The notes under the pieces were generated by a model, which worked only from the letters and a program-made list of their open reading frames with translations, was not told the DNA's origin and searched no databases. Source: Pseudonocardiales bacterium (GTDB lineage: Bacteria; Actinomycetota; Actinomycetes; Mycobacteriales; Pseudonocardiaceae). From it: 64,000 bases of DNA. Each line of letters begins with the position of its first letter. The stretch's first letter is position 1. Positions 1 to 64,000 of the stretch are shown here, in pieces. The stretch covers positions 96,980-160,979 of the forward strand of contig JAHEXI010000008.1 of assembly GCA_023252195.1 (NCBI GenBank), in the 5' to 3' direction. Position numbers and translations under genes: made by a program.

Positions 1-228
1 ACCTGCTACCTGCTGCTGTCCGTGGTGTTCGTGGCGGTGCTGGCCGCCTACGGTGGTGGTCTCGGTAACCGGTTCGGGCTCGCCGAGATCGCCATGCTGG
101 CCACCGCGACCTGGGTGCTGACGGTGTTGCTTGCGCAGGCTATGAGTCGTCGCGGCTACCGCGGGCCGGCTGAGGTGCTTCTTCGCCGCCTTACCTACGG
201 CGCACCGGTGACCGCGTCGCGACGCTAG
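1..228 (+). CDS. C-terminal fragment of a DUF418-like integral membrane protein (5' end outside window)
   Basis: The frame is open from base 1. Hydrophobic helices are followed by a ...[13 protein letters not shown] tail, typical of DUF418/YeiB-family C-termini. Confidence 0.45.
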
Positions 229-238
229 CCTGACGACC

Positions 239-1009
239 ATGCCGACCGCGCTGATTACCGGTCCCACCGCCGGGATCGGGGCCGCCTTCGCCCGCAGGCT
301 CGCCGCCGAAGGCTACGACCTCGTGCTCGTCGCCAGAGACCAGGAACGGCTGCGGAAGCTGTCCGCCGAGCTGTCGCAGCGCCACGGGGTGACCGTTGAG
401 GTCTTGCCCGCGGACCTGGCCAGCGCTAGCGAACGGCAGCTGGTCGAACAGCGGCTGCGCACCGGTGACCCGGTGGACCTGCTGGTGAACAACGCGGGTG
501 TCGGACTCGGCACCGAGTTTCTCGACGCCGACATCGCCGATCTGCAGGCCCAGCTCGACGTCAACGTGACCAGCGTGCTGCGGCTAACTCACGCCGCGCT
601 GCCGTCCATGGTGGACGCCGGGCGCGGTGCGGTGATCAACGTCTCCAGCGTCTCGGCCTTTCTCCCCGGCCGTGGCTCTACCTACGGCGCGAGCAAGGCG
701 TACGTCACAATGCTCTCCGAAGGGCTATCAGTGGCGCTGGCCGGCACCGGGGTACAGGTGCTCGCGCTGTGCCCGGGTTACGTCCGCACCGAGTTCCATG
801 ACCGCGCCGGGATGGACATGACCGGCAGCCCGTCAGCGTTCTGGCTGGACGCCGACACCGTCGTCCGCGACTGCCTGACCGACCTCCGGCGCGGCCGCAC
901 CATCTCGGTGCCAGGCCTGAAGTACCGGGCCCTGGTGGGACTGGTGGACGTGCTGCCTCGCAGTCTGGTCCGGCGCCTGGCCGGGCTCACCGCGCAGGGC
1001 CGCACATGA
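239..1009 (+). CDS. Short-chain dehydrogenase/reductase (SDR family oxidoreductase)
   Basis: N-terminal [28 protein letters not shown] Rossmann motif, NNAG, and a S...YGASK catalytic triad region. 256 aa. Confidence 0.9.
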
Positions 1010-1542
1010 CCCAGGCTCGGGTTCGACTGGCCGCGCTGGTCCGTCAGTTGGCGGTGGTGCACGGTCGGGTCACGCTGTCGTCGGGAGCGCAGGCCGACTA
1101 CTACGTCGACCTGCGCCGCGCCACGTTGCATCACGAGGCCGCGCCGCTGATCGGGCGGCTGCTCCGGGAACTGACCAGCGACTGGTCCTACCAGGCAGTG
1201 GGCGGCTTGACGCTGGGTGCCGACCCGGTCGCCGCCGCCGTGCTGCACGCGCCGGGACCGCCGGTGGACGCCTTTGTGGTGCGAACCGCGACCAAGCCGC
1301 ACGGGATGCAGCGGCGCATCGAAGGCCCCGACGTCGCCGGTCGTCCGGTCCTCGCCGTCGAGGACACCTCCACCACCGGCGCCTCGGTGCTCACCGCCGT
1401 GGCGGCGCTGCGCGAGGCAGGGGCCGACGTCGTCGGCGTGGCCACCGTGGTGGACCGCGACACCGGCGCCCGCGAGGCCATCGAAGCAGTTGGGCTGCCT
1501 TACCGCGCAGTCCTGAGCATGACCGACCTGGGGTTGCGGTGA
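1006..1542 (+). CDS. pyrE: Orotate phosphoribosyltransferase
   Basis: [15 protein letters not shown] and the [18 protein letters not shown]-binding motif. ATGA overlap with the upstream SDR stop. 178 aa. Confidence 0.9.
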
Positions 1543-1606
1543 GCTAGGCGTTTCGGTGTCCGCCCAGCCGTAGATGATCTCCAGTCCGCGCAGTGATCAC
1601 CAGATG

Positions 1607-1643
1607 GGAAGAATCAACCGCGCTGAGCGCGGCTCATTCTTCC
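1607..1643 (+). terminator. Structured stem-loop 65 nt downstream of pyrE (putative U-tail-less terminator or RNA element)
   Basis: GGAAGAAT-caa-CCGCGC-tga-GCGCGG-ctc-ATTCTTCC gives 8+6 bp stems with a symmetric 3x3 internal loop. There is no T-run. Confidence 0.35.
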
Positions 1644-1761
1644 GAGATCGCGATCATGATCCCCATCGGTGCACCCGGCACGGCACCGCTCAGCGCGGCC
1701 GCCGGTCGGATCGAGTGCAGGATGACTAGGGTCGCCGTTGTGGGCAGCGAGTTAGCGGGTC

Positions 1762-2496
1762 TTGCGGGTTGTGGGGAGATCCGTGATTGATGGCATCGCG
1801 CCGAGGCCACCGCTGACCCACGAGCGCTACAGCACTGAACGCCACGCACAGCAGCCGCCACAGTCTGGCCCGACGGAGTGGGGCCAGCAGATCGGCGTCG
1901 GTCCCTGGCCGGGACCGTGGCCCGACGACGAACGCTACGATCCAGAGCTGCTGAGCGACGGCGACCGTCGCAACGTCGTCGACGCCTACCGGTATTGGCG
2001 CCGCGACGCGGTGGTTGCCGCGTTGGACGCCCGCCGCCACCCCGTGCACGTGGCGATCGAGAACTTCGGTCATGACCACAACATCGGCACCGTGGTGCGC
2101 ACCGCGAACGCCTTCGCGGTGGCCGAGGTGCACATCGTGGGCCGCCGCCGGTGGAACCGCCGCGGTGCCATGGTCACCGACCGCTACCAGCACCTGCGCC
2201 ACCATGACGACATCACCGGGTTGCTCACACACGCCGCCACGGCGGAGCTGACCGTGGTGGCGGTGGACAACTCTCCGGGTGCACTGCGGTTGGAAACCGC
2301 CACCCTGCCACGGCACTGCCTGCTGCTGTTCGGGCAGGAAGGCCCTGGCCTGACCGCCCAAGCCCGCAAGGGGGCCGCGTTGACCGTCTCGATCGCCCAG
2401 TTCGGCTCCACCCGGTCGATCAACGCCGGGGTGGCCGCCGGGATCGCCATGCATGCCTGGATCCGCCAGCACGCCGACCTCGGGACAGCCTGGTGA
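1762..2496 (+). CDS. TrmH/SpoU-family RNA 2'-O-methyltransferase
   Basis: HVAIENFGHDHNIGTVVRTANAF, LLFGQEGPGL and SINAGVAAGIAMH are the SpoU motifs 1-3. The start is uncertain; GTG at 1783 follows GGGGAG. Confidence 0.85.
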   Translation: MRVVGRSVIDGIAPRPPLTHERYSTERHAQQPPQSGPTEWGQQIGVGPWPGPWPDDERYDPELLSDGDRRNVVDAYRYWRRDAVVAALDARRHPVHVAIENFGHDHNIGTVVRTANAFAVAEVHIVGRRRWNRRGAMVTDRYQHLRHHDDITGLLTHAATAELTVVAVDNSPGALRLETATLPRHCLLLFGQEGPGLTAQARKGAALTVSIAQFGSTRSINAGVAAGIAMHAWIRQHADLGTAW

Positions 2497-3539
2497 GCGT
2501 GTGGGCGGCCCGCGCGGCCGCCGCGGAACGCGCGGTGCACACCCGGCACCTGCACTGGCTGTGGAGCCTGCCGGACACCCGGTTGGGACGACCCGGCTGG
2601 CCGGGACGCTCAGCGCACTGGCATTACTGGTGGCAGGCGCACCTGCTGGACTGCACGCTCGACGCCTACCAGCGCGCCCCGACGCAATGGCGGCGCGACA
2701 CCTCCGCCGCGCTGGTCCGCGGGGTGCGGGTGCGCAACGTCACCGGCTGGGTCAACGACTACTTCGACGACATCGCCTGGCTCGGCCTGGCGTTGCAGCG
2801 CAGCGCGACGCTGGCTGGGATCCGCAAGGCGGGCGCGGAGCAGGCCATCATGCGCCGGCTGCGCTTCGGTCGGGGCCCGAGCGGAGGGATGCGGTGGCGG
2901 GTCGGCGACGATTTCATCAACGTCCCGGCCACCGGGCCGGCCGCGATCTTCTACGCCCGCCGGGGCAACCTTGGTATCGCCGCGTCGCTGGCCAACTGGA
3001 TTCTCGAGCAGCTGATCGACCCGAGCACCGGCCTGGTCTTCGACGGGGCGCGGGTGAACCCCGACGGCTCGGTGCGCACCGTCGAGCGCGCGCTCTACAG
3101 CTACTGCCAAGGCGTGTTGCTGGGTGCCTGCATCGAGCTGGGCACCGCCACCAGTGACCCGCGCTGGTGGCAACAGGCCGACCGAACGGTGCACGCGGTC
3201 GCCGGGCACCTCACCGATGGCGGCGTGCTGCGCGGGCACGGCGGCGGCGATGGTGGGCTGTTCAGCGGCATCCTGGCCCGCTACCTCACAGTGGCCGCAA
3301 CGGCCCGGCCGGCCGAACCGTCCAGCAAGATCGCGACGCGACTGGTGCTGGACTCCGCCGAGGCGGCGTGGCGCAACCGGGGCGTCGCCGACGGCGGTCC
3401 GGTATTCGGCCCGCAGTGGACGGTTGCCGCCCAGCCGCCCAGCCCGGATCGCCCCGAGGGCGACCTGTCCGTACAGCTGTCGGGGTGGATGCTGCTCGAG
3501 GCTGCCGCCGTGCTGTCCCGCCGGCCCGAGCTGAGTTGA
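2493..3539 (+). CDS. Glycoside hydrolase family 76-like protein (alpha-1,6-mannanase fold)
   Basis: WWQAHLLDCTLDAY...NDYFDDIAWLGLAL... pattern as in GH76 proteins. GTGA overlap with the TrmH stop. 348 aa. Confidence 0.65.
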   Translation: MSVWAARAAAAERAVHTRHLHWLWSLPDTRLGRPGWPGRSAHWHYWWQAHLLDCTLDAYQRAPTQWRRDTSAALVRGVRVRNVTGWVNDYFDDIAWLGLALQRSATLAGIRKAGAEQAIMRRLRFGRGPSGGMRWRVGDDFINVPATGPAAIFYARRGNLGIAASLANWILEQLIDPSTGLVFDGARVNPDGSVRTVERALYSYCQGVLLGACIELGTATSDPRWWQQADRTVHAVAGHLTDGGVLRGHGGGDGGLFSGILARYLTVAATARPAEPSSKIATRLVLDSAEAAWRNRGVADGGPVFGPQWTVAAQPPSPDRPEGDLSVQLSGWMLLEAAAVLSRRPELS

Positions 3540-3542
3540 CTG

Positions 3543-4580
3543 GTGGAGATCGTGGACGCGCAGCGGCTGTGGTCTGCCCAGCCGGGTTGGCTGAACACAG
3601 CGAGCTACGGGTTGCCGCCAACGCCGGCGTGGGACGCATTGCAGTCCGTACTGGCCGATTGGCGGTCCGGACAGACCAGTTGGGAGAAGTGGGGCGAGGC
3701 GACCGACCGCTCGCGGGAATCGTTCGCGCGTCTGGTTGATGTACGCACCGACCAGGTCGCGGTCGGTGCGACCGTCTCGGAGCTGATCGGGTTGGTGGCG
3801 GCGGGCGCACCCGACCGCGCCCGAGTGGTGACCGCAGAGGGCGACTTCACCTCACTGCTGTTCCCATGGCTGGTCCACGCCGATCGAGGCATCGACGTGC
3901 ACACGGTCCCGGTGGCCAGCCTCGCCGACGCCGTGGACCGCACCACTACGGTGGTCGCGTTCAGCCTGGTGCAGTCCGCGACCGGCCAGATCGCCGATCT
4001 CGACGCCGTCGTGCAGGCGGCCCAGGCTCACGACGCGCTCGTCGTCGTCGACGCTACCCAGGCCTGCGGCTGGCTGCCGGTCACCGCCACTGGAATCGAT
4101 GCGCTGGCGTGCGGAGCCTACAAGTGGTTGATGTCGCCTCGGGGCAGTGCGTTTCTCGCCGTCAGTGACCGGCTGCGGGATCGGCTGCGCCCGCTGCACG
4201 CCGGCTGGTACGCCGGCGAGGACGTGCACGCCTCCTATTACGGACTTCCGTTGCGGCTAGCCCGCTCCGCCCGGCGGTTCGACACCTCACCCGCCTGGTT
4301 CAGCTGGGTGGGCACCGCGCCCGCGCTGGAGGTCGTCGAACAGATCGGTGTCGAGGCGATCCACGCGCACAACCTGGCCCTGGCCAACCGGTTCCGCGCC
4401 GGTCTGGGCTTGGCCGATGGTGACAGCGCGATCGTGTCCGCTGCCATTCCCGACGCTGACCGCAAGCTCACCGCAGCCGGTATCCGAGCAGCGACCCGCG
4501 CAGGTGAACTGCGGGTCTCATTTCACATCTACTCCACCGAAGACGACGTCGACACCGCCTTGAATGCCCTCACCGGCTAA
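3543..4580 (+). CDS. Class V aminotransferase-fold PLP-dependent enzyme (cysteine desulfurase/selenocysteine lyase-like)
   Basis: VVDATQACGWLP...ACGAYKWLMSPRG has the PLP-lysine context. 345 aa. Confidence 0.8.
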   Translation: MEIVDAQRLWSAQPGWLNTASYGLPPTPAWDALQSVLADWRSGQTSWEKWGEATDRSRESFARLVDVRTDQVAVGATVSELIGLVAAGAPDRARVVTAEGDFTSLLFPWLVHADRGIDVHTVPVASLADAVDRTTTVVAFSLVQSATGQIADLDAVVQAAQAHDALVVVDATQACGWLPVTATGIDALACGAYKWLMSPRGSAFLAVSDRLRDRLRPLHAGWYAGEDVHASYYGLPLRLARSARRFDTSPAWFSWVGTAPALEVVEQIGVEAIHAHNLALANRFRAGLGLADGDSAIVSAAIPDADRKLTAAGIRAATRAGELRVSFHIYSTEDDVDTALNALTG

Positions 4581-4625
4581 CGCTGGAACGACAGCGAGTA
4601 TGAAGGTGGCCCGTTCGGCTCGATC

Positions 4626-5021
4626 CTAACTCGAACGGTGATCACCAGATGGCGCCTGGCTGAGGTCGACTATGCAGAACGGATTGCCGTCCGGGTCTCC
4701 GAGGACGATGAAGTCCGGCTCCGGCGGATACAGCCCCCAGTCGAGCTTGCTTGCCCCTAGTCCGACGAGCCGGTCAACCTCGGCTTCCTGCTCGGCAGTG
4801 GTGTCCACGAACAGGTCAAGGTGGATACGCGGACGCGCCTCCACGGGCGACTCGCTGCGCTGTAAGCCGAGCGCTCGGCCGGACCCGTCTGCGTAGTACA
4901 GAGTGACCCAGTCGTCGCTCTGCCATTCCTCAGAGGCCACGAGGTTGAGCACCGCCGTCCAAAACGCAACGGCCCGGGGCATGTCGACCACACCGATCAC
5001 CGCGAACCCGAGTCTGAGCAC
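4626..5021 (-). CDS. VOC/glyoxalase-family protein
   Basis: 131 aa. Has FAVIGVVDMPRAVAFW..., HLDLFVD... and DPDGNPFCIV beta-alpha-beta-beta-beta module signatures. Confidence 0.8.
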   Translation of the reverse strand: MLRLGFAVIGVVDMPRAVAFWTAVLNLVASEEWQSDDWVTLYYADGSGRALGLQRSESPVEARPRIHLDLFVDTTAEQEAEVDRLVGLGASKLDWGLYPPEPDFIVLGDPDGNPFCIVDLSQAPSGDHRSS

Positions 5022-5272
5022 GGCTTTGAGCCTAGGACTCCGCTTGCTCGGTCGCTGGCCAGCGCCGGCCCATGCGTTGGGGACGTGACTGACCGCTCAG
5101 CGATCCGCGACCGGACGGGGCAGTTCGCCTGGCCTCGGTCAGTAGGGCTGCCCGAGGTACCACTGGGAGGCAACCGTCCAGCCGCTGTCCGGTAACCCGC
5201 GCGCCTGGGAGACGAGGCACAGCGACCGCGCGGATTGCGTGTGCCGGTAGGCGAACCCCCACCGGCTGTCTC

Positions 5273-5968
5273 TCAGCACGCGCGGGAGTCGAGGTAGCGG
5301 AGCAGGACCACGTTCCCGATCTGCCGGGTCTCCGCGAGTGTCATCGGATGCGCGGCGTCCTGGGGGAATTGGCCCGGATGCACGAAGCGGGGGGCACCGA
5401 CGTCACCGACGAAGAACGGCGCGATCACGAGGTGGAGCTCGTCCACGAGTCCGGCAGTGAGGAACTTGGTATGGACGGTGCCGCCACCCTCCACCATCAG
5501 GCGCTCGACCTTGCGCTCGGCGAGGTCCTCCAGCACGACACCCAGATCAATCGGCGTTCCGGCACCGACCACGGTCGCGACCTTCCCGAACGCCTCACGA
5601 AGAGCCGACACTGCAGGATCGCGCGTATAGATGAGCTTTTCGCCGTCACCCGCGAAGAAAAACCGTGCTTCGGCGTTCAGATCACCACTAGCGGTCAGCG
5701 TCACCTTGATGGGATGCGGAGCAACGCCGCGGCGCACTCGCTCCTGCTGGCGCTCCAGGGAGCGGATCAGCAACCAGGGATTGTCACGGCGGATCGTGTT
5801 CGCCCCCACCAGAATGGCATCCACACTGGCCCGTACCTCATCGACCCGATCGAAGTCCTCATCGTTGGACAACATCAACCGAGCATCGCGCATATCGTCG
5901 ATGTAGCCGTCGACGGACATCGCCACCGAGAGCAGAACATACGGACGTGCTGTCAAGGTGGCACCCAT
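5273..5968 (-). CDS. RibD C-terminal domain / dihydrofolate-reductase-like family protein
   Basis: YVLLSVAMSVDGYIDD...ILVGANTIRRDNPWLL...MVEGGGTVHTKFL matches the RibD_C reductase pattern. 231 aa. Confidence 0.8.
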   Translation of the reverse strand: MGATLTARPYVLLSVAMSVDGYIDDMRDARLMLSNDEDFDRVDEVRASVDAILVGANTIRRDNPWLLIRSLERQQERVRRGVAPHPIKVTLTASGDLNAEARFFFAGDGEKLIYTRDPAVSALREAFGKVATVVGAGTPIDLGVVLEDLAERKVERLMVEGGGTVHTKFLTAGLVDELHLVIAPFFVGDVGAPRFVHPGQFPQDAAHPMTLAETRQIGNVVLLRYLDSRAC

Positions 5969-6189
5969 TGCCGATCTCCGACTATCTGCCTGGAAGCGTG
6001 CCCGGCGTCGGTGGTGTCGAGGCCCGCGCCGCGAGGCACACTGCGCCCATGGGATCGCGACGCCATGATCAGGTTTCTGCGCGAGATCCTACTCGGTGCC
6101 GCTAGCCTGGAGGTTCCTCGTCATCGGGATTCACGCCCCGGGGTAGCTCCCGGGGGCCTCGGTGAGGGGCCGGGGAGGAGTGGGCTCTC

Positions 6190-7436
6190 ATGGAGGTTGA
6201 GGAAGCACGGACGATCGATGTGCGTGCTCGCACGATCCGCCGTCGTCGCGGGCTTAGTCTGGACGTGGCGGCTGGGCTGGCTGGGATCACTAAGGGCTAC
6301 CTATCGATGCTGGAACATGGCCAGCGCGGGTTTAACCGCCGTGGCTTGCTTGAGGATTTGGCCGCTGCGCTCGGCTGTTCAGTGGTCGACCTGACCGGCC
6401 AGCCGTACCTGCCACCTGACCGGACCTCGGCCGAAACATTGGCGGCGCTGCCCGGTATCCGCGAGGTCATCTACGACTCGACCGTGGACAAGGCGCCTCA
6501 AGTTCAGGTCCGCCCGTCGAGCAACTCGGCGCCGCGGTCCGGCGCGCAAATGAGTTCCGCGACGCTGGACGCTACGGCCCTGCTGCGCGCGAGTTGGGAG
6601 CCCTTCTAGCCGAGCTGCACGCATACACGTCCGCTGGCGGCGATGCTGGCCGGGCGGCGTTGCCGGTCTTGGTGGAGGCTTGCCACGTGGCCGCAGCGGT
6701 ATCCGAGGTGGTCGGTCACCAGGATCTCGCCCTGGCTTGCGCGGTGCGTGAAGCCGACGCGGCCGAGGCGCTCGGTGACGATTGCGCTCTCGCCTCGCTC
6801 TCGGCCCGCAGCCTCGGGCAAACGTGGTTGAAGGTCGGCGCCCGCAGACAGGCAGCGACCACCTTCGCCAAGGCCGTCGATGCGAGCACCAGCGCAGATC
6901 CAGATTCTGGGAACACGGCGGCGGCGGAGATGGCGGGCATGGTGCAGCTCGGTTCGGCGCTGCTGGGCGCCCGCACCGGCGACCGCGACGCAGTCACCAC
7001 CCACCTAGCCGAGGCTGCTTCGCTGGCCGAACGAACCGGCGAACGCAATACCCAGCTACAACATTTCGGTCCGATCAACGTGGCGCTGTGGAAGGTCGCG
7101 CTAGCCGTTGAGCTGGGAGACGGGACCGCCGTCGTCGAAGCCCTTGAGGCCGATCCCATCCCGGTGAAGTTGCTCGGTAGCCCGCTGCGGTCGGCCAACC
7201 TGTCGTTGGACGTTGCCCGCGGATGGGCGCAAGCAGGAGGGGATCGCGACGAGCGCGCGATACGTGCGTTGGACGCCGCCGATCGTGCTGCGCCCGCCAT
7301 GGTGCGCAACCATCCGCTCGCCCGCGAGCTGCTCGCCGATCTGTGCGGTCGCGTCCGGCGTCGCATGTGGGAGCTGGACAGCTTGCGGAACCGCTTCGAC
7401 ATCGACAACCAGGGTCCACGGAGTGCGAACAACTAG
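6190..7436 (+). pseudogene. XRE-family HTH regulator with C-terminal helical-repeat domain, split by a frameshift near 6500-6520
   Basis: The HTH (LSLDVAAGLAGITKGYLSMLEHGQRGF) is in frame 1 up to about 6510. The natural continuation EQLGAAVRRANEFRDAGRYGPAARELGALLAELH... is open in frame 3 from 6519 and runs to 7436. Confidence 0.6.
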
Positions 7437-7462
7437 CGCGATCTTCACCGCATTGTTGTCGG

Positions 7463-7708
7463 GTGAACGCAGCAGAGCCGCCGCCAGGAAGAGAGGATCA
7501 GTCCCTCACGCTCGGTGAGGCGCTGGCGAAGCTGTTCCTTGATAACGCCGACCGGGGCGCGAACGCCGCGAACGACGAGCTAATCGAAGAACTCCAGCAA
7601 CGAAGCCGGGCGCTCTGCAAGACCCGTAAAGGCCCCGACCGGCCGCCGGTGGAGCGCAGCCCCCCGTCAGCTCCTGGCGGCCGGTCGGCACCACAGTGGC
7701 CGCAGTGA
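7463..7708 (+). CDS. Hypothetical small protein (81 aa), weakly supported
   Basis: High GC3 in this frame across the XRE/methyltransferase spacer (..SLTLGEALAKLFLDNADRGANAANDELIEELQQRSRAL..). GTG start with no clear SD. Confidence 0.25.
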   Translation: MNAAEPPPGREDQSLTLGEALAKLFLDNADRGANAANDELIEELQQRSRALCKTRKGPDRPPVERSPPSAPGGRSAPQWPQ

Positions 7709-7880
7709 TCCCGGCCCCGGCGCGGTAGAAAGGCGGTGATCAGATGGGTGGCAACGGCAAGGACGATGATGCTGAGGCGAAAGACGGCGGCAGGCACGAT
7801 GTGGGAAGGGACGGCGAAACTGGTAAGACTGGCGATGATATTGACCCTAGTAAGTACGGAACCTATGAAAACGACGACGA

Positions 7881-9047
7881 GTGACCACCGACATCACCGC
7901 ACTGGCTGACACACTCCAGGCGAAGGGACATCTTCCGAACGACTGGGACGAGGCGTTTCGCTCGGTGTTACGGGAGCGGTTCATTCCGGACCGAATCTGG
8001 GTGGATGAGCACGACGACGGCCACGATGTCGCGCTGGACCGCGCCAGCGAGCCGCAACGGTGGCGGGCAGCGGTGTACTCGAACCGCGTGATCGTCACCC
8101 AGTTCGATGACGGTGACACGGTGTGGCCGGACGTGGGCTACCGGCCTACGTCATCGTGTTCGATGCCCTCAGCGGTGCTCGGGATGTTGGATGCCCTCGA
8201 CGTGCGTGCGGGGATGCGGGTGTTGGAGATCGGCACTGGGACTGGCTACAACGCTGCCCTGCTGGCCGCGCGCCTGGGTGATGAGCAGGTGGCCACGGTC
8301 GAGGTCGACCCGGTGCTAGCCGAGCAAGCCCGGTCTTCGCTGATCGCCATCGGATGCACATCGACGGTGGTTTGCGGAGATGGTGCGGCGGGTTGGCGCG
8401 TTGGGGCCCCGTTCGACCGGGTCATCGTGACCGCTGCGGTGAAGCTCGGCCGAGTGCCGTACTCGTGGGTCAAGCAGACCACTCCTGGTGGGGTTATCCT
8501 CACCCCGCTCAAGACCGACTTCACCACCGGACCGTTGCTGGCTTTCGTAGTTGGCCAAGACGGCACCGCGACCGGCCGTGCTGTGCCGCTGCGTGTGGCG
8601 TTCATGGAAATGCGGGCGCAACGCACCCCGGTGATTAACTGGGACGGTATGCGCTGGGATGACCCTGACGCTGACCTTTCTCATACTGACGTGATGCCAT
8701 GGACGACGCTGGGCAACGAAGCGCCGCGGTGGGCCACCGCCGTCGCCGTACCCTCGTGCCGCTACGAGCTGTGGCCACGCACGCCTGGTCGCAATCCCCG
8801 CCACGGCGTGGCGTGGTTGGGTGACCCGCTGTCGGGGTCATGGGCCAGCGTCATCCCAGCCGAAACCGACGACCGGTATGAAGTCCGCCAGAGTGGTCCC
8901 CGCCGCTTATGGGATGAGGTGGAGGCCGCCTACAGCTGGTGGCTGGACCAGGGCAAACCGACGTTGGACCAGTGGCGGTTCACCGTGTCACCAGATCGCC
9001 AGACGGCTACGGTGGCGACAATCGCTGACCACGGCGCTCTTCGTTAG
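7881..9047 (+). CDS. Protein-L-isoaspartate O-methyltransferase (PIMT)-fold methyltransferase with extra C-terminal domain (RiPP-system-type architecture)
   Basis: SAM motif VLEIGTGTGYNAALLA and post-I/II motifs VATVEVD, GDGAAGW, FDRVIVTAA. 388 aa, with a C-terminal domain of about 170 aa beyond the PIMT core. Confidence 0.8.
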   Translation: MTTDITALADTLQAKGHLPNDWDEAFRSVLRERFIPDRIWVDEHDDGHDVALDRASEPQRWRAAVYSNRVIVTQFDDGDTVWPDVGYRPTSSCSMPSAVLGMLDALDVRAGMRVLEIGTGTGYNAALLAARLGDEQVATVEVDPVLAEQARSSLIAIGCTSTVVCGDGAAGWRVGAPFDRVIVTAAVKLGRVPYSWVKQTTPGGVILTPLKTDFTTGPLLAFVVGQDGTATGRAVPLRVAFMEMRAQRTPVINWDGMRWDDPDADLSHTDVMPWTTLGNEAPRWATAVAVPSCRYELWPRTPGRNPRHGVAWLGDPLSGSWASVIPAETDDRYEVRQSGPRRLWDEVEAAYSWWLDQGKPTLDQWRFTVSPDRQTATVATIADHGALR

Positions 9048-9062
9048 CCCGTTGCCCTACGG

Positions 9063-9126
9063 CTCCCGAGCTCCACAGCAGGGTTGCTCTGGCGGTCTCG
9101 GACAGCTCTGTAGTGGAGTTCGGGAG
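9063..9126. repeat. Family-A 64-bp palindromic element, copy A1
   Basis: CTCCCGAGCTCCACAGCAG...CTCTGTAGTGGAGTTCGGGAG form inverted arms. Same architecture as copies at 37781, 40279, 49128 and 57538. Confidence 0.75.
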
Positions 9127-9128
9127 CT

Positions 9129-10319
9129 GTGGAGCTGTGCAGTGACTGCACCAACTCGTCGGTCAGTGGATTTCGGCGCCACGCGGGTTATCGGGCGGCG
9201 TGGTCGCGAGCACAGCGTCCGAAGCCGACCAAGCTCTCGCGGCTACCAGGGTTGGCTGCGATGCCGCCGTCGGCGGCGGACCTGCCCCGGCGCGCGGCCG
9301 AGTTGGTCGCCAGCCAGTTCGACAAGGTCGCCGCGGCGGCCGAGGGATGTGACGTGCTGGTGGCGACCGGAGTGATGCCGACCGCGGCCAGCACGCGGTC
9401 GGTGGCCGAGAAACTGGGCATCCGCTCCGTGTCCGTGACCTTCCAGCAGCTCACCCTGCCGTCGCCGCACCACCCGCCGCTGGCGTATCCGGGCCGGCCG
9501 TTCCCGCCGGAGGTGACCGACAACCGGGTGCTGTGGGACCTAGACGCCCAGAACATCAACGCGCTGTTCGGTGCGGCGCTCAACACGAACCGGGCGTCGA
9601 TCGGCCTGCCACCGGTGGACAACGTCCGCGACTACGTCATCGGCGACCAGCCGTGGCTGGCGACGGATCCGACCCTGGATCCGTGGCAGGAGACGGCGGA
9701 CCTCGACGTCGTGCAGACCGGCGCGAGGATCCTGCCCGACGTTCGCCCACTCCCGGCTGAGCTGGTGGCGTTCCTGGACGCCGGCACACCACCGGTGTAC
9801 GTGGGCTTCGGCAGCATGGCAATGCAGACCCCGGCACTGCGCGCCCCGAAGGACATCGCCCGGGTGGCCATCGAGGCGATCCGCGCGCAGGGCCGCCGCG
9901 CACTCGTCTCCCGCGGCTGGGCCGACCTGGCCCTGATCGACGACCGGGACGACTGCTTCAGCGTCGGCGAGGTCAACCAGCAGGCACTGTTCACCCGGGT
10001 GGCCGCCGTCGTGCACCACGGCGGCGCGGGCACCACGACGACGGCCACCCGGGCCGGCGCACCTCAGGTGGTGGTACCCCAGGCGGCAGACCAGCCGTAC
10101 TGGGCCGGCCGGGTGGCCGACCTGGGCATCGGCACGGCACACGACGGTCCGACTCCGACCACCGAGTCCCTGTCAGCCGCGCTCAGGACGACCCTGACCC
10201 CCGAGACCCGTGCCCGAGCAACCGCCGTAGCCAGCACGATCCGCACCGACGGAGCAACGGTGGCCGCGACGCTGCTGCTCGACGCGATCAGCCGGGAAAA
10301 GCCGCCAGTGCCCGCGTGA
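9129..10319 (+). pseudogene. 5'-truncated GT1 glycosyltransferase, GtfB/vancomycin-group-like (N-terminal Rossmann half-start missing)
   Basis: From about residue 50 the protein tracks my recollection of GtfB-type GT1 enzymes (FDKVAAAAEGCDVLVATG...SVAEKLGI...IGLPPVDNV...VQTGA.ILPD.RPLP.EL.AFLDAG.PPVY.GFGS...HHGGAGTT...ADQPYWAGRV...). The first roughly 55-70 residues, including the MRVL..GSRGD motif, are absent. They are replaced by repeat A1-derived sequence. Confidence 0.6.
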
Positions 10320-10412
10320 ACCACGCGGGATCGTCGAGCCAGGGAAAGTGCCCGGCGTTCGCCAAAGCGCTAAGGAGGGGGTTGCGCCACGCCGGGAACG
10401 TAGGGTCAAGGC

Positions 10413-11237
10413 ATGCAGATGCCGCGGCTGGTCGCCACCGACGTTGACGGCACCTTGCTGGACCCGACCGACCAGGTTTCTGAGCGTACTCGGGCCGCGG
10501 TGCATCGGGTGGTAGCGGCCGGGGTGCCGTTCGTACTGGTCACCGGTCGGCCGCCGCGGTGGATCCCGCCGATCGTAGAGCAACTTGGCCACGCCGGGCC
10601 GGCGGTGTGCGCCAACGGCGCGGTGCTCTACAACGCTGCGACCGACCAGGTCAGCTACATGGTGACGCTGGATCCGATGCAGCTGCGGGATGCGGCGGAG
10701 GTGATCGCCACCGCGCTGCCGGGCGCGAAGCTTGCGGTCGAGCTGCCCGCCGCAGGCGCCGCGCGCAACGGTGCCGAGCAGTTCCTCGCCGAACCGGGCT
10801 ACACCCACCCCTGGCCGGGCGGGGACTCCGTCGACGCGCCGCGCGATGTGCTGCTCGGCCGACCGGCGATCAAGTTGCTGGTCCGCCAGCCGAATGCCAG
10901 CAGTGACCTGATGGCCGCCGCGGTTCGCGAGCTACTCGGTGCCGCATCAGGGGGCCGCCTCGACGTCACGTACTCCACCGGCTACGGCCTGATCGAGCTC
11001 TCCGCGCCCGGCGTCACCAAGGGCACCGGGCTGGCCCGGCTGGCCGGGCAGCTGGGAGTCGCGCCGGCCGATGTGCTGGCTTTGGGTGACATGCCCAACG
11101 ACCTGTCGATGCTGCGCTGGGCGGGGCACGGAGTGGCCATGGCCAATGCCCATCCCGCCGTGCTCGAGGCCGCCGACGAGATCACTGCGGGTAACTCCGA
11201 GGACGGTCTCGCGATGATACTCGAGAGGTGGTTCTGA
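10413..11237 (+). CDS. Cof-type HAD-IIB family hydrolase (sugar phosphatase-like)
   Basis: LVATDVDGTLLD motif I, VLVTGRP motif II and LGDMPNDLSML motif IV. 274 aa. Confidence 0.85.
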   Translation: MQMPRLVATDVDGTLLDPTDQVSERTRAAVHRVVAAGVPFVLVTGRPPRWIPPIVEQLGHAGPAVCANGAVLYNAATDQVSYMVTLDPMQLRDAAEVIATALPGAKLAVELPAAGAARNGAEQFLAEPGYTHPWPGGDSVDAPRDVLLGRPAIKLLVRQPNASSDLMAAAVRELLGAASGGRLDVTYSTGYGLIELSAPGVTKGTGLARLAGQLGVAPADVLALGDMPNDLSMLRWAGHGVAMANAHPAVLEAADEITAGNSEDGLAMILERWF

Positions 11238-11403
11238 TCCGAGCTAGACGCCTCTAGAGCGGCTCGGCCGGGTCAAATGTGACCTGATTGTGATGAATTA
11301 GGGCGAACTGGTACGAGGGAGCCGGCGAAAGCTAGGCTGCTCCCTTCCACGCGACCGGTAACAGCGCGTGAGATTGAACTCCCACCAGCCGCTTGGAGGT
11401 TTT

Positions 11404-12210
11404 GTGCAGAACAAGATCGATGAAGGCAGGTTCCGAGAGCTCCTGGAAGAATCGGACGATCTGCAGTCCGACGCGATGCGTACTGCTCGGACGGGTCTGA
11501 ATGACTATGTCGAGGCCGCTCGGGAGGCCTGTGTGTCCGCCGGCCGAGATGCTTCTCGCTGGGGAACCGTCGCCGCCGCGGCCGGTGTCGCCGGAGGGGT
11601 AATGCTGCTGAGCAGCCCGACGGCGTGGGCCGCGGCTGGTGACGACGTGGCAGCGTTGCAGACCGCAGCCGGCCTGGAGAACCTCGCGGTGTTGACCTAC
11701 CAGACCGCGTTGACGTTGCCGTTCGTTGGCGGGAGTTCGGCGAACCCGGTAGTCAAAGCCTTTGCGACCAAGACAATGGGCCAGCACAGCGAGCACGCGA
11801 TGGCGTTCAACGCCGCGGTCCAGCGGCTGGGAGGCAAGCCCCAGACGGGCTCGGACCCGAAGTACGCGGAAGTGGTGAAGGCAGCGGTGCCCAAGCTTAA
11901 GGGCGCGGCTGACGTCATCGGCTTGGCGATCACGCTGGAGGACGTGGCCGCGCAGACCTACGTCAAAGACGTCGGGCTGGTCACCACCGCGGAGTTGCGG
12001 CAGCTGTTCGCCAGCGTGGCCGGGGTGGAATCCCAGCACAAGGCGATCCTGCTAGCCGTGCAGGCGCTGGTGAAAGCCAATCAGCCGCAGCTGATCGCGC
12101 TACCCCCGGACATCGCGAAGCTGCCCGCCGCAGCGGGCAGCGTGGGCTTCCCTGACTCGTTCTACCCGACCACCATGGCCGCTCCGGTCGAGGAAGGAGC
12201 CATCCGATGA
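11404..12210 (+). CDS. Ferritin-like domain protein with N-terminal helical extension and signal-anchor-like segment
   Basis: LQTAAGLENLAVLTYQTAL...HSEHAMAFN...LEDVAAQTYV...ESQHKAIL is a four-helix ferritin-like E/H pattern. GTG 11404 lies 4 nt after GGAGG; the ORF is open from 11368. It is a paralog of the next gene. Confidence 0.6.
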   Translation: MQNKIDEGRFRELLEESDDLQSDAMRTARTGLNDYVEAAREACVSAGRDASRWGTVAAAAGVAGGVMLLSSPTAWAAAGDDVAALQTAAGLENLAVLTYQTALTLPFVGGSSANPVVKAFATKTMGQHSEHAMAFNAAVQRLGGKPQTGSDPKYAEVVKAAVPKLKGAADVIGLAITLEDVAAQTYVKDVGLVTTAELRQLFASVAGVESQHKAILLAVQALVKANQPQLIALPPDIAKLPAAAGSVGFPDSFYPTTMAAPVEEGAIR

Positions 12211-13028
12211 GCATCTTTCCCCACCGCCCTCGTAGCGCAGAGATGGCGATCAGCGAGCACGAACTGTCTGGGCTGACGCGCGAGCTCGATGACCTCCACG
12301 AGTCGACATTCCCGCAGGTACGCAAGGCTCTCGACGAGTTGACCGCGAACCTGGGGCACGTGGTGGCCAAGCCGTCCACCCGGCGTGGCTTCTTCCTCGG
12401 CGCGGCCGGTGCTGTCGCCCTCGGCGCAGCTGCGGCGTGCTCCGGCGGCTCCTCAGGGGCACCGAAGCCATCGGGCTCGGCGCCAGCGGTCCCGACCTCG
12501 CCCCCGGCCCCGCCAGAGACCTACACCGGGGACCTGAAGGTGGTGGCGCTGGCGACGGCGTTGGAGAATCTGGCCGTCAGCGCCTACAGCGGTGCGTTGC
12601 AGAAGGCCGGCGCCGGGCAGCTGGGGACGGTGCCACCGGCGGTGGCCACCTTCATCCAAACCGCGATGAAGCAGCACTCCGACCACGCGCAGGCCTGGAA
12701 CGCGGTGCTGGCCAAAGCGGGGAAACCGACCATCAACGATGCACCGTTGTCGATCACTCAAGATCAGGTGAACATGCTCAACGCGGCGACCTCGGTGCCC
12801 GACGTGGCCAAGCTGGCGCTGAACCTGGAAAATGTCGCTGCGCAGACCTACACCTTCGCCACCGCGAACGTGACTGATGTCGGCGGGATCATGACGGCTG
12901 CCACCATCCAACCGGTGGAGACCATGCACGCCGCGATCCTGAACTTCATCCTGGGCCAGTACCCGATCCCAGACTCGTTCATCGGTATCGGCAATTCACT
13001 CAAGCCCGACATGTTGACGGTAAAGTGA
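12207..13028 (+). CDS. Ferritin-like domain protein, Tat-type (RRGFFLG) lipoprotein-like signal after a ~55-aa N-terminal extension
   Basis: TRRGFFLGAAGAVALGAAAAC is a twin-arginine plus lipobox-like motif. It also has ALENLAVSAYSGAL...HSDHAQAWN...LENVAAQTY...ETMHAAIL. ATGA overlap with an upstream GGAAGGAG SD. Confidence 0.65.
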   Translation: MSIFPHRPRSAEMAISEHELSGLTRELDDLHESTFPQVRKALDELTANLGHVVAKPSTRRGFFLGAAGAVALGAAAACSGGSSGAPKPSGSAPAVPTSPPAPPETYTGDLKVVALATALENLAVSAYSGALQKAGAGQLGTVPPAVATFIQTAMKQHSDHAQAWNAVLAKAGKPTINDAPLSITQDQVNMLNAATSVPDVAKLALNLENVAAQTYTFATANVTDVGGIMTAATIQPVETMHAAILNFILGQYPIPDSFIGIGNSLKPDMLTVK

Positions 13029-13032
13029 TTCC

Positions 13033-13434
13033 ATGATTACCTCGCCCACCGCCGCGATCCGGTTGCGCCCAACCGCGATTGTGCTCACCATGCTGGTCGC
13101 CGTACTGGGACTTGTGCTGGGTTGTGGCGGTGGCGCGGGTAGCCCGGCGGGCGGGGGTGGCGGCCCAGCCGCCACCCCTAGCGCCCCTGACACGATAGTT
13201 ATCAAGAATTTCACGTTCATGCCTGCCTCGTTGACCGTCGCGCCTGGAACGAAGATCGCGGTCATCAACCAGGATCAGGCGCCGCACACCGTGACTGCCG
13301 ACGACAAATCCTTCGATAGTCGCACCATCTCCGGTGGACAACGTGGCGAAATCACCGCCCCCACCAAGCCGGGTAGCTACCCCTACATCTGCACCATCCA
13401 CCAGTACATGAAGGGCACGCTGATCGTGCAGTGA
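13033..13434 (+). CDS. Cupredoxin (plastocyanin/amicyanin-like type-1 copper) lipoprotein
   Basis: Lipobox LVLGCGGG. Has a HTVT...YPYICTIHQYMKGTL Cu-ligand set (H..C..H..M). 133 aa. Confidence 0.8.
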   Translation: MITSPTAAIRLRPTAIVLTMLVAVLGLVLGCGGGAGSPAGGGGGPAATPSAPDTIVIKNFTFMPASLTVAPGTKIAVINQDQAPHTVTADDKSFDSRTISGGQRGEITAPTKPGSYPYICTIHQYMKGTLIVQ

Positions 13435-13880
13435 GCGGGCCATCGTCGCCATCCGGGCGGTTTCGACACCGCCCAGTGAGCGAGGTCGTTGCTCGGGTCG
13501 TGGTCGCAGCCGGATTGGGCTACGACGCGTATGTCCACTTCGATCTCGCCGGTAATTTCGACGCAAATCGGGCGCTGATCAGCCAGGGCATACTCTTCCG
13601 CGTCGAGGCAGCGGCTGCCATCCTCGCCGCCCTGTTGGTGCTGCTCATCCAGCACCGAGCAGCGGTGTCGTTCGCCGTAGTGATCGCCGGCAGCGCGCTG
13701 GGCGCCGTGCTGCTCTATCGCTATGTCGACCTGGGAGCCCTCGGCCCGCTACCGGACATGTACGAACCAAGCTGGTACCCGGAAAAGACCTACAGCGCCA
13801 TAGTCGAAGCCGCCGCCGTTTTCGCTGCGGCTGCGCTGCTCTTCTCAAGCGATGCAAGGCAGGTGCCCCCGCCCGACTGA
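13431..13880 (+). CDS. Four-helix integral membrane protein, unknown function
   Basis: GTGA overlap with the cupredoxin gene. Four hydrophobic segments. High GC3. Confidence 0.6.
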   Translation: MSGPSSPSGRFRHRPVSEVVARVVVAAGLGYDAYVHFDLAGNFDANRALISQGILFRVEAAAAILAALLVLLIQHRAAVSFAVVIAGSALGAVLLYRYVDLGALGPLPDMYEPSWYPEKTYSAIVEAAAVFAAAALLFSSDARQVPPPD

Positions 13881-13898
13881 CGCCGGGCGGGGGCACCT
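13861..13898. terminator. Bidirectional GC-rich hairpin between convergent genes
   Basis: AGGTGCCCCCGCCCG-actgacgc-CGGGCGGGGGCACCT is a perfect 15-bp stem. The stop codon of the + gene lies in the loop. Confidence 0.6.
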
Positions 13899-13916
13899 GT
13901 GGAAGCGTCTCCGCGC

Positions 13917-14111
13917 TTAGAGAATGTCGCCGAGACCTTCGAGCAGTCCCTCGCGGTCGTGACGACCGTAGTGTTCCTCGCGGCCGTACCCGTTATGGCG
14001 ACGGTAGCTGCTTTCGTGCCAGTTGTTGTCGCCATGCCGGTGACCGTGGTCATGGCCGCCGCCGCCGCAGTCTCCGCCTCCGCCACGTGAGAAGATGTCT
14101 GAAACCCTCAT
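13917..14111 (-). CDS. Small Gly/His/Arg-rich protein (64 aa), possible metal-binding or stress peptide
   Basis: The ATG is preceded by cGAGGAGGggcac (strong SD, about 6 nt spacing). Sequence: MRVSDIFSRGGGGDCGGGGHDHGHRHGDNNWHESSYRRHNGYGREEHYGRHDREGLLEGLGDIL. Confidence 0.6.
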   Translation of the reverse strand: MRVSDIFSRGGGGDCGGGGHDHGHRHGDNNWHESSYRRHNGYGREEHYGRHDREGLLEGLGDIL

Positions 14112-14125
14112 GTGCCCCTCCTCGA

Positions 14126-14163
14126 TCGTTCTTTCCCTGGGACAAATCGTTTTCCCTGGGACA
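14126..14163 (-). promoter_or_regulatory. Two direct repeats (TCGTT-TTTCCCTGGGACA) in the leader/operator region of the His-rich peptide gene
   Basis: tcgttcTTTCCCTGGGACA (14126-14144) and tcgtTTTCCCTGGGACA (14147-14163), with a period of about 20 bp, lie 15-52 nt upstream of the ATG at 14111. Confidence 0.35.
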
Positions 14164-14377
14164 CCTCTTCAGGGTGACGCAGTTGCGTTCCCCTGCTCGC
14201 GTCGACGTAACGTCGAACCGGCCCTCAGAAGATCATTTCTGACCGGCCGCAACGCCCCCAAGGCGGTCGCGCACGAACTTCCACACCTTTAGGCTTACTA
14301 CCGACTTTCACGCCTCGCAACCCGAATTACTGACGTTATACTTCTGTAATGAAACAGAGTGTGAGCATACGTAGACG

Positions 14378-14406
14378 TTGAGTGAGAATTGGCTGTTACA
14401 TACCAT
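14378..14406 (+). promoter_or_regulatory. Candidate sigma-70-type promoter in the AT-richest stretch of the window
   Basis: TTGAGT, then 17 nt, then TACCAT (TAnnnT), about 140 nt upstream of the TPM-domain gene. Confidence 0.25.
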
Positions 14407-14548
14407 ACAAAATCGCTGACCCCGAGGCCGATCGCCGGCGACTGAGCGCGTCACCAGGCCGGTGGGCAGCGGTCCGCCCTGCACTAGGATCGTGCCTGGA
14501 GTTCAGCAGGTTCTAGGCAGCGAAGGGGCCAGAGTGACAGTGCCCGAG

Positions 14549-15436
14549 GTGAGTGTGCAGCGTCGGATGTTGCGCCTGACAGTGCCGATCGGGGCGCTGG
14601 TCGCGGTGTTGGCCCTGGCAGCACCGGCGTGGGCGAGCACGGTGCAGATCCAGGACGACGCCCACGTCTTGAATGCCACGGTGGTGCAGAATGAGGCAGC
14701 CACCTTGCCTGTCGGCGTGTACATCTGGGCCACCACCCAGGACGCGGCCAGCAAGTCGACCTTCGATACCGACGTCCGGAACAAGGTCAACGCGACCTTC
14801 CCGATCGTGATCGGGATCAATACCCAGTCCCGGCACGAGTCGATCCAGATCGGTTCGCAAGCTCGGGTCCCGCAGAGCACCGCGGTGGCGGCGGAATCCG
14901 ACGCGAGCAGCGCGTTTCTTGCGAACATGCAGACCAGCCACGACTACACCACCGCGGTCACGGCCGCGCTGGGCAAGTTGCGCACCAGTTTGGTGGGGGC
15001 CAACCGGGGACGTGTCCCTGGGCGGCGCGTTGCGACTCACAACTCCGGCGGCGGCCTCGTCGGGATCATGATCGTGCTGGCCGTGGTCGTCTTCGCCGTG
15101 ATCGTGGTCAGCCGGCGGCGTCGCCGGTCCGGCTTCCGGATGGGGCCGCCCCTGATGGGTTCCGGGCCGCCCCCGATGGACTCCTACGGTGGCTACGGCC
15201 CCGGCTACCGGTCGGGAATGAGCCCAGGAGCAGCCGGCGCCATGGGTGCGGTGGGCGGCGGCCTGCTGGGCTACGAGCTCGGCAAGATGCAGGGCGAGAA
15301 CCAGCAGTACCGCCAGGACGAGCTGATGGATCGAGGCGGCCAGTACGACTCTCCCGACCAGGGCAACTGGGTCGTCGGCCAGGATGGTGACTTCGGCGGC
15401 GGCTCAGACTCTTCAGGCGGCAGCGGAGACTGGTGA
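14549..15436 (+). CDS. Secreted/membrane-anchored TPM-domain-like protein with Gly-rich C-terminal tail
   Basis: Signal peptide MLRLTVPIGALVAVLALAAPAWA. DDAHVLN... TPM-like domain, TM helix GLVGIMIVLAVVVFAVIVV followed by RRRRR, then a G/P/Y-rich tail. The start is GTG 14549 or ATG 14567; the ORF is open from 14462. Confidence 0.6.
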   Translation: MSVQRRMLRLTVPIGALVAVLALAAPAWASTVQIQDDAHVLNATVVQNEAATLPVGVYIWATTQDAASKSTFDTDVRNKVNATFPIVIGINTQSRHESIQIGSQARVPQSTAVAAESDASSAFLANMQTSHDYTTAVTAALGKLRTSLVGANRGRVPGRRVATHNSGGGLVGIMIVLAVVVFAVIVVSRRRRRSGFRMGPPLMGSGPPPMDSYGGYGPGYRSGMSPGAAGAMGAVGGGLLGYELGKMQGENQQYRQDELMDRGGQYDSPDQGNWVVGQDGDFGGGSDSSGGSGDW

Positions 15437-15634
15437 GTTAAGTTTGCCGCACTTCACCCGCGGGTATGCGTTGCCGTCCAAGCGGCCACCAACCACGACA
15501 TCGAGCTGGCCGACGAGTTCGACGTCGACCGGGGCGTGTCGTCGCGCACTTCGCCACCGCCAAGGCACACATTTCGTCGTAGCCGGTGTTGGCCGACGAC
15601 CTGCTCCGGGTGAGGGTGTCCGGCTAGGGTCGAT

Positions 15635-16882
15635 CTAGTGGCGTAGCGGGTTGGTGAGGGGTCGACGGTCGGGGTTGATGATCGTGGGTGGTCGGAATTT
15701 GACGCGTCCACCGGTGATGGTGATGTCCCAGCCTTGCAGGTGTACTTGCTGGTGGTGGGCGGGGCAGAGCAGGCAGCAGTTTCCTACCTTGGTCTCGCCA
15801 AGATCAATCCAGTGTCGCACGTGGTGCGCGGCGCAGAGTCCCGGAGGCCGGTCGCAGCCGGGGAAACTGCACCCGCCGTCTCGGGTGATCAGGGCGCGGC
15901 GGATGCCCAGCGGGACGGTGCGCATCGCGCGGCCGACGTCGAGGGGTTCGGAGTCGCTGCCCAGGACCACTGGGATCAGTTTGCAGTCACAGGCCAGGCA
16001 GCGGGCGTCGCCGGCGCTGATCAGCTGCCCATAATCCAGGGTGGCGGCGCCCAGGGCGGTGCGCAGTGCGTCCCAGGTGGTGGTGACCGTCACATGCGGG
16101 GGCTCGCCCGCGGTGCTGGGGAACTCGTCGCTGGCGCGGGCCCGGTCGCACAGTTCGATGAGCGCATCAGCGTGGCGCTGCGGCACGGTAGAGGTGTCCG
16201 GCTCGCCGTCGGTGGTGGTGGGGCGGCCGGCGAGTTGCTCGATCAGGGCACGGACCATGCTGCCGTGCTCGGCATCGAGCCAGCCCTCCAGACCCACGCC
16301 ACCGTCGCGGCGATCCCGCAGCCACAATTCGCCGCGGACCGGTGATGTCGCGGTGGGATCCGCGCTCGGTGGTGGGCCATCCGGATCCAGGGTGGCGACC
16401 AGCCGCTGGGCGATGATCCGCAGGCGTCGCGGGTCGAAGTCGCGTGCGTAGCCAGCCAGGTCCGCCTCCGCCCGCTCCCGCGCCAGCGGTGGGACCGATG
16501 CGGGCAACGCCGCGATCGTCTCGGTGATCACCCGTAGCTGCCCCGACCCGATCTCGCCAGCGGCCAGCGCGGCCGCGGTCGCCGGCAACCGCGGCGCCAA
16601 CGTCTGCCCGGTGATCGTCCGGCGGGGGCCCACCATGGCCGCGTGCTCCACCCGCATCCGCGCCTCAGCCGCGGACAGCTGCAGCATCCCGGCCAGCAGC
16701 CTCTGGGTAGTGCTGAAACCCTCCCGGACTGCGATACCCCGAGCGTCGATCTCGGCGATCACCTCAAGCATCACCGACTGCGTTTGCCGGGACAGCTTTT
16801 CGATATCCCGCAGCGTCTGAGCGATCCCCTTGTCATCCAGGCCACCCAGCGTTTCGCGCACGTTATCCAGGCAGCTCGACAT
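15635..16882 (-). CDS. DUF222 + HNH endonuclease protein (REP13E12-like family)
   Basis: N-terminal DUF222-type helical region. The C-terminal part reads RDGGCSFPGCDRP...AHHVRHW...NCCLLCPAHHQQVH (HNH). ATG at 16882; the ORF is open to 16981. Confidence 0.85.
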   Translation of the reverse strand: MSSCLDNVRETLGGLDDKGIAQTLRDIEKLSRQTQSVMLEVIAEIDARGIAVREGFSTTQRLLAGMLQLSAAEARMRVEHAAMVGPRRTITGQTLAPRLPATAAALAAGEIGSGQLRVITETIAALPASVPPLARERAEADLAGYARDFDPRRLRIIAQRLVATLDPDGPPPSADPTATSPVRGELWLRDRRDGGVGLEGWLDAEHGSMVRALIEQLAGRPTTTDGEPDTSTVPQRHADALIELCDRARASDEFPSTAGEPPHVTVTTTWDALRTALGAATLDYGQLISAGDARCLACDCKLIPVVLGSDSEPLDVGRAMRTVPLGIRRALITRDGGCSFPGCDRPPGLCAAHHVRHWIDLGETKVGNCCLLCPAHHQQVHLQGWDITITGGRVKFRPPTIINPDRRPLTNPLRH

Positions 16883-17225
16883 CGCCACCACGGATTCGTG
16901 CACTGCCACGGTCACAAGTCGATTCTCGCACCCACCCCTGACAGTCTCCGGGGCCTCGAACCGGAGCCGAATTCCCCGCAAAGCGAACAGCCGGGCCTCA
17001 TCGGTGAATCTCTGGCGGTTGCGGTGCCCCAGGTCAGCGGAGGAGGCTGCGCCATGGCGGCAGCTTCGAGGACGTGCACCGGCCGACTTAGGCGCGGAGG
17101 GCGCCGTGACCTGTGAGCGTTTGCGTCGCTTTGGATCGACTCGGTTGGGGTCGTCGCTGGACCATTGTCGTCAGAAAGTGACCGCAAGTAGTGTATTGCT
17201 TCATCACCTATTCGAGGAGCTAGGG

Positions 17226-17645
17226 ATGGTTGAATCACAGGACGTTGCAACGCAACTGCTGGAGGCATTCAACTCCGCTGACTGGGAGCGCTTCCGCGGC
17301 CTGCTCGGCCCGGATGCGGTCTATCAGGAGACCGGGACCGGTCGGCGGGTAACGGGCGAGGGGTACGTCGAGTTGTGCCAGGGCTGGAGGGAAACGTTCC
17401 CCGACTGCCTCGGGGAGGTTCGCACGACGATCGCACAGGGCAACCAGGTGGCGCAGCAGGTGCATTGGACTGGCACGCATCAGGGGGTCCTGCGGGGCCC
17501 GAACCTCGAGCTGCCAGCCACCGGGAAGAGCGTGGAGGTCGACGCGACGCTCTGGACCCGAGTCGAGAACGGCAAGGTCGTCGAGCAACACCATCACCTC
17601 GACGTCCTCACGATGCTCGGGCAGATTGGCGCGCTGCCGAGCTGA
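17226..17645 (+). CDS. SnoaL-like ester cyclase / NTF2-fold protein
   Basis: ATG 17226 lies after GAGGAG. Has LLEAFNSADWERFRGLL...YVELCQGWRETFPD...ENGKVVEQHHHLDVLTMLGQIG. 139 aa. Confidence 0.8.
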   Translation: MVESQDVATQLLEAFNSADWERFRGLLGPDAVYQETGTGRRVTGEGYVELCQGWRETFPDCLGEVRTTIAQGNQVAQQVHWTGTHQGVLRGPNLELPATGKSVEVDATLWTRVENGKVVEQHHHLDVLTMLGQIGALPS

Positions 17646-17868
17646 CAAGACGGACCGCGCTGCTGGCTCGGGGTCGAGGTCACAGCCGACGCGTGCAGCC
17701 TGCGCCTAGAGTGGACTCGCGTGGGCCAGGCGGCCGCCGCCGCGGCCAGGAGATCGCTGCACCGTAATTGGCGCAGTCCCACCCGAGCAGCAGCAGGGTC
17801 GCCTTGCATCGCTGTCGGTCCGGTCTGCGAGGATCTGCGCGAAGTGGCCGACGCGCGAAAGGGATCTT

Positions 17869-19941
17869 GTGACAACCCAGGAAACGGTCGGTCCGGAGGG
17901 CCTGGTGATGGGCGAACCCAACGACCCGGTCGAGGTTCCGACGGCGATCGAGCGCGCCGCCCGGCGAGAAGCGGCGCGCACCAACGCGGCAGACAGCAAA
18001 CTGTCCGACGTCAGCTCGCTGCAGATCGGTCCAGCCGCCGGGATGGTCGCACCGCAGCGTGTCCTGCACCGCGTGGTGATGCCCCGGGCGGATGATCCGC
18101 CGGAGGTACGCCCGCTGTACCTCGATGAACCAGAGACGTCACACGGACGCACCGCGGAGGTCGTCAACCGATCGACGGTGACCCTGCCGCCCGCCTGCCA
18201 ACTGTCGTTCGCGACCTACTTCAACGCTTTCCCGGCCAGTTACTGGAAGCGCTGGACCCGGGTGGAGGAGGTGGCGCTGCGGCTGACCGTGCGGGGCGCC
18301 GGACGAGTGGACCTCTACCGCTCGAAGTCCAACGGCGACGTCGTGCACCTCGAAGGCAAGCAGCTCGACGCGGCGGCCGAGCCAGTCCAGCTGGAGTTCC
18401 GCGAGTCGTTGGCGCCGTTCGAGGACGGTGGCTGGGTCTGGTTCGACGTGGCCACCGAGCGTGGCTCGCTGACCGTCACCGACGCCGCGTGGATCGTCGA
18501 CGAGCCGCTGCCGGCCCGTCCGCTGGCGGTGGCGATCACGACCTTCAACCGGCCGGCGGACTGTGTCACCGCGCTGGCCGCGCTGGCCGAGGAGCAGGCG
18601 GTCCTCGACGTCGTCGCGAAGGTATTCGTCGTCGATCAGGGCAGCGTCAAGGTGCGTGATCACCAGCGGTTCGCTGATGTCGCGGTCCAGCTCGGCGACC
18701 GGCTGGTGGTGATCGACCAGGAGAACCTCGGTGGCTCGGGTGGGTTCAGCCGGGGCATGCTCGAGGCGCTGCGCACCACCGGCGTGGAGCACGTGATGTT
18801 GATGGACGACGACGTCCGCCTGGAACCGGACAGTGTGCTGCGGGTCCATGCGTTCGCCAGCGCGACGTCATCGCCGGTGATCGTCGGCGGGCAGATGCTC
18901 AACCTGCAGGTTCGCAGCCAGCTGCACGCCATGGGTGAGATCGTGGACCTGCAGACCAGCTTCTGGCGGCCGGCACCCGGGTCGGTCTACGAGCACGATT
19001 TCGCCAAGCTGACGCTGCGCGAACAACGTTTGCTGCACGCCCGCATCCACTCCACCTACAACGGCTGGTGGATGTGTCTGTTTCCCCGCGAGGTGCTCGA
19101 ACGCACCGGACTGCCGTTGCCGCTGTTCATCAAATGGGACGATGCCGAGTACGCCTTGCGGGCGGCTGAGTGCGGTTTTCCGACTGTCACCCTGCCTGGC
19201 TCGGCGATCTGGCACATGCCCTGGACCGACAAGGACGACGCGACCGACTGGACGGCCTATTTCCACCTGCGAAACCGGCTGATCACCCTGGCGTTGCACA
19301 GCCCGTATGACGTCCGCAGGGCGCTTGTGCAAGATGGCCTGCGTACCACCTTCAAACACCTGATGGCGATGGAGTACTCGACCGTCGCGCTGCACCACAA
19401 GTCGATCGAGGATTTCCTCGCCGGCCCGGAACGTCTGTTTGCGTCGCTGCGCGACGGGCTGCCCGCCGTCCGCAGCTTGCGCGAGGGTTACGACGACGCT
19501 CGGATCCTTCCGTCGGCCCAGCAACTGCCGATGCCGTTGTTCGATCCGGTTCGCATCGAGCGCCTGCTCGACCCGCCGGTGCACCCGGCCGCCATTGCCA
19601 AGCGTGCGCTGTCCACGATCGCCCATCACCTGCGTTCACCGGCACCGCCGACCCGCGACCGCCCCCAGATCAACGTGCCGGCCCGCAACGCCCGCTGGTT
19701 CGTGCTCGGCATGGTCGACTCAGCCACAGTCTCGAACTCCGATGGCAGCGGTGTCGCCTTCCGCAGGCGGGATCCGCAGCAATTCCGTGCCTTGCTCGCC
19801 CGCACGATCGTGCTCTACCGGCAGCTGGTCGCGGAGTGGAGTGTGACGGCGCAACGCTACCGCGGCGCGGTACCAGAGCTCACCTCTGTCGATTCCTGGG
19901 AGCAGATGTTCAAGGGTGGCGAACCGCCGCGGTGCCCTTGA
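17869..19941 (+). CDS. GlfT2-like bifunctional galactofuranosyltransferase paralog (GT2)
   Basis: SFATYFNAFPASYWKRWT, TTFNRPADCV, ENLGGSGGFSRGM and MLMDDDV (DDD) are collinear with the glf-linked GlfT2 at 27977-29980. The N-terminal start is uncertain. Confidence 0.8.
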   Translation: MTTQETVGPEGLVMGEPNDPVEVPTAIERAARREAARTNAADSKLSDVSSLQIGPAAGMVAPQRVLHRVVMPRADDPPEVRPLYLDEPETSHGRTAEVVNRSTVTLPPACQLSFATYFNAFPASYWKRWTRVEEVALRLTVRGAGRVDLYRSKSNGDVVHLEGKQLDAAAEPVQLEFRESLAPFEDGGWVWFDVATERGSLTVTDAAWIVDEPLPARPLAVAITTFNRPADCVTALAALAEEQAVLDVVAKVFVVDQGSVKVRDHQRFADVAVQLGDRLVVIDQENLGGSGGFSRGMLEALRTTGVEHVMLMDDDVRLEPDSVLRVHAFASATSSPVIVGGQMLNLQVRSQLHAMGEIVDLQTSFWRPAPGSVYEHDFAKLTLREQRLLHARIHSTYNGWWMCLFPREVLERTGLPLPLFIKWDDAEYALRAAECGFPTVTLPGSAIWHMPWTDKDDATDWTAYFHLRNRLITLALHSPYDVRRALVQDGLRTTFKHLMAMEYSTVALHHKSIEDFLAGPERLFASLRDGLPAVRSLREGYDDARILPSAQQLPMPLFDPVRIERLLDPPVHPAAIAKRALSTIAHHLRSPAPPTRDRPQINVPARNARWFVLGMVDSATVSNSDGSGVAFRRRDPQQFRALLARTIVLYRQLVAEWSVTAQRYRGAVPELTSVDSWEQMFKGGEPPRCP

Positions 19942-19952
19942 GCTCGGCGGAG

Positions 19953-21278
19953 CTATCCGTCTCCTGAGGCCTTCCTCGCCAGGCTGGCGCGGACGGTGAC
20001 GGCCATGATCACGACCACCACGGCCGGTCCGGCGAGTTGCGCCGCCACCGCGGCCAGCAGCGGGGCAGTCGGGGCGAACAGCAGCGCGCCGAAGACGACG
20101 GTGCCGACGATCCACGCCGACATCGCCGTCCGGTGCTCGCCCAGCGCCACCAGCGCGGGCTGCAGGACCTGCGCGATCATCATGATCACCGTGCTCAGCC
20201 CGAGCAGGGCGGCGACCAGCCAGGGGAGCTCGAAGGGAGCGTTGAAGAACACGCGAGCGGCCCAGGGGCCGGCGATCGCCGCGCCCACGACGCCCAACAG
20301 GCCGATCGCACCCGTCACGCCGACCACGGACCGGATTTGCCGCCACACCCGCGCGGTCTCTCCGCGCTCGACGGCAGCGGTGAGCGACGGCAGCAGGAAT
20401 GCCTGCACGGGTGAGAACAGGAACAGCGGGATCCTGGCGAGCACGAACAGCGAGACGAAGCTGGCCGCCGTGCCGGGATCGTCGGTGAGTCGCGAGGTCA
20501 GCACCACCGGCGCGATGTTTGCCAGTAGCAGGGTCAGTGCCGAGGCGGCCGCGAGAAACCCGACGCCACGAGCCATCCGTGGCAGACCCAGCGGCGGTCC
20601 AGGGGCGCCGGGGCGGACCCCACCGACCGTCGCCGCGACGGCCAGCACCGTTCCGAGCGCGAACGCGAACCCGAACGCCGCCGTACCAGCTTCAGTACCA
20701 GCGATACCTACCCAGACCAGCACCACCGACGGGATCAGCCGGGCCAACCCCTCGGCTGCGAGGCTGGCCCCGTACCAGCCGTACCGCTGCTGCCCGCTGA
20801 ACAGACCCCGGACAACGTGCACCGACGCGGACCCGGCGACGGCGACGACTACCGCGACAAGCAACGACCACGCCCCACCGAACACCCGGTGCACCAGCAG
20901 TGGAGACAGCGCGAGCAGCAGGGCGAGCACCGCGGCCGCGAGCACCGCGCTGGTCACCGTGGCGGACCGCAGCACTGGCCGAGTTGGGCGGTCGGTGGAG
21001 ATCCGGCTGCTGACCTCCCGGCTGGTCTCCTGCTCGACAGCCACGAAGACGCCAGGTCCGACCACCGCAGTGAGCAAGTACAGCGACGCCACCGCCGCGT
21101 ACGCGCGAGGCGCCAGCGCATGACCGGCGAGGCCGAGGAAGGCATACGCGGAGATACCGAGCAGGCCTAGCCCGGCGCCGACCGGTGCGACATCCGGGAG
21201 CCGCGCGCGCAGCTGAGCCAGCGCGGAGCTGCTGTTCGGGTCCAGCGCGGAGCTGCTGTTTGGCCCTAGTCGCAGCAC
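19953..21278 (-). CDS. Polysaccharide/oligosaccharide flippase (MOP/Wzx-like, multi-TM)
   Basis: 441 aa, about 12-14 hydrophobic helices, Ala/Leu/Val-rich. Located in a glycan cluster. The start is uncertain. Confidence 0.65.
   Translation of the reverse strand: MLRLGPNSSSALDPNSSSALAQLRARLPDVAPVGAGLGLLGISAYAFLGLAGHALAPRAYAAVASLYLLTAVVGPGVFVAVEQETSREVSSRISTDRPTRPVLRSATVTSAVLAAAVLALLLALSPLLVHRVFGGAWSLLVAVVVAVAGSASVHVVRGLFSGQQRYGWYGASLAAEGLARLIPSVVLVWVGIAGTEAGTAAFGFAFALGTVLAVAATVGGVRPGAPGPPLGLPRMARGVGFLAAASALTLLLANIAPVVLTSRLTDDPGTAASFVSLFVLARIPLFLFSPVQAFLLPSLTAAVERGETARVWRQIRSVVGVTGAIGLLGVVGAAIAGPWAARVFFNAPFELPWLVAALLGLSTVIMMIAQVLQPALVALGEHRTAMSAWIVGTVVFGALLFAPTAPLLAAVAAQLAGPAVVVVIMAVTVRASLARKASGDG
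21218..21265. repeat. 24-bp tandem duplication at the 5' end of the flippase ORF
   Basis: CCAGCGCGGAGCTGCTGTTCGGGT / CCAGCGCGGAGCTGCTGTTTGGCC encodes (G/D)PNSSSAL twice if translated. Confidence 0.8.
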
Positions 21279-21344
21279 GCCGCAACGGTACGGGATCCAA
21301 CATTGAGGACCCGCGCGGCCAGTACCTGCTCCTGATCCGCATCG

Positions 21345-23441
21345 GTGAGGAGTGACCGGCTAATGTGCCGCGTGCCCGACGTACTGCTCCTGCTGGTGGC
21401 GTTGCTGGTCTGCTACCTGCCTGGGCTGGCGTTGATGGCGGCGTTGGGCGTGCGGTCCGGCGTGCTGCTGATGGGTCTTGCGCCTGCGGTGTCGGTGGGC
21501 GTGGCGGTGGTAACCGGCGTCGGGACTGCGATCCTCGGGGTGGCCTTCGGTGCCACCCCGCTGGGGGTGGTCACAGCCGTGATGTTCGCGGTTGCCGCCG
21601 GACTCGAGGTGCGCCGGCGCTCAAAGCAGGGACGTCAAAGAGGACGTGGGCGCCCCGCCACCGGGTGGGTGGTGCAGGCGGTCGGTGCGGTGCTGGTGGC
21701 CGCCGGCGCCGCCGCCGGCGTCGGCACCTGGTTGCGGGGGATAGGTCCATTGTCGACCGTCCCCCAAGAGCACGACATGATTGTCCATGCCGTGCTGTCG
21801 GCGTACATCCAACGCACCGGTCATGCGGCCCCATGGCAGCTGATGCCAGCCGATGTCCTGACCGGCGCGCCGGTGGTTTTCTACCCGGCGGGGCTGCATC
21901 TGCTGGTGGCGGTCGCTGGCGGCCTCACCGGTGGCACCGTACCGGCGCTCAACGCCGTGACCGTCGTCGTGCTGGCAGTGAGCCTGTCGCTGTCAGCGGC
22001 GACCCTGACTGTGGTGGCGGCCCGCCAGCTACGGCTAGGTCTCCCAACTGCGATGCTCGCGGCCGGCGTCGCGGCGCTGGTGGCGTCGGGGCTGTACCGG
22101 CCGACCTTCCAGCTGATGCACGACGGCGGCCTGCTCACCGGCGGCGCCGCTCTGGCGCTGACGCCGGGCGTGGTCGCCGGGGTACTGATGTTGCCTAGAC
22201 TGCCGCGCAGATCGGCGGTGGCGGTCGGGGCGGCGTGCGCCGGTGTGGTGGCTGTGCATCCCAGCGCAGCGGTCTCGGTGGGAGTGACGGTCATCGCGTG
22301 GTGGGTGGGGCAGGCGCTGACCCGCCAGGGGCGCCAGCAGCTGCGCGGCCAGCGCCATCTGGTCGGGTTGCTGGTCACAGCCGGGACAGCGGTGATGCTC
22401 GGTGCCGGAACACTCGCAGGGGCGATGGCGGCCGGTGGGCGAACCAACGGGTGGCCGCCGGACATCTCGCCTACCCCGTTCGGCGATGCGGTGGGCAGCA
22501 CACTGGCGCTGTCCTACGGCGGGCATCTCGACCCGCACCGCTCCCTGGGCCAGCTCGTGGCGGCCGTTCTCGTCGCGCTCGGCGTGGTCGCGGTGGTCGC
22601 GCTGCGCCGCGGGTTCGGCCCGGTGACCGCCTGGGCGGCGTGGAGCCTGGTGACGATCGGTGCGTTCCTGAGCCCCGGCTCATGGCCGGTGTCCCTGATC
22701 ACCGGGTTCTTCTACAACGCACAGCTGCGCGTGTGGTCACATGTATCGCTGCTGGCACCGGTACTCGCGGCACTCGGAGTGGTGCTCACCGCGAACCAGT
22801 GCGCCGTGTGGTTGCGCCGGCACTGTCCCGTCCCGGTTTTGGCCCTTACCCCGGTCCGGGCGGCGGCGGCCATGCTCGTGGTGTTGGCCTGGCTGGGATA
22901 TCTGCTGGGGCCGGCCTCGCGCTATGCCCACACCAACGTCACGGCGGTGGCGTCGCGCTACCTGACCCCCGACTTCGTCCGGGTGAACGCCGATGACCAG
23001 CGCGCCATCAGCTGGCTAGCCGGACACATCCGCCCTGGTCAGCGGGTTCTGAACTCGGCCAACGACGGTTCCACCTACCTGTACGTCGAGCGCGGCGTGC
23101 CGGTGTTGAATGTCAACACCCTGGGAGTGCAAGGCCTGCCCTACACATATCGGCTGCTGGAGTCCTTCCGCTCGTACCCGACCGACAGGCAGCTGCGCGC
23201 CGTCCTGCTGCGGTACAACGTGGCCTGGGTGTATGTCGACTCCCGGGCGCCGACGATCGGTTCCGCTGGATCGCCCGAGAACTGGGCGGGGACCGCAGGT
23301 TTCACCCTGGCGCCGGGTCTTGCCGATCTAGCCGGGCTGCCTGGGCTGGTTCCCGTGTTCATCAGCGGCTCGGTCACCGTCTATTCCCTCGACCTCAGCG
23401 TGCTGCGGACGCTATCGGGGCGCACAGTGCGCATGCGGTAG
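21345..23441 (+). CDS. Large polytopic membrane protein with C-terminal extracytoplasmic domain (GT-C-like glycosyltransferase/polymerase candidate)
   Basis: 698 aa. About 14 TM helices are followed by a soluble tail of about 170 aa (..NVAWVYVDSRAP..). Divergent from the flippase gene. Confidence 0.5.
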   Translation: MRSDRLMCRVPDVLLLLVALLVCYLPGLALMAALGVRSGVLLMGLAPAVSVGVAVVTGVGTAILGVAFGATPLGVVTAVMFAVAAGLEVRRRSKQGRQRGRGRPATGWVVQAVGAVLVAAGAAAGVGTWLRGIGPLSTVPQEHDMIVHAVLSAYIQRTGHAAPWQLMPADVLTGAPVVFYPAGLHLLVAVAGGLTGGTVPALNAVTVVVLAVSLSLSAATLTVVAARQLRLGLPTAMLAAGVAALVASGLYRPTFQLMHDGGLLTGGAALALTPGVVAGVLMLPRLPRRSAVAVGAACAGVVAVHPSAAVSVGVTVIAWWVGQALTRQGRQQLRGQRHLVGLLVTAGTAVMLGAGTLAGAMAAGGRTNGWPPDISPTPFGDAVGSTLALSYGGHLDPHRSLGQLVAAVLVALGVVAVVALRRGFGPVTAWAAWSLVTIGAFLSPGSWPVSLITGFFYNAQLRVWSHVSLLAPVLAALGVVLTANQCAVWLRRHCPVPVLALTPVRAAAAMLVVLAWLGYLLGPASRYAHTNVTAVASRYLTPDFVRVNADDQRAISWLAGHIRPGQRVLNSANDGSTYLYVERGVPVLNVNTLGVQGLPYTYRLLESFRSYPTDRQLRAVLLRYNVAWVYVDSRAPTIGSAGSPENWAGTAGFTLAPGLADLAGLPGLVPVFISGSVTVYSLDLSVLRTLSGRTVRMR

Positions 23442-23492
23442 TGCCGGCACCAGGCGGGTTGAAACAGTAAGGTCCCCGCTAGCCTGCAAGCC

Positions 23493-24449
23493 ATGCGGGC
23501 GGTGGTGACCGGGGGGGCCGGCTTCATCGGTTCGAACATCGTCGATGGTCTCGTTGACGCCGGGGCCGAGGTGCTGGTCGTCGATGATCTGAGCCAGGGT
23601 TCGCGGGCCAATCTCGAGCTCGCGCTCAGTCGCACCGCCCGCCTGATCGAGTTGGATGTCCGCGATGGTCTCGCTGTCGACGAGGTATTCCGGTCGTTCC
23701 GGCCGGAGCTGGTGTTCCACCTCGCCGCCCAGATCGACGTGCGGGTCTCGATGGACGAACCCGCGCGCGACGCGGCCGTCAACGTGCTGGGGTCGGTGAA
23801 TGTGTTCGCCGCCGCCCACGCCGTCGGCGCGCGCCGGGTGGTGAACACCTCAACCGGTGGCGCGATCTACGGCGAGTCGGCAGTGGTGCCCACCTCGGAA
23901 GCCGTTGCAGCCGACCCCGTCTCAGCCTACGGACTGAGCAAGCTCACCGCGGAGCGCTACGCCCGCTGGTTTCACCGGATGCACGGGCTAGACGTGGTGA
24001 CGTTGCGGTACGGCAACGTCTACGGCCCCCGGCAGGATCCCCGCTGCGATGCCGGTGTCATCGCGATCTTCTGCGATCGAGTCCTCGCTGGGCGCAGACC
24101 AATCGTCTACGGCGATGGGCGCCAGACCCGCGATTACGTCTTCGTGGCCGACATCGTGGCGGCCAACCTGGCCATCGCCCGGGCCGTTGCGCCAGCGCAC
24201 CGCGAGTACAACGTGGGTACCGGCACCGAGGTCACGGTGCTGGAGCTGGCCCAGGCGGTTGCGACGGCGGCGGGCGTTGACCCGGTGGACTTCGAGCCGG
24301 ACTTCGTACCTGCCCGCCCCGGCGAACTCCTCCGCAGCTGCCTCGACGTCACCCGCGCCCGATCCGATCTGGGCCTGCAGCTTCCCACGCCGCTGCCCGA
24401 AGGGCTCGCTTGCACCGTGGATTGGGTCCGCTCGGTGGACGTCCGCTAA
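23493..24449 (+). CDS. NAD-dependent nucleotide-sugar epimerase/dehydratase (GalE-like)
   Basis: VTGGAGFIGSN, YGLSK catalytic YxxxK, and the extended SDR pattern. 318 aa. Confidence 0.9.
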   Translation: MRAVVTGGAGFIGSNIVDGLVDAGAEVLVVDDLSQGSRANLELALSRTARLIELDVRDGLAVDEVFRSFRPELVFHLAAQIDVRVSMDEPARDAAVNVLGSVNVFAAAHAVGARRVVNTSTGGAIYGESAVVPTSEAVAADPVSAYGLSKLTAERYARWFHRMHGLDVVTLRYGNVYGPRQDPRCDAGVIAIFCDRVLAGRRPIVYGDGRQTRDYVFVADIVAANLAIARAVAPAHREYNVGTGTEVTVLELAQAVATAAGVDPVDFEPDFVPARPGELLRSCLDVTRARSDLGLQLPTPLPEGLACTVDWVRSVDVR

Positions 24450-25351
24450 TTCCGACCGTACGTCGCTACGACTTCGTGTAGGCGCGACAGCAGGTGCCTA
24501 TCGGCTGCTCGGGCCGCCCTGGCCCAGCCGTGACGAGTGAGTTCTGCGCTGATCTCCCGGTAATACCGGCGTTCTTCCTCGAAGCGTCGACCGGTGCGCG
24601 CTCTGGTCGATGAGTCGTTGCTGGCATGTCGACGGTAATGAAATGCGATCTCCGCAGGTAGTGCGATGGTACCGCCAACCATGAGCATATCGATCGTGTG
24701 GCTGAGATCGGAGATCGCATCGACATCGCGGTGTGCCCGGGTCCGTTCGATGACGTCTCGACGGAAAGCTAGGGAGGGAAGGTATGTCCAGTTCCCCCGC
24801 AGCAAGCTCGTGACGGCATCCTCGCCGCCGATCTCGCCACGGCGGCGCGCCGCCCAGGACGCAGCCCGTTTGACTCGATCCGCGAGTGGGGTGATGGGCT
24901 CGTCGTGTTCGCCGACGACGGCCACGCCCGGTTGAACGATGATGGCGCTCGGGTGGTCGAGAAATGCTCTCTCGATCACATCGATATAGTTGGGGAGGAG
25001 CAGATCGTCTGCGCCCAAGCTCGTGACATAGCGGGCTGTGCTCTCAGCACCAAGCTGGAATGCCCGGTATAGGTTGCCCGCTATGCCGAGGTTGCATTCG
25101 TTTCGTAGATACCGTATACGCGCGTCATCGAGTTGATCAATATGGTCGGCGGCCTTCGTGTCCGGGTTACAGTCATCGATGACGGTCATTGTCCAGTCAG
25201 CCCGATTGAGCCGTTGAGCGCTCGCGATCGTGGCGAACAAGTAGTGATCTGCGCCGTAAAAGGGTATGACGAAATGGACGGTGGCAAGGTTGCCCGAGTG
25301 CGGTGTCACGGCCGCAGGATAGAGCAACTCGCCTCGCCGGCTCCACCGCAC
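24446..25351 (-). CDS. Glycosyltransferase family 2
   Basis: HFVIPFYGADHYL...VIDDCNPD...LGADDLL has the GT-A DxD features. It converges on the epimerase gene with a 4-nt overlap. Confidence 0.75.
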   Translation of the reverse strand: MRWSRRGELLYPAAVTPHSGNLATVHFVIPFYGADHYLFATIASAQRLNRADWTMTVIDDCNPDTKAADHIDQLDDARIRYLRNECNLGIAGNLYRAFQLGAESTARYVTSLGADDLLLPNYIDVIERAFLDHPSAIIVQPGVAVVGEHDEPITPLADRVKRAASWAARRRGEIGGEDAVTSLLRGNWTYLPSLAFRRDVIERTRAHRDVDAISDLSHTIDMLMVGGTIALPAEIAFHYRRHASNDSSTRARTGRRFEEERRYYREISAELTRHGWARAARAADRHLLSRLHEVVATYGRN

Positions 25352-25385
25352 CGAGTCGGATCTGACGCCGAGCAGGCGAGAGCGC

Positions 25386-25808
25386 TCACTGAGTTTTGGA
25401 CGACCGAGTTTGGGACGACTGGGGCTCGGTGACCAGTGGCTCGGTGACCAGTGGCTCGGTGACCAGCCCGCGGTCGCGGTTGGTCAGCTCGGCGTCCCGC
25501 AACGCCACGGTACGAGCCAGATCGGTCAGGTGGTTGCTGATCTCGCGCTGGCGAAGGTAGGTGTTCAGCATGCCGAACACGAAGGCGACGACCAACAGAT
25601 ACACCACCAGATCGGTGCCACGCCCGACGCCAATCTGCTGCGCGGTCCACGTCATATCGTCGGGCCGCAGCACCGCGTAGATGTTCACCACGATGAACGC
25701 GAAGAACGCGATCCGCTTGCTCGCGCGGATGTGGACGTTGTGCGCCAAGCGTACGAAGTAAACTAGAGCGCCGAGTGCCGCGAGGACGAGAAGGACCTGC
25801 ACGATCAT
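25386..25808 (-). CDS. DUF2304-family small membrane protein (Rv3632-like)
   Basis: 140 aa with three TM helices (MIVQVLLVLAALGALVYFV...). Immediately downstream of a PpgS-like GT2, as in M. tuberculosis Rv3631-Rv3632. Confidence 0.7.
   Translation of the reverse strand: MIVQVLLVLAALGALVYFVRLAHNVHIRASKRIAFFAFIVVNIYAVLRPDDMTWTAQQIGVGRGTDLVVYLLVVAFVFGMLNTYLRQREISNHLTDLARTVALRDAELTNRDRGLVTEPLVTEPLVTEPQSSQTRSSKTQ
25390..25467. repeat. In-frame 15-bp tandem repeats in the DUF2304 C-terminal tail
   Basis: GGCTCGGTGACCAG(T/C) x3 (25423-25467, encoding LVTEP x3), plus GAGTTT(T)GGACGAC x2 (25390-25419). Confidence 0.75.
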
Positions 25809-25815
25809 GGCACGC

Positions 25816-26508
25816 TCACCTCTGGTCGCGCACGGCCAGGTCGAACAGGATGTTGATCCCGTTGATGAGGGGCTGGCCCTTGCTTGTTGAGTATTCGGTG
25901 TAACGGATCGTCACCGGTAGCTCCCGCACTGTCCACGACGACCGTGCCAGCAGCGAGACGAGCTCCGATGCGTGAGCCATGCCGTTCATCCTGATGCGCA
26001 GCTGCCCCGCGACCGCGCGGTTGAAGACCCGCAGCCCGTTGTGTGCATCGGTGAGGTGCATCTTGCGCGCCACCGGACTCAGCGCCACCACCAGGCCCAG
26101 CGTGATGCGCTTGAGCAGCGGCACCCGGTGTGGCCGGCCCTCGTGCTGATCGAGGAAACGGGAGCCCAGGACGACGTCGGCAAAACCGCTGCGGGCCGCG
26201 TCGACCATGCGGCCGGCATCGGCGACCCGATGCTGACCGTCCGCGTCGAAGGTCACGAAGAACCGACCGCCCGGACGGGCCAGCGCGTAGCACAACCCGG
26301 TCTGCAAGGCCGCACCCTGTCCCAGGTTGATCGGGTGCCGAACCAGGTGCGCCGCGGTCGTGGCGATCTGCGCCGCGGATCCATCGGTGCTGCCGTCGTC
26401 CACGCACACAATGTTGCGGAACGTCGTGTGAAGGTCGGCGACAACTTGCGCGATCACGGTCACCTCGTTGTACACGGGGATGATCACCCACGTGTCGTCA
26501 TTGGCCAT
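25816..26508 (-). CDS. GT2 polyprenyl-phosphate glycosyltransferase (PpgS/Rv3631-like, DPM1-type)
   Basis: ATG 26508 lies 6 nt after AGGAG. Has WVIIPVYNEV...VCVDDGSTDGS...FDADGQH. 230 aa; the ORF is open to 26679. Confidence 0.75.
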   Translation of the reverse strand: MANDDTWVIIPVYNEVTVIAQVVADLHTTFRNIVCVDDGSTDGSAAQIATTAAHLVRHPINLGQGAALQTGLCYALARPGGRFFVTFDADGQHRVADAGRMVDAARSGFADVVLGSRFLDQHEGRPHRVPLLKRITLGLVVALSPVARKMHLTDAHNGLRVFNRAVAGQLRIRMNGMAHASELVSLLARSSWTVRELPVTIRYTEYSTSKGQPLINGINILFDLAVRDQR

Positions 26509-26552
26509 CTGCGACTCCTGATCGCCGGGCGAGGCGTCGTCGCGCAGGGTAG

Positions 26553-27866
<1,314 letters not shown>

Positions 27867-27976
27867 ACTGCGGACACGTCATGGAGGGGTAGCCGACCCG
27901 TTACGGGTCGCTGCCGAGGGCTACCCTCTGGCGACGTCAACACCGAGTCCGTCACACCGCCAGTACTGGGGAGTCC

Positions 27977-29980
27977 ATGCCCACCAGCACCGTCTGGAGC
28001 CCGGAAGAGTCGTTCGCCAGCGCGCCCGTCGAGCCGTTCTCGACGCTGCTGCAGCGCGTGTTACTGCCCCGCCGGGGAGACCCGATGGCCGTCCGGGCGC
28101 TGTACGTCGACGAGCAGTCGGCCACGGCCCGGCGGGTGTGGCCACCGGCCGGTGCTACCGGTGCCCCTGATCGGCGTGACGTCGACATCGAAATCACCCT
28201 GGCCAACCCCAACGCTCGGCGGGCGCGCGCGCTGTCGCGCACCAGCGTGGCAGTGCCCGAGCAGACCGAGGTGTCCTTCGCGGCGTACTTCAACGCCTTC
28301 CCGGCCAGCTACTGGCGGCGCTGGACCGCGCTGCGCACCGTGCGGCTGCGCCTGGACGTCGAGGGCGCCGGCCGGGTTGATGTCTACCGATCCAAGGCCG
28401 ACGCCACGGTCATCCACACGCACGGCGAACTGGTCGAGGGGCGCCGCCAGCTCGACATCGAGCTGGACTTGACCCCGTTCGAGGACGGCGGCTGGTACTG
28501 GTTCGACCTCAGCACCGAGGACTCCGAGCTAATCGTGCACTCCGGCGGCTGGCACGCGCCGATCGAGGCGCCCGGGCGCGCCGCGGTGACCATCGGCATG
28601 CCCACCTTCAACCGCCCCACCGACTGCGTGGCCACCCTGCGCGCGATCGGCGAGGACGAGCTAGTCCGCTCCATCGTCACCGCGGTGGTGATCCCCGACC
28701 AAGGCGCCAACAAGGTCCGAGACCAGGGGGGTTTCGCGCAGGCGCAGGCCGTGCTGGGCGACCGGCTGCGGATCATCGACCAGCCCAACATCGGTGGCTC
28801 CGGCGGGTACGCGCGGGTGATGTACGAGGCGCTGGAGAACACTGACTGCGAGCAGATCCTCTACATGGACGACGACATCGTCCTGGAACCCGACTCGATC
28901 CTGCGCGCGGTGGCGTTCTCCCGGTTCGCCCGCCGGCCGATGCTGGTCGGTGGGCAGATGCTGCAGGCTCAGGCCCGTTCCCGGCTGCACGCCTGGGGCG
29001 AGATCGTCGACCGGCAGCGGATGCGGTGGAACAAGGCGCCGGGCACCGAATACGACCACGACTTCGCCCAGCACTCGCTGCGCGAGACCGCCTGGATGCA
29101 CCGGCGCACCGACGTCGACTACAACGCCTGGTGGATGTGCCTGATCCCGCGCACCATCGCCGAGGACATCGGGCTGCCGCTGCCGCTGTTCATCAAATGG
29201 GACGACGTCGAGTACGGGCTGCGGGCGCGCGACGCCGGCTATCCCACCGCGACCGTGCCCGGCGTGGCGATCTGGCACATGTCCTTCGCCGACAAGGACG
29301 ACGCCACCGACTGGCAGGCTTATTTCCACCTGCGCAACCGGCTGGTCGGCGCGGCGCTGCACGGCACCGAGGAGCGACCTACGGCGATGTTCGCCGACAG
29401 CCTCAAACACGCCCTGAAACACGCCCTGGCGATGGAGTACTCCACCCTGGCGCTGCAGGAAATGGCGATCCGGGACTTCCTGGCCGGACCGGAAGCGTTG
29501 TTCGACAAGCTACCCACGGCGCTGGGTGAGGTACGGGCCCGCTGCGCGGAGTTCACCGACGGCCAGGTGGTGGACTCCCAAGAGCTGCCACTGCCAGCCG
29601 CCGGGGCGGTTGCGGCGCAGCGGATGCTCAAACCGCCCACCAACCCGGTCACCATCGGGGCGACCCTGCTCAAGCGCTTGGCGCATCAGCTGCGCCCGGT
29701 CGATGCCCAGGCCCAGCACCGCCCGCAGCTGTCGCTGGCCCGGACCGACGCCCGGTGGTTCGTGCTCTCCGGGCTGGACGGGGTGACCGTGTCCACCGCG
29801 GACGGCCGTGGCGTCACCTACCGCAAGCGTGATCCCCAGGCGTTTCGCTCGATGCTGGCCCGATCGGTGGCGCTGCACCGGGAACTCGCCCGGGACTTTC
29901 CCCGGCTGCGCAAGCGCTACCGCGACGCCGCACCGGGGCTTACTGACCGGACCGGCTGGAAAAGGGTATTCGACGCGTGA
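27977..29980 (+). CDS. glfT2: Galactofuranosyltransferase GlfT2 (galactan polymerase)
   Basis: SFAAYFNAFPASYWRRWT, PTFNRPTDCV, PNIGGSGGYARVM and LYMDDDI. Conserved glf-glfT2-PAP2-ubiA synteny (Rv3809c-Rv3806c). Confidence 0.9.
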   Translation: MPTSTVWSPEESFASAPVEPFSTLLQRVLLPRRGDPMAVRALYVDEQSATARRVWPPAGATGAPDRRDVDIEITLANPNARRARALSRTSVAVPEQTEVSFAAYFNAFPASYWRRWTALRTVRLRLDVEGAGRVDVYRSKADATVIHTHGELVEGRRQLDIELDLTPFEDGGWYWFDLSTEDSELIVHSGGWHAPIEAPGRAAVTIGMPTFNRPTDCVATLRAIGEDELVRSIVTAVVIPDQGANKVRDQGGFAQAQAVLGDRLRIIDQPNIGGSGGYARVMYEALENTDCEQILYMDDDIVLEPDSILRAVAFSRFARRPMLVGGQMLQAQARSRLHAWGEIVDRQRMRWNKAPGTEYDHDFAQHSLRETAWMHRRTDVDYNAWWMCLIPRTIAEDIGLPLPLFIKWDDVEYGLRARDAGYPTATVPGVAIWHMSFADKDDATDWQAYFHLRNRLVGAALHGTEERPTAMFADSLKHALKHALAMEYSTLALQEMAIRDFLAGPEALFDKLPTALGEVRARCAEFTDGQVVDSQELPLPAAGAVAAQRMLKPPTNPVTIGATLLKRLAHQLRPVDAQAQHRPQLSLARTDARWFVLSGLDGVTVSTADGRGVTYRKRDPQAFRSMLARSVALHRELARDFPRLRKRYRDAAPGLTDRTGWKRVFDA

Positions 29981-30531
29981 TGCTGCAACTGATGCTCCAA
30001 CGGCGAGCCACCACCGACGACCAAGAGACCGCAGTGCTCGCTGCTGTGCAGCGCAGAATTGCGGTGCCGCAGGTGGTGGCCCTCGCCCGCGGGATGTCAC
30101 ATTTCGGCGAGCACGCCCTGGGCTGGTTGGCGCTGGGTGCGCTGGGTGCGCTAATCGATCGACGGCGCCGCCGGGACTGGCTGGTTTCGGTGGCCACGGT
30201 GGCGGCCGCGCACGGCACGTCGATCGCGGTGAAGCGGGTGGTGCGCCGGCCGCGCCCGGTTGATCCGTCCGTCGCGGTGCTGGCTGACACCCCGAGCCAG
30301 CTGTCCTTCCCCTCCTCGCATGCCGCGTCGACCACCGCGGCGGCGATTCTTTACGGCGGCTTGCTGCGTCGCCGGCTGACCCCGCTGTTGGTGCCCCCGA
30401 TGCTGATCAGCAGACTGGTGCTCGGCGTGCACTACCCGAGCGACGTCCTGGTGGGCTCCGCGCTCGGCGCGGCCATCGGTACCGCGATGCGACGACGGTT
30501 GCGCGGCAACACTCTGAGAGGACGGCGATGA
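29977..30531 (+). CDS. PAP2-family phosphatase (decaprenylphosphoryl-5-phosphoribose phosphatase, Rv3807c-like)
   Basis: KRVVRRPRP...SFPSSHA...SRLVLGVHYPSDV are the PAP2 motifs C1-C3. Overlaps glfT2 and ubiA by 4 nt each. Confidence 0.8.
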   Translation: MMLQLMLQRRATTDDQETAVLAAVQRRIAVPQVVALARGMSHFGEHALGWLALGALGALIDRRRRRDWLVSVATVAAAHGTSIAVKRVVRRPRPVDPSVAVLADTPSQLSFPSSHAASTTAAAILYGGLLRRRLTPLLVPPMLISRLVLGVHYPSDVLVGSALGAAIGTAMRRRLRGNTLRGRR

Positions 30532-31436
30532 CCACCACCGCGCCGGGTCAGATCCGGGCGACGCGAGGCGACAACGCGCTGTTCGGGCTGGTTCGCACCA
30601 TGCGGCCCCGGCAATGGGTGAAGAACGTCCTGGTGCTGGCGGCGCCGTTCGCTGGCGGCACCATCTTCCACCTGCCCGTTGTCATCGCCGTCGGGATCGC
30701 GTTTATCGCGTTCTCGCTCGCCGCGTCCGGCGTGTACCTGGTCAACGATGTCCAGGACGTCGAGGCCGACCGCGCGCACCCAACCAAGCGCAACCGGCCG
30801 ATCGCCGCCGGAGTGGTGCCACCGCGGCTGGCCCTGGCCGTCGCAGCCGCGCTGTTCGTGGCGGCGATCGGGGTGTCTTTCCTGGCGTCGACCGACCTGG
30901 TCCTGGTCACCGTGGTCTACATCGCGGTGCAGCTGTCCTACTGTTTGTGGCTCAAACACCAGCCGGTGGTGGACATCTCCATCGTCGCGTCCGGCTTTCT
31001 GCTGCGGGCGATCGCGGGCGGCGCTGCCGCGGGGATCGCACTGTCCCAGTGGTTCCTGCTGACCACTGCATTCGGATCACTGTTCATGGTGGCCGGTAAG
31101 CGCTATGCCGAGATCCGGCTCGCTGAGCGGACCGGCGCGAAGATCCGCAAGTCGCTGGAGCGCTACACCGCTTCCTACCTGCGCTTCGTGTGGACTCTCT
31201 CCGCCACCGGCGTGATCATGACCTACGGTTCGTGGGCGTTTCAGCTCAGCCAGACCAACCACTCGCGCTGGCCGGTAATCTCCCTGGTTCCCTTCGTCAT
31301 AGCCATCCTGCGCTATGCCGTAGATGTCGACGGCGGCAACGGCGGCGAACCCGAAGAGATCGCCCTAGGTGACCGCACCCTGCAGGTACTAGGCGCCGCG
31401 CTAGTCTTCACCCTCATCGCCGCCGTCTACTTCTAA
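30528..31436 (+). CDS. ubiA: Decaprenyl-phosphate phosphoribosyltransferase (UbiA family, Rv3806c-like)
   Basis: RPRQWVKNVLV, YLVNDVQDVEADRAHPTKRNRPIA (NDxxD prenyltransferase motif). 302 aa, multi-TM. Confidence 0.9.
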   Translation: MTTTAPGQIRATRGDNALFGLVRTMRPRQWVKNVLVLAAPFAGGTIFHLPVVIAVGIAFIAFSLAASGVYLVNDVQDVEADRAHPTKRNRPIAAGVVPPRLALAVAAALFVAAIGVSFLASTDLVLVTVVYIAVQLSYCLWLKHQPVVDISIVASGFLLRAIAGGAAAGIALSQWFLLTTAFGSLFMVAGKRYAEIRLAERTGAKIRKSLERYTASYLRFVWTLSATGVIMTYGSWAFQLSQTNHSRWPVISLVPFVIAILRYAVDVDGGNGGEPEEIALGDRTLQVLGAALVFTLIAAVYF

Positions 31437-31450
31437 CGGGGCTGGTGCGT

Positions 31451-31525
31451 GTCGTGAACTCGACAGCACCGACCTTTTTCGTGCGCTCGCAGGTCGGTTT
31501 TGTCCGTGAACTCGACAGCACCGAC
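31451..31525. repeat. Family-B element locus B1: two direct copies of the left arm (one truncated element plus one solo arm)
   Basis: GTCGTGAACTCGACAGCACCGAC (31451-31473) ... GTCGGT(truncated) ... CGTGAACTCGACAGCACCGAC (31505-31525). Confidence 0.7.
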
Positions 31526-31618
31526 GTTCTTGCTGCTGCCTGTGGATGGTGCGGTGGGTGTGGATAGGTTGGCCTGCTAGAGGGCGCGTTGGCGGGGGCG
31601 TGGTGCAGGGTCTGAGGT

Positions 31619-32509
31619 GTGATCGACGAACTGACCCTCGGCGCTACGCCCTTCCGGGGATCCGGTGCTGTGCAGCGCGGGCTGCTCACCGAGCGGACGC
31701 TCCGCGGCCCCCGGTACCGGCGACTGTTCCCCGACATCTACCTGCTCGCCGATGTACCGACTGATCTCGCCACCCGATCGCAGGCGGCGCTGCTGCTCGT
31801 TCCGGGGCAGCGCGTACTGTCCGGTTACTCGGCAGCCGAACTGCTCGGGGCGGGTTGCGCGCCAGCGGAGGCTAACGCCGAGCTGACGGTGCCTGGCGGT
31901 GACTTCCGGGAACAACCGGGGCTCACTATCCACCGTGATCTGCTCGCGAACGACGAGATCGGCGACTGCGGCGGCGTCCCCGTCACTACAGCGCTGCGGA
32001 CGGCGTGGGACTTGGCCCGGTGGTTGCCCACAGTGGAGGCGGTGGTGGCGATGGACGCGCTGACCAGCGTTGGGCGGTTCACCTCGGCGACCGTGCTGCG
32101 CATCCAGGGTCGGTACCCGCGGGCGCGTTGGTGCCGTCGTGTCCCCGGGGTGATCGACCTGTCCGACCCCCGAGCCGAATCGCCCATGGAGACCCGCTCG
32201 CGGCTTGTGCTCGTGCTGCGCGGCCTGCCGCGTCCTGAACTGCAGTACACCGTGTACACGGCACTCGGGGAGTTCGTCGCCCGCCTGGACATGGCGTACC
32301 CGCTGCTGAAGCTGGCGATGGAGTACGACGGCCGGGGTCACCTCACCGCCTGGCAGCAGCAGTCTGATGCCCGCCGCCTCAACCGGCTGGACGCCTGCGG
32401 CTGGTCAGTACTCCGCTTCACCTCACCAGACGTCCTCCGCACCCCAGACGCCACAGCCGCCCAAGTCCGCGAGGCCATCGCGCGCCGCTCCCGGCGCTCC
32501 GTGTCGTGA
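31619..32509 (+). CDS. DUF559 (Vsr-like endonuclease fold) protein with AbiEi-like N-terminal domain
   Basis: C-terminal ESPMETRSRLVLVLRGLPRPELQY...LDMAYPLLKLAMEYDG..H...D..R.N.L...GW.VLRF is the DUF559 pattern. 296 aa. Confidence 0.8.
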   Translation: MIDELTLGATPFRGSGAVQRGLLTERTLRGPRYRRLFPDIYLLADVPTDLATRSQAALLLVPGQRVLSGYSAAELLGAGCAPAEANAELTVPGGDFREQPGLTIHRDLLANDEIGDCGGVPVTTALRTAWDLARWLPTVEAVVAMDALTSVGRFTSATVLRIQGRYPRARWCRRVPGVIDLSDPRAESPMETRSRLVLVLRGLPRPELQYTVYTALGEFVARLDMAYPLLKLAMEYDGRGHLTAWQQQSDARRLNRLDACGWSVLRFTSPDVLRTPDATAAQVREAIARRSRRSVS

Positions 32510-32567
32510 ACTCGACATTACCGACGGTTTTCGTGCGTTTATGCGTCGGTGGTGTCGAGTTCACGAC
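32503..32567. repeat. Family-B 65-bp palindromic element, copy B2
   Basis: GTCGTGAACTCGACATTACCGAC-19 nt-GTCGGTGGTGTCGAGTTCACGAC fills the gap between the convergent DUF559 and dprE2 genes. The TGA of DUF559 lies inside the left arm. Confidence 0.85.
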
Positions 32568-32572
32568 ACCGA

Positions 32573-33328
32573 TCAGATGGGGAGGCGGCGGAAGATGGGG
32601 CGGGGGACGTGGCGCAGGACGGACATGACGTGGCGCATGGGGGCGGGCGCCCAGGCTTGCTCGCGGCCGTTCGCGACGGCGTCGACGATGACCTCGGCGA
32701 CCTGCTCGGGAGTGACCGACAGTGGAGCGGCTTTCATGCCGGCGGTCATCTTGGTGTGCACGAAGCCCGGTCGGATCACCGAGACCTTGATACCCGCCGG
32801 GCGCAGCGCCTCGGTGAGACCGGTGTAGAAGGCGTCCAAGCCGGCTTTGCTGGCGCCGTAGGCGAAGTTCGACCGGCGGGGCCGTTCGGCGGCGGCCGAC
32901 GACAGTGCGACCAGCGTGCCGTGGCCTTGCCGTTGCAGCGCCTCGGCGAGCAGCACCCCGACCGACACGGCGCCTACGTAGTTGACCTGCGCGAGCTCGA
33001 CGGCGGTGGCGTGGTCGGTCCAGGCCTTCTCCTGGTCGCCGAGCAGCCCGAAGGCGACCAGGGTGAGGTCGATGTCGCCGTCGGCGAAGGCCTTCTCGAT
33101 CGTCGCGGCGTGCGATGCGGTGTCGGCCGCGTCGAAGGGCAGCGTCGTCACCGTGGCGCCGGCGCGGTCCAGCGGCTGCGCGGCGGCGTCCAGCCGCGGC
33201 GACGGGCGGGCGGCCAGGATCACCCGCAGCGGCCGCCGGGTGGCGTAGCGCTCCGCGGTGGCCAGCGCGATTTCGGAGGTGCCGCCGAGCAGCAGCAGGG
33301 ACTGGGGGTTGCCGACAGCATCGATCAC
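32573..33328 (-). CDS. dprE2: Decaprenylphosphoryl-2-keto-beta-D-erythro-pentose reductase
   Basis: SDR with [12 protein letters not shown], a YGASKAG catalytic motif, and an ATGA overlap with dprE1. 251 aa. Confidence 0.9.
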
Positions 33329-34677
33329 AGTTCGAGTCTCCTGGAGAGGTCAGAGGCGAAGATCCCGTCGGGGTCGGCGGCGGCGCGGACCTTGCGCCAC
33401 TCGTCGATCCGCGGGTACATGCGGTGCAGTGTGGCCGCGGACGTCCGTGACTCCTTGGCCAGGTAGAGCCGACCACCGGCGTCGAGCACCTGCTCGTCGA
33501 GACGGTCGCAGAACTCGGCGAGACCCTGGCGGATCGGGAAGTCCACCGTGATCGTCCAGCCGGGCTGGGGGAACGACAGCGGCGCCTGGCTGGCTTCGCC
33601 GAATCGTTTGAGCACGTTGAGAAACGACACGTGGCCTGATCGTGCGACCTGTTCCACGATGCCGCGGAAGGAGTCTTGCGCGCTCAGCGGTACCACGAAC
33701 TGGTACTGCAGGAACCCCCGTGAGCCGTACGCCCGGTTCCATTCGCCGATCATGTCCAGCGGGTGGTAGAAGGTGGTCAGGTTCTGTACCTCGCCGCGGC
33801 GGCGCTTCGGTGCCTTGCGGTACCAGGCCTGGGTCAGCGCGCCGAAGATCGCCCGGTTGGCCAGGCCGTTGGGGAACGCGTTGGGTGCGGTGAGCAGTTG
33901 CGGCGCGTCGAAGGCCAGCGGGGCGCGGCGCAGCTTCGGGGGCAGCTCGTCCCGCTGGGCGATGGAGCCGCGGGTGAGCACCGCGCGGCCCAGCTTCGCG
34001 CCGGTGGAGATCGCGTCGAACCAGGCGGCGGAGTAGTCGTAGCGGTCGTCGGAGCCGTCGGTGAGCAGCGCCATCAGCTCGTCGAGGTTGGCGGTGCGGT
34101 CGGTGTCGACGACGAAGTACGCCGACTCGACGTGGGTGAGCGCGATCGTGGCGCGCACGATGATCCCGGTCAGCCCCATGCCGCCGACGGTGGCCCAGAA
34201 CAGCTCGTCGTCGGGGGTCAGGGTAGCGACCGAGCCGTCGGCGGTGACCAGATCCAGGGACCGGACGTGATTGCCGAAGCTGCCCGCGCTGTGGTGGTTC
34301 TTGCCGTGGATGTCGGCCGCAATCGCGCCACCGACGGTGACCTGCCGGGTTCCCGGCAGTACCGGAACCCACAGACCGAACGGCAGCGCCGCGCGCATCA
34401 GCGCGTCGAGGCTGACTCCGGCGTCCACCACGGCCAGACCGCTGTCGGCATCGAGACAATGGATCCGGTTGTAGCCGGTCATGTCGATGACCAGCCCACC
34501 CGCGTTCTGTGCCGGGTCGCCGTAGGAGCGCCCCAGCCCCCGCGCGATCACACCCCGGCTGCCCGGATCCCGGACCGCCTGCTGAATCGACTCCAGAGTC
34601 GGCTGCACGAGCACCCGAGCACTGCTAGACGCAGTCCTCCCCCACCCACTCAACGCACGCACCACGATCTCAGACAT
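33325..34677 (-). CDS. dprE1: Decaprenylphosphoryl-beta-D-ribose 2'-oxidase (FAD-dependent)
   Basis: LSGWGRT...[10 protein letters not shown]...[30 protein letters not shown]... matches the DprE1 pattern. ATG 34677 gives 450 aa; the ORF is open to 34755. Confidence 0.9.
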
Positions 34678-34720
34678 CGCCCGCAGGCTACCTCCACCCC
34701 GACATGGGGGCATATCGGGG

Positions 34721-37700
34721 CTATCGGGCCTGGTATAGCCCCGACATGTCCCCATATCGGGAGGACGGGACGTGGCTGGTGGTGTGCTGGTAGGTGTCGT
34801 GGGCGGCGGTGTCGGCGGAGAGTTGTAGGGCGCCCCAGTCGACGTCGGGGTGGCCGATCAGGCGGGTGGGGACTTCGTAGAGGCGGCCGTAGGGGCGGAT
34901 CGCGGCGAAGTCGCCACCCTGGTCCTGGGCCGTGGTGATCGCCGAGAGCCGGCCGAGGCGGCGGGGCGCCTCGATCACCACCCGGGGCGCATCGGCCAAC
35001 CCGTCGGCGACCCCGACGATGTCGCGCACGCAGGGGAACAGGAATGCCTGCGGCCAGCTCACCAGCACCGGCCCGCGGCCTGCCAGGAACTCGTTGAACC
35101 CGACGACGCTGCGCAGCCGGGGACCGGTGACGGCCAGCCAACCGTCCGGGTCGGTGCTGGCATCGGTCGCGCGGATCCGGACGCGGTCCGCGCCGACCGG
35201 GATCTGCGCCGCGTCGAGCCCGATGGACCGCCACGGGAGATAGTCCGGTGGGCCGTCCAGATGGTCCTGGTTGAGACGTACCCGGTCGTACGGGACGCGG
35301 TCCCCCATCGTGGTGACGCCGCCGTACCGAGCGCGGCCGAACTCCAGAACCAGCTTGTTGCCCCGATCGGTACGGCCCGACACCGAGACCGCCACCCCAC
35401 TGGCCGTTGGCTGCCGGAACCACGGGCTGGTCAGGGTTCCGGTGCTCCGCGGTCCGCCGACCAGACTTCCCCAGAGCTCGGTGGAGATCCCGGTGCCGGG
35501 CGCGTCCGGTGGTGGCGCCGCGGGATCGAAGCCGGCCAGGGCGGTGAACCCGGTCAGTTGCTGCGCGGGACCGGGGCCGAACACGCCAACAGGGGACAGT
35601 ACGGGGCCGTCGGGCAGCACCTGGATGTCGTCGGCCAGGCCGCAGAACGGGCCGCCGGTCAGCCGATGCAGGTTCATTAGCGCGAGGGAACCGGCTGGCC
35701 GACGCAGCGGTGCGGCCAGCAACGAGCCGAGCAGTACCGCCACCGCGGTACCGGCCGCCGCCACCGCGAGCATTGCGGGCGTAGCGACCAGCGTTGGCCG
35801 GCTGACGCGGGCGGCGGCGAGCACCGCGTAACCCACCACCAGCGCGCCGAGCCACAGCAGTGGAGAGTCCAGCGGCAGCCCGATCGGGCGCACCGGGCCG
35901 GCTGCCCATGGCACGTCGTAGACCGCCGGCTGCCACCAGGCGTTCGGGCCGGCGAAGGCCAGCCCGGCTGCCGCGGCCACCAGTACGCCCCCGGCCACGC
36001 CGATCGTCTGGGACATCCGGTCGGCCCCCGGCGCCCTGGCGCGCCGCACCAGCAAGACCACAGCCAGCACCAGGAAGGATGCGAACAAGCCGGCCAGGGC
36101 GCCGAAGTGATGCGACCATTTCGACGGCGTCAACCACAGCAGCGCCAGTGCGGTGGCTACCACAGCAGCCGACCGCGCAGCGGCGCCGCCATAGACGTCG
36201 GCTCGCTCGGCCCGGCGGGCCAGCAGCACCCCGACCACCGGCAGTAGCGCGAGCGTGAGCAGAACCGGGATTCGTTTGGTAGCGCTGCCGTCCTGGTCAT
36301 TTCCGAGCAGGAAACGGTACCGGTCCGGCTCCTGGTACCAGGGCAGCGACGGCCCGAAAAAGGTGTGCCAGCGGGTCGCGGTCACCAGCCCATACCAGGT
36401 CTGGTCAGCGAAGATCACGGTAAGGCCGACCGCGCCGACGCAACCCAGAAGCAGCACCCGCGCCGCCACCTCAGCCCGCCCGCGCGCCGACTCGCGCAGG
36501 ATCGCCACGGTGCGCGGCGCGAACACCACGATCGGGGCGGCGACGAGCAGTCCGCTGGGGCTGATCGGGATGGTCAGTCCGGCGACCAGTGCAGCCCACC
36601 CCAGCGCGGGGAGTCCACGAGCTCGCCACAGCAGCGCCAGTACAGCGGTGACGCCGAACGCCACGTACGGCTCGGGGCGCACCCCGAGGTTGTAGGGCAG
36701 CCAAGCGGCGAGCAGGCACACCGCCGCCAGCAGCCGGATCCGGACGGTGCCCGCCACCGCGGGCAGCGCCGCGCCGAGCACCCCCCGGCTCAGCACGAAC
36801 CAGGTCGCGATAGCCAGCACGGTGCTGGGCAGCCGCAGCCACAGCGGCGCCAGGCTGATCTGGGTCAGCGGGGCGAGCAGTTGCTCGGTCAGCGCGAACG
36901 GTGTCTCCGAGGCGTTCCACCACCGGTAGTAGTTGCCGATGTTGCCGGTCCGCGCGGCGTTGCGGGCGATCGTGGTGGCGAAGCCGTCGTCGTCGGTCAG
37001 CGGACCGATGATCGCCCAGCCGGCCAGTACGCTGAGCACTCCCACGTCGACCCAGGCCGTGCGCCACCAACCGATGCGTGGGCGCGCGGGATCCTTGGCA
37101 GCACGACGAGCGCGGGCCAGCAGGCCGAGCCCGATCAGCGCGGTGAGCAGTTGCGCGGCGATGAGAACGATCTTGACCCGGCTCGGGCTGGTGGCGAATG
37201 GGCTGGCGATGCGGGCGGTAACGGCCATCCCAGCGGCTTGCCCGGCGTCGAGGTCGGTACGGAAGGCGAACACCTTGGGCACCGGTTCATCGGCCAGCTT
37301 GATCGTCTTAGTGCTCCCGATGGTGATCACTGCACCGGTCGGGTCGGCGTGCACCTGGGTCCGGCAGTCGCTGAAGGTTCCGGCCACCGGCTGGGTGCTC
37401 ACCACCCGGCGACCCAACACCAGCTGGGCCACGCCGGCTTCGGTCCGCAGCACCAACCCTTCCCCGTCCGGGCCGGTCGCCAGCACGGTGACGACACCGC
37501 CCCGGTCGGTCGCGGCGCGAATCGCCGAACACGGCACCGTCGCAGTCAGCTCCGCCGGCCGGTACGGCGCGAAAAACGCCGTACTCGACACCACGGGGTG
37601 CTGAGGCGCGGGCCAGGTCACCGCGGTCTGGTCCGCGATCACTGGCAGGAACGGCAGCACCAACGCCACCAACACCCCCAGCAGTCCCACCAGCAAGGCG

Positions 37701-37795
37701 AGTGCGGTGCCGGTAGACCGATGCGCAACCCTGGACAGCGCCAAGCCTCCCGCGGCGATCGTTCCTACCTCAGCTCTACCGTTCCCGAACTCCAC
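34721..37795 (-). CDS. Emb-family GT-C arabinosyltransferase, paralog 1
   Basis: About 1024 aa. First-loop DD motif [28 protein letters not shown], 13+ TM helices and a C-terminal carbohydrate-binding domain. The annotated GTG start lies inside repeat A2, so the true start is uncertain. Confidence 0.9.
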
Positions 37796-37844
37796 AGCAG
37801 AGCTGCCAGATCCTCCTCAGACAACTCTGTTGTGGAGTTCGGGA
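37781..37844. repeat. Family-A 64-bp palindromic element, copy A2
   Basis: GTTCCCGAACTCCACAGCAG-26 nt-CTGTTGTGGAGTTCGGGA lies between the helD stop and the Emb paralog 1 start. Confidence 0.85.
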
Positions 37845-37867
37845 TGCTGAGAGTACCGAGAGGCGCG

Positions 37868-40198
37868 TCAGGCGAGGTTGGGGGCGAGCACAGGGGGCAG
37901 GTCGCTGGGGTGCACGATGCACAGCCGTTGCGTCGAGCGGGTCAGAGCCACGTAGAGGTCGTTGAGACCGCGGGGTGACTCGGCCACGATCGCCGCCGGA
38001 TCGACCAGCACGACCGCGTCGAACTCCAGGCCCTTGGCCTGGTGCACGGTCAGCACGGTCACCGGTGCATCGAGGTCGTCGACGCCCGGCGCGCTCTGCT
38101 CTGATGACCCCAAGATCGTGCGCAGCTCGTCCACCCCAGCCGCCGGCGCGAGCACGGCGAGCCGGCCGTCGCCTACCGCGGTGGCCTCCTCGGCGACCAC
38201 CGCGGGCAACTCGTCGGCCAACGAGCCCACCCGAACCGCGCGGGGCGCCACGCCGCTGCGGCGCACCGACCGCGGCGGCGTGATGTCGACGTCGATGGCG
38301 GCTAGCACGCGGTCGGCGAGCTCCGCGATCTCGGCCGGGTTCCGGTAGTTGATCGTCAGCTCTTCCAGGTGCCACCGCTGCGCCACGTACGGACCGAGCA
38401 CGTCCTGCCACGAGGCCGCGCCGGCCCGGGACCCGGTCTGAGCGAGGTCCCCGACCACCGTCATCGAACGGCTCGGGCAGCGCCGCATGAGCACTCGCCA
38501 CGCCATCGGGGACAGCTCTTGGGCCTCGTCGATGATGATGTGACCGTAGGTCCAGGTGCGGTCCGCCGCGGCGCGCTCAGCGGTACTCTCGTAGCCGCGC
38601 GCCCGCTGCCGGTCGGCCAGCCGGTCGGCGTCGATCAGGTCGGTGGCGCGCAGCAGCTCAGGGTCGAGGTCCTCGTCGAGGTCCAGGATGTCCAGCACGC
38701 CCTGGGCGTACTGCAACTCCGCGCGCAGCGCGGCGGCCTCCCGGGCGGCCTCGGTGCTGCCGTCGGAGCCGAGCAGCTCGGCGGTCTCGTCCAGCAACGG
38801 CACGTCGGCGGGGGTCCACACCAGCTCGGGGTCGACGTCCGGGCTGGGCGCGGATCGCGCTAGCAGGTCGCGTTCCTGGTCCGGTAGCACCCGGTGGGTG
38901 GCGCTGGCCAGCCGCTGCGGATCGAAGTAGAGGTCGGTGAGCAGCTGCTCCGGCGACAGCGTGGGCCACAGCGTGTCCAGCGCAGCGGTCAGCTCGGGGC
39001 TCCCCCGTAACTCGGTGCGGATGTCCGCCAGGTCGCCACGGTTCAGAACGTCGCCGCCCAGGCCGTTGGCGATGCGGTCGGCGAGTACCGTCACGACCTC
39101 CTGGTGAAAGATCCGCTTGGCCTCGTTGTGTGGCCGGTGCGAACGCCGAGCCCTGGTGCGAGCCGGCTGGCACACCGCGCTGTCGAGCTGGATTCGCTGG
39201 GCCTCGACGGTGAGCTCGATCGGTTCGGTGGGTACCTGCTGGCGGTCCCGGATCGCTGCGGCCAGCACCTTCGCCATCTCCAGGCGACCCTTGACGGCGG
39301 CGGTCTCGTCGGGCTCGACGCCGCGGGCGTGCAACCCCGGATGCAGCTGCGCCACCGTGCACAGCAGCACGCTGGTCTCGCCTAGGGAGGGCAGCACGTG
39401 CCCGATGTAGCGCAGGAACGTCGAGTTGGGCCCGACGACCAGCACGCCGCGCTTGGCGAGCTGTCGGCGGTGGGTATAGAGCAGGTACGCGGCCCGGTGC
39501 AGCGCGACCGCGGTCTTGCCGGTGCCCGGCCCACCCTGGACGACGAGCACTCCCTGCGGCTTGGCCCGGATGATCCGGTCCTGCTCAGTCTGGATGGTCG
39601 CGACGATGTCGGCCATCTGGCCGGTGCGGCTCGCCGTCAGCGCGGCCATCAGCGCCGCCTCGCTGGTCAGGCTGACCCGGGTGGCGCTGTGCTCGACACC
39701 ACCGTCAGGTAGCACGTCGAGCACTTCGTCCTCGACGGCGAGCACCGTCCGGCTCCGAGTCCGGATGTGTCGGCGGCGGCGAACACCCTCGGGGCGCGCG
39801 GCGGTCGCGGTGTAGAACGGGCGGGCCGCGGGTGCCCGCCAGTCGATCAGCAGCGGTCGGTAGTCGTGTTCCTCGTCGAGCAGTCCGAGCCGCCCGATGT
39901 AACGCAGACCGTCCTCGTCATCGTCCTCATCACCGGAGCTGTGCAGGTCCAGCCGCCCGAAGCACAGGCCCTGCTCGACGCCGTCGAGGGTGGCGAGTTG
40001 GTCTGCGTACATCGCGGCGGCGGCGTCGCGTTCGCTGCGCGCTTGGGGGGTGTTCGCGTTGGGTGCTCTCAGGACTTGGGTGAGCCGCCCCACGGTGTAG
40101 CGGCGGCGCTCATCGAGATGCTGGTAGAGCAGGGTGAGGTAGTCCTGCTCTGCCGCCACCACGTCGGGCGTTGTTGTGGGAACCGACACGCGATGCAA
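37868..40198 (-). CDS. helD: HelD/HelR-type UvrD-like SF1 ATPase (RNA polymerase recycling/protection factor, actinobacterial class II)
   Basis: N-terminal RYIGRLGLLDEEHDYRPLLIDWRAPAARPFYTATAARPEGVRRRRHI, Walker A VVQGGPGTGKTAVALHR, IIIDEAQE, and C-terminal VHQAKGLEFDAVVLV. 776 aa. Confidence 0.85.
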   Translation of the reverse strand: MHRVSVPTTTPDVVAAEQDYLTLLYQHLDERRRYTVGRLTQVLRAPNANTPQARSERDAAAAMYADQLATLDGVEQGLCFGRLDLHSSGDEDDDEDGLRYIGRLGLLDEEHDYRPLLIDWRAPAARPFYTATAARPEGVRRRRHIRTRSRTVLAVEDEVLDVLPDGGVEHSATRVSLTSEAALMAALTASRTGQMADIVATIQTEQDRIIRAKPQGVLVVQGGPGTGKTAVALHRAAYLLYTHRRQLAKRGVLVVGPNSTFLRYIGHVLPSLGETSVLLCTVAQLHPGLHARGVEPDETAAVKGRLEMAKVLAAAIRDRQQVPTEPIELTVEAQRIQLDSAVCQPARTRARRSHRPHNEAKRIFHQEVVTVLADRIANGLGGDVLNRGDLADIRTELRGSPELTAALDTLWPTLSPEQLLTDLYFDPQRLASATHRVLPDQERDLLARSAPSPDVDPELVWTPADVPLLDETAELLGSDGSTEAAREAAALRAELQYAQGVLDILDLDEDLDPELLRATDLIDADRLADRQRARGYESTAERAAADRTWTYGHIIIDEAQELSPMAWRVLMRRCPSRSMTVVGDLAQTGSRAGAASWQDVLGPYVAQRWHLEELTINYRNPAEIAELADRVLAAIDVDITPPRSVRRSGVAPRAVRVGSLADELPAVVAEEATAVGDGRLAVLAPAAGVDELRTILGSSEQSAPGVDDLDAPVTVLTVHQAKGLEFDAVVLVDPAAIVAESPRGLNDLYVALTRSTQRLCIVHPSDLPPVLAPNLA

Positions 40199-40278
40199 TC
40201 CACCTTCTGCGCTTCGACGGGGAACCTGGCACTAGAACCAGTGGGCGGCTTCGGGCATTCCAAGACACCGCGGGCCTT

Positions 40279-40335
40279 CAACTCTACAGTTCCCGAACTC
40301 CACAGCTGCAGGCCGAGGGCCTGCCAGATCTCCTC
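40279..40335. repeat. Family-A element, partial copy A3 (left arm and internal segment only)
   Basis: CAACTCTACAGTTCCCGAACTCCACAGCTGCAG..CTGCCAGATCTCCTC shares the internal CTGCCAGATC(C)TCCTC with A2. No right arm was found. Confidence 0.6.
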
Positions 40336-40560
40336 GAAAGCCGTAGGCCTAGCCGCCGCCTGAAGCAACCGTTGTAACGGCAGGAAGCCTCCTCATGTTC
40401 TGCACGCGGTCCGAGGTATCGTCGACTCGATACCACAGTAAACGGCCGGTCAGAGAAATCGGTAGTGATCTGTCGGTGGTGGCGGTTAGTGTCGGTGCTC
40501 GATCTACCAGCGCAACCTGCGCTGCCAACACCCCCATCGATGCCGTGAGGTGGCCTCCGC

Positions 40561-42054
40561 ATGACCGAGCCGTCAGCGCTCGCTGCGCCGACACCCGACC
40601 CGGCCGCCGCGGTCAGCCGCCCCGGACTCGTCATCGGGCTGCTCGTGGTGTCCGCGTTCGTCATGATTCTCAACGAGACGATCCTGAGCGTGGCGTTGCC
40701 TCACCTGATTGTCGCCCTGGATGTCTCAGCCACTACCGTGCAGTGGCTGACCAGCGGTTTCCTGCTGACGATGGCTGTCGTCATCCCGACCACGGGTTTC
40801 CTGCTGCAGCGGATCACACCGCGCCAGGTGTTCCTGACCTCGATGACGCTGTTCAGCGCGGGCACGCTGATCTGCGCGCTCGCGCCGGGCTTTCCGGTGC
40901 TGCTCGTGGGGCGGGTCGTCCAGGCCTGCGGGACGGCGGTGATGATCCCACTGCTAATGACCACGGTGATGACGCTGGTCGCGGCCGAACGGCGCGGCGC
41001 CATGATGGGCAACATCACGCTGGTCATCGCGGTCGCGCCGGCGATCGGGCCGACGATCGGGGGTCTGGTCCTGGCCTCACTGGACTGGCGATGGATGTTC
41101 TGGAGCGTCCTGCCGCTCGCCGTCGTCATGCTCACCTTGGGTCTTGGTCTCATGCGCCTGAGCTCCGATACCCGATCGGTGCCCCTTGACCTCGTCTCCG
41201 TGCTGATCTCCGCGGCGGCGTTCAGCGGCATTGTGTACGGCTTCTCGGCCATCGGTGTGGCCGCCCAAGGCGGCGGGGGGGTGCCTCCATGGATCCCGAT
41301 CGTCGTGGGGGTGGTCGCGCTCATGGTGTTCGTGGCGCGCCAGTTGCGCCTGCAGCGAGCGGAACGAGCCCTCCTCGATCTGCGGCCCTTCACTCACCGT
41401 CCCTTCGTGGTGGCTGTCGTGCTGTCCGGCCTGGTTTTCATGTGCTTGCTCGGAACCGCCATCCTGCTGCCGCTCTATCTGCAGAGCGTGCTCGGCGTCG
41501 GCCCGCGTACCACCGGCCTCGCCCTGCTGCCCGGAGGTCTCGTGCTGGGCTTGCTCGGGCGGCCGGTCGGACGGCTCTACGACCGGTTCGGGGCGCGTCC
41601 GCTGCTCGTCCCGGGCTCGATCGCGATGGCGATCTCGCTGTGGCTGTTCGCCGCGCTGGGCGCGGGCGCTGCGCTCGCCGCGGTGATTGCGGTGCACATC
41701 CTGCTTATGGCCGCGCTCGGGCTGATGATGACGCCGCTGTTCGCCGAGGCCCTCGCGGTCCTCCCGAACACGCTGTACTCGCACGGCAGCGCCATCATGG
41801 CCACGCTGCAGCAGGTCGCTGGGGCCGCTGGCACCGCGGCCTTTGTCACTGTCGCCGCCGTCGCCTCGAACGGCCCACCGGGAGCCCTGGACGCCACCGG
41901 CCTACGGGCAGGGTTCATCGCTGCGGGAGTCATCGGCCTCTTGGCGGTCGTGACGTCCCTGTTCGTCCGCGGCAAGCAGCCCGACGATCCGAGCCGCGAG
42001 GTGGATGCAGACGCGGGGGTGAGCGAGAGTCCGACACTGGTCGTCGGCCACTGA
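40561..42054 (+). CDS. MFS transporter, DHA2 (14-TMS EmrB/QacA-like) drug:proton antiporter family
   Basis: 497 aa with 14 predicted helices. Has LNETILSVALPHL...GRVVQACGTAVMIPL. Confidence 0.85.
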   Translation: MTEPSALAAPTPDPAAAVSRPGLVIGLLVVSAFVMILNETILSVALPHLIVALDVSATTVQWLTSGFLLTMAVVIPTTGFLLQRITPRQVFLTSMTLFSAGTLICALAPGFPVLLVGRVVQACGTAVMIPLLMTTVMTLVAAERRGAMMGNITLVIAVAPAIGPTIGGLVLASLDWRWMFWSVLPLAVVMLTLGLGLMRLSSDTRSVPLDLVSVLISAAAFSGIVYGFSAIGVAAQGGGGVPPWIPIVVGVVALMVFVARQLRLQRAERALLDLRPFTHRPFVVAVVLSGLVFMCLLGTAILLPLYLQSVLGVGPRTTGLALLPGGLVLGLLGRPVGRLYDRFGARPLLVPGSIAMAISLWLFAALGAGAALAAVIAVHILLMAALGLMMTPLFAEALAVLPNTLYSHGSAIMATLQQVAGAAGTAAFVTVAAVASNGPPGALDATGLRAGFIAAGVIGLLAVVTSLFVRGKQPDDPSREVDADAGVSESPTLVVGH

Positions 42055-42100
42055 CGCGCACCGGCGGGTCGGCGGCCAGTTCGGCACCGGGGTCGGCGGA

Positions 42101-45100
42101 TCAGCCGGTGTAGACGCGGCCGGTGTAGCGCTGCCCGATCAGCGTGGGAAGCCGGGTCCAGCCGGCCCGTCGCAGCGTCTCGACGTGCAAGTCCACCAGA
42201 TCCACGGGGTGGAGGTAGATCACCTCGTCGACGTGGCCCCAGCCCAGCGTGGGGGCCCCCGGCGGGGTGAGCTGGGAGGGCAGCTCGACGAACTTGGCGG
42301 TGCGGTCGACCTGCAGCAGCGTGCCGCCGTTGTCGGCGAACGTCGAGTTGTAGAGGATCGAGCCCTCCATGCCGTCCGCGGCCCGTAGCCGCAGCGCGGG
42401 AGGCTGCACCAGGCCGTCTCGCACGGCGATCTGCTGCTCGCAGGGCCACAGGGCGGCGGAAACCTGGTCGGCGAACACCGGCCGGCCAGCGATGATGTCG
42501 GTGACCGGGCGGGGCGCGGTCAGTCGGGGTTGCGCGATCGCCAGCCAACTGTTCGGACCGGCCACGCGGTCCTGGGCCACCACCCGCACCGCGGTCGGCG
42601 CGGCCAGACCGGCGTCGGCCAGCGCCACGGTCAGCTCGGTCCAGTCGGGTTTGTCCCCGACTGCGGGCAGCGGCACCGTACGCACCTGCCCCGGTGTGGC
42701 CGGATCGCCGGTGGTCGGATCGCCGGTTGTCACCTGCACGGCCAGCCACTGTTCCTGGTTGAGCTTGCCCCGCATCGGCACGGTCACCGAGGCATCGACA
42801 AGGTGACCGGGCAGCGGGTACCAGGGAGTCTGCAGGGACCCGGTGCCAGTGCCGCTGGGCACGTCGTCGTGCCACACCGTGCTGTTCGGCGGTGCGCGCA
42901 GCGGTACCGGCGTCGATTCCGGCAGCGGTGCTGCCCGCATGTCGCCGGTCAGCGCCGCGGTCCCGACCGCTGGCCCTAACCCTGGTTTAGCGGTGGTGAG
43001 TGCCTGCACCGCCGGGGCCAAGCCGCAGGTCCGGCCGGTGAGCGCTCGCAGGTTCATCAGCGTCACCGAGGTGCCCGGGTACTGACGCAGCGGCGCGACG
43101 GTGAACACCAGCAGCATCAGCACCACTCCGAGGCCGGTCGCGGTGACCAGCACGGCCCGGGTTGGTCCCAGCCGGCGCAGCCACCACCAGCCCACTGCGG
43201 CCACGGCCAGCCACAGCAGCGGGTTGCGCAACGCCAGTGGTCCCAACGACGGCGCGAGCAAGCTCTGGTCGTAGGGCCTGTCGATGAGCAGGTGGTTGCC
43301 GAAGGGCTGACCCCAGTCCGACAACGGGCGCCACAGGTTGGGCCCAGCGAAGGCGACCGACACGGCGGCCACCAGCCCGGCGCTGCCGATGGCCATCGTC
43401 GCGGCGCTAACCCGACGAGGTAGCGGTGATCGGATCAGCGCAGCGGCCAGCAGCACGGTGGCCGGCGCTGCGACGGCCTCGAAGTGGTTCACCCATTTCG
43501 TCGGAGTGAGCGCCAACACGGCCAGGCCCAGCGCGGTGATCGCCGCTGCCTCACCCAGTAGCCGGCCGCTGCGCCCTGCGGTGCCGGGACGCCGCCCCGC
43601 GCCCAGTGCCACGGCTAGCAGCACACCCAGCGTCAGCAACACCGGCAGCCGCTTGCCCCACGCCCCCCGCTCGTCGGGCACCAGCAGGTCGGCGTAGTGC
43701 AGGTACTCGTCGTACCAAGCGTATTGACGGTAGTACCAGCGGTGCACCGCAACCGATTCCAGCACGTCGCCCAGGGTGGCGTCGGCGAAAGCGACCGGGA
43801 TGACGATCGAGGCGGCGGCGCCCACCAACAGCACCGCCGTGACCCGGCTGCGCGCAGACTCGGCCCGCCACCACTGCCACAGCCACGGCAGGCACACCAC
43901 CAACGGTGCGGCGGCGACCAGACCGGTGGGCGACGCCGTCACGGTGAGCGCAGCGACGGCGACGGCGACGGCGAACACCCCCACCGACCGACGCCGGCGG
44001 GCCAACTCGGACAACACGAGCACCCCTGCGGTGCCCAGCGCGATCAGCGGTTCGGGACGCAGCGTCATGCCGTAGGGCAGCCACCACAGCAGGTGCGCGG
44101 CCGCCACCGCCCACGCCGCCAAGGATCGCTGGGCCACCCGGCCAAGCGCCGTTGCGACCAGCACCCGGAGCAGGGCGTAGGTCGCCAGCCCGTAGGCCAG
44201 CGGCAGCAACCGCATCCAGCCCAGGCTCCAGTCGCCGCCGAGGGCGCCCCAGGCCTGCATGACGTACTGACTGGCGACAAACGGGTTCTCGGTGACGTTG
44301 AACTGGTAGATGACATTGCCGAGGTAGCCCGACTGCATCGCGTTGCGAGCCATCAGCAGATACCAGGAGTCGTCGATGTTGACCGGTCCCGCTAACACCC
44401 AGAACAGCGACACCGCGACGACCACAGCATCGGCCCAGGACGGGCGCGGTCGGACCAGGCCGGGTCCGGCGCCGCGCCACCACCGCCAGGCCAGCACGAG
44501 CAGTGCCGCCAGCGCGAGACCGTGCGCGACCAGCAATGCCGTCTTGAGCAACGTGGGATGTGACTGGTACCGCGCGTCAGTGTGCAGCTGTACCGAAAGA
44601 CCGCTGGCCCCCACCGCGTCCGTCTGCAGCTCAGCGACCTGCGGCACCAGCAGATCCGTCCGCGTGCCGATGCCGGCACCGTCCCTGGTCACTCGCACGC
44701 CGCCCGCATCGGCGAGCACCTGGTAGGAGCAGGGGCCGCCGGGCAGCGCCTGACGTAGCACCTCGGCACCGGAGGCGGTGACCGTCACGACACCCTGGTC
44801 CGCGGTCACCACCAGGCCCTCGCCCGGGGCGGTGCCCACGTCGGCGGGCACCGTGCGCAGTGCCTCACCCCCACCCGGGCGGGCGTCCAGCGCTCGCAGC
44901 GTCGCGCACGGAACCGTCGCGGTGAGCTGCAACGGGCGGTAGGGCGACAGTGGCAGCACCGTCGAGCTGGGTTGCTGTCCAGCACGTGGCCAGCTCACCA
45001 CCGGATCGTCGGCGATCACCGGCGCGAGCATCACCAGGATCCCCAACACCCCGGTGACCAGCGCCAGCGCCGCGATCACCCATCCCAGCCGGCGTCGATC

Positions 45101-45130
45101 CCCGACGTCGCGGCCAGCGCGGATAGGCAC
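42101..45130 (-). CDS. Emb-family GT-C arabinosyltransferase, paralog 2
   Basis: 1009 aa. Has GPVNIDDSWYLLMARNA, LTPTKWVNHF and a C-terminal CBM-like domain. It is closest to paralog 3. Confidence 0.9.
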   Translation of the reverse strand: MPIRAGRDVGDRRRLGWVIAALALVTGVLGILVMLAPVIADDPVVSWPRAGQQPSSTVLPLSPYRPLQLTATVPCATLRALDARPGGGEALRTVPADVGTAPGEGLVVTADQGVVTVTASGAEVLRQALPGGPCSYQVLADAGGVRVTRDGAGIGTRTDLLVPQVAELQTDAVGASGLSVQLHTDARYQSHPTLLKTALLVAHGLALAALLVLAWRWWRGAGPGLVRPRPSWADAVVVAVSLFWVLAGPVNIDDSWYLLMARNAMQSGYLGNVIYQFNVTENPFVASQYVMQAWGALGGDWSLGWMRLLPLAYGLATYALLRVLVATALGRVAQRSLAAWAVAAAHLLWWLPYGMTLRPEPLIALGTAGVLVLSELARRRRSVGVFAVAVAVAALTVTASPTGLVAAAPLVVCLPWLWQWWRAESARSRVTAVLLVGAAASIVIPVAFADATLGDVLESVAVHRWYYRQYAWYDEYLHYADLLVPDERGAWGKRLPVLLTLGVLLAVALGAGRRPGTAGRSGRLLGEAAAITALGLAVLALTPTKWVNHFEAVAAPATVLLAAALIRSPLPRRVSAATMAIGSAGLVAAVSVAFAGPNLWRPLSDWGQPFGNHLLIDRPYDQSLLAPSLGPLALRNPLLWLAVAAVGWWWLRRLGPTRAVLVTATGLGVVLMLLVFTVAPLRQYPGTSVTLMNLRALTGRTCGLAPAVQALTTAKPGLGPAVGTAALTGDMRAAPLPESTPVPLRAPPNSTVWHDDVPSGTGTGSLQTPWYPLPGHLVDASVTVPMRGKLNQEQWLAVQVTTGDPTTGDPATPGQVRTVPLPAVGDKPDWTELTVALADAGLAAPTAVRVVAQDRVAGPNSWLAIAQPRLTAPRPVTDIIAGRPVFADQVSAALWPCEQQIAVRDGLVQPPALRLRAADGMEGSILYNSTFADNGGTLLQVDRTAKFVELPSQLTPPGAPTLGWGHVDEVIYLHPVDLVDLHVETLRRAGWTRLPTLIGQRYTGRVYTG

Positions 45131-45293
45131 CGCGGCAGGGTACGACTAACGGAGTTGTCCCGTGTGGTGGGTGTCGGTCGCGACGGGTGCGGTGGCCTAG
45201 GGTGAGTGGAGGTGCGCCGGGAAGGCTGGTCGGCAGTGGCTGTCGGATGTCTTCAGGAGGTTGTCGTGTCTGCCGCCTTGACCTGGTCGCCGG

Positions 45294-46787
45294 GTGATTT
45301 CGGGGTCTGCGGTGGATGACGTCGTCCCGTTCGGTGTGGTCATCGCCATCATCAGCGTGGCTGGGCTGCTGGCGGTGTTGTCGAACCGGGTCAGCGAACG
45401 GATCCGGGTGCCGGCTCCAGCGATCTTCCTGGTAGCCGCCGCGGTTGCTTCGGACCTGGTACCGGCGCTGGGGCGGGTGCCCATTCTCACGGTGCAGCGG
45501 GTGGTCACCGTGATGCTGATCTTGTTGTTGTTCGACGGTGGTATGCACATCGGCTGGCGGCGGTTTCGCGCCGCTGGCGGCGGGGTGTTGTGGATCGGTG
45601 TGGTCGGCACTGTGGTCACCGCGGTGGGGGTGGCGGTGCTGGCGCACCTGGTGTTCGGGTTCGACTGGCGGGCCGGGCTGCTGCTGGGTGTCGCGGTGGC
45701 CCCTACTGACCCGGCCGTGGTGTTCTCGGTGTTGGGCCGCCGGGAGATCTCCGGCCGGTCGGGCACCCTGCTGGAGGGTGAGTCCGGGGTGAACGACCCG
45801 GTCGGTATCGCCGCGATGGCCGCGCTGCTGGCTGCCGGAACCGCCGGTGGCTGGCACGCCGTGGGCGCCGGGGTAGGCGAGTTCGCCCTGGAGATGGTCG
45901 TCGGTGCCGCGATCGGCATCGCGGCCGGGTACGCGTTGTCGGTGGCGATGCGCCGGGTACCACTGCCCAGCGGGGCGCTGTACCCGCTGCGGACCCTGTT
46001 GGGTGCCGGGGCGATCTACGGGCTGGCCAACCTGGCCCACGGGTCGGGGTTTCTCGCCGTGTTCGTCGCCGGAATCCTCGTCGGGGACCTGCGCGCCCCG
46101 TACAAGGCCGACATCGAACGGTTCCACTCGTCACTGGCCAGCTTGGCGGAAATCGTCGCGTTCGCCATGCTCGGCCTGACTGTGTCCCTGACTGGGCTGG
46201 CTCACGGCACCGCCTGGTGGGTCGGTCTGGCCTTGGCGGTGCTGCTGGCCCTGGTGGTGCGCCCGGTGCTGGTCGGGCTGCTCCTGCTGCCCATCAAGAT
46301 CAATAATGGTGAGCGGGTGTTCGTGATGTGGTCCGGGCTCAAAGGCGCGGTGCCTATCCTGCTGGGCACCTACATCCTGTCCGCCGGCGTACCAGGGGCC
46401 GACCGCCTGTACCAGATCGTGGTCGTCGTGGTGGCGTTCTCGGTGATCGTGCAGGGCGGCCTGGTGCCTACCGTGGCCCACCACACGGGAGTGCCCATGC
46501 GGGTCCTGCAACCCGAACCCTGGGCGCTGGGCATGCGTTTCCGCGACGAGCCCACCGGCTTGCACCGCTACGACGTCACCGCCGGCGCTCCCGCGGACGG
46601 CTGCACCATCGCCGACCTCGCGCTGGGCGAGGACACCTGGATCAGCATGATCAACCGGAACGGTGTCCTGGTACCCGTCCGCGGCGGCACCGTGCTGCAG
46701 GCCGGTGACGAGGTGCTGCTGCTGGCCGACCCGGACACCGACACCGACCCGCAGCCGCTGTTCACTCCGCGTCGCTCGACGTCGTGA
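45294..46787 (+). CDS. CPA1-family K+(Na+)/H+ antiporter with C-terminal RCK_C (TrkA-C) domain
   Basis: LLFDGGMH..., APTDPAVVFSVL, LLEGESGVNDPVGI, and C-terminal ...GGTVLQAGDEVLLLA. 497 aa. The stop codon lies within repeat B3. Confidence 0.85.
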   Translation: MISGSAVDDVVPFGVVIAIISVAGLLAVLSNRVSERIRVPAPAIFLVAAAVASDLVPALGRVPILTVQRVVTVMLILLLFDGGMHIGWRRFRAAGGGVLWIGVVGTVVTAVGVAVLAHLVFGFDWRAGLLLGVAVAPTDPAVVFSVLGRREISGRSGTLLEGESGVNDPVGIAAMAALLAAGTAGGWHAVGAGVGEFALEMVVGAAIGIAAGYALSVAMRRVPLPSGALYPLRTLLGAGAIYGLANLAHGSGFLAVFVAGILVGDLRAPYKADIERFHSSLASLAEIVAFAMLGLTVSLTGLAHGTAWWVGLALAVLLALVVRPVLVGLLLLPIKINNGERVFVMWSGLKGAVPILLGTYILSAGVPGADRLYQIVVVVVAFSVIVQGGLVPTVAHHTGVPMRVLQPEPWALGMRFRDEPTGLHRYDVTAGAPADGCTIADLALGEDTWISMINRNGVLVPVRGGTVLQAGDEVLLLADPDTDTDPQPLFTPRRSTS

Positions 46788-46844
46788 ACTCGACAGCACG
46801 GACGTTTCGGCGCCGAAAAATGTCGGTACCGTCGAGTTCACGAC
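46781..46844. repeat. Family-B 64-bp palindromic element, copy B3
   Basis: GTCGTGAACTCGACAGCACGGAC-18 nt-GTCGGTACCGTCGAGTTCACGAC lies between the convergent antiporter and vapC. Confidence 0.85.
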
Positions 46845-46865
46845 ATGGACCACCGGCGGCTGGGT

Positions 46866-47246
46866 TTAGCGGATGATCTGGATGGGGATGTCGACGTCGA
46901 GGGCGGCCCAGGCAGTGTGGGCGGTGACCGTGGTCAGGTCCAATCTGGCGGCCAAGGCCAGGCAGCATCGATCGCCCAGAGACAACCCCGCCGCGCGGGT
47001 GCTCGTCCACATGCGCGCGGCGGTGACCGCGTCGGCTTCGGTGAGCGGTTCTACCCGAACCCCGAGGGTGCGCAACCGGCTGGTGGCTCGCCCGGCGTCG
47101 GCGCCATGCTGGTGGAGCTTTTGCCAGGTCTCTGACCAGTTCGCCGCAGACATGACCGCGACGGGGAGCAGCGGGTGCACCACGTTGGCGCCGGGTTCGT
47201 CACGCAGCCACGCCAGCACCGCTGAGGCATCCAACACGACCGTCAC
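46866..47246 (-). CDS. vapC: PIN-domain ribonuclease toxin VapC
   Basis: VVLDASAVLAWL...E...D.. acidic PIN residues. 126 aa. ATGA-type 4-nt overlap with the upstream antitoxin. Confidence 0.85.
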   Translation of the reverse strand: MTVVLDASAVLAWLRDEPGANVVHPLLPVAVMSAANWSETWQKLHQHGADAGRATSRLRTLGVRVEPLTEADAVTAARMWTSTRAAGLSLGDRCCLALAARLDLTTVTAHTAWAALDVDIPIQIIR

Positions 47247-47554
47247 GATTGATCCTCACGGGTCGCTTCAGCGCGGCGGTCGGCGATGAGTTCGTCCACC
47301 ACTGATCCCCCACCTGCCCAAGCGGCGGCGACGTCACGACGGATGCGGTCGGCCAGCTGCTCACGAGTTTCAATTACCACCCGGCCGTCTTCGACGTATG
47401 CCACCAACGGCACTCCAGCCTCGATTCCCGCGGCGCGGCGCACCTGTGCCGGGATCGTCACTCGTCCCTGCTCGTTGACAGAGATTTCGACACCCGGCCA
47501 CTCTGACGGGATATGTGTCACAAGCTGAGAGTACCTGCCATGCGGCGGCTTCAC
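47243..47554 (-). CDS. vapB: AbrB/SpoVT-fold antitoxin VapB
   Basis: NEQGRVTIPAQVRRAAGIEAGVPLV..EDGRVVI is a swapped-hairpin motif. The start is uncertain (GTG 47554 or GTG 47521). Confidence 0.75.
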   Translation of the reverse strand: MKPPHGRYSQLVTHIPSEWPGVEISVNEQGRVTIPAQVRRAAGIEAGVPLVAYVEDGRVVIETREQLADRIRRDVAAAWAGGGSVVDELIADRRAEATREDQS

Positions 47555-47556
47555 GG

Positions 47557-50500
47557 TCAGTCGGTGGCGTTTCCGTGGTAGCTCTTGGCGGCGAGGGTGG
47601 GAAGGCGCGTCCAGCCGGCCCTGCGGACCGCGTGGACGTGCAGGTCGACCAGCCCGACGGGGTGGTCGTAGACGACCCGCTCGACCCGGCCCCAGGGCAA
47701 CGTGGGCGGCCCGCTGGGCACCAGCCGGGCGGGCATCCGCACGGCAGTGCCGGAGCGGCTCACCGGCACCTCAGTGCCGCCCCGGTGCAGCTCGAACCCG
47801 AGATCGAGGAAGCCCCGGCCGAAATCCTCGTCGCTAAGCAGCAGCACCTGGGGGGCACGGGCGATGCCATGATCGACGCCGACCTGGTCGAGGCAGGGCA
47901 ACAGCGCCGCGGTGAGCTGGTCGACGTACACCGGCCGGCTGGCGATAAACGTCGTCAGCGGACGCCACGTGGCCAGCCGCGGCTGGCCTACCGCAAGCCA
48001 GCTGTCGGCATCGGTCTCCATCCAGTCGCGGATCACCACCCGCACGCTCGACGGCCGCTGCTTGCCGAGCCGGTCCAGGGCAACGGCTGCTTGGTGCCAC
48101 TGGGTCCTGGGCACGGCCGGGTCCGGCCGCAGCGATGCGCTGCCCGCCACGGCGGGGTTGCGCCCAGCGGCGGTGGCGTACTCCAGGGTCAGCTGCTGGG
48201 CGGCTCGAGCGCCGAGCAGCGGGACCAGCAGGGTGCTGCCACCATCGGGTGGCAGCGCGAACCACGGCGTGACGAGCAAGCCCGCCGGGCTCGTCAGTGA
48301 GCTCGTGTCCGGGTCGCTGCGCAGGTCGGTGTCGACGGCGTCGTGCCAGACCAGCGTGCCCGGATTCGGCGCGGGCACTGGCTCGGGTAACGGCCGGTTC
48401 GCGGCAGCGGCGAACCCACCCTCGGTGATCGCCGATCCGACCGGCACCGGTTGTGCCGGTATGTCGACTAGGACCTGTGCGTAGTCGGCCAGTGAGCACG
48501 GTTGGCCTTGGACCGCCCGAACCGCAGACAGGGCCACCGACCAGCCCGGATACTGCCGCAACGGCGCCCACCAGAAGACCACGATGATCATCACCACCAT
48601 CGCCGTCGAGCCGGTCAGCAACACCGCTCGGTCGGGAGTCAGTGCCGAGTCCCGATCGCGGCGCCGCCGCCACCACATCCATCCGCCTGCGGCCACCGCG
48701 ACCGCCACCCAGACCAGCGGGTTTGCCAGCTGCACGGGGCCCAGCTTCGGGCGCATGCCCACCAGGTCGGGGTGGTCCGCGGACGCGGTGAGGTGGTTGC
48801 CGAAGGGCTGGCCGCGGTCGGAATAGGGCCGCCACAGGTTGGGCCCGGCGAAACTCCAGGACACCGCACCGATCATCAGCGCTGTCCCCACCGTGGCCGC
48901 GAGGACGCTGGCACGATGGCGCCGCAGACCAGCCTGCACCGCGGCCAACAGCGGGGAGCGCAGCAGCGCGGCGGCGAGCAACACCATGGGCGCGGCCGCC
49001 GCCGCCCCGAAGTGGTTGACGAACTTCGTCGGCGTCGGAGCCAGTAGCGCCAAGGCCAACGCCGAGCACCCCGCACTGCTCACCAGCAACCGCCGCACCG
49101 GATCGTCGCGGTCCCCGTTGCCTGACTCTGCGCTTCCCGAACTGCACAGCAGTGCTGTCCGCAGCCGGGTGAACAGCGCTGCTGTGGAGCTCGGGAAGCG
49201 CAGCGCACGTGAGCAGTTCAGAGCGACGACTAGCAGGACGGCGATTGTGAGCACCACAGGGGCTCGGCGGGCCCACTGGCTGGAATCCTCGAAGCTCAGG
49301 ATCGTCTTGTAGTGGACGTTCTCCTGGTACCAGGAGAACGTCTGGTAGTACCACCGGTGCACTGCGGCGGACTCGAGCACGTCGCCGAGCGTCGCGTCGG
49401 CGAATCCCACCAGCACCAGGCTGGTGCTCGCGGCGGCCAGTACCAGGACCGCAGCCACCCGCGCCGCGGCGCGCTGTGCGCGCAGCCACCGCCACAGCCA
49501 CGGCAGGGCCAGCACCAGCGGTGCGATGGCGACCAGCCCGGACGGGGAGACCGACATCGCTAGCGCGGCGGTGGCGGTGGCGGCGGCGAGCGCGCCGACC
49601 GAGCGGCGTCGCCGGGCCAGCTCCGCCAGCAGCAGCGTCGCAGCGGCCAGCAGCACGATCAGCGGTTCGGGACGCAGCGTCATTCCGTAGGGCAGCCACC
49701 ACAGCAGGTAGGCCACCAGCAGCGCCCAGGTAGCCCGGCTGGTGTCCAGCTCGCGACCGAAACCCGCAACGAGCAGCAGGCGCAGCAGCAGCCAGGTGAC
49801 CAGCCCGTAGGCCAGCGGCACCAGCCGCATCCACGCCAGGCCCCACCCGCCGAGCGAACCCCACAGCTGCAGCACGTACTGGCTGGCCACGAAGGGGTTC
49901 TCGGTAACGTTGAACATGTAGATCGCATTGCCGACCGACCCTGAGGCGTTGGCACCGCGGGCCATCTGCATGTACCAGGAGTCGTCGAAGTTCGTCGGAG
50001 CCAGCAGCACCCACATCGCCGAGACGACGACTAGCACGGCGTCAGCGACGTGTAGGCGAAGTCGCGCGGGTGCAGCGGTTATCGGCTGGGCGCCCCACCA
50101 CCGCCAGGCCAACCCGAGCAGCATCAGCAGGGCCGCGGCGCAGGTCACTAGCAGTCCGGTCTTCAGCGCTGTCGGGGTGGATTCATAGCGGGCATCGGTG
50201 TGTAGCGACACCGCCAACCCCGACGCCGCCGGCTGGCCGTCCAGCTCGGTGGTCAGCTCGCTGACCTCCGGTACCTGCACCGACGCAGAGCCGCGTCGCA
50301 GCCCGTCGCGCAGTACCCGCACGCCGCCGGCGTCGGCCAATACCCGGTAGGTACACCCGCCGTCCGGCAGCACCTCGCGCAGCACCGTCCGGCCCGAGGC
50401 GGTCACCTGCACCGTGCCGCCGTGGACCGCGACGACCAGACCCTGGCTGAGCTGGCCCGGCTTGCCGGCGGTGGCGGGCAGGGTGCGCAGCGCGTCGCCG

Positions 50501-50757
50501 CCGCCGCGTTGACGGTCCAGCGCGGACAGCGCGGCGCACGGCACCCGGGCGGTCAGGCTCACCGGTCGGTAGGGCACCAGCGGCAGCACCGTGGAGCGCG
50601 CCGGCTGGCCGGCCGGTGGCCAGCTGACCACCGGGTCCTGGGCGGTCACCGGGGCCAGCAGCACTCCGATCGCCGCGACCAGGGTCAGCGCGGCCAGCCC
50701 GGCGAGCACGCCCGCTCGGGAGGTCACGGAGCGTTGCACGTCGGCGGCCGCAAGCAC
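47557..50757 (-). CDS. Emb-family GT-C arabinosyltransferase, paralog 3, carrying an in-frame repeat-element insertion
   Basis: 1066 aa. Has APTNFDDSWYMQMARGA, PTPTKFVNHF and an intact C-terminal domain. It has about 29 extra residues relative to paralog 2 at the position of repeat A4. Confidence 0.9.
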   Translation of the reverse strand: MLAAADVQRSVTSRAGVLAGLAALTLVAAIGVLLAPVTAQDPVVSWPPAGQPARSTVLPLVPYRPVSLTARVPCAALSALDRQRGGGDALRTLPATAGKPGQLSQGLVVAVHGGTVQVTASGRTVLREVLPDGGCTYRVLADAGGVRVLRDGLRRGSASVQVPEVSELTTELDGQPAASGLAVSLHTDARYESTPTALKTGLLVTCAAALLMLLGLAWRWWGAQPITAAPARLRLHVADAVLVVVSAMWVLLAPTNFDDSWYMQMARGANASGSVGNAIYMFNVTENPFVASQYVLQLWGSLGGWGLAWMRLVPLAYGLVTWLLLRLLLVAGFGRELDTSRATWALLVAYLLWWLPYGMTLRPEPLIVLLAAATLLLAELARRRRSVGALAAATATAALAMSVSPSGLVAIAPLVLALPWLWRWLRAQRAAARVAAVLVLAAASTSLVLVGFADATLGDVLESAAVHRWYYQTFSWYQENVHYKTILSFEDSSQWARRAPVVLTIAVLLVVALNCSRALRFPSSTAALFTRLRTALLCSSGSAESGNGDRDDPVRRLLVSSAGCSALALALLAPTPTKFVNHFGAAAAAPMVLLAAALLRSPLLAAVQAGLRRHRASVLAATVGTALMIGAVSWSFAGPNLWRPYSDRGQPFGNHLTASADHPDLVGMRPKLGPVQLANPLVWVAVAVAAGGWMWWRRRRDRDSALTPDRAVLLTGSTAMVVMIIVVFWWAPLRQYPGWSVALSAVRAVQGQPCSLADYAQVLVDIPAQPVPVGSAITEGGFAAAANRPLPEPVPAPNPGTLVWHDAVDTDLRSDPDTSSLTSPAGLLVTPWFALPPDGGSTLLVPLLGARAAQQLTLEYATAAGRNPAVAGSASLRPDPAVPRTQWHQAAVALDRLGKQRPSSVRVVIRDWMETDADSWLAVGQPRLATWRPLTTFIASRPVYVDQLTAALLPCLDQVGVDHGIARAPQVLLLSDEDFGRGFLDLGFELHRGGTEVPVSRSGTAVRMPARLVPSGPPTLPWGRVERVVYDHPVGLVDLHVHAVRRAGWTRLPTLAAKSYHGNATD
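49128..49203. repeat. Family-A palindromic element, copy A4, located inside the Emb paralog 3 coding sequence
   Basis: CTGCGCTTCCCGAACTGCACAGCAGTGCTG-16 nt-CAGCGCTGCTGTGGAGCTCGGGAAGCGCAG is translated in-frame as LRFPSSTAALFTRLRTALLCSSGSA. Confidence 0.85.
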
Positions 50758-50780
50758 CGCGCGAGGGTAACCGGCCGCCC

Positions 50781-51248
50781 ATGTCGGTACCCTGCTCGGA
50801 CCGGATCACATCCGGCGAGAAGCCTGAAGGGAGACCCCGGTTGGCCGCACCGCAGCTGCAGGCGAGGTCGCGCCTGTCGACCCAGCTGACCCGTTTCGTC
50901 CTGGTCGGCGGGGTCGCCGCCGTGGTGGACTACAGCATCTACCAGGCGTTGCTGGCCACCGGCCTGTGGGTGCACCTGGCCAAGGCGCTGAGTTTCATCG
51001 CCGGCACGACCACCGCGTACCTGATCAACCGCAGGTGGACGTTCCAGGGCACGGGTGGGCGCGGGGAGTTCGCCTCGGTGATGGCGTTGTACGGCATCAC
51101 CTTTGTCGTTCAAGTGGGCATGAACGCGGTGATGCTGGCGCTGCTGCCGCCGATCCGCGGCGAGATCACTTGCGCATTCATCGTGGCTCAGGGCATCGCC
51201 ACGAGTATTAACTTCATCGTGCAGCGCACCGTGATCTTCCGTGATTGA
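50781..51248 (+). CDS. GtrA-family membrane protein (Rv3789-like)
   Basis: RFVLVGGVAAVVDYSIYQAL...RRWTF...INFIVQRTVIF is the GtrA pattern with four TM helices. 155 aa. Confidence 0.8.
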   Translation: MSVPCSDRITSGEKPEGRPRLAAPQLQARSRLSTQLTRFVLVGGVAAVVDYSIYQALLATGLWVHLAKALSFIAGTTTAYLINRRWTFQGTGGRGEFASVMALYGITFVVQVGMNAVMLALLPPIRGEITCAFIVAQGIATSINFIVQRTVIFRD

Positions 51249-51390
51249 TCAATGAGAAACGCCCAGATGGGTGGGAACGGCGACGCGCCGCACCATAACG
51301 TACGCGCCACGCCGGGGTATCACTCGCATGGAGCATACCAATAGTGGCACAATGAGACATGCGGGTTCGGGACCCCCAGCCGGATCCGCC

Positions 51391-51430
51391 GCCCCTCGCG
51401 GAACACCTCCCCCTCGTTTCCGCGAGGGGC
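51391..51430. terminator. Hairpin between convergent GtrA and Emb paralog 4
   Basis: GCCCCTCGCGGAA-14 nt-TTCCGCGAGGGGC is a 13-bp perfect stem. Confidence 0.5.
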
Positions 51431-51475
51431 CCCACATGGGCCCGGGATTCCTTGAGTGAGTCACCTCCCGGTCGA

Positions 51476-54400
51476 TCAACGGCCCAGCTGAGAGATCTCG
51501 GCGGTTTGACCCCCACTGCGTAGCGGTCCTGGAGACCACCAGCCGCTTCGCACGGCGGTGCCGGTCTGCAGCACAGGTGCCTCAGCGTCGGGTACTCGCG
51601 GCTGGATCACCATGAGCTTGCCCCAGTCGGTGTCCCAGTTCTCTTTGAGGTAGGTCGGCACCTCCTGCTGGGTGGCCAGGATCTGCAGCCAGCCGATCGG
51701 GCCACCCGCATCTGCCGCTGACCAGCTCTTGCTGTCGTTGGCCAGCATCTTGTCGGGGAGCAGCCGATATTGGGGTATCTCGGCGATGCCATTGCGGATC
51801 GCGAACGGGCGCACACAGGGGTGCACGAAGCCCACCGGCCAGTCCAAGAACACCGGTGGCGTCGGGGCCACCAGGTCGGTCAGCGAGCTCAGCACCGGTA
51901 CCCGGGGCGCGGAGAACGCGAGCCACCCGTCATCGGTGACGTCGGCGTCGGTGGCGACCAACCGCACGGCGTCCGCCCCGGCAGAGGCCCGACCGGCCAA
52001 TCCGAGGCGGTAGTCCCGCCATCCCGGCCCATCGGCAGTGGCGCGCCCGCCGATCTCCATGTGGTCGACGACGCGGAAGCCGCGGTCGGTGCGGCGGGCG
52101 AACTCGGCGACCAGCGGTGTGGTGGCTGACAGTCGACCCGCGACGGAGACCACCACCGGCGCGGTGCCTTGGCGGGCCGCGGCGGGCAGGGCGTACCAGG
52201 TGGAGCGCAGGATGCCGGTGCCGGGAGTGTCGGGGGAGAAGCTGCTCCAGATCGGGATCTCGGGACCACCGAGCCCGATCGGCGGTTTGTCAACGGGGTT
52301 GCTCCCGTCGTCGCCCGGCTTGGGTATGCGGTCGCCCCTGGCACCCTGATTGTCCGCCCGGTCGTTGGTCCCGGAGCCGGTGAGCTGGGAGGGCGGACTG
52401 GTTGGCAGTGCCTGCTCTAGCGGGGACCGGTTGGTTTCGAAGCCGCGTTGCAGCGGGATGTCGGCGAGCAGCGTTGTGCGCAACGGGCGCAGCGCACCGG
52501 CACGCCGGTCAGCCTCGACCAACACCGCATCGGTGAGGTTGCAACTGTGCCCGGTTATCTCAGCGAAGTTGGCTGCGCCCATGCTGTAGCCGTGGCGCTG
52601 CTTGACTATCGCCTTGGCCATGGCGCCGACCTCGGCGAGCACCAGCAGGCCGCAGAACACCGCCAGCGGGGCTGACCCGATCAGCAGGGCGCGGCGCCGC
52701 CCATTGCGCCGTTGCGGCTGTGGTGGCCCAGGTGGCGGCACAGCGCCCGGCTCGTGCCGCAATCCCTCGATCACCGCGATCAGGCCAGCCAGCACGGCGC
52801 CCACGATCAGCAGCGTGCTGGCTTGGATGCCATGCACCGAGGGGGGCTTGTCGTACCAGGGCACCCCGTACTGCGATACGTACCACGGTGCGTTGGGTCC
52901 GGTCGCCGACATCGCCAGGATCACCAGCAGGCCCGACAGGAACCACCACCGGTTGCGCGCTGAGCGCAGCACGCTGGAGCTGGCGGTCAGCGCGGTCAGC
53001 GCGGCCAGCGCGGCACCGATCGAGGCGAACGCCCCGAAGTGGTGCGTCCACTTCGTCGGGGTCAACGCCAGCAGCACCAGCGACGCTCCCGCGGTGCCGA
53101 TCAGCCGGCGGCTCGGGCCCAGGCCGGCGCCCGGGATGCGGCCCCGGCGCAACAGCACCACCCCGGTAGTGCCCAGGCACAGCAGCAACAGCAGGACCGG
53201 GAAGCGACGGGCCAAGGCACCGTCGGGCAGGTTGCTGAACAGCTCCTCGTAGCGCATCGGCTCCTGGAACCAGGACAGGTTGGGACCGATCTCGGTGCGG
53301 ATCCGGGAGGCTTCCAGCACCCCGGCCAGCGTCTGGTCGGCGAAGCACACCACGAGCACCAGCAGCCCGGCACCGAGGATCGGCCCAAGCACCGCGGCGC
53401 GGCCGGAAACCGTGATGTGTTGGCGCACCAGCCGCACCAGCGGCCGCAGCGACACCAGGAACGGTGCGATCGCGATGAAACCGGTCGGTGTCGCGGCGAC
53501 GGTGAACGCTGCCGCCAGTAGCGCCAACGCCAGCGGCAGCACCCGGCGGGTGGCTACCGCGCGCTCCACTCCGCACAGCGCGAGCAGCGAACCGATGGCC
53601 ACCACCGGCTCCAGGCGCAGCCCGTTGTTGTAGGGCAGCCAGAAGGCCAGGAACACCGCGGCGGCGGCCCATCCGGCGGCGGCGCTGCGGCGGACCTCCC
53701 GACCCAGTCGCGGCATCACCTCACGGCTGATCAGCATCCAGCTCACCCCGCCCATCGCGAAGGAGGGCAGCCGCAGCCACGGTGGCACCGTGCTGATCTG
53801 AGACCACAGCGCATACAGCTCGTAGGGCCAACTGAACGGTGCCTCGGGGGCGTTGAACCATCGGTAGTAGTTGCCGATGTAGCCCATCTCCGCACGAGTG
53901 CGGATCATCGTCAGGATGTAGCCGTCGTCGGAGGTGATCCCGCCGATGACCACCCAGACGGCGAGCACCGCGAGTACCGCGGCGTCCCGTCCGGTGGGTC
54001 GCCACCAGCCCGAGGGAAGTACTCGGGGAGCCCGGCGCCCGATCCGCCGGTCCAGTCGATGCATCAGGATCAGACTGACCAGCACGGCCAGTACGGCGGC
54101 CGCGATGGCAGCGAGCTTGATCGGGTGCGGGACGGATTGGAACCGGGTGTCCGCGGTGATCCGCACTGCCAGCCCACGGACCGGGTCGCGTTGGTCGATC
54201 AGGGCCGAGTAGATACCGGTCACCTGCGGCCGGACGTCCTGGTCGACCTTGACGAACCGCAGGGCGCCAGCCGACGCCGTGGTGCCCCGGGCGTCCGAGG
54301 AGACCTGGATCATGCACTGCCGCGGAGACGGCGGGATGGTGCTCAACAGGACGTTGCCCAGCGCCTGGCCCCGGCTGATCAGGGTCAACTTCCCGGCGTC

Positions 54401-54799
54401 GACCTGCAGCACCATCCCGACCGCGGCACCGTCGGTCGACCCGGGCGGGGTGGTGGCCAGCAGCGAGGCAGGCTGCGGCGACCGCGCATCCAACGAGACT
54501 GCCGCAGCGCACGGGATCGTGGCGGTCATGTTCTGCGGCTGGTAGGTGACCAGCGGCGCGTTGACCGGCGCGAGGTCTCCCGAGCGTGGCCAGGTGATCA
54601 CGGTGGTGTCCTGGATCACCGGCAGCAGCGGCACCGCAATGGCGAGCAGAGCTCCGAGCAGGCCGAAGAATGCCGCGGCGAACCCGAGTAGCCGGGAGCC
54701 GCGGTTGCGCTTGTTGCCAGTGTCGGCGGTCGGATCGGTAGCGTCGCCGCCAGTACTCGAGCGGCGGCGCGAGATCTCGATGTGCCCAGAGGTCAGCAC
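51476..54799 (-). CDS. Emb-family GT-C arabinosyltransferase, paralog 4 (longest; EmbC-like length)
   Basis: 1107 aa. Has GGITSDDGYILTMIRTRA, LTPTKWTHHF and a C-terminal CBM-like domain. Confidence 0.9.
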   Translation of the reverse strand: MLTSGHIEISRRRSSTGGDATDPTADTGNKRNRGSRLLGFAAAFFGLLGALLAIAVPLLPVIQDTTVITWPRSGDLAPVNAPLVTYQPQNMTATIPCAAAVSLDARSPQPASLLATTPPGSTDGAAVGMVLQVDAGKLTLISRGQALGNVLLSTIPPSPRQCMIQVSSDARGTTASAGALRFVKVDQDVRPQVTGIYSALIDQRDPVRGLAVRITADTRFQSVPHPIKLAAIAAAVLAVLVSLILMHRLDRRIGRRAPRVLPSGWWRPTGRDAAVLAVLAVWVVIGGITSDDGYILTMIRTRAEMGYIGNYYRWFNAPEAPFSWPYELYALWSQISTVPPWLRLPSFAMGGVSWMLISREVMPRLGREVRRSAAAGWAAAAVFLAFWLPYNNGLRLEPVVAIGSLLALCGVERAVATRRVLPLALALLAAAFTVAATPTGFIAIAPFLVSLRPLVRLVRQHITVSGRAAVLGPILGAGLLVLVVCFADQTLAGVLEASRIRTEIGPNLSWFQEPMRYEELFSNLPDGALARRFPVLLLLLCLGTTGVVLLRRGRIPGAGLGPSRRLIGTAGASLVLLALTPTKWTHHFGAFASIGAALAALTALTASSSVLRSARNRWWFLSGLLVILAMSATGPNAPWYVSQYGVPWYDKPPSVHGIQASTLLIVGAVLAGLIAVIEGLRHEPGAVPPPGPPQPQRRNGRRRALLIGSAPLAVFCGLLVLAEVGAMAKAIVKQRHGYSMGAANFAEITGHSCNLTDAVLVEADRRAGALRPLRTTLLADIPLQRGFETNRSPLEQALPTSPPSQLTGSGTNDRADNQGARGDRIPKPGDDGSNPVDKPPIGLGGPEIPIWSSFSPDTPGTGILRSTWYALPAAARQGTAPVVVSVAGRLSATTPLVAEFARRTDRGFRVVDHMEIGGRATADGPGWRDYRLGLAGRASAGADAVRLVATDADVTDDGWLAFSAPRVPVLSSLTDLVAPTPPVFLDWPVGFVHPCVRPFAIRNGIAEIPQYRLLPDKMLANDSKSWSAADAGGPIGWLQILATQQEVPTYLKENWDTDWGKLMVIQPRVPDAEAPVLQTGTAVRSGWWSPGPLRSGGQTAEISQLGR

Positions 54800-54890
54800 G
54801 CCAGGAGGCTAGCCCAACGGGACTAACCCCATACCCCCCGTCCCACTACATTGACCAGAACGTTACGACCCGCGCACTGTGGGCGCACCA

Positions 54891-55772
54891 TCAGTGCCGG
54901 TAGAAGCGCTCCGCGCGCCCTTGCCGAAGCAGCTTGAGCCACTGCCGGAAGGCCCGCGGGTCCCGCTTGGTGCCCAGGAAGTACAACCCGAATCGGAACA
55001 CTTCGAGCATTCCGATCCGTCGCATGCCGGGCTGCGACAGTAGGTAGCCGCGGTTGCGGTAGGTGTAGTAGCGCTTGATCTCGTCGGTGGGGTCCTGGGC
55101 GTGGAAGTGCCCACGCAGCATCGGCTTGAACTCCGCTGAGCCGTCCGGGTGCGCGTAGGAGGCCCGCAACGTCGTGCCGAAGCGCAGCCCGGAGCGGACC
55201 ACCCGGCGGTGCAGTTCCACCTCGTCGCCCCGGACGAACAGCCGGTAGTCCGGCACCCCGACGACGTCCAGCGCGTCAGCGCTGAACAGCGCGCCGTTGA
55301 AGAAGCTCGCGATGCCGGGCAGGAAGTCGGTCCCCAGTTCGCTGCGGCGGCGCTTCCAGGTCAGCCCCCGGCGCAGCGGGAACGCCAGCCGTTCCGGGTC
55401 ATCGATGTTGACCACCACCGGGGAGATCACCGCGAGGTCCCGGCGCTTGGCCTCCTCGAGCAAGGTCTGCAGGACCCGGACGTCGGCGGGGCAGCCGTCG
55501 TCGTCTGCCAGCCACACCCAGTCCGCGCCCAGGGCCAGGGCGTGCAGGATCCCCAGCGCGAACCCGCCCGCGCCACCCAGATTGCGCAGCGAGGGCAGGT
55601 ACGTCGACGGGATCGGGCAGTCCGCGACGACGTCGTGGGCCGGGTCGTCCGGGCCGTTGTCCACCACCACCAGCTGGTCCGGTGCCCGGGTCTGCGCCGC
55701 GATCACCGCCAACGACTTCCCTAGCAACTCCCGCCGGTGCCGCGTCACCACAACGGTGACCACCATGGTCAT
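54891..55772 (-). CDS. glfT1: Galactofuranosyltransferase GlfT1 (GT2, Rv3782-like)
   Basis: ATG 55772 overlaps the rfbE stop (ATGA). Has VVVTRHRRELL..., VVVDNGPDD and WLADDDG. rfbD-rfbE-glfT1 synteny. 293 aa; the ORF is open to 55913. Confidence 0.85.
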   Translation of the reverse strand: MTMVVTVVVTRHRRELLGKSLAVIAAQTRAPDQLVVVDNGPDDPAHDVVADCPIPSTYLPSLRNLGGAGGFALGILHALALGADWVWLADDDGCPADVRVLQTLLEEAKRRDLAVISPVVVNIDDPERLAFPLRRGLTWKRRRSELGTDFLPGIASFFNGALFSADALDVVGVPDYRLFVRGDEVELHRRVVRSGLRFGTTLRASYAHPDGSAEFKPMLRGHFHAQDPTDEIKRYYTYRNRGYLLSQPGMRRIGMLEVFRFGLYFLGTKRDPRAFRQWLKLLRQGRAERFYRH

Positions 55773-56572
55773 CTGGTTGCTTCCGCGACGCGGGTGAGGG
55801 CTTCTGGGCTGAGGTTCTCGTAGGGGTCTTTGCCTTTGTAATGGGACAGCACTGCGCGCAGGTCGCCCTGTTCCCGGATCTGTCCGTGGTCGAGCCACAA
55901 CCCGGAGCTGCACAGCTCGATGAGGAACTCGTCGGAGTGTGAGGCGAACACCAGAATTCCGGATCGCTCAACCAGCGCGGTGAGCCGCTCGCGGGCCTTC
56001 TCCAAGAACGCCGCGTCCACCGCGCCGATACCCTCGTCGAGCAGCAGGATCTCCGGGTCGATGCTGGTCACAACCCCTAGCGCGAGCCGGACCCGCATGC
56101 CGGTCGAGTAGGTGCGCAGCGGCATCGACAGGTAGTCGCCCAGTTCGCTGAACTCGGCGATCTCCTCGGTGCGGGCCTCCATTTGCTTGCGGGTCATCCC
56201 CAGGAACAGCCCGCGGATGATGATGTTCTCGTAGCCGGAGATCTCCGGGTCCATGCCGACGCCCAGGTCGAACACCGGGGCGACCTTCCCGACGATCCGG
56301 GAGACGCCCATGGTCGGCTCGTAGATCCCGGACAGCAGCCGCAGCAGGGTCGACTTGCCCGCCCCATTGTGCCCGATCAGACCGACCCGGTCGCCGTGGC
56401 GCAGCGACAGGGTGATGTCCCGCAGCGCCTCGATGACCGGCACCTTGGCGTCCATCCCGATCTTGCCGCCGGCCCGTCCTACGGTGCCCAGCAAGGCCTT
56501 CTTCAACGACCGGGTCTTCGCATCGAAGATCGGGAAGTTGACGCAGGCACCGCGCACGTCGATGGAGACCAT
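55769..56572 (-). CDS. rfbE: ABC transporter ATP-binding protein (Wzt/RfbE-type polysaccharide export)
   Basis: Walker A GHNGAGKST, signature YSTGMRVRL and Walker B ILLLDE. 267 aa. Confidence 0.9.
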   Translation of the reverse strand: MVSIDVRGACVNFPIFDAKTRSLKKALLGTVGRAGGKIGMDAKVPVIEALRDITLSLRHGDRVGLIGHNGAGKSTLLRLLSGIYEPTMGVSRIVGKVAPVFDLGVGMDPEISGYENIIIRGLFLGMTRKQMEARTEEIAEFSELGDYLSMPLRTYSTGMRVRLALGVVTSIDPEILLLDEGIGAVDAAFLEKARERLTALVERSGILVFASHSDEFLIELCSSGLWLDHGQIREQGDLRAVLSHYKGKDPYENLSPEALTRVAEATR

Positions 56573-56595
56573 GATCTTTTAACACCCAGTCCTGA

Positions 56596-57456
56596 TCATA
56601 CCCAGTAGGAGACTCGGGCCCGGTAGTTGCGCAGGATCAGTAGTGCTGCCGCCCACCCCACCACAGTGATGGCCAAGGTCACCACCCAGTGCCGGGGTTC
56701 GAACGACTGACCGATCATCGGGCGTCGCAGGATCTCGACGAAGTGCAGGAACGGGTTGAGCTCGGCCAGCCGGGCCCGCTCCGCTCCCGGACCGCCCTTG
56801 CTGATCAGATCCTGGTAGTTCCAGACGATCGGCGTCATGAAGAACATCAGGGTGACGACGCTGGTGGTCACCGGGGGGATGTCGCGGTAACGGGTCGCAA
56901 TGATCCCGATCAGGATCGCCACCCAGGCCCCGTTGAGCACGATCACCGCCAATGCCGGCAGCGCCATCAGGCTGCCCCACCCCAGGTGCGTTCGGAAAAT
57001 CACCACCAGGGCCGCCCAGACCAGCACGTTATGCCCGAAGAACAGCAGTTGTCGCCAGACCAGCCGGAACACATGCACACTCAGCGGCGCGGGCAGATGC
57101 TTGATCAGGCCCTCGTTGCGGATGAAGACCTCGGCGCCTTCGTTGATGCAGCTCGCCATGAACTGCCAGATAATCAGCCCGACGGCCAGGTAGGGCAGGA
57201 AGAACGCGATCGGTTGACCGAACAGTGCCGCATAGAGCAGCCCCATACCCAGCGCCTGGACTCCCAGGCTGATCGTGATCCACAACGGTCCGATCACCGA
57301 GCGCCGGTAACCCTGCCTGATGTCCTGCCAGCCCAGATGGCCCCACAGCCGACGTTGCTGCCAGCCGGCCCGCAGATCACCGAATGCCCGAGACCAGCTC
57401 CGGGATGACAGCGCCCGGTCCGCGGTGATCTCCGGTGCCGCTGCGGTGTACTGCAT
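56596..57456 (-). CDS. rfbD: ABC-2 type transporter permease (Wzm/RfbD-type)
   Basis: ATG 57456 gives 286 aa with 6 TM helices (..YRRSVIGPLWITISL..). The longer ORF (to 58050) reads through repeat A5 and is rejected. Confidence 0.85.
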   Translation of the reverse strand: MQYTAAAPEITADRALSSRSWSRAFGDLRAGWQQRRLWGHLGWQDIRQGYRRSVIGPLWITISLGVQALGMGLLYAALFGQPIAFFLPYLAVGLIIWQFMASCINEGAEVFIRNEGLIKHLPAPLSVHVFRLVWRQLLFFGHNVLVWAALVVIFRTHLGWGSLMALPALAVIVLNGAWVAILIGIIATRYRDIPPVTTSVVTLMFFMTPIVWNYQDLISKGGPGAERARLAELNPFLHFVEILRRPMIGQSFEPRHWVVTLAITVVGWAAALLILRNYRARVSYWV

Positions 57457-57537
57457 GGTCCGCGAGGGTACCCGTGCGGTCTCCGGACCCCCGGCCTGCG
57501 GGTGCGCCAGCCGCTGCCCGCGCCCGGTCCACCAAGC

Positions 57538-57601
57538 TTCCCGAACTCCACAGCGGAGCTGTCCGACGTTGATCAAACAGCGCTGCTGTGGAGTTCGGGA
57601 C
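57538..57601. repeat. Family-A 64-bp palindromic element, copy A5
   Basis: CTTCCCGAACTCCACAGCGGAGCTGTCC-11 nt-ACAGCGCTGCTGTGGAGTTCGGGAC lies 82 nt upstream of the rfbD start. Confidence 0.85.
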
Positions 57602-57649
57602 ACCCAGAGTTCGGGGGACGCAGGGCACGCGAGTGCGGAGGGGGGAACT

Positions 57650-58122
57650 TTGCGCTTGGGTACCACGGTCGTCTCGGCGTTCAGCGCGCTGACGGTCGCG
57701 GCACTGGGACCCGGTGTCGCCCCGGGCGGCGCCGCTGCGCAGACGACGTCGACGTTCCAGCAGCGGCGACCCACGTCACGGCGGCGGCCGTGGTCGCGGC
57801 CTCCGCGGTGGTGGAGAAGTGCCCGCGGGCGGGCGGCAACTCGCTGGTGTCTTCGGCGAACACCGCCTATCCGGCGCACCCGGATGACGTGCAGCGCTTC
57901 TGCCGGTATCTGACCGAGGTCTGTGATAGCACTACTTCGGCTGAGGTGGTCGAGGCCTACGTCCAAGGGTTGGTCCAGCTGCCGGGGTGGCTGACCGGCC
58001 TGCCCGGTGGACGGCCACGGGGCTGCTCGCTGGCGGGTGCTGGTCAGCACCGCGCCGCCGGCTTGCTTTGCTTCCCAAATCGGGCCGGTGTCCAGGAGGT
58101 CAGCGCCTCCTCGCTCTGCTAA
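57650..58122 (+). pseudogene. Small secreted Cys-rich protein, apparently frameshifted near 57725-57745
   Basis: TTG 57650 lies 5 nt after GGAGGGGGG. Signal peptide LRLGTTVVSAFSALTVAALGPGVAPGGAAAQ is in one frame. The high-GC3, protein-like continuation DDVDVPAAATHVTAAAVV...EKC..RFC..EVC... is in another frame, ending at 58122. Confidence 0.35.
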
Positions 58123-58184
58123 CGGGAGTGTTGAACAGCTGCTAACGGATTTTTTGGCCGGCTGCTAATGGGCGGGCTCCTCGT
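58116..58184. repeat. Three phased direct repeats CTGCTAAYGG with an exact 23-bp period
   Basis: Copies at 58116, 58139 and 58162, between or overlapping the convergent 3' ends. A T6 run lies in unit 2. Confidence 0.5.
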
Positions 58185-59409
58185 TGACGTCGAGGTCGGG
58201 TTGTTCGGCGTAGCTGAAGGTGATGGGGGCGACCTCGGTGCGCGGGTGGTACGAGGGGTCGAGCCGGACGAGGTCCCACTCGTTGATCCAGGCCCGCACG
58301 TACTGGCGCATCCGGGTGGTGCCCAGGCGTTCCAAGCCGGTCACCTCCGGGGCGTTCCAACCGAATGCCTCGGAGTGCAGGGCCTTGAGCCGCTGGTAGG
58401 CGTAGTCGAGCTCGTCGGCGTCGGGGGTGGTGAGCAGCAGCATGTCGCGCTCGATCAGACCCATGGCGGTCTGCGCCCGGGTGGCGATCTCGTCCCATTC
58501 GGCTACCTGCTTGGCGCGCAGCTTCGCCGGGACCACCTCCCGGTCGTTCTTCGCCGTGAGCACCGCGGCGTCGAAGTCGTCGGTCATGGCCAGCACGGTC
58601 GCCAGCGGCGACGCGGGGTCGTCAGTGTCGGGTTGCAGCCACTGGGCCAGCTCGGCGTAGGAGCGGCCGCGTTGCTGCAAGGTGTAGCGCCCGATCAGCT
58701 CGACCTCGTCGAACAGCAGTACCCAGCCCTCGCAGCCGGCGGTGACGAGCAGCCGGGCCAGGAAGCGGAATCGCTGACGGGCCAGCTCCCGCGCGGGCAC
58801 CGGGGCCAGCGCCGGACGTCCCAGCCCGGCGAACTTGGCGTGCCGGCGTACTTCAGCGACGGCCAGACGATCCCCGGACCAGAACCTGACGATCGCGTCG
58901 GCGAAGTTGTCCTCGCTGGCCTGCACCCGCGGGAACAGGGTCAGCGTCAAGGGAAACCACTCGTCGACCGGGGCGCCGGCGCCACCGGCCCAGCGCACCA
59001 GCTCGGCGAAGGCCACGCCGTCGGGATCCAGGCCTGCGGCTGCCTCGGCCATCGCGCCGACCGACCCGTCGGGCAACACCGCGGATTCCACCGCGGCGCG
59101 CAGCACCTTGGCCGGGTCGTGCAGCGGCGTCTCCTTGCTGACCACGATGCGGCTCACCGCGTACCCGCGGTCCAGGGCCAGGTGGGTCAGGTGTTCCAGG
59201 ACGTGGCTCTTGCCCGCGCCGAACCCGCCACCGAGCAGCAGCCCCCGTGGTCCGGAGCGGACCTGACCGATCCCGTCGATCAAGGTGGTGAACCGGTCCT
59301 CGATGTCGGACTGGCCGCTGCCCAGCGCGGTCACCGCGTCCCTGCTGGGCACCCCCGCCCGCAGGGCCTCGACCGCGCGCCGCGCGGTGAGCCGGACCGA
59401 CGTATTCAT
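58165..59409 (-). CDS. DUF2791/BrxC-BrxD(PglY)-type P-loop ATPase (third gene of orphan cassette)
   Basis: ARRAVEALRAGVPSRDAVTALGSGQ.., Walker A LLLGGGFGAGKSHVLEHL and Walker B GWVLLFDEVELIG. 414 aa. ATGA overlap with the upstream gene. Confidence 0.7.
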   Translation of the reverse strand: MNTSVRLTARRAVEALRAGVPSRDAVTALGSGQSDIEDRFTTLIDGIGQVRSGPRGLLLGGGFGAGKSHVLEHLTHLALDRGYAVSRIVVSKETPLHDPAKVLRAAVESAVLPDGSVGAMAEAAAGLDPDGVAFAELVRWAGGAGAPVDEWFPLTLTLFPRVQASEDNFADAIVRFWSGDRLAVAEVRRHAKFAGLGRPALAPVPARELARQRFRFLARLLVTAGCEGWVLLFDEVELIGRYTLQQRGRSYAELAQWLQPDTDDPASPLATVLAMTDDFDAAVLTAKNDREVVPAKLRAKQVAEWDEIATRAQTAMGLIERDMLLLTTPDADELDYAYQRLKALHSEAFGWNAPEVTGLERLGTTRMRQYVRAWINEWDLVRLDPSYHPRTEVAPITFSYAEQPDLDVNEEPAH

Positions 59410-60413
59410 CGAACCACCTCCAGGCGGGTCTCCAGCCGGACCAGCGCGGCGAACGGGTTGGCGCGGCGGCGGTCCCGGATCTCGTCGACGACCCGCAGGT
59501 GCAGGGCGCTGTAGGCGGGCAGGCCACGGGTGTCGTCAGTGACCAGCTCAGGTGGCACCGTCACCGCGACGAACGCGCTGCGCAGGTTGTCGGTGGCATC
59601 GACGAGCTGGCGCAGCACCTCGTAGGCATCGAGCACTGCGGCCTTGCTGTAGTAGTGGCCGGCGCGCTGTTCCAGCGGGGGGCGGCGGGCAACTGCGAGC
59701 CGGCTCAGGTCGACGTCCAGTACCAGGCCCGACCCCGTGACGCGGGCCCGCCACGCCGCCAGCGACACCAGCAGCGACCGCGCGTTGTGCCGGGCGACCC
59801 GCCCGTACAGGGTTGCGGACTTCAGCATCCGCAGTGCGACCGGCTCGACCCGCAGCCAGGCCAGCACCGCATCGCGTTCGGTGTCGAGGACGTCGCCGGT
59901 GGCGAGCTCGCACTGGCACAGCCGCAATACCGCCAGCCGGAACTCCCGGTCCAGCGACGGGTCGCGCAGCAACGCGGCCTCCAGGTGCCGGCGCATGCTC
60001 CGGGCAGCCTCCGGCACGGCGACGTCGTGGTGCGCGGCGACCGTGGCCACCGCCAGCTCGTCAGGCGCGGACGGGGGCAGACCCAGCGATTCCCACCCGG
60101 CGCGCACCTGGCGTCGTGCGAGATCGCACCAGTCGACCTGGCGGGCGACGGCGGCGAAGACCTGATCGATCAGGTGCACCCGGTGATCCGCCGCGTCCAC
60201 CGCGACGCACAGGTAGCCCTCTGCGTCGGCGATGGACGCCAGGCTGCGGTGCCAGCGAACCGCAACCTCGTCGCTGCCGGCCACGACGAAGCGCACCGCG
60301 GCCCCGCCAGCGCGGACGTAGTCGCCCAGGTACTCCTTGGCCACGAATTCGGCGTACTCCTCGGGTCCCAACCCGATCCCGCCCGCAGGCAGGCCGCCAC
60401 GGATCTCGCTCAC
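59406..60413 (-). CDS. Hypothetical protein, apparent Walker-A-less paralog of the adjacent ATPase (second gene of cassette)
   Basis: 335 aa. AVRFVVAGSDEVAVRW..AEGYLCVAVDAA..VHLIDQVFAAVA aligns by eye to the ..LLLGGGFGAGKSH..DRGYAVSRIVVS..LHDPAKVLRAAV core of the ATPase. GLVLDVDLS sits at the Walker-B position. GTGA overlap upstream. Confidence 0.55.
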   Translation of the reverse strand: MSEIRGGLPAGGIGLGPEEYAEFVAKEYLGDYVRAGGAAVRFVVAGSDEVAVRWHRSLASIADAEGYLCVAVDAADHRVHLIDQVFAAVARQVDWCDLARRQVRAGWESLGLPPSAPDELAVATVAAHHDVAVPEAARSMRRHLEAALLRDPSLDREFRLAVLRLCQCELATGDVLDTERDAVLAWLRVEPVALRMLKSATLYGRVARHNARSLLVSLAAWRARVTGSGLVLDVDLSRLAVARRPPLEQRAGHYYSKAAVLDAYEVLRQLVDATDNLRSAFVAVTVPPELVTDDTRGLPAYSALHLRVVDEIRDRRRANPFAALVRLETRLEVVR

Positions 60414-61300
60414 CCTGTGTCCTCCTCACCCCGACCGGACTCACTGCCGGTAGGGCCCGACTCGACCGCGATGCCCCAGTACCGCTGTTGCTGCCCGCTC
60501 ATGGCCACCGTGGTGAGTACACCGGCCTGGCGGGTGCCCGAACTCGCAGCCCAGCGCAGCCGCCGCCCGCCGGGACCGGCGGTCTCACCGCTCTGGTCGA
60601 GCAGGTACAGATCGCGGGCGAACTCGGCGCGGGTGTAGTCCCGGGACTGCCCGGGCAGCAGCGTCAGAGCGTTGTAGACCTCAAGCAGCCGCACCACCGA
60701 GCCCGGCGGCTTGGCCTGCCCGGCGACGACGAGATCGTAGGCGCCGACCAGGCTCGCCAGGAACGGCGCCGGCTTGAACCGGGGCCCGGCCCGCTGTGCC
60801 TTGGCGAGCTGTGCGACCACGACCGATGGTCGGATCCCGCGGGCCCGCTTGCGGTCGATCTCCAGCGCGAGGTCGCCGGGCAGCACCCGCACGATCGACG
60901 GGTAGCACAGCAGCCGGTCGTCCTCGGCGAACATAGCGACGTCCGCGGCTTCGGCCTCGGCGAGCAGCTCCTTGGCGTAAGCACCAGAGCCGAGCATGTC
61001 GACTTCGTCGACGTCGTAGGCAGTGGCCGCAGCGCCCACTCGCTGCACGACCTCACCGGCCATCGCCTGCACCGCGTCCAGGGCCCGGCGCAACTCCCTC
61101 ACCTGGCCCGACGCGGCCGCAGCGTGGGCCCGCTTCAGCTCGCGAGTCAGCGAGGCGACGGCCTTGCTGCTGGTCTCCACCGCACGCTCCACCCTGGTGA
61201 GCGCGCCCTCCAGACCGGCCGTGTCCTGGCTGCTGCTTGCTTCCTCGTCCTGCATGGGCGACAGGGTATCCACCAGCTCGCCGCACGATGCCCCGCCCAC
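60410..61300 (-). CDS. Hypothetical coiled-coil protein (first gene of cassette)
   Basis: 281-296 aa (GTG 61300 or ATG 61255). The N-terminal helical/coiled-coil half reads LTRVERAVETSSKAVASLTRELKRAH... The C-terminal half is globular (..VVRLLEVYNALTLLPGQSRDYTRAEFARDLYLL..). I recognise no family. Confidence 0.55.
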   Translation of the reverse strand: MGGASCGELVDTLSPMQDEEASSSQDTAGLEGALTRVERAVETSSKAVASLTRELKRAHAAAASGQVRELRRALDAVQAMAGEVVQRVGAAATAYDVDEVDMLGSGAYAKELLAEAEAADVAMFAEDDRLLCYPSIVRVLPGDLALEIDRKRARGIRPSVVVAQLAKAQRAGPRFKPAPFLASLVGAYDLVVAGQAKPPGSVVRLLEVYNALTLLPGQSRDYTRAEFARDLYLLDQSGETAGPGGRRLRWAASSGTRQAGVLTTVAMSGQQQRYWGIAVESGPTGSESGRGEEDTG

Positions 61301-61384
61301 ATGCCTGAGTTGAGATTGCCGCTCGACGCGGGGTCTTCGGCAGCGTCGCCCCGAGATCGTCGGGGTGCGCCGAAGACGGTCGCT

Positions 61385-61449
61385 GCCGTGAACTCGACGG
61401 TACCGACATTTCGCTGGGCGAAAAGGTACGTATTGTCGAGTTCACGGCA
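61385..61449. repeat. Family-B 65-bp palindromic element, copy B4
   Basis: GCCGTGAACTCGACGGTACCGAC-19 nt-GTACGTATTGTCGAGTTCACGGC lies in the divergent spacer between the cassette and the CocE-like gene. Confidence 0.8.
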
Positions 61450-61541
61450 ATTGGGTACCGGGAGGTGTTTCTCAGCGGCGGCGCGAGTTACTCGATAGGG
61501 CGACCGAACGCATAGCGTTTGACGGTGCGGGTAGTCGGCTG

Positions 61542-63497
61542 GTGCCGTGCTTGCCGACGTCGGGGGGTCGATCTGTGGTGAGACGGGTCAGCAGGTCTGT
61601 GGGGCGCGCGGGGACGACCCTGGCCAGCTTCGCTCTGGTAGCGGGTCTGCTGGCGTGCTCCGGTCCCAGCGGTGGCATGGGGTGGCCGCCGAGCACCGGG
61701 GCGGGGCCATGCCAGGTGACCAAACAGGCCGACGTGCCAGCGCGGATGCGTGATGGAATCGTGCTCAAGGCCGATGTCTACCGGCCTGCGGTACACGAGG
61801 CAGTGCCGGTGATTCTAATGCGCACCCAGTACGGCAAGGCCGGCGCGGACATCCAACCATCCCGGCTCCAGACGCCGTCCTGGTTCGCCTCGCAGTGCTA
61901 CCTGGTCGTGGTGCAGGACATCCGCGGCCAGGGTGCTTCCGGCGGGACCTTCTACGAGTACGCGAACGACGCCGACGACGGCTACGACACCGTGGAGTGG
62001 GCCGCAGCGCTGCCGGGCTCGAACGGCAAAGTCGGCATGTACGGCACGTCGTATGTAGGCGCCACCCAGTGGCTGGCGGCGATCCGTACTCCACCGCACC
62101 TGGTCACGATCGTGCCGACGAACACCTCATCGGACTACTACCAGAACTGGACCTATGAGGACGGCGCGTTCCGGCTGGCGTTCATCGAACCGTGGACGAT
62201 GGGCTCGATCGCGCGCAGCGCGGCCCGCCAGCGCGGCGACCTGACGACTGTCGCCGAGTTGACCGAGGCGGTGCACAACGCGGCGAGCTGGGAGCACTAC
62301 CGGCCCTACGCCAGCTTCCCACCGCTACACCCGGACGACCCGGCGGTGGCGCCGTACTTCTTCGACGCGATCCGACACCCGACCTACGACGAGTACTGGA
62401 AGCGCTGGAGCATCCGCGGGCACTACGACCAGGTGACGGTCCCGGTGTTGCACTTCGAGGGCTGGTACGACGCCTTCCTGGCCGGCGGGGTGGAGAACTT
62501 CGCCGGGATGGTCGCCCACGGCGCAACGGCTGCGGCACGCGCCGGGCAACGGATCGTCATCGGGCCGTGGGACCACATCGGCTGGGGTCGGCCCGGCAGT
62601 ATCGAGGCGCCGATGCTCAAGGACATCGGCCCGGTCGCCAACAGTCCGATCAACGAGCTGATGCTGGCCTGGTTCGACCACTACCTCAAAGGCCAACCCA
62701 GTGGCGTGGCCGGGTCCGGGCCGACCGTGGACTACTTCGAGATGGGTGCTAACCGGTGGCGATCCAGCACCGCCTGGCCGGTGCCGGGCACCCGATTCAC
62801 CCGCTACTACCTGGGCTCGGGTGGGCACGCGAACACCTCCATCGGGAACGGCACGCTGTCGGCGCAGGCACCCGGAGCCGGCGGCCCGACCGACACCTAC
62901 CGCTACGACCCGTCTGATCCGGTACCCAGCGTCGGCGGGCACTCCTGCTGCGCGGCGATTTCCGGCCCGCAGGGTCCCTACGATCAGGGACCGGTCGAGC
63001 AACGTCCGGACGTGCTCGTCTACACCACTGCGCCGCTGACCGAAGACACCGAGGTGACCGGACCGATCACGGTCACCCTGTATGCGGCGACCTCCGCACC
63101 GGACACCGACTTCACCGCCAAGCTGGTGGCCCTGCGCGCGGACGGGACCGCGCTGAACCTGAACAATGGCATCCAGAATGCCCGGTTACGGACCTCACTG
63201 GAGCGTGCCGAACCGGTCATCCCTGGCCAGATCAACGAGTACACCATCCACGTGTGGCCGACCAGCTACCTGTTCCCTGCCGGGAGCCGGATCCGGCTGG
63301 AGATCTCCAGCAGCGACTTCCCGCAGTTCGCGCCCAACCCGAACACCGGTCAGCCCTTCGGCACCGACGCAACCTGGCAGGCGGCCGACCAGACGATCTA
63401 CCACGATCCCGCCCACCCGTCCTCCGTGCTGCTGCCGATCGTGCCGCCTGACGACCCAGCCGTGCACACCTCAGCCACCTTCCCGATAGACGAGTAG
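61542..63497 (+). CDS. CocE/NonD-family alpha/beta hydrolase (X-Pro dipeptidyl-peptidase S15-like), lipoprotein signal
   Basis: Lipobox LLACSG. Has MRDGIVLKADVYRP, RTQYGK, VVVQDIRGQGASGG and GMYGTSYVG (nucleophile GxSYxG), plus a C-terminal jelly-roll (..YHDPAHPSSVLLPIV). 651 aa. Confidence 0.85.
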   Translation: MPCLPTSGGRSVVRRVSRSVGRAGTTLASFALVAGLLACSGPSGGMGWPPSTGAGPCQVTKQADVPARMRDGIVLKADVYRPAVHEAVPVILMRTQYGKAGADIQPSRLQTPSWFASQCYLVVVQDIRGQGASGGTFYEYANDADDGYDTVEWAAALPGSNGKVGMYGTSYVGATQWLAAIRTPPHLVTIVPTNTSSDYYQNWTYEDGAFRLAFIEPWTMGSIARSAARQRGDLTTVAELTEAVHNAASWEHYRPYASFPPLHPDDPAVAPYFFDAIRHPTYDEYWKRWSIRGHYDQVTVPVLHFEGWYDAFLAGGVENFAGMVAHGATAAARAGQRIVIGPWDHIGWGRPGSIEAPMLKDIGPVANSPINELMLAWFDHYLKGQPSGVAGSGPTVDYFEMGANRWRSSTAWPVPGTRFTRYYLGSGGHANTSIGNGTLSAQAPGAGGPTDTYRYDPSDPVPSVGGHSCCAAISGPQGPYDQGPVEQRPDVLVYTTAPLTEDTEVTGPITVTLYAATSAPDTDFTAKLVALRADGTALNLNNGIQNARLRTSLERAEPVIPGQINEYTIHVWPTSYLFPAGSRIRLEISSSDFPQFAPNPNTGQPFGTDATWQAADQTIYHDPAHPSSVLLPIVPPDDPAVHTSATFPIDE

Positions 63498-63534
63498 CGC
63501 GAGCGCCGCGCGAGCCGGCCAGTGACGGGGGCCG

Positions 63535-64000
63535 TCATGCGCTCACACTGTGGATCGCGGCGGCGGCAACGACTTCGGCAAGGCTTCCGCCGCGCCGCCA
63601 CACCGCGCGCTGCAGCGCCGAACCGTTGCCTCGGCCGAACACTGTGTCGGTGAGGTCCTGGACAGCGGCAACCTCGCCGAAGTCTTCGAGGGCCGGTGTG
63701 ACGTGCTCGATCAGCGCCCGCACCACACACCGAGCCGGAGCGGGCTGGCCGTCTGCACCGATGAGACTGCCGTCGAGGCCGGATCGGGCGGACCGCCACC
63801 CCGCCAGGCGAAGCAACTCCACTCGCATCGGAGTCGGGGGCTGGTCCTGCCGCCACGCTCGGGCCGCGGTTTCTACCAGTGCTCTGGTCAAGCCAGCAAC
63901 CAGGACCGCGTCGTCGGAGTGCAGACAAACATCGGCCACCCGCACCTCGACCGTGGGATAGTTGTGGGACAGGCGAGCGTTGAAGTAGATCATTGCTTCG
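63535..64000 (-). CDS. Carboxylate-amine ligase YbdK / GCS2 family, C-terminal part (5' end outside window)
   Basis: YFNARLSHNYPTVEVRVADVC... is the GCS2 motif. The frame is open to the window edge. Confidence 0.7.
   Translation of the reverse strand, partial: EAMIYFNARLSHNYPTVEVRVADVCLHSDDAVLVAGLTRALVETAARAWRQDQPPTPMRVELLRLAGWRSARSGLDGSLIGADGQPAPARCVVRALIEHVTPALEDFGEVAAVQDLTDTVFGRGNGSALQRAVWRRGGSLAEVVAAAAIHSVSA

What the first reader, a model, noticed from the sequence alone, without database searches (positions are those of the whole stretch)
49080..49210. Palindromic repeat inserted in-frame inside an Emb arabinosyltransferase gene without breaking the ORF
Copy A4 lies within Emb paralog 3 (47557-50757). 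The ORF stays open through it and the downstream C-terminal domain is intact.

Between the conserved ..VVAL.. helix and the LAPTPTKFVNHF motif, paralog 3 has 61 residues. Paralog 2 has 32 (GAGRRPGTAGRSGRLLGEAAAITALGLAVLAL), and paralogs 1 and 4 are similarly short. The extra segment includes LRFPSSTAALFTRLRTALLCSSGSA, which is the direct translation of the 76-bp palindrome.

The insertion falls in a short, Arg-rich loop between TM helices that is probably cytoplasmic. This is a rare case of a REP/MITE-like element being exapted, or at least tolerated, as coding sequence in an essential-pathway paralog. A strong mRNA hairpin in mid-gene could also modulate translation or transcript stability.
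Basis: partly seen in the sequence, partly recalled or inferred. Interest (0 to 1): 0.7.

Follow-up and report, generated by a model that had tools for sequence, protein, structure and literature searches.

The report
Palindromic repeat fossilised inside Emb gene
A roughly 80-base hairpin-forming "junk" repeat landed in frame in a floppy cytoplasmic loop of a cell-wall arabinosyltransferase gene, has been inherited as 25-28 extra amino acids by a whole group of soil actinobacteria and was cleanly lost again in one lineage: a real, well-documented example of a phenomenon already known from Rickettsia and other bacteria.

Summary
Window 49128-49203 is a 76-nt palindrome (31-nt arms, 90% complementary). 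It belongs to a dispersed repeat family with 4 full copies and 1 half copy in the window and 27 exact hits in metagenomes.

It lies in frame inside a 1066-aa Emb-type arabinosyltransferase gene (47557-50757, minus strand) and encodes residues 519-543, LRFPSSTAALFTRLRTALLCSSGSA. These residues sit in the loop between TM10 and TM11, which is cytoplasmic by helix parity.

The allele is not strain-specific. All 14 ortholog clusters at 77% identity or above carry the insert. All orthologs at 76% or below lack it and have shorter loops.

One sublineage nested deep in the insert-bearing clade lost 75 nt between TGCA microhomologies at the hairpin base. This deletion appears in three independent assemblies.

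The insert evolves as coding sequence under relaxed purifying selection. It still folds at -47 to -61 kcal/mol. Evidence for selection on the hairpin itself is weak.

Two extensions emerged:
- A different palindrome family sits in frame in the same loop of a 70%-identical ortholog.
- The same element, with the same hairpin loop and reading frame, sits inside an HpnG-like phosphorylase gene.

The best reading is a tolerated passenger in a permissive loop, analogous to Rickettsia RPEs and intragenic REPs. It is a new member of a known kind.

The parts
47557..50757 (-). Emb-type arabinosyltransferase, paralog 3 (1066 aa), the host gene
   Evidence: Open ORF. Pfam Arabino_trans_N, Arabinose_trans and Arabino_trans_C all hit. 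PDB EmbA/B/C sequence hits. AF2 model pLDDT 80.9; Foldseek TM-scores 0.69-0.74 to 7bvc/7bvf/7bve. DD motif D258 D259 is invariant in 78 homologs.
49124..49206 (-). Full extent (~83 nt) of the inserted palindromic element, including the outer short stem (GCWCT ... AGAGY) seen in family members
   Evidence: Comparison of 27 metagenome copies and their flanks with the 11-ortholog alignment A3.
49128..49158 (.). Palindrome arm 1 (3' arm in mRNA sense)
   Evidence: Inverted repeat I1: 31 nt, 90% complementary.
49173..49203 (.). Palindrome arm 2 (5' arm in mRNA sense)
   Evidence: Inverted repeat I1. RNA fold of -65.3 kcal/mol, z = -5.18.
49129..49203 (-). 25 codons (residues 519-543, LRFPSSTAALFTRLRTALLCSSGSA). 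This is exactly the 75-nt segment missing in the deletion allele.
   Evidence: Translation. Empty-site alignment with L001.
49210..49275 (-). Coding region of predicted TM10 (residues 495-516), upstream boundary of the loop
   Evidence: AF2 secondary structure H495-516; hydropathy.
49042..49101 (-). Coding region of predicted TM11 (residues 553-572), followed by the conserved PTPTKFVNHF motif
   Evidence: AF2 H553-572. Invariant P576 K578 H582 F583.
9063..9135 (.). Intergenic copy of the same repeat family
   Evidence: No coding-frame signature across it.
37782..37854 (.). Intergenic copy of the same family, just upstream of Emb paralog 1
57538..57610 (.). Intergenic copy, upstream of the true start of an ABC-2 permease gene. 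The long ORF 56596-58050 is an over-extension.
40290..40308 (+). Half copy (one arm) of the family

Best explanation
**What happened (inferred).** An ~83-nt member of a dispersed, hairpin-forming repeat family of a Pseudonocardiaceae lineage inserted once into the DNA encoding the cytoplasmic TM10-TM11 loop of one Emb arabinosyltransferase paralog. The consensus is GCTCT-n4-YT-CCCGAACTCCACAGCAGAGCTGT-[~12-nt loop]-ACAGCTCTGCTGTGGAGTTCGGG-AR-n4-AGAGC. The insertion occurred in the common ancestor of a group of species.

**Why it was tolerated.** Its length is a multiple of three and the frame used (..LPNSTAAL..TALLWSSG..) has no stop codon. It therefore added 25-28 residues without breaking the ORF. 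The loop is naturally hypervariable in length and sequence, so the addition was tolerated.

**What is shown since then.**
- It has been inherited vertically.
- It evolves as coding sequence under relaxed purifying selection.
- It still forms a strong hairpin, mostly through inertia.
- One sublineage removed it by a 75-nt in-frame deletion between TGCA direct repeats that the hairpin base brings together. This points to replication slippage, not transposase excision.

**Function (inferred).** It is most likely a tolerated passenger that has become ordinary loop-coding sequence, not a required functional module.
For: **Family membership and intergenic habit**
- There are 4 full copies and 1 half copy in the window and 27 exact two-arm matches in metagenome contigs.
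- None of about 30 other copies has a continuous coding frame across it. The Emb copy has GC3 of 0.88 on both sides.

**Single old insertion**
- The insert is present in all ortholog clusters at 77% identity or above: 14 clusters at 90% clustering, plus 10 genome loci.
- It is absent from all orthologs at 76% or below, whose loops are 41-62 aa.

**Secondary loss**
- The empty-site protein P0005 (= L001) is nested in the insert-bearing clade with bootstraps of 97/98/98/94/100%.
- Three independent assemblies carry the same junction, while a sister above 90% identity (P0278) keeps the insert.
- The TGCA repeats lie exactly 75 nt apart, and a footprint of the element's end (TGCAGCGTC) remains.

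**Permissive loop**
- Orthologs show tandem duplications in this loop.
- An unrelated palindrome family lies in frame in the same loop.

**Coding-type evolution**
- Fitch steps per site in the insert are 0.54/0.48/1.08 against 0.34/0.20/1.02 for the gene.
- The excess at position 3 has P = 0.005. Non-synonymous positions are faster than in the gene, P = 0.0025.
- GC3 is 0.64 in the insert against 0.91 in the gene, which betrays a foreign origin.

**Structure**
- The insert is predicted as loop plus a low-confidence helix (pLDDT ~52) between confident TM10 and TM11.
Against: - The insert has survived without a single frameshift or stop in 14 clusters. Non-synonymous positions change at half the rate of its own third positions, so the peptide is not evolving neutrally. 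Some function of the peptide cannot be excluded.
- The hairpin is still -47 to -61 kcal/mol in all 11 orthologs. One stem pair shows a compensated change, C-G to A-U, in 5 vs 5 sequences. A/T-ending codons in the stem change somewhat less than elsewhere (P = 0.075). A nucleic-acid-level role is therefore not ruled out.
- The mobilisation mechanism of the family is unknown. No target-site duplication was seen, and no transposase could be looked for in 64 kb.
Confidence: 0.75

Rival explanations
1. Exaptation of the peptide. The repeat-encoded segment (..PNSTAALFTRLRTALLxSSG..) has become a functional part of the enzyme. One possibility is an amphipathic helix lying on the cytoplasmic face of the membrane or contacting a partner such as AcpM.
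For: - Non-synonymous positions are constrained relative to third positions: 0.54/0.48 vs 1.08 steps per site, P = 0.005.
- The motif PNSTAAL..LL.SSG is conserved across 14 clusters.
- AF2 predicts a helix at residues 525-538.
- The same peptide is retained in an unrelated HpnG-like phosphorylase family.
- AcpM binds the cytoplasmic face of Emb proteins (PMC7305291).
Against: - A natural 25-codon deletion allele persists in three assemblies of an otherwise conserved gene.
- All orthologs at 76% identity or below, and the three paralogs, do without the segment.
- The helix has pLDDT of only ~52.
- Non-synonymous positions evolve about 1.9 times faster than in the rest of the gene.
- The surrounding loop is hypervariable.
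Confidence: 0.12
2. Nucleic-acid-level function. The mid-gene hairpin is kept because it acts as RNA or DNA. It might pause ribosomes during membrane insertion of TM10/TM11, stabilise or process the mRNA, or bind a REP-recognising protein.
For: - The hairpin is retained at -47 to -61 kcal/mol in all orthologs.
- 86.5% of stem cells are still paired, against 28-48% for slid registers, and one pair is compensated.
- GC3 of the insert has not ameliorated: 0.64 vs 0.91.
Against: - Third positions in the stem evolve at the gene-wide third-position rate: 0.94-1.08 vs 1.02.
- The outer stem is decaying, with pairs 5-10 broken in 2-8 of 11 sequences.
- Pairing and the covariation score are only marginally above the column shuffle (7/500 and 16/500). 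Related sequences are known to inflate this test.
- The count of pairs with double changes is below the shuffle mean.
- The A/T third-site test is not significant, P = 0.075.
- No T-run follows the stem, so it is not a canonical intrinsic terminator.
- The deletion allele exists.
Confidence: 0.1
3. Artefact or pseudogene. The insert is an assembly error, or the gene is decaying and the open frame is accidental.
For: None beyond the prior that repeats cause misassemblies. Two MAGs have contig ends near the repeat.
Against: - The same insert at the same site appears in 10 independent genome loci and 14 protein clusters from NCBI, JGI, ENA and Logan data.
- The gene shows strong purifying selection.
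- Catalytic and structural motifs are invariant.
- The full Emb fold is predicted.
Confidence: 0.02

Closest known systems
Rickettsia palindromic elements (RPE; Ogata et al. 2000, as cited in PMC3184786 and PMC3733652)
   Same: A dispersed palindromic repeat is inserted in frame into protein-coding genes. It adds a few dozen residues without destroying the host protein and is inherited across species. Copies exist both inside and between genes.
   Different: The sequence is unrelated and the host is a high-GC actinobacterium, not an AT-rich alphaproteobacterium. The element is shorter (~83 nt against ~105-146 nt for RPE; table in PMC3184786). Genic copies are the exception here: none of about 30 further copies sampled by DNA is genic, and one further real gene was found by the profile search. 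RPE-1 is commonly genic (from my own knowledge).
Intragenic REPs of the GTAG/CGTC super-families (Di Nocera et al. 2013, PMC3733652)
   Same: These are palindromic repeats that are mostly intergenic, with occasional in-frame copies or dimers encoding 20-30 residues. Several species show them in real genes.
   Different: REPs are 20-40 bp units, often in dimers, with a GTAG or CGTC tag, and many are linked to RAYT transposases. Here a single 76-83-nt hairpin has 31-nt arms. A CTAC/GTAG-like tetranucleotide appears in only some copies. No RAYT link could be examined. That survey does not mention actinobacteria.
Bacterial MITEs carrying open reading frames (Delihas 2007/2008/2011; PMC2229807, PMC3184786)
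   Same: These are small non-autonomous repeats that fold into long stem-loops and are found fused in frame to genes, either internally or at 3' ends. The third palindrome family in the window likewise supplies the last 13 codons of Emb paralog 1.
   Different: No target-site duplication and no parent IS were identified for this family.
Mycobacterial EmbA/EmbB/EmbC arabinosyltransferases (PDB 7bvc, 7bvf, 7bve, 7bwr)
   Same: The host protein shares the three Pfam domains, the 15 TM helices, the DD motif and the overall fold, with TM-scores of 0.69-0.74.
   Different: Sequence identity is only 22-24%. The host is from a Pseudonocardiaceae MAG with four tandem paralogs. The mycobacterial proteins have a short Arg/Lys-rich TM10-TM11 loop without any repeat-derived segment (alignments).

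Membership tests
Emb arabinosyltransferase (GT-C, Pfam PF04602/PF17689/PF14896) | All three Pfam domains above gathering score | tested here: met
   Arabinose_trans 190 bits, Arabino_trans_C 66.7 bits and Arabino_trans_N 59.7 bits, each against a cut-off of 25.
Emb arabinosyltransferase (GT-C, Pfam PF04602/PF17689/PF14896) | 15 transmembrane helices with periplasmic N- and C-terminal domains, and an Emb fold | tested here: met
   15 hydrophobic cores. AF2 pTM 0.84. Foldseek hits EmbA/B/C at E = 1e-47 to 1e-40 with TM-scores of 0.69-0.74. Published topology in PMC7305291.
Emb arabinosyltransferase (GT-C, Pfam PF04602/PF17689/PF14896) | Catalytic Asp-Asp motif in the first periplasmic loop | tested here: met
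   D258 and D259 are invariant in 78 aligned homologs and paralogs.
Dispersed palindromic repeat family (generic REP/MITE-like) | Multiple dispersed copies that share sequence, beyond chance | tested here: met
   9 arm matches in the window against 0.39 expected. 27 exact two-arm matches in metagenome contigs.
Dispersed palindromic repeat family (generic REP/MITE-like) | Stable stem-loop, with copies predominantly intergenic | tested here: met
   -65 kcal/mol, z = -5.2. None of about 30 other copies has a coding frame running through it.
REP sensu stricto (RAYT-mobilised) | Unit size of 20-40 bp, often in inverted dimers | tested here: not met
   Single hairpin of 76-83 nt with 31-nt arms. No dimers in the window.
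REP sensu stricto (RAYT-mobilised) | Conserved GTAG or CGTC tag at one end | tested here: inconclusive
   CTAC/GTAG-like tetranucleotides flank some copies (37782, 40292, L022, L026, Emb copy of L007). Others have CTGC/GCAG or neither.
REP sensu stricto (RAYT-mobilised) | Cognate RAYT (Y1 transposase) gene flanked by the repeats | not testable with these tools
One hit shows the element truncating an IS605-type tnpB (P0123). That is an insertion into an IS, not evidence of a parent.
MITE | Target-site duplication flanking terminal inverted repeats | tested here: inconclusive
   No consistent direct repeat flanks the 27 copies. The TGCA at both ends of the Emb copy is part of the palindrome itself.
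MITE | Parent IS with matching termini | not tested
   No search was possible within the remaining caps.
Rickettsia palindromic elements (RPE) | In-frame insertion in ORFs with preservation of the host protein | tested here: met
   Shown for the Emb gene and the HpnG-like phosphorylase.
Rickettsia palindromic elements (RPE) | Sequence membership in RPE-1..8 of Rickettsia | not tested
   No RPE sequences were compared. An Rfam scan at gathering thresholds found nothing in the window. Host phylum and base composition make homology implausible. This is a functional analogy only.

The most novel reading that the evidence does not exclude
The DNA encoding the TM10-TM11 cytoplasmic loop of this Emb orthogroup would be a preferred landing site for hairpin repeats. 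Two unrelated palindrome families have entered it in different lineages.

One particular subfamily, with hairpin loop GTTTACCCGGCTGCGGAC encoding ..LFTRLRTALL.., would have been co-opted. It would act either as an amphipathic cytoplasmic helix or as a mid-ORF RNA hairpin that tunes translation and membrane insertion. This would explain why the same variant, in the same frame and orientation, is preserved in two unrelated membrane-pathway genes: Emb, and the HpnG-like gene of the hopanoid cluster.
Probability: 0.12. Interest if true: 0.7.

Novelty: new member of a known kind. Interest (0 to 1): 0.5.

Why it matters
**Reach of the phenomenon.** This extends the 'selfish palindromes in protein-coding genes' phenomenon to high-GC Actinobacteria and to a polytopic membrane enzyme of the ethambutol-target family. 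The phenomenon is best known from Rickettsia RPEs and proteobacterial REPs.

**A complete natural history from sequence data alone:**
- one insertion;
- vertical inheritance through speciation;
- gradual conversion into ordinary coding sequence;
- removal by hairpin-guided microhomology deletion.

**A practical use.** It marks the TM10-TM11 cytoplasmic loop of Emb proteins as a site that accepts 25-40 foreign residues. This could guide tag or reporter insertion.

**An annotation caveat.** Intragenic repeats break assemblies, and repeat copies inflate ORF predictions. Most profile hits were short, spurious ORFs.

Tried and rejected
- **Rfam scan of the window at gathering thresholds:** no family matched.
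- **Word-indexed protein search** with the three concatenated reading-frame peptides of the element: no candidates. Frames 2 and 3 were therefore never surveyed.
An earlier nucleotide NJ tree gave unusable support values after rooting. I redid the analysis with my own distances and split counting.
- **Test for nucleotide-level constraint** at A/T-ending codons in the insert: a trend only, P = 0.075. I rejected it as evidence.
- **Covariation in the stem:** one compensated pair. The shuffle controls are marginal and known to be inflated by relatedness. I do not accept this as proof of a selected structure.
- **Target-site duplications** around 27 copies: none convincing.
- **Candidate second genic copy in L034/L038:** an open frame runs across an element between two small genes. 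It looks like a chance read-through of an intergenic copy, and I did not pursue it.
- **Long loop of ortholog P0099:** this is a 33-nt tandem duplication, not a palindrome.
- **Intrinsic terminator reading:** rejected, because no T-run follows the stem.
Full report
**1. The observation**

The sequence at 49128-49203 is an imperfect palindrome. Its arms, 49128-49158 and 49173-49203, are 31 nt long and 90% complementary, and they are separated by 14 nt. Folded as RNA in the sense of the gene it reaches -65.3 kcal/mol. Shuffled sequences average -44 kcal/mol, giving z = -5.2.

It belongs to a repeat family. Full copies lie at 9063-9135, 37782-37854, 49134-49206 and 57538-57610, and a half copy lies at 40292-40308. 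The 17-nt arm core CCCGAACTCCACAGCAG matches 9 times with up to 3 mismatches, against 0.39 expected by chance.

The copy at 49.1 kb lies inside the minus-strand ORF 47557-50757, which is open for 1066 codons. That ORF carries all three Pfam domains of Emb arabinosyltransferases.

Aligned with the three other Emb paralogs of the window (34721-37795, 42101-45130, 51476-54799), paralog 3 has 29 extra residues exactly here. Residues 519-543, LRFPSSTAALFTRLRTALLCSSGSA, are the direct translation of the palindrome. Every factual statement in the finding is confirmed.

The three other full copies are intergenic. The long ORF 56596-58050 that covers the copy at 57.5 kb is an upstream over-extension of an ABC-2 permease gene.

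**2. Origin and orthologs**

The single genome-collection scan returned 14 loci, all from Pseudonocardiaceae or Pseudonocardiales metagenome-assembled genomes. They are 68-94% identical at the protein level.

A nucleotide alignment of the loop region shows three states:
- Ten loci, 82-94% identical, carry the palindrome at the same place and in the same frame.
- The two most distant loci (L006, L011; 68-70%) lack it.
- One close ortholog (L001; 90% protein and 92% nucleotide identity) has a clean gap of exactly 75 nt.

A search of the large protein collection gave the same picture with more data. Fourteen cluster representatives carry ..LPNSTAAL..LL.SSG... These are P0001-P0004, P0006-P0013, P0094 and P0105, all at 77% identity or above. 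All orthologs at 76% or below lack it. Their loops are 41-62 residues between my anchors, with a mode of 47, against 71-76 with the insert. One further ortholog with a long loop is discussed in section 6.

That is not observed.

**3. One insertion, one later deletion**

I built a neighbour-joining tree from 980 gap-free protein columns, which exclude the insert. It places the empty-site protein P0005 (= L001) as sister of the insert-bearing P0003, with 97% bootstrap.

This pair sits inside successively larger insert-bearing groups with 98, 98, 94 and 100% support. The insert-free orthologs fall outside. The empty site is therefore derived.

The deletion is also real. Its 90% cluster holds three full-length sequences from three sources (NCBI, JGI, Logan) with the identical junction ..LNRAPAASGSDG... 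It also holds a close relative from a 1.38-Mb contig (P0278) that keeps the insert.

At the DNA level, the filled allele of L007 has TGCA at the left base of the stem and TGCA again exactly 75 nt downstream at the right base. The empty allele reads CACC-TGCA-GCGTCAGG. It therefore retains the right-hand tip of the element (TGCAGAGTC became TGCAGCGTC).

This is what slipped-strand deletion across an extruded hairpin produces. It is not a transposase-type precise excision of the whole ~83-nt element.

The same kind of event is seen in the second host gene described in section 7. There, 51 nt of the element's interior were lost between GCAG microhomologies.

**4. What the element is**

The single metagenome scan with both 15-nt arm cores found 27 loci, nearly all with the same 60-nt spacing. 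With their flanks the copies define this consensus:

GCTCT-n4-YT-CCCGAACTCCACAGCAGAGCTGT-(about 12 variable nt)-ACAGCTCTGCTGTGGAGTTCGGG-AR-n4-AGAGC

That is about 83 nt, made of a short outer stem, an irregular segment and a long inner stem. The Emb copy matches this from GCACT to AGAGT. The element-derived peptide is therefore about 27-28 residues (ALRLPNSTAALFTRLRTALLWSSGSAE in L007).

I found no consistent target-site duplication, and a GTAG-like tag in only some copies. Rfam has no matching family.

A frame-specific GC test asks whether a single reading frame with coding-type composition runs through a copy. About 30 other copies all fail it. The Emb copy passes with GC3 of 0.88 on both sides. 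The family is thus overwhelmingly intergenic and the Emb copy is an exception.

I file the element as a REP/MITE-like palindromic repeat of unknown mobilisation. It does not meet the size criterion of classical REPs.

**5. How the insert evolves**

I counted Fitch parsimony steps on the ortholog tree for 10 insert-bearing taxa.

| Region | Position 1 | Position 2 | Position 3 |
|---|---|---|---|
| 3' half of the gene | 0.34 | 0.20 | 1.02 |
| Palindrome | 0.54 | 0.48 | 1.08 |
| Well-paired core of the stem | 0.375 | 0.25 | 0.94 |

Third positions therefore change at the gene-wide rate. Non-synonymous positions change at about half that rate; the excess of steps at position 3 has P = 0.005. They are still about 1.9 times faster than in the rest of the gene, P = 0.0025. 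This is the signature of translated sequence under relaxed purifying selection.

GC3 of the insert is 0.64 against 0.91 for the gene, a remnant of its non-coding origin.

The hairpin is still strong in every ortholog, at -47 to -61 kcal/mol, and 86.5% of stem cells are paired. However, the outer six pairs are decaying. Only one pair shows a compensated change, and the controls are marginal.

A test of whether rare A/T-ending codons are unusually conserved in the stem gave P = 0.075. I conclude that survival of the hairpin is mostly inertia at 6-17% divergence. Selection on the stem is neither shown nor excluded.

**6. Where it sits in the protein**

Hydropathy gives 15 hydrophobic cores. An AlphaFold2 model built on 78 homologs has mean pLDDT 80.9 and pTM 0.84. 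It matches the cryo-EM structures of EmbA, EmbB and EmbC with TM-scores of 0.69-0.74.

Published Emb structures have 15 TM helices. A periplasmic domain lies between TMH1 and TMH2, another lies after TMH15, and AcpM is bound on the cytoplasmic face (PMC7305291).

Counting back from the periplasmic C-terminal domain, the loop between helix 10 (residues 495-516) and helix 11 (553-572) is cytoplasmic. Its Arg-rich flanks agree with that.

The model shows the insert as a coil followed by a helix at 525-538, with pLDDT of about 52. The following residues 540-549 fall below 50.

In orthologs this loop varies from 41 to 86 residues. It contains tandem duplications, for example a 33-nt duplication in L043.

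Most strikingly, a 70%-identical ortholog (P0033, locus L042) carries a different palindrome in frame in the same loop. Its arms are 2109-2153 and 2162-2206, with core ACCCCGACATGGAGACATATCGGGGT, and it encodes ..NPDMETYRGRSGVFDPDMSPCRGE... P0053 has a half copy.

That second family also occurs in the window at 34698-34761, where it supplies the last 13 codons and the stop of Emb paralog 1. The loop is therefore a repeatedly used, permissive site.

**7. Other genes with the same element**

I built a profile of the reading frame used in Emb from six window-derived translations. I searched it against 1.84 billion cluster representatives and obtained 33 hits.

Most are short ORFs without domains, that is, spurious calls over intergenic copies.

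One is a real gene. P0122 is a PNP_UDP_1 phosphorylase (HpnG-like) fused to LytB. It sits next to a radical-SAM/DUF3463 gene, and its homologue P0155 sits next to a squalene-hopene cyclase gene.

P0122 carries SALRFPNSTAGLFTRLRTALLWSSGAAE inside the phosphorylase domain. Its DNA is the same element, with the same hairpin-loop sequence, orientation and frame as the Emb copy.

Its homologs show every stage: intact, strongly diverged (for example PSSTSALFPRPPTTLMSNS), partly deleted and absent.

Another hit is an IS605-type TnpB truncated by the element.

In-frame capture by this family therefore happened at least twice. It remains rare.

**8. Comparison with what is known**

In-frame palindromic repeats in genes were first described for Rickettsia (RPE). 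They have since been found for REPs of several proteobacteria, Opitutus and Thauera, and for various MITEs (PMC3733652; PMC3184786).

The present case works like these. It is not a sequence member of any of them, and it fails the size criterion for classical REPs. I found no report for Actinobacteria in the searchable library, which is not proof of absence.

I classify it as a new member of a known kind.

**9. Verdict**

The reading 'tolerated passenger in a permissive cytoplasmic loop' is well supported. The readings 'exapted' and 'regulatory hairpin' remain open but unsupported.

Interest is moderate. It is a clean natural history of an intragenic palindrome in a medically relevant enzyme family, with recurrent use of the same loop. 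The principle is established.

Noticed in passing
window 34698-34761: A third palindromic repeat family (CCCGATATGGGGACATGTCGGGG ... CCCCGATATGCCCCCATGTCGGGG) overlaps the 3' end of Emb paralog 1. Its first arm and loop encode the last 13 residues ([13 protein letters not shown]) and contain the stop codon. The same family sits in frame in the TM10-TM11 loop of a distant paralog-3 ortholog (L042 2109-2206), with a half copy in L044 2118-2140.
   Followed up: partly
window 31448-31556, 32483-32587, 46776-46860, 61369-61449: A second, unrelated palindromic repeat family with core CGTGAACTCGACAGCACCGAC has at least five copies. One lies in the spacer just downstream of Emb paralog 3. All appear intergenic.
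   Followed up: no
window 34721-54799: Four Emb-type arabinosyltransferase paralogs lie on the same strand within 20 kb. They are 28-55% identical to each other. Paralogs 2 and 3 are the closest pair, at 55%.
   Followed up: partly
L045 186-1310 (P0122); homologs P0154-P0181: A hopanoid-cluster phosphorylase (PNP_UDP_1, HpnG-like, fused to a LytB segment) carries the same repeat. The frame and hairpin loop match the Emb copy, and the repeat lies inside its catalytic domain. Homologs show intact, decayed, partly deleted (P0155: 51-nt interior deletion between GCAG repeats) and empty states.
   Followed up: partly
P0123 (248 aa), residues 161-192: An IS605-type TnpB (OrfB_IS605 domain at residues 16-130) is truncated by a copy of the repeat. 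The predicted protein runs out of TnpB into the element.
   Followed up: no
P0123, P0132, P0150, P0151 (profile-search hits): Several spurious ORFs that read through copies of the repeat share further conserved translated strings. SFQDRI lies upstream of the element in P0132, P0150 and P0151, and DLETTV/DLETAV lies downstream in all four, preceded by ADRTSHTR in P0123 and P0132. This suggests that the repeat is sometimes part of a larger conserved non-coding unit.
   Followed up: no
L034 2905-3519 (also L038): A 204-aa open frame runs through an element copy between what look like two small genes. The second resembles a small alpha/beta domain protein starting at MHAVFVEVD. This could be a chance read-through or a fusion.
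   Followed up: partly
L009/L010 (MAG BP_311) and L008/L012 (MAG bin.88): In two MAGs the Emb paralog-3 gene is split over two contigs that end or start within a few hundred bases of the palindrome. Where the pieces overlap they differ in sequence. The repeat or strain mixtures therefore break assemblies here.
   Followed up: no
window 56596-58050: The longest ORF for the ABC-2 type permease gene over-extends upstream through the repeat copy at 57538-57610. The likely true start is near the MQYTAAAPE methionine. This is a typical annotation hazard in high-GC genomes.
   Followed up: partly

Follow-up and report, generated by a model that had tools for sequence, protein, structure and literature searches.

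ATPases of the DUF2791/BrxD/SngB type are components of BREX type 2 and of Shango, which are both widespread anti-phage systems. In Shango, the ATPase (SngB, DUF2791) is encoded together with a TerB protein (SngA) and a helicase (SngC). BrxD of BREX is a standalone ORC/Cdc6 AAA+ ATPase without extra domains, which is tightly paired with the BrxHI helicase and has been proposed to act as its loader/activator (PMC12839542). Orc/Cdc6 ATPases are recurrent in conflict systems (PMC10853773). Here, we compare with these systems a cassette of three genes, g1, g2 and g3 (the triad), found in a stretch of 64,000 nucleotides of actinobacterial DNA, the whole of which we call the window.

Organization of the locus

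The cassette consists of three minus-strand genes (Table 1), the coordinates and 4-nt junctions (GTGA, then ATGA) of which were correctly given in the initial annotation. These overlaps are not due to chance: the one between g1 and g2 recurs in 59 of 77 loci of the Actinomycetota clade, the one between g2 and g3 in 69 of 74 such loci and in 22 of 52 distant loci, and dN/dS ratios are well below 1 for all three genes. We define the family by the presence on the same strand, in this order, of a g1 homolog, a PF10923 paralog without P-loop and an intact PF10923 ATPase, in close or overlapping arrangement. The window holds such a locus, as judged from gene order, coupling and matches to our local family HMMs (315, 631 and 818 bits for g1, g2 and g3, respectively). 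Because g1 homologs are mostly ~262 aa long and the closest ones begin with MQDEE or MRDEE, the true start of g1 is probably the ATG at 61255 rather than the GTG at 61300.

There is no nuclease, helicase, methyltransferase or toxin gene inside the operon of the window. The operon is flanked by a CocE/NonD-like hydrolase gene and, at the opposite end, by rfbD/rfbE/glfT1-like genes, in agreement with the earlier statement that neither PglX nor PglZ is adjacent. The cassette had also been described as bracketed by palindromic repeats. Both palindromes are real and belong to families dispersed in the window (9 arms for family A, against 0.12 expected by chance, and 5 arms for family B, against 0.02), but they neither belong to the triad system nor travel with it: none of the 170 related loci contains family A, and the nearest relative is the only one with family B.

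Table 1. Position of the genes, junctions, motifs and palindromes of the triad locus in the window
Feature	Coordinates	Strand	Size or residues	Remarks
g1	60410..61255 (longest ORF reaches GTG 61300)	minus	~281 aa; 296 aa for longest ORF	start at 61255 probable
g2	59406..60413	minus	335 aa	predicted degenerate pseudo-ATPase paralog, BrxC/BrxD-type AAA+ ATPase
g3	58165..59409	minus	414 aa	BrxD/SngB-like AAA+ ATPase by sequence (PF10923, DUF2791), Walker A/B intact
GTGA overlap, g1 stop (TGA) / g2 start (GTG)	60410..60413	minus	4 nt	context ...cagGGTGAgcg; translational coupling
ATGA overlap, g2 stop (TGA) / g3 start (ATG)	59406..59409	minus	4 nt	context ...ttcgATGAata; translational coupling
g3 Walker A, GGGFGAGKSH	59203-59232	minus	residues 60-69	invariant in 22 relatives
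g3 Walker B, LLFDEVE	58699-58719	minus	residues 231-237	invariant in 22 relatives
g2 P-loop-equivalent segment, AVDAADHRVH	60174-60203	minus	residues 71-80	from profile-profile alignment to g3
g2 Walker-B-like strand, LVLDVD	59709-59726	minus		from alignment to g3
Palindrome, family A	57539-57600		24-nt arms	92% complementary
Palindrome, family B	61384-61449		28-nt arms	82% complementary

An intact ATPase, its degenerate paralog and a protein of a new family

As the initial annotation predicted, g3 belongs to Pfam family PF10923 (BrxC_BrxD), with 56.0 bits against a curated gathering threshold of 22.2 bits. Its best-scoring named model in PADLOC is BrxD (E = 3.1e-18), the SngB model being far behind (E = 0.0017). 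The match to the NCBIfam BrxD model NF033438 (65.5 bits, E = 4.6e-18) covers mainly the N-terminal ~115 residues and lies below the equivalog cutoff of 350, so that g3 was not retained as a BrxD equivalog of BREX type 2. Both Walker motifs noticed earlier are indeed present, and they are invariant in the relatives compared, as is the motif RRAVEALRAGVPSRDAV. Other conserved motifs are RRAVEALRxGVPSRD at the N-terminus, SKETPLHD, and RMRQYVRAWINEWDL at the C-terminus. Family-wide, 109 of 123 g3 copies carry Walker A. Judging from its sequence, g3 is an active-looking PF10923 ATPase. An ortholog in locus L100 matches PADLOC SngB with an E-value of 1.8e-11 and NCBIfam BrxD with 74.3 bits (cutoff 350). 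The top PDB sequence match of g3, which is not significant, is a DnaC/DnaI-like primosome component.

PF10923 is also matched by g2 (27.6 bits, again above threshold), which is the remote match that had been anticipated, and precomputed PF10923 matches exist for essentially all g2 and g3 homologs. The profile of g2 aligns with that of g3 (hhalign, E = 9e-05), and among named models g2 orthologs score best with BrxD; the one in L100 matches BrxD models over the whole ATPase core (2.6e-09 and 4e-08) and NCBIfam BrxD with 32.8 bits (cutoff 350). Because a Walker A motif (GxxxxGK[ST]) is found in none of 140 g2 copies, we count g2 as a degenerate, predicted non-catalytic member of PF10923, as initially proposed. 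It is an ancient paralog of g3, and the loss of its P-loop dates back to the origin of the family. The original by-eye alignment was right about the Walker-B-like strand, but it was shifted by one beta-alpha unit and thus placed the P-loop position at AGSDEVA instead of AVDAADHRVH. The AF2 model of g2 (pLDDT 88, pTM 0.86) retrieves nothing but P-loop NTPases in Foldseek searches, weakly (E = 0.01 or worse) and with BrxC N-terminal domains among the matches. A C-terminal motif, RGLPAYSAL..R..DE.RDRRR.NP, is strongly conserved, and g2 is the gene of the triad with the lowest dN/dS (0.07-0.13), i.e. under the strongest constraint.

For g1, the earlier description as half coiled-coil and half globular, with no nameable family, is matched by the AF2 model (pLDDT 80), in which an antiparallel helical hairpin at the N-terminus is followed by a globular alpha/beta domain at the C-terminus. 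No Pfam, PADLOC or NCBIfam match lies above threshold, and searches of PDB and BFVD with the model gave no matching fold. The family (623 clusters at 50% identity) shares the motifs LLCYPS, RPS, LTLLPG and EFARDLYLLD, and g1 thus founds a protein family absent from the models of these databases. We considered the Wadjet protein JetA (DUF3375 kleisin) as a candidate relative and rejected it, as the PF11855 match (16.9 bits, E = 0.0031, threshold 28.6) is restricted to the coiled-coil part and Foldseek gives an E-value of 3.3 against a JetABC chain.

Distribution, selection and genomic context

The triad occurs in 250 or more species of Actinomycetota as well as in numerous other bacteria, most of them uncultured, and is found on many metagenome contigs with GC contents of 36-70%. 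A single motif pattern was matched by 250 species-level Actinomycetota genomes among 185,579 species, indicating a patchy distribution, and the Actinomycetota clade covers many actinobacterial orders. The three genes are conserved together, being co-linear in loci of sufficient length from this clade and from distant lineages: the g1-g2-g3 order is kept in ~150 of them, the exceptions being L045 and L081, where g2/g3 are split. ORFs are unbroken in ~72 of 74 loci. Comparisons with close relatives yield dN/dS ratios of 0.07-0.26 (up to ~0.4 for g1 in two pairs), and the three proteins remain ~70% identical across Pseudonocardiales and Jatrophihabitantaceae, indicating slow evolution. The triad proteins lack hypervariable sensor regions such as many defence proteins typically have.

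Relatives with 91-97% identical g3 occupy other genomic contexts. The triad thus moves between contexts and has no fixed association with rfbD, two points which the initial annotation had singled out for verification. We found no universally conserved neighbour gene around it, and no member of the family on plasmids, phages or viral contigs in the collections searched. In Actinomycetota, only a minority of neighbours match PADLOC models, and since the flanks are mostly metabolic or housekeeping genes, the suggested association with defence islands is weak in this phylum. PIN-domain proteins are enriched nearby and account for 8 of 139 neighbours. UvrD-type helicases are also found among neighbours, and an ATP-dependent DNA ligase gene occupies position -1 in one lineage.

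Helicase-bearing and Shango-adjacent relatives

The triad was first described as an orphan cassette. This holds for the window's lineage, but not for its relatives, some of which carry additional genes or lie next to Shango. In a large sister clade, the triad is followed by g4 and then by a gene (g5) encoding a SNF2 helicase, often fused to a Mrr nuclease. The ~188-aa g4, a second protein family without any annotation, lies downstream of g3 in all distant-clade loci with enough sequence, except in the deep-branch loci L085-L087 and L089, where other genes take its place. g5, often coupled to g4, combines SNF2-rel_dom and Helicase_C domains, with or without Mrr_cat, and has ZorD as its top PADLOC match (7e-76). 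Outside Actinobacteria, all loci of sufficient length encode a helicase within the operon of the triad. In L085, for example, a PbeA-like SF2 helicase gene follows g3, beside Mrr, TraG and excisionase-like genes. In L088, PbeC and a DndE-like gene lie immediately upstream of the triad.

Within Actinomycetota, one subclade appends a SCO1167-type SNF2 helicase to the triad: in L056, the helicase gene and g3 share 4 nt, and in L063 the helicase gene lies downstream of g3. Furthermore, five loci (L061, L072, L073, L079 and L084) carry a complete Shango system head-to-head with the triad, with a short intergenic region between the two divergent operons. L061, which lacks g3, was left out of the tree; the other four group in one subclade, which has diverged to 64-85% identity. 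In most Actinomycetota loci, no helicase gene is linked to the triad over a distance of 5-8 kb. No SNF2 or other helicase, Shango or g4 homolog was found in the 64-kb window, and g4 is missing from L001-L084 as well. Without g4 or SNF2 homolog, the window carries a reduced, three-gene form.

Proposed function and alternative explanations

We consider that the triad is probably the conserved core, in charge of sensing and loading, of a widespread and apparently undescribed defence-type conflict system of ATPase, helicase and nuclease; a conflict function is the likeliest reading. The system would be built around g3, a BrxD/SngB-like ATPase of the ORC/Cdc6 type. By analogy with ORC, clamp loaders and BrxC-BrxB, g2 and g3 may assemble into an active/inactive hetero-oligomer, with g1 as a putative adaptor or sensor. 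The complex would recognise foreign DNA, or its replication intermediates, in an ATP-dependent manner, and recruit or activate an SF2 helicase (or helicase-nuclease) by which the invader would be destroyed or blocked. As no effector gene is attached in the window's lineage, we propose that the triad there relies either on a helicase from another part of the genome or solely on its own ATP-dependent DNA binding. Against a conflict function, we count the missing effector in the window and in most Actinomycetota loci, the housekeeping flanks, the slow evolution, the absence from plasmid, phage and viral contigs, and the weak Foldseek support for g2.

More tentatively, and with a probability we regard as low, the triad may be an autonomous, effector-less surveillance machine, in which an ORC-like hetero-oligomer of live and dead BrxD-type subunits and a novel adaptor would block the replication of foreign DNA without a nuclease. 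Alternatively, within the same tentative reading, it may be a shared sensor/loader, exchangeable between ZorD-like SNF2-Mrr, SCO1167-type SNF2, PbeA-like and Shango SngC helicases.

An unlikely alternative is that the Actinomycetota triad is an ORC- or clamp-loader-like complex serving the host in DNA repair, replication restart or chromosome organisation, the helicase-nuclease forms found elsewhere being a separate exaptation. Such a role is consistent with the operon and window devoid of effector, with the mainly metabolic flanks, with strong purifying selection and slow evolution, with the absence from plasmid, phage and viral collections, with the neighbouring ligase and UvrD-type helicase genes, and with the non-significant DnaC/DnaI-like match of g3. 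However, the patchy distribution, the change of context between relatives with 91-97% identical g3, Shango lying head-to-head across a diverged subclade, the Mrr nuclease-helicase fusion and the Pbe, Mrr or TraG neighbours in sister clades, and the enrichment in PIN toxin genes all speak against a housekeeping module.

Less probable still is that the triad is inactive by itself and is a sensor or regulator added on to another helicase, such as Shango SngC or the SCO1167/SWIM SNF2 helicase, which is widespread in actinomycetes, with the partner encoded elsewhere in the genome. The five Shango-adjacent loci with their short divergent intergenic region, the helicase translationally coupled to g3 in L056 and the same-operon helicases outside Actinobacteria all point in this direction. 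However, most Actinomycetota loci have no helicase within the distance given above, and the Shango and SNF2 linkages are each confined to a single subclade, so that each may reflect one historical event. Finally, the idea of a remnant of the five-gene system, heading for pseudogenisation after the loss of g4 and the helicase-nuclease, could invoke the missing effector genes and the split ORFs of L045 and L081, but it is essentially refuted by the selection analysis; the unbroken ORFs, the maintained Walker motifs and overlaps, and the spread of the clade over many orders also speak against it.

We thus regard the triad as a concrete, new candidate defence system, in a minimal and strongly conserved version with three proteins (a predicted active ATPase, together with its obligate dead paralog and a putative adaptor), and g1 and g4 are newly defined families. 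Natural variants with and without helicase-nuclease would allow sensing and loading to be separated from killing. If the triad does act as an autonomous or exchangeable immune "front end", it would stand for a new family of this kind that spans phyla, and would help to explain how ATPases of the BrxD and SngB types act in BREX and Shango. Should the form without effector act alone, Actinomycetota would thereby provide a rare case of nuclease-free DNA surveillance.

Comparison with described systems

No system model of PADLOC 2.0, Pfam or NCBIfam (June 2026) fits the triad, in line with the initial suggestion that it matches no named system, and we found no paper describing a g1-g2-g3 system. 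Shango resembles it in being a three-gene system with a PF10923 ATPase and, as in helicase-bearing relatives, an SF2 helicase. However, the TerB protein and the helicase are missing in the window, as stated at the outset for the adjacent genes: tblastn searches with SngA, SngB and SngC of L073 gave no match there. Moreover, g1 (which lacks a TerB domain) and g2 have no Shango counterpart, genuine SngB proteins score ~495 bits on PF10923, compared with 56 bits for g3, whose SngB match is weak (E = 0.0017), and where both systems occur they form separate, divergently transcribed operons. We therefore rejected Shango as an identification.

BREX type 2 (Pgl) is similar in that BrxD is the top named model for both g3 and g2 orthologs. 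In contrast, PglX, PglZ, BrxC, PglW and BrxHI are not adjacent to the triad, and neither a pseudo-ATPase paralog nor g1 is a BREX component. BREX was also rejected because no methyltransferase or PglZ recurs among the neighbours of 52 + 21 loci and the window has no helicase.

Type I Zorya shares with the five-gene relatives the SNF2, Helicase_C and Mrr_cat architecture, found in both ZorD and g5. However, g5 scores 154 on NCBIfam ZorD (cutoff 1500), ZorA, ZorB and ZorC are missing, and the ZorD-like gene is specific to the five-gene relatives and absent from the window. As g1-g3 have no PADLOC Zor match, Zorya type I was discarded.

Finally, the pairing of a live P-loop ATPase with a catalytically dead P-loop partner is reminiscent of ORC, clamp loaders and BrxC-BrxB of type 1 BREX, in which BrxC is found together with BrxB, described as an inactive STAND NTPase (PDB 9zll and 9zn5). 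However, g2 and the ATPase are paralogs within PF10923, g2 not being a BrxB/DUF1788 homolog; the likeness is one of logic only.

Gene layout and flanking sequences

The three coupled minus-strand ORFs (g1, g2 and g3, together the triad) lie exactly where the initial annotation had placed them, and the 4-nt overlaps it described are also present, as GTGA at the g1/g2 junction and ATGA at the g2/g3 junction. Among Actinomycetota-clade loci, a 4-nt overlap is found at 59 of 77 g1/g2 junctions and at 69 of 74 g2/g3 junctions. The g1 ORF exists as described, but its start needs revision: as homologs are mostly ~262 aa long and the closest ones begin with MQDEE or MRDEE, translation probably starts at ATG 61255 instead of GTG 61300. 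The triad has the same G+C content as its surroundings (~70%), and no consensus promoters or terminators were found around it, such a search being uninformative at this composition.

Coordinates of the triad, of neighbouring elements and of features in related loci
Feature	Locus	Coordinates	Strand	Length or remark
g1 (longest ORF)	window	60410-61300	minus	296 aa
g2	window	59406-60413	minus	335 aa
g3	window	58165-59409	minus	414 aa
ORF pair	window	57320-58122	plus	between g3 and rfbD-like gene
Family A palindromes	window	9064-9125, 37783-37844, 40291-40308, 49135-49196, 57539-57600		intergenic
Family B palindromes	window	31450-31469, 32502-32521, 46826-46845, 61384-61449		intergenic
Family B	L004/L019	6922-6936		just upstream of g1
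Split g2	L045	8768-9785		two ORFs
Split g2 and g3	L081	8786-11090		two ORFs each
Shango (example)	L073	2054-8224	minus	head-to-head with triad
DNA ligase (example)	L040	6002-7789	minus	upstream of triad
g4 (example)	L100	13086-13652		
End of g3, g4, g5	L154	6-3386		first copy
g1-g2-g3	L154	6443-9022		second copy

The palindromes bracketing the triad are real. Their two families, whose repeat arms are TCCCGAACTCCACAGCGG and TGCCGTGAACTCGACGGTAC, are strongly enriched in the window, with nine family A arms (0.12 expected by chance) and five family B arms (0.02 expected). They nevertheless do not belong to the conserved system: none of 170 related loci contains family A, and outside the window family B was found in the nearest relative only. 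We rejected a role as mobile-cassette borders, because the repeats are scattered, restricted to this lineage and not conserved alongside the triad; they could represent REP/MITE-like elements or operator sites. Downstream of g3, two overlapping ORFs in different frames, one with a signal-peptide-like stretch (LRLGTTVVSAFSALTVAALGPGVAPGGAAAQ) and the other with a plausible mature domain (GNSLVSSANTAYPAHPDDVQRFCRYLTEVCDST...), may correspond to a frameshifted or mis-sequenced gene for a small secreted protein.

Protein families of the triad

As predicted, g3 matches PF10923 (BrxC_BrxD, DUF2791), with 56 bits for a gathering threshold of 22.2. It also matches the PADLOC models of BrxD, the BREX ATPase (3.1e-18), and, weakly, of SngB from Shango (0.0017), and scores 65.5 against a cutoff of 350 for the NCBIfam BrxD equivalog. 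Thus, g3 belongs to the DUF2791 superfamily but is not a BrxD. Besides RRAVEALRAGVPSRDAV, it carries the two motifs read by eye, Walker A GGGFGAGKSH (residues 60-69) and Walker B LLFDEVE (residues 231-237), which are invariant among relatives, as are SKETPLHD and RMRQYVRAWINEWDL; GxxxxGK[ST] is found in 109 of the 123 g3 copies. Sequence searches of the three proteins against the PDB gave no significant match, BrxC appearing at E 0.6-0.95 only.

The second protein had been proposed to be a degenerate paralog of g3, possibly with a remote PF10923 match. This match was found (27.6 bits, above threshold) and involves the C-terminal half of g2. In addition, BrxD models match the g2 ortholog from a distant locus (L100) along the entire ATPase core, with 2.6e-09 for PADLOC (model positions 47-326 of 440) and 4e-08 for NCBIfam. 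No relationship between g2 and g3 was detected by BLASTP, nor by hhalign when the alignments were shallow. It emerged with profiles of 119 diverse sequences each: hhalign then aligned g2 39-241 with g3 24-243 (E 9e-05, probability 59%), and the paralog reading is thus correct. The P-loop of g3 then faces AVDAADHRVH in g2, and its Walker B faces LVLDVD; the site initially taken for the lost P-loop, AGSDEVA, lies one beta-alpha unit too N-terminal. None of the 140 g2 copies, from the whole family, carries GxxxxGK[ST]. AlphaFold2 modelled g2 with confidence (pLDDT 88, pTM 0.86), and the Foldseek matches of this model, none of them significant (best E 0.011), are all P-loop NTPases: RecB, HslU, UvrD, BrxC (9zll/9zdx), ORC2, TrwB and RecA. 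The C-terminus bears a strongly conserved arginine-rich motif, RGLPAYSAL..R..DE.RDRRR.NP. An assignment of g2 to AbiEii/Rv1045-like nucleotidyltransferases (phmmer E 0.02) was unsupported by fold or Pfam.

The first protein was described as half coiled-coil and half globular, with no nameable family, and our searches agree. In its model (pLDDT 80), a long helical hairpin with antiparallel helices leads into an alpha/beta domain, and Foldseek gave no match in the PDB or BFVD; nothing exceeded threshold in Pfam, PADLOC or NCBIfam, and PDB sequences returned coiled-coil composition matches only. Candidate affinities to JetA/kleisin or SMC-like proteins (Pfam DUF3375, E 0.0031; PADLOC LmuB, 0.0064) were rejected: these matches, like PDB profile matches to designed coiled coils, concern the helical hairpin only, and all are below threshold or composition-driven. 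An exhaustive search yielded 623 g1 clusters at 50% identity, nearly all of 255-270 aa, sharing the motifs LLCYPS, RPS, LTLLPG and EFARDLYLLD.

Conservation as a unit and genomic context

Three g3 homologs located on long contigs were each part of the same triad, with different neighbours. When one genome per species was scanned with closely related sequences, 250 species-level genomes contained g1 relatives; all belong to Actinomycetota (mostly MAGs, one being Actinoplanes subtropicus NRRL B-24665), including Pseudonocardiales, Mycobacteriales, Frankiales, Geodermatophilaceae, Propionibacteriales, Streptosporangiaceae, Micromonosporaceae and Dermatophilaceae. The order g1, g2, g3 is kept wherever the locus is long enough, except at contig ends and in two loci with split ORFs (L045 and L081), which are either MAG frameshift sequencing errors or rare pseudogenised copies.

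Among relatives with a g3 91-97% identical to that of the window, rfbD/rfbE/glfT1 follow the triad in a single genome (L004, identical to L019); eight others, with 4.5-5.7 kb of downstream sequence each, lack these genes there. Moreover, the most common neighbour family occurs in at most 9 of 75 loci. These observations exclude a fixed core-genome neighbour of rfbD and show, on a check proposed at the outset, that the triad moves between contexts. No universally conserved fourth gene was found in the Actinomycetota clade, nor was the triad found on plasmids, phages or viral contigs.

Helicase- and defence-linked relatives

The label "orphan" holds for the window, where no homolog of g4 (see below), SNF2, SngA/B/C or PbeA-like proteins was found, but not for its relatives. 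Among 52 non-redundant Actinomycetota loci whose neighbours were scanned, the triad is immediately preceded by a complete, divergently transcribed Shango system in five (L061, L072, L073, L079 and L084). The components are a protein with TerB_N and TerB_C, a PF10923 ATPase scoring ~495 bits and a DEAD helicase; the arrangement is always head-to-head, and sizes are 706-841 aa for SngA, 435-460 aa for SngB and about 750-790 aa for SngC, A. subtropicus NRRL B-24665 included as locus L084. In two other loci (L056 and L063), a ~947-aa SNF2 helicase directly follows g3, with a 4-nt overlap in L056; at 1189.7 bits for a cutoff of 1200, it stands at the edge of the NCBIfam SCO1167/SCO6262 helicase family. 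PIN-domain proteins account for 8 of 139 neighbours, the remainder being mostly housekeeping.

In five loci (L038, L040, L042, L043 and L051), all from one lineage of uncultured Actinomycetes, the gene immediately upstream of the triad, on the other strand, encodes an ATP-dependent DNA ligase (DNA_ligase_A_N/M/C), which may reflect a DNA-repair association or a one-lineage coincidence.

Distant relatives provide further linkages. In L085 (39% G+C), an SF2 helicase of 529 aa that matches PbeA (2e-65) comes after the triad, and adjacent genes encode an Mrr endonuclease, a coupling protein of the TraG type and excisionase-like HTH proteins; in L088, PbeC (1.5e-123) and a DndE-like, Dnd-associated gene immediately precede it; the triad is likewise retained in L089 and L090. 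A metagenome scan with distant members yielded at least 569 relatives, of which 80 loci (36-70% G+C) were retained, with the triad intact wherever the locus is long enough. In the distant clade, whenever a locus extends far enough downstream, g3 is followed after 4-44 nt by a conserved gene for a ~188-aa protein, g4 (MPIPYRDADDL.ELG.AGYLKI...GALFLINARGEPIEFTYNRIETPHTFLWRQADIRRHA...), without match in Pfam, PADLOC or NCBIfam and found in no Actinomycetota-clade locus. This gene invariably separates the BrxD-like ATPase from an SNF2(-Mrr) helicase, g5 (509-743 aa), often with a 4-nt overlap between g4 and g5. The latter combines SNF2-rel_dom and Helicase_C, ~740-aa forms adding a C-terminal Mrr_cat nuclease, and its top PADLOC match is ZorD ("SWI2/SNF2 helicase, Mrr-like nuclease"; 7e-76). 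One metagenome contig (L154) carries two copies of the five-gene system ~3 kb apart.

Phylogeny

A midpoint-rooted neighbour-joining tree of concatenated g1, g2 and g3 from 119 loci separates a large Actinomycetota three-gene clade, in which the window falls within a tight Pseudonocardiaceae group, from a five-gene clade, with L085 and L088-L090 on deep branches. Those Shango-linked loci that the tree includes group in a single subclade, next to the one formed by the SNF2-extended loci, so each linkage may result from a single event; that with Shango has been retained across divergence to 64-85% identity. As the core comes with a helicase in every non-actinobacterial branch with enough sequence, the bare triad looks derived, although midpoint rooting cannot establish whether it is derived or ancestral.

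Proposed function and comparison with known systems

The three genes make up a conserved and co-translated module, in which a live AAA+ ATPase of the BrxD/SngB type is accompanied by its obligate dead paralog and by a novel adaptor-like protein. This module is under purifying selection, patchy in distribution and positionally mobile, and repeatedly occurs linked to known defence genes and to SF2 helicases, some of which come with a nuclease. We consider it probably the core of a defence or conflict system. A function in host DNA transactions appears unlikely, and a role as a non-autonomous add-on to another system less likely still. A decaying remnant or pseudogene is highly improbable, being contradicted by dN/dS values of 0.07-0.13 for g2 (the strongest constraint in the triad), 0.15-0.20 for g3 and 0.21-0.41 for g1. 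Overall, the initial interpretation is supported, once the P-loop position, the g1 start, the orphan status and the role of the palindromes are corrected.

As the core of a defence system, g2 and g3 would form an active/inactive hetero-oligomer, comparable to ORC, clamp loaders or BrxC-BrxB, which g1 may fit to a target or partner. The complex would recognise foreign DNA, then load or activate a helicase(-nuclease), in parallel with BrxD, proposed to load or activate the BrxHI helicase (PMC12839542), and consistently with the general use of Orc/Cdc6 ATPases across conflict systems (PMC10853773). For the effector-less form of the window, the helicase might be encoded elsewhere, or the complex might act alone.

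PADLOC-DB 2.0.0, Pfam (2025) and NCBIfam 20.0 (June 2026) contain no model for g1, for g2 as such or for g4, and no description of the g1-g2-g3 gene set was found by full-text searches in literature available without subscription. As the defining partners are absent, in line with the first reading for BREX and Shango, and curated equivalog cutoffs are missed by far, the triad is a member of neither BREX, Shango nor Zorya. It is best placed within a known kind of DUF2791-ATPase/helicase conflict systems, to which it adds two wholly unannotated protein families (g1 and g4) and an unusual effector-less form under strong selection. In its working, it would most resemble Shango and the BrxD-BrxHI dyad, with their ATPase-helicase logic, while its five-gene relatives use an effector resembling ZorD of Zorya.
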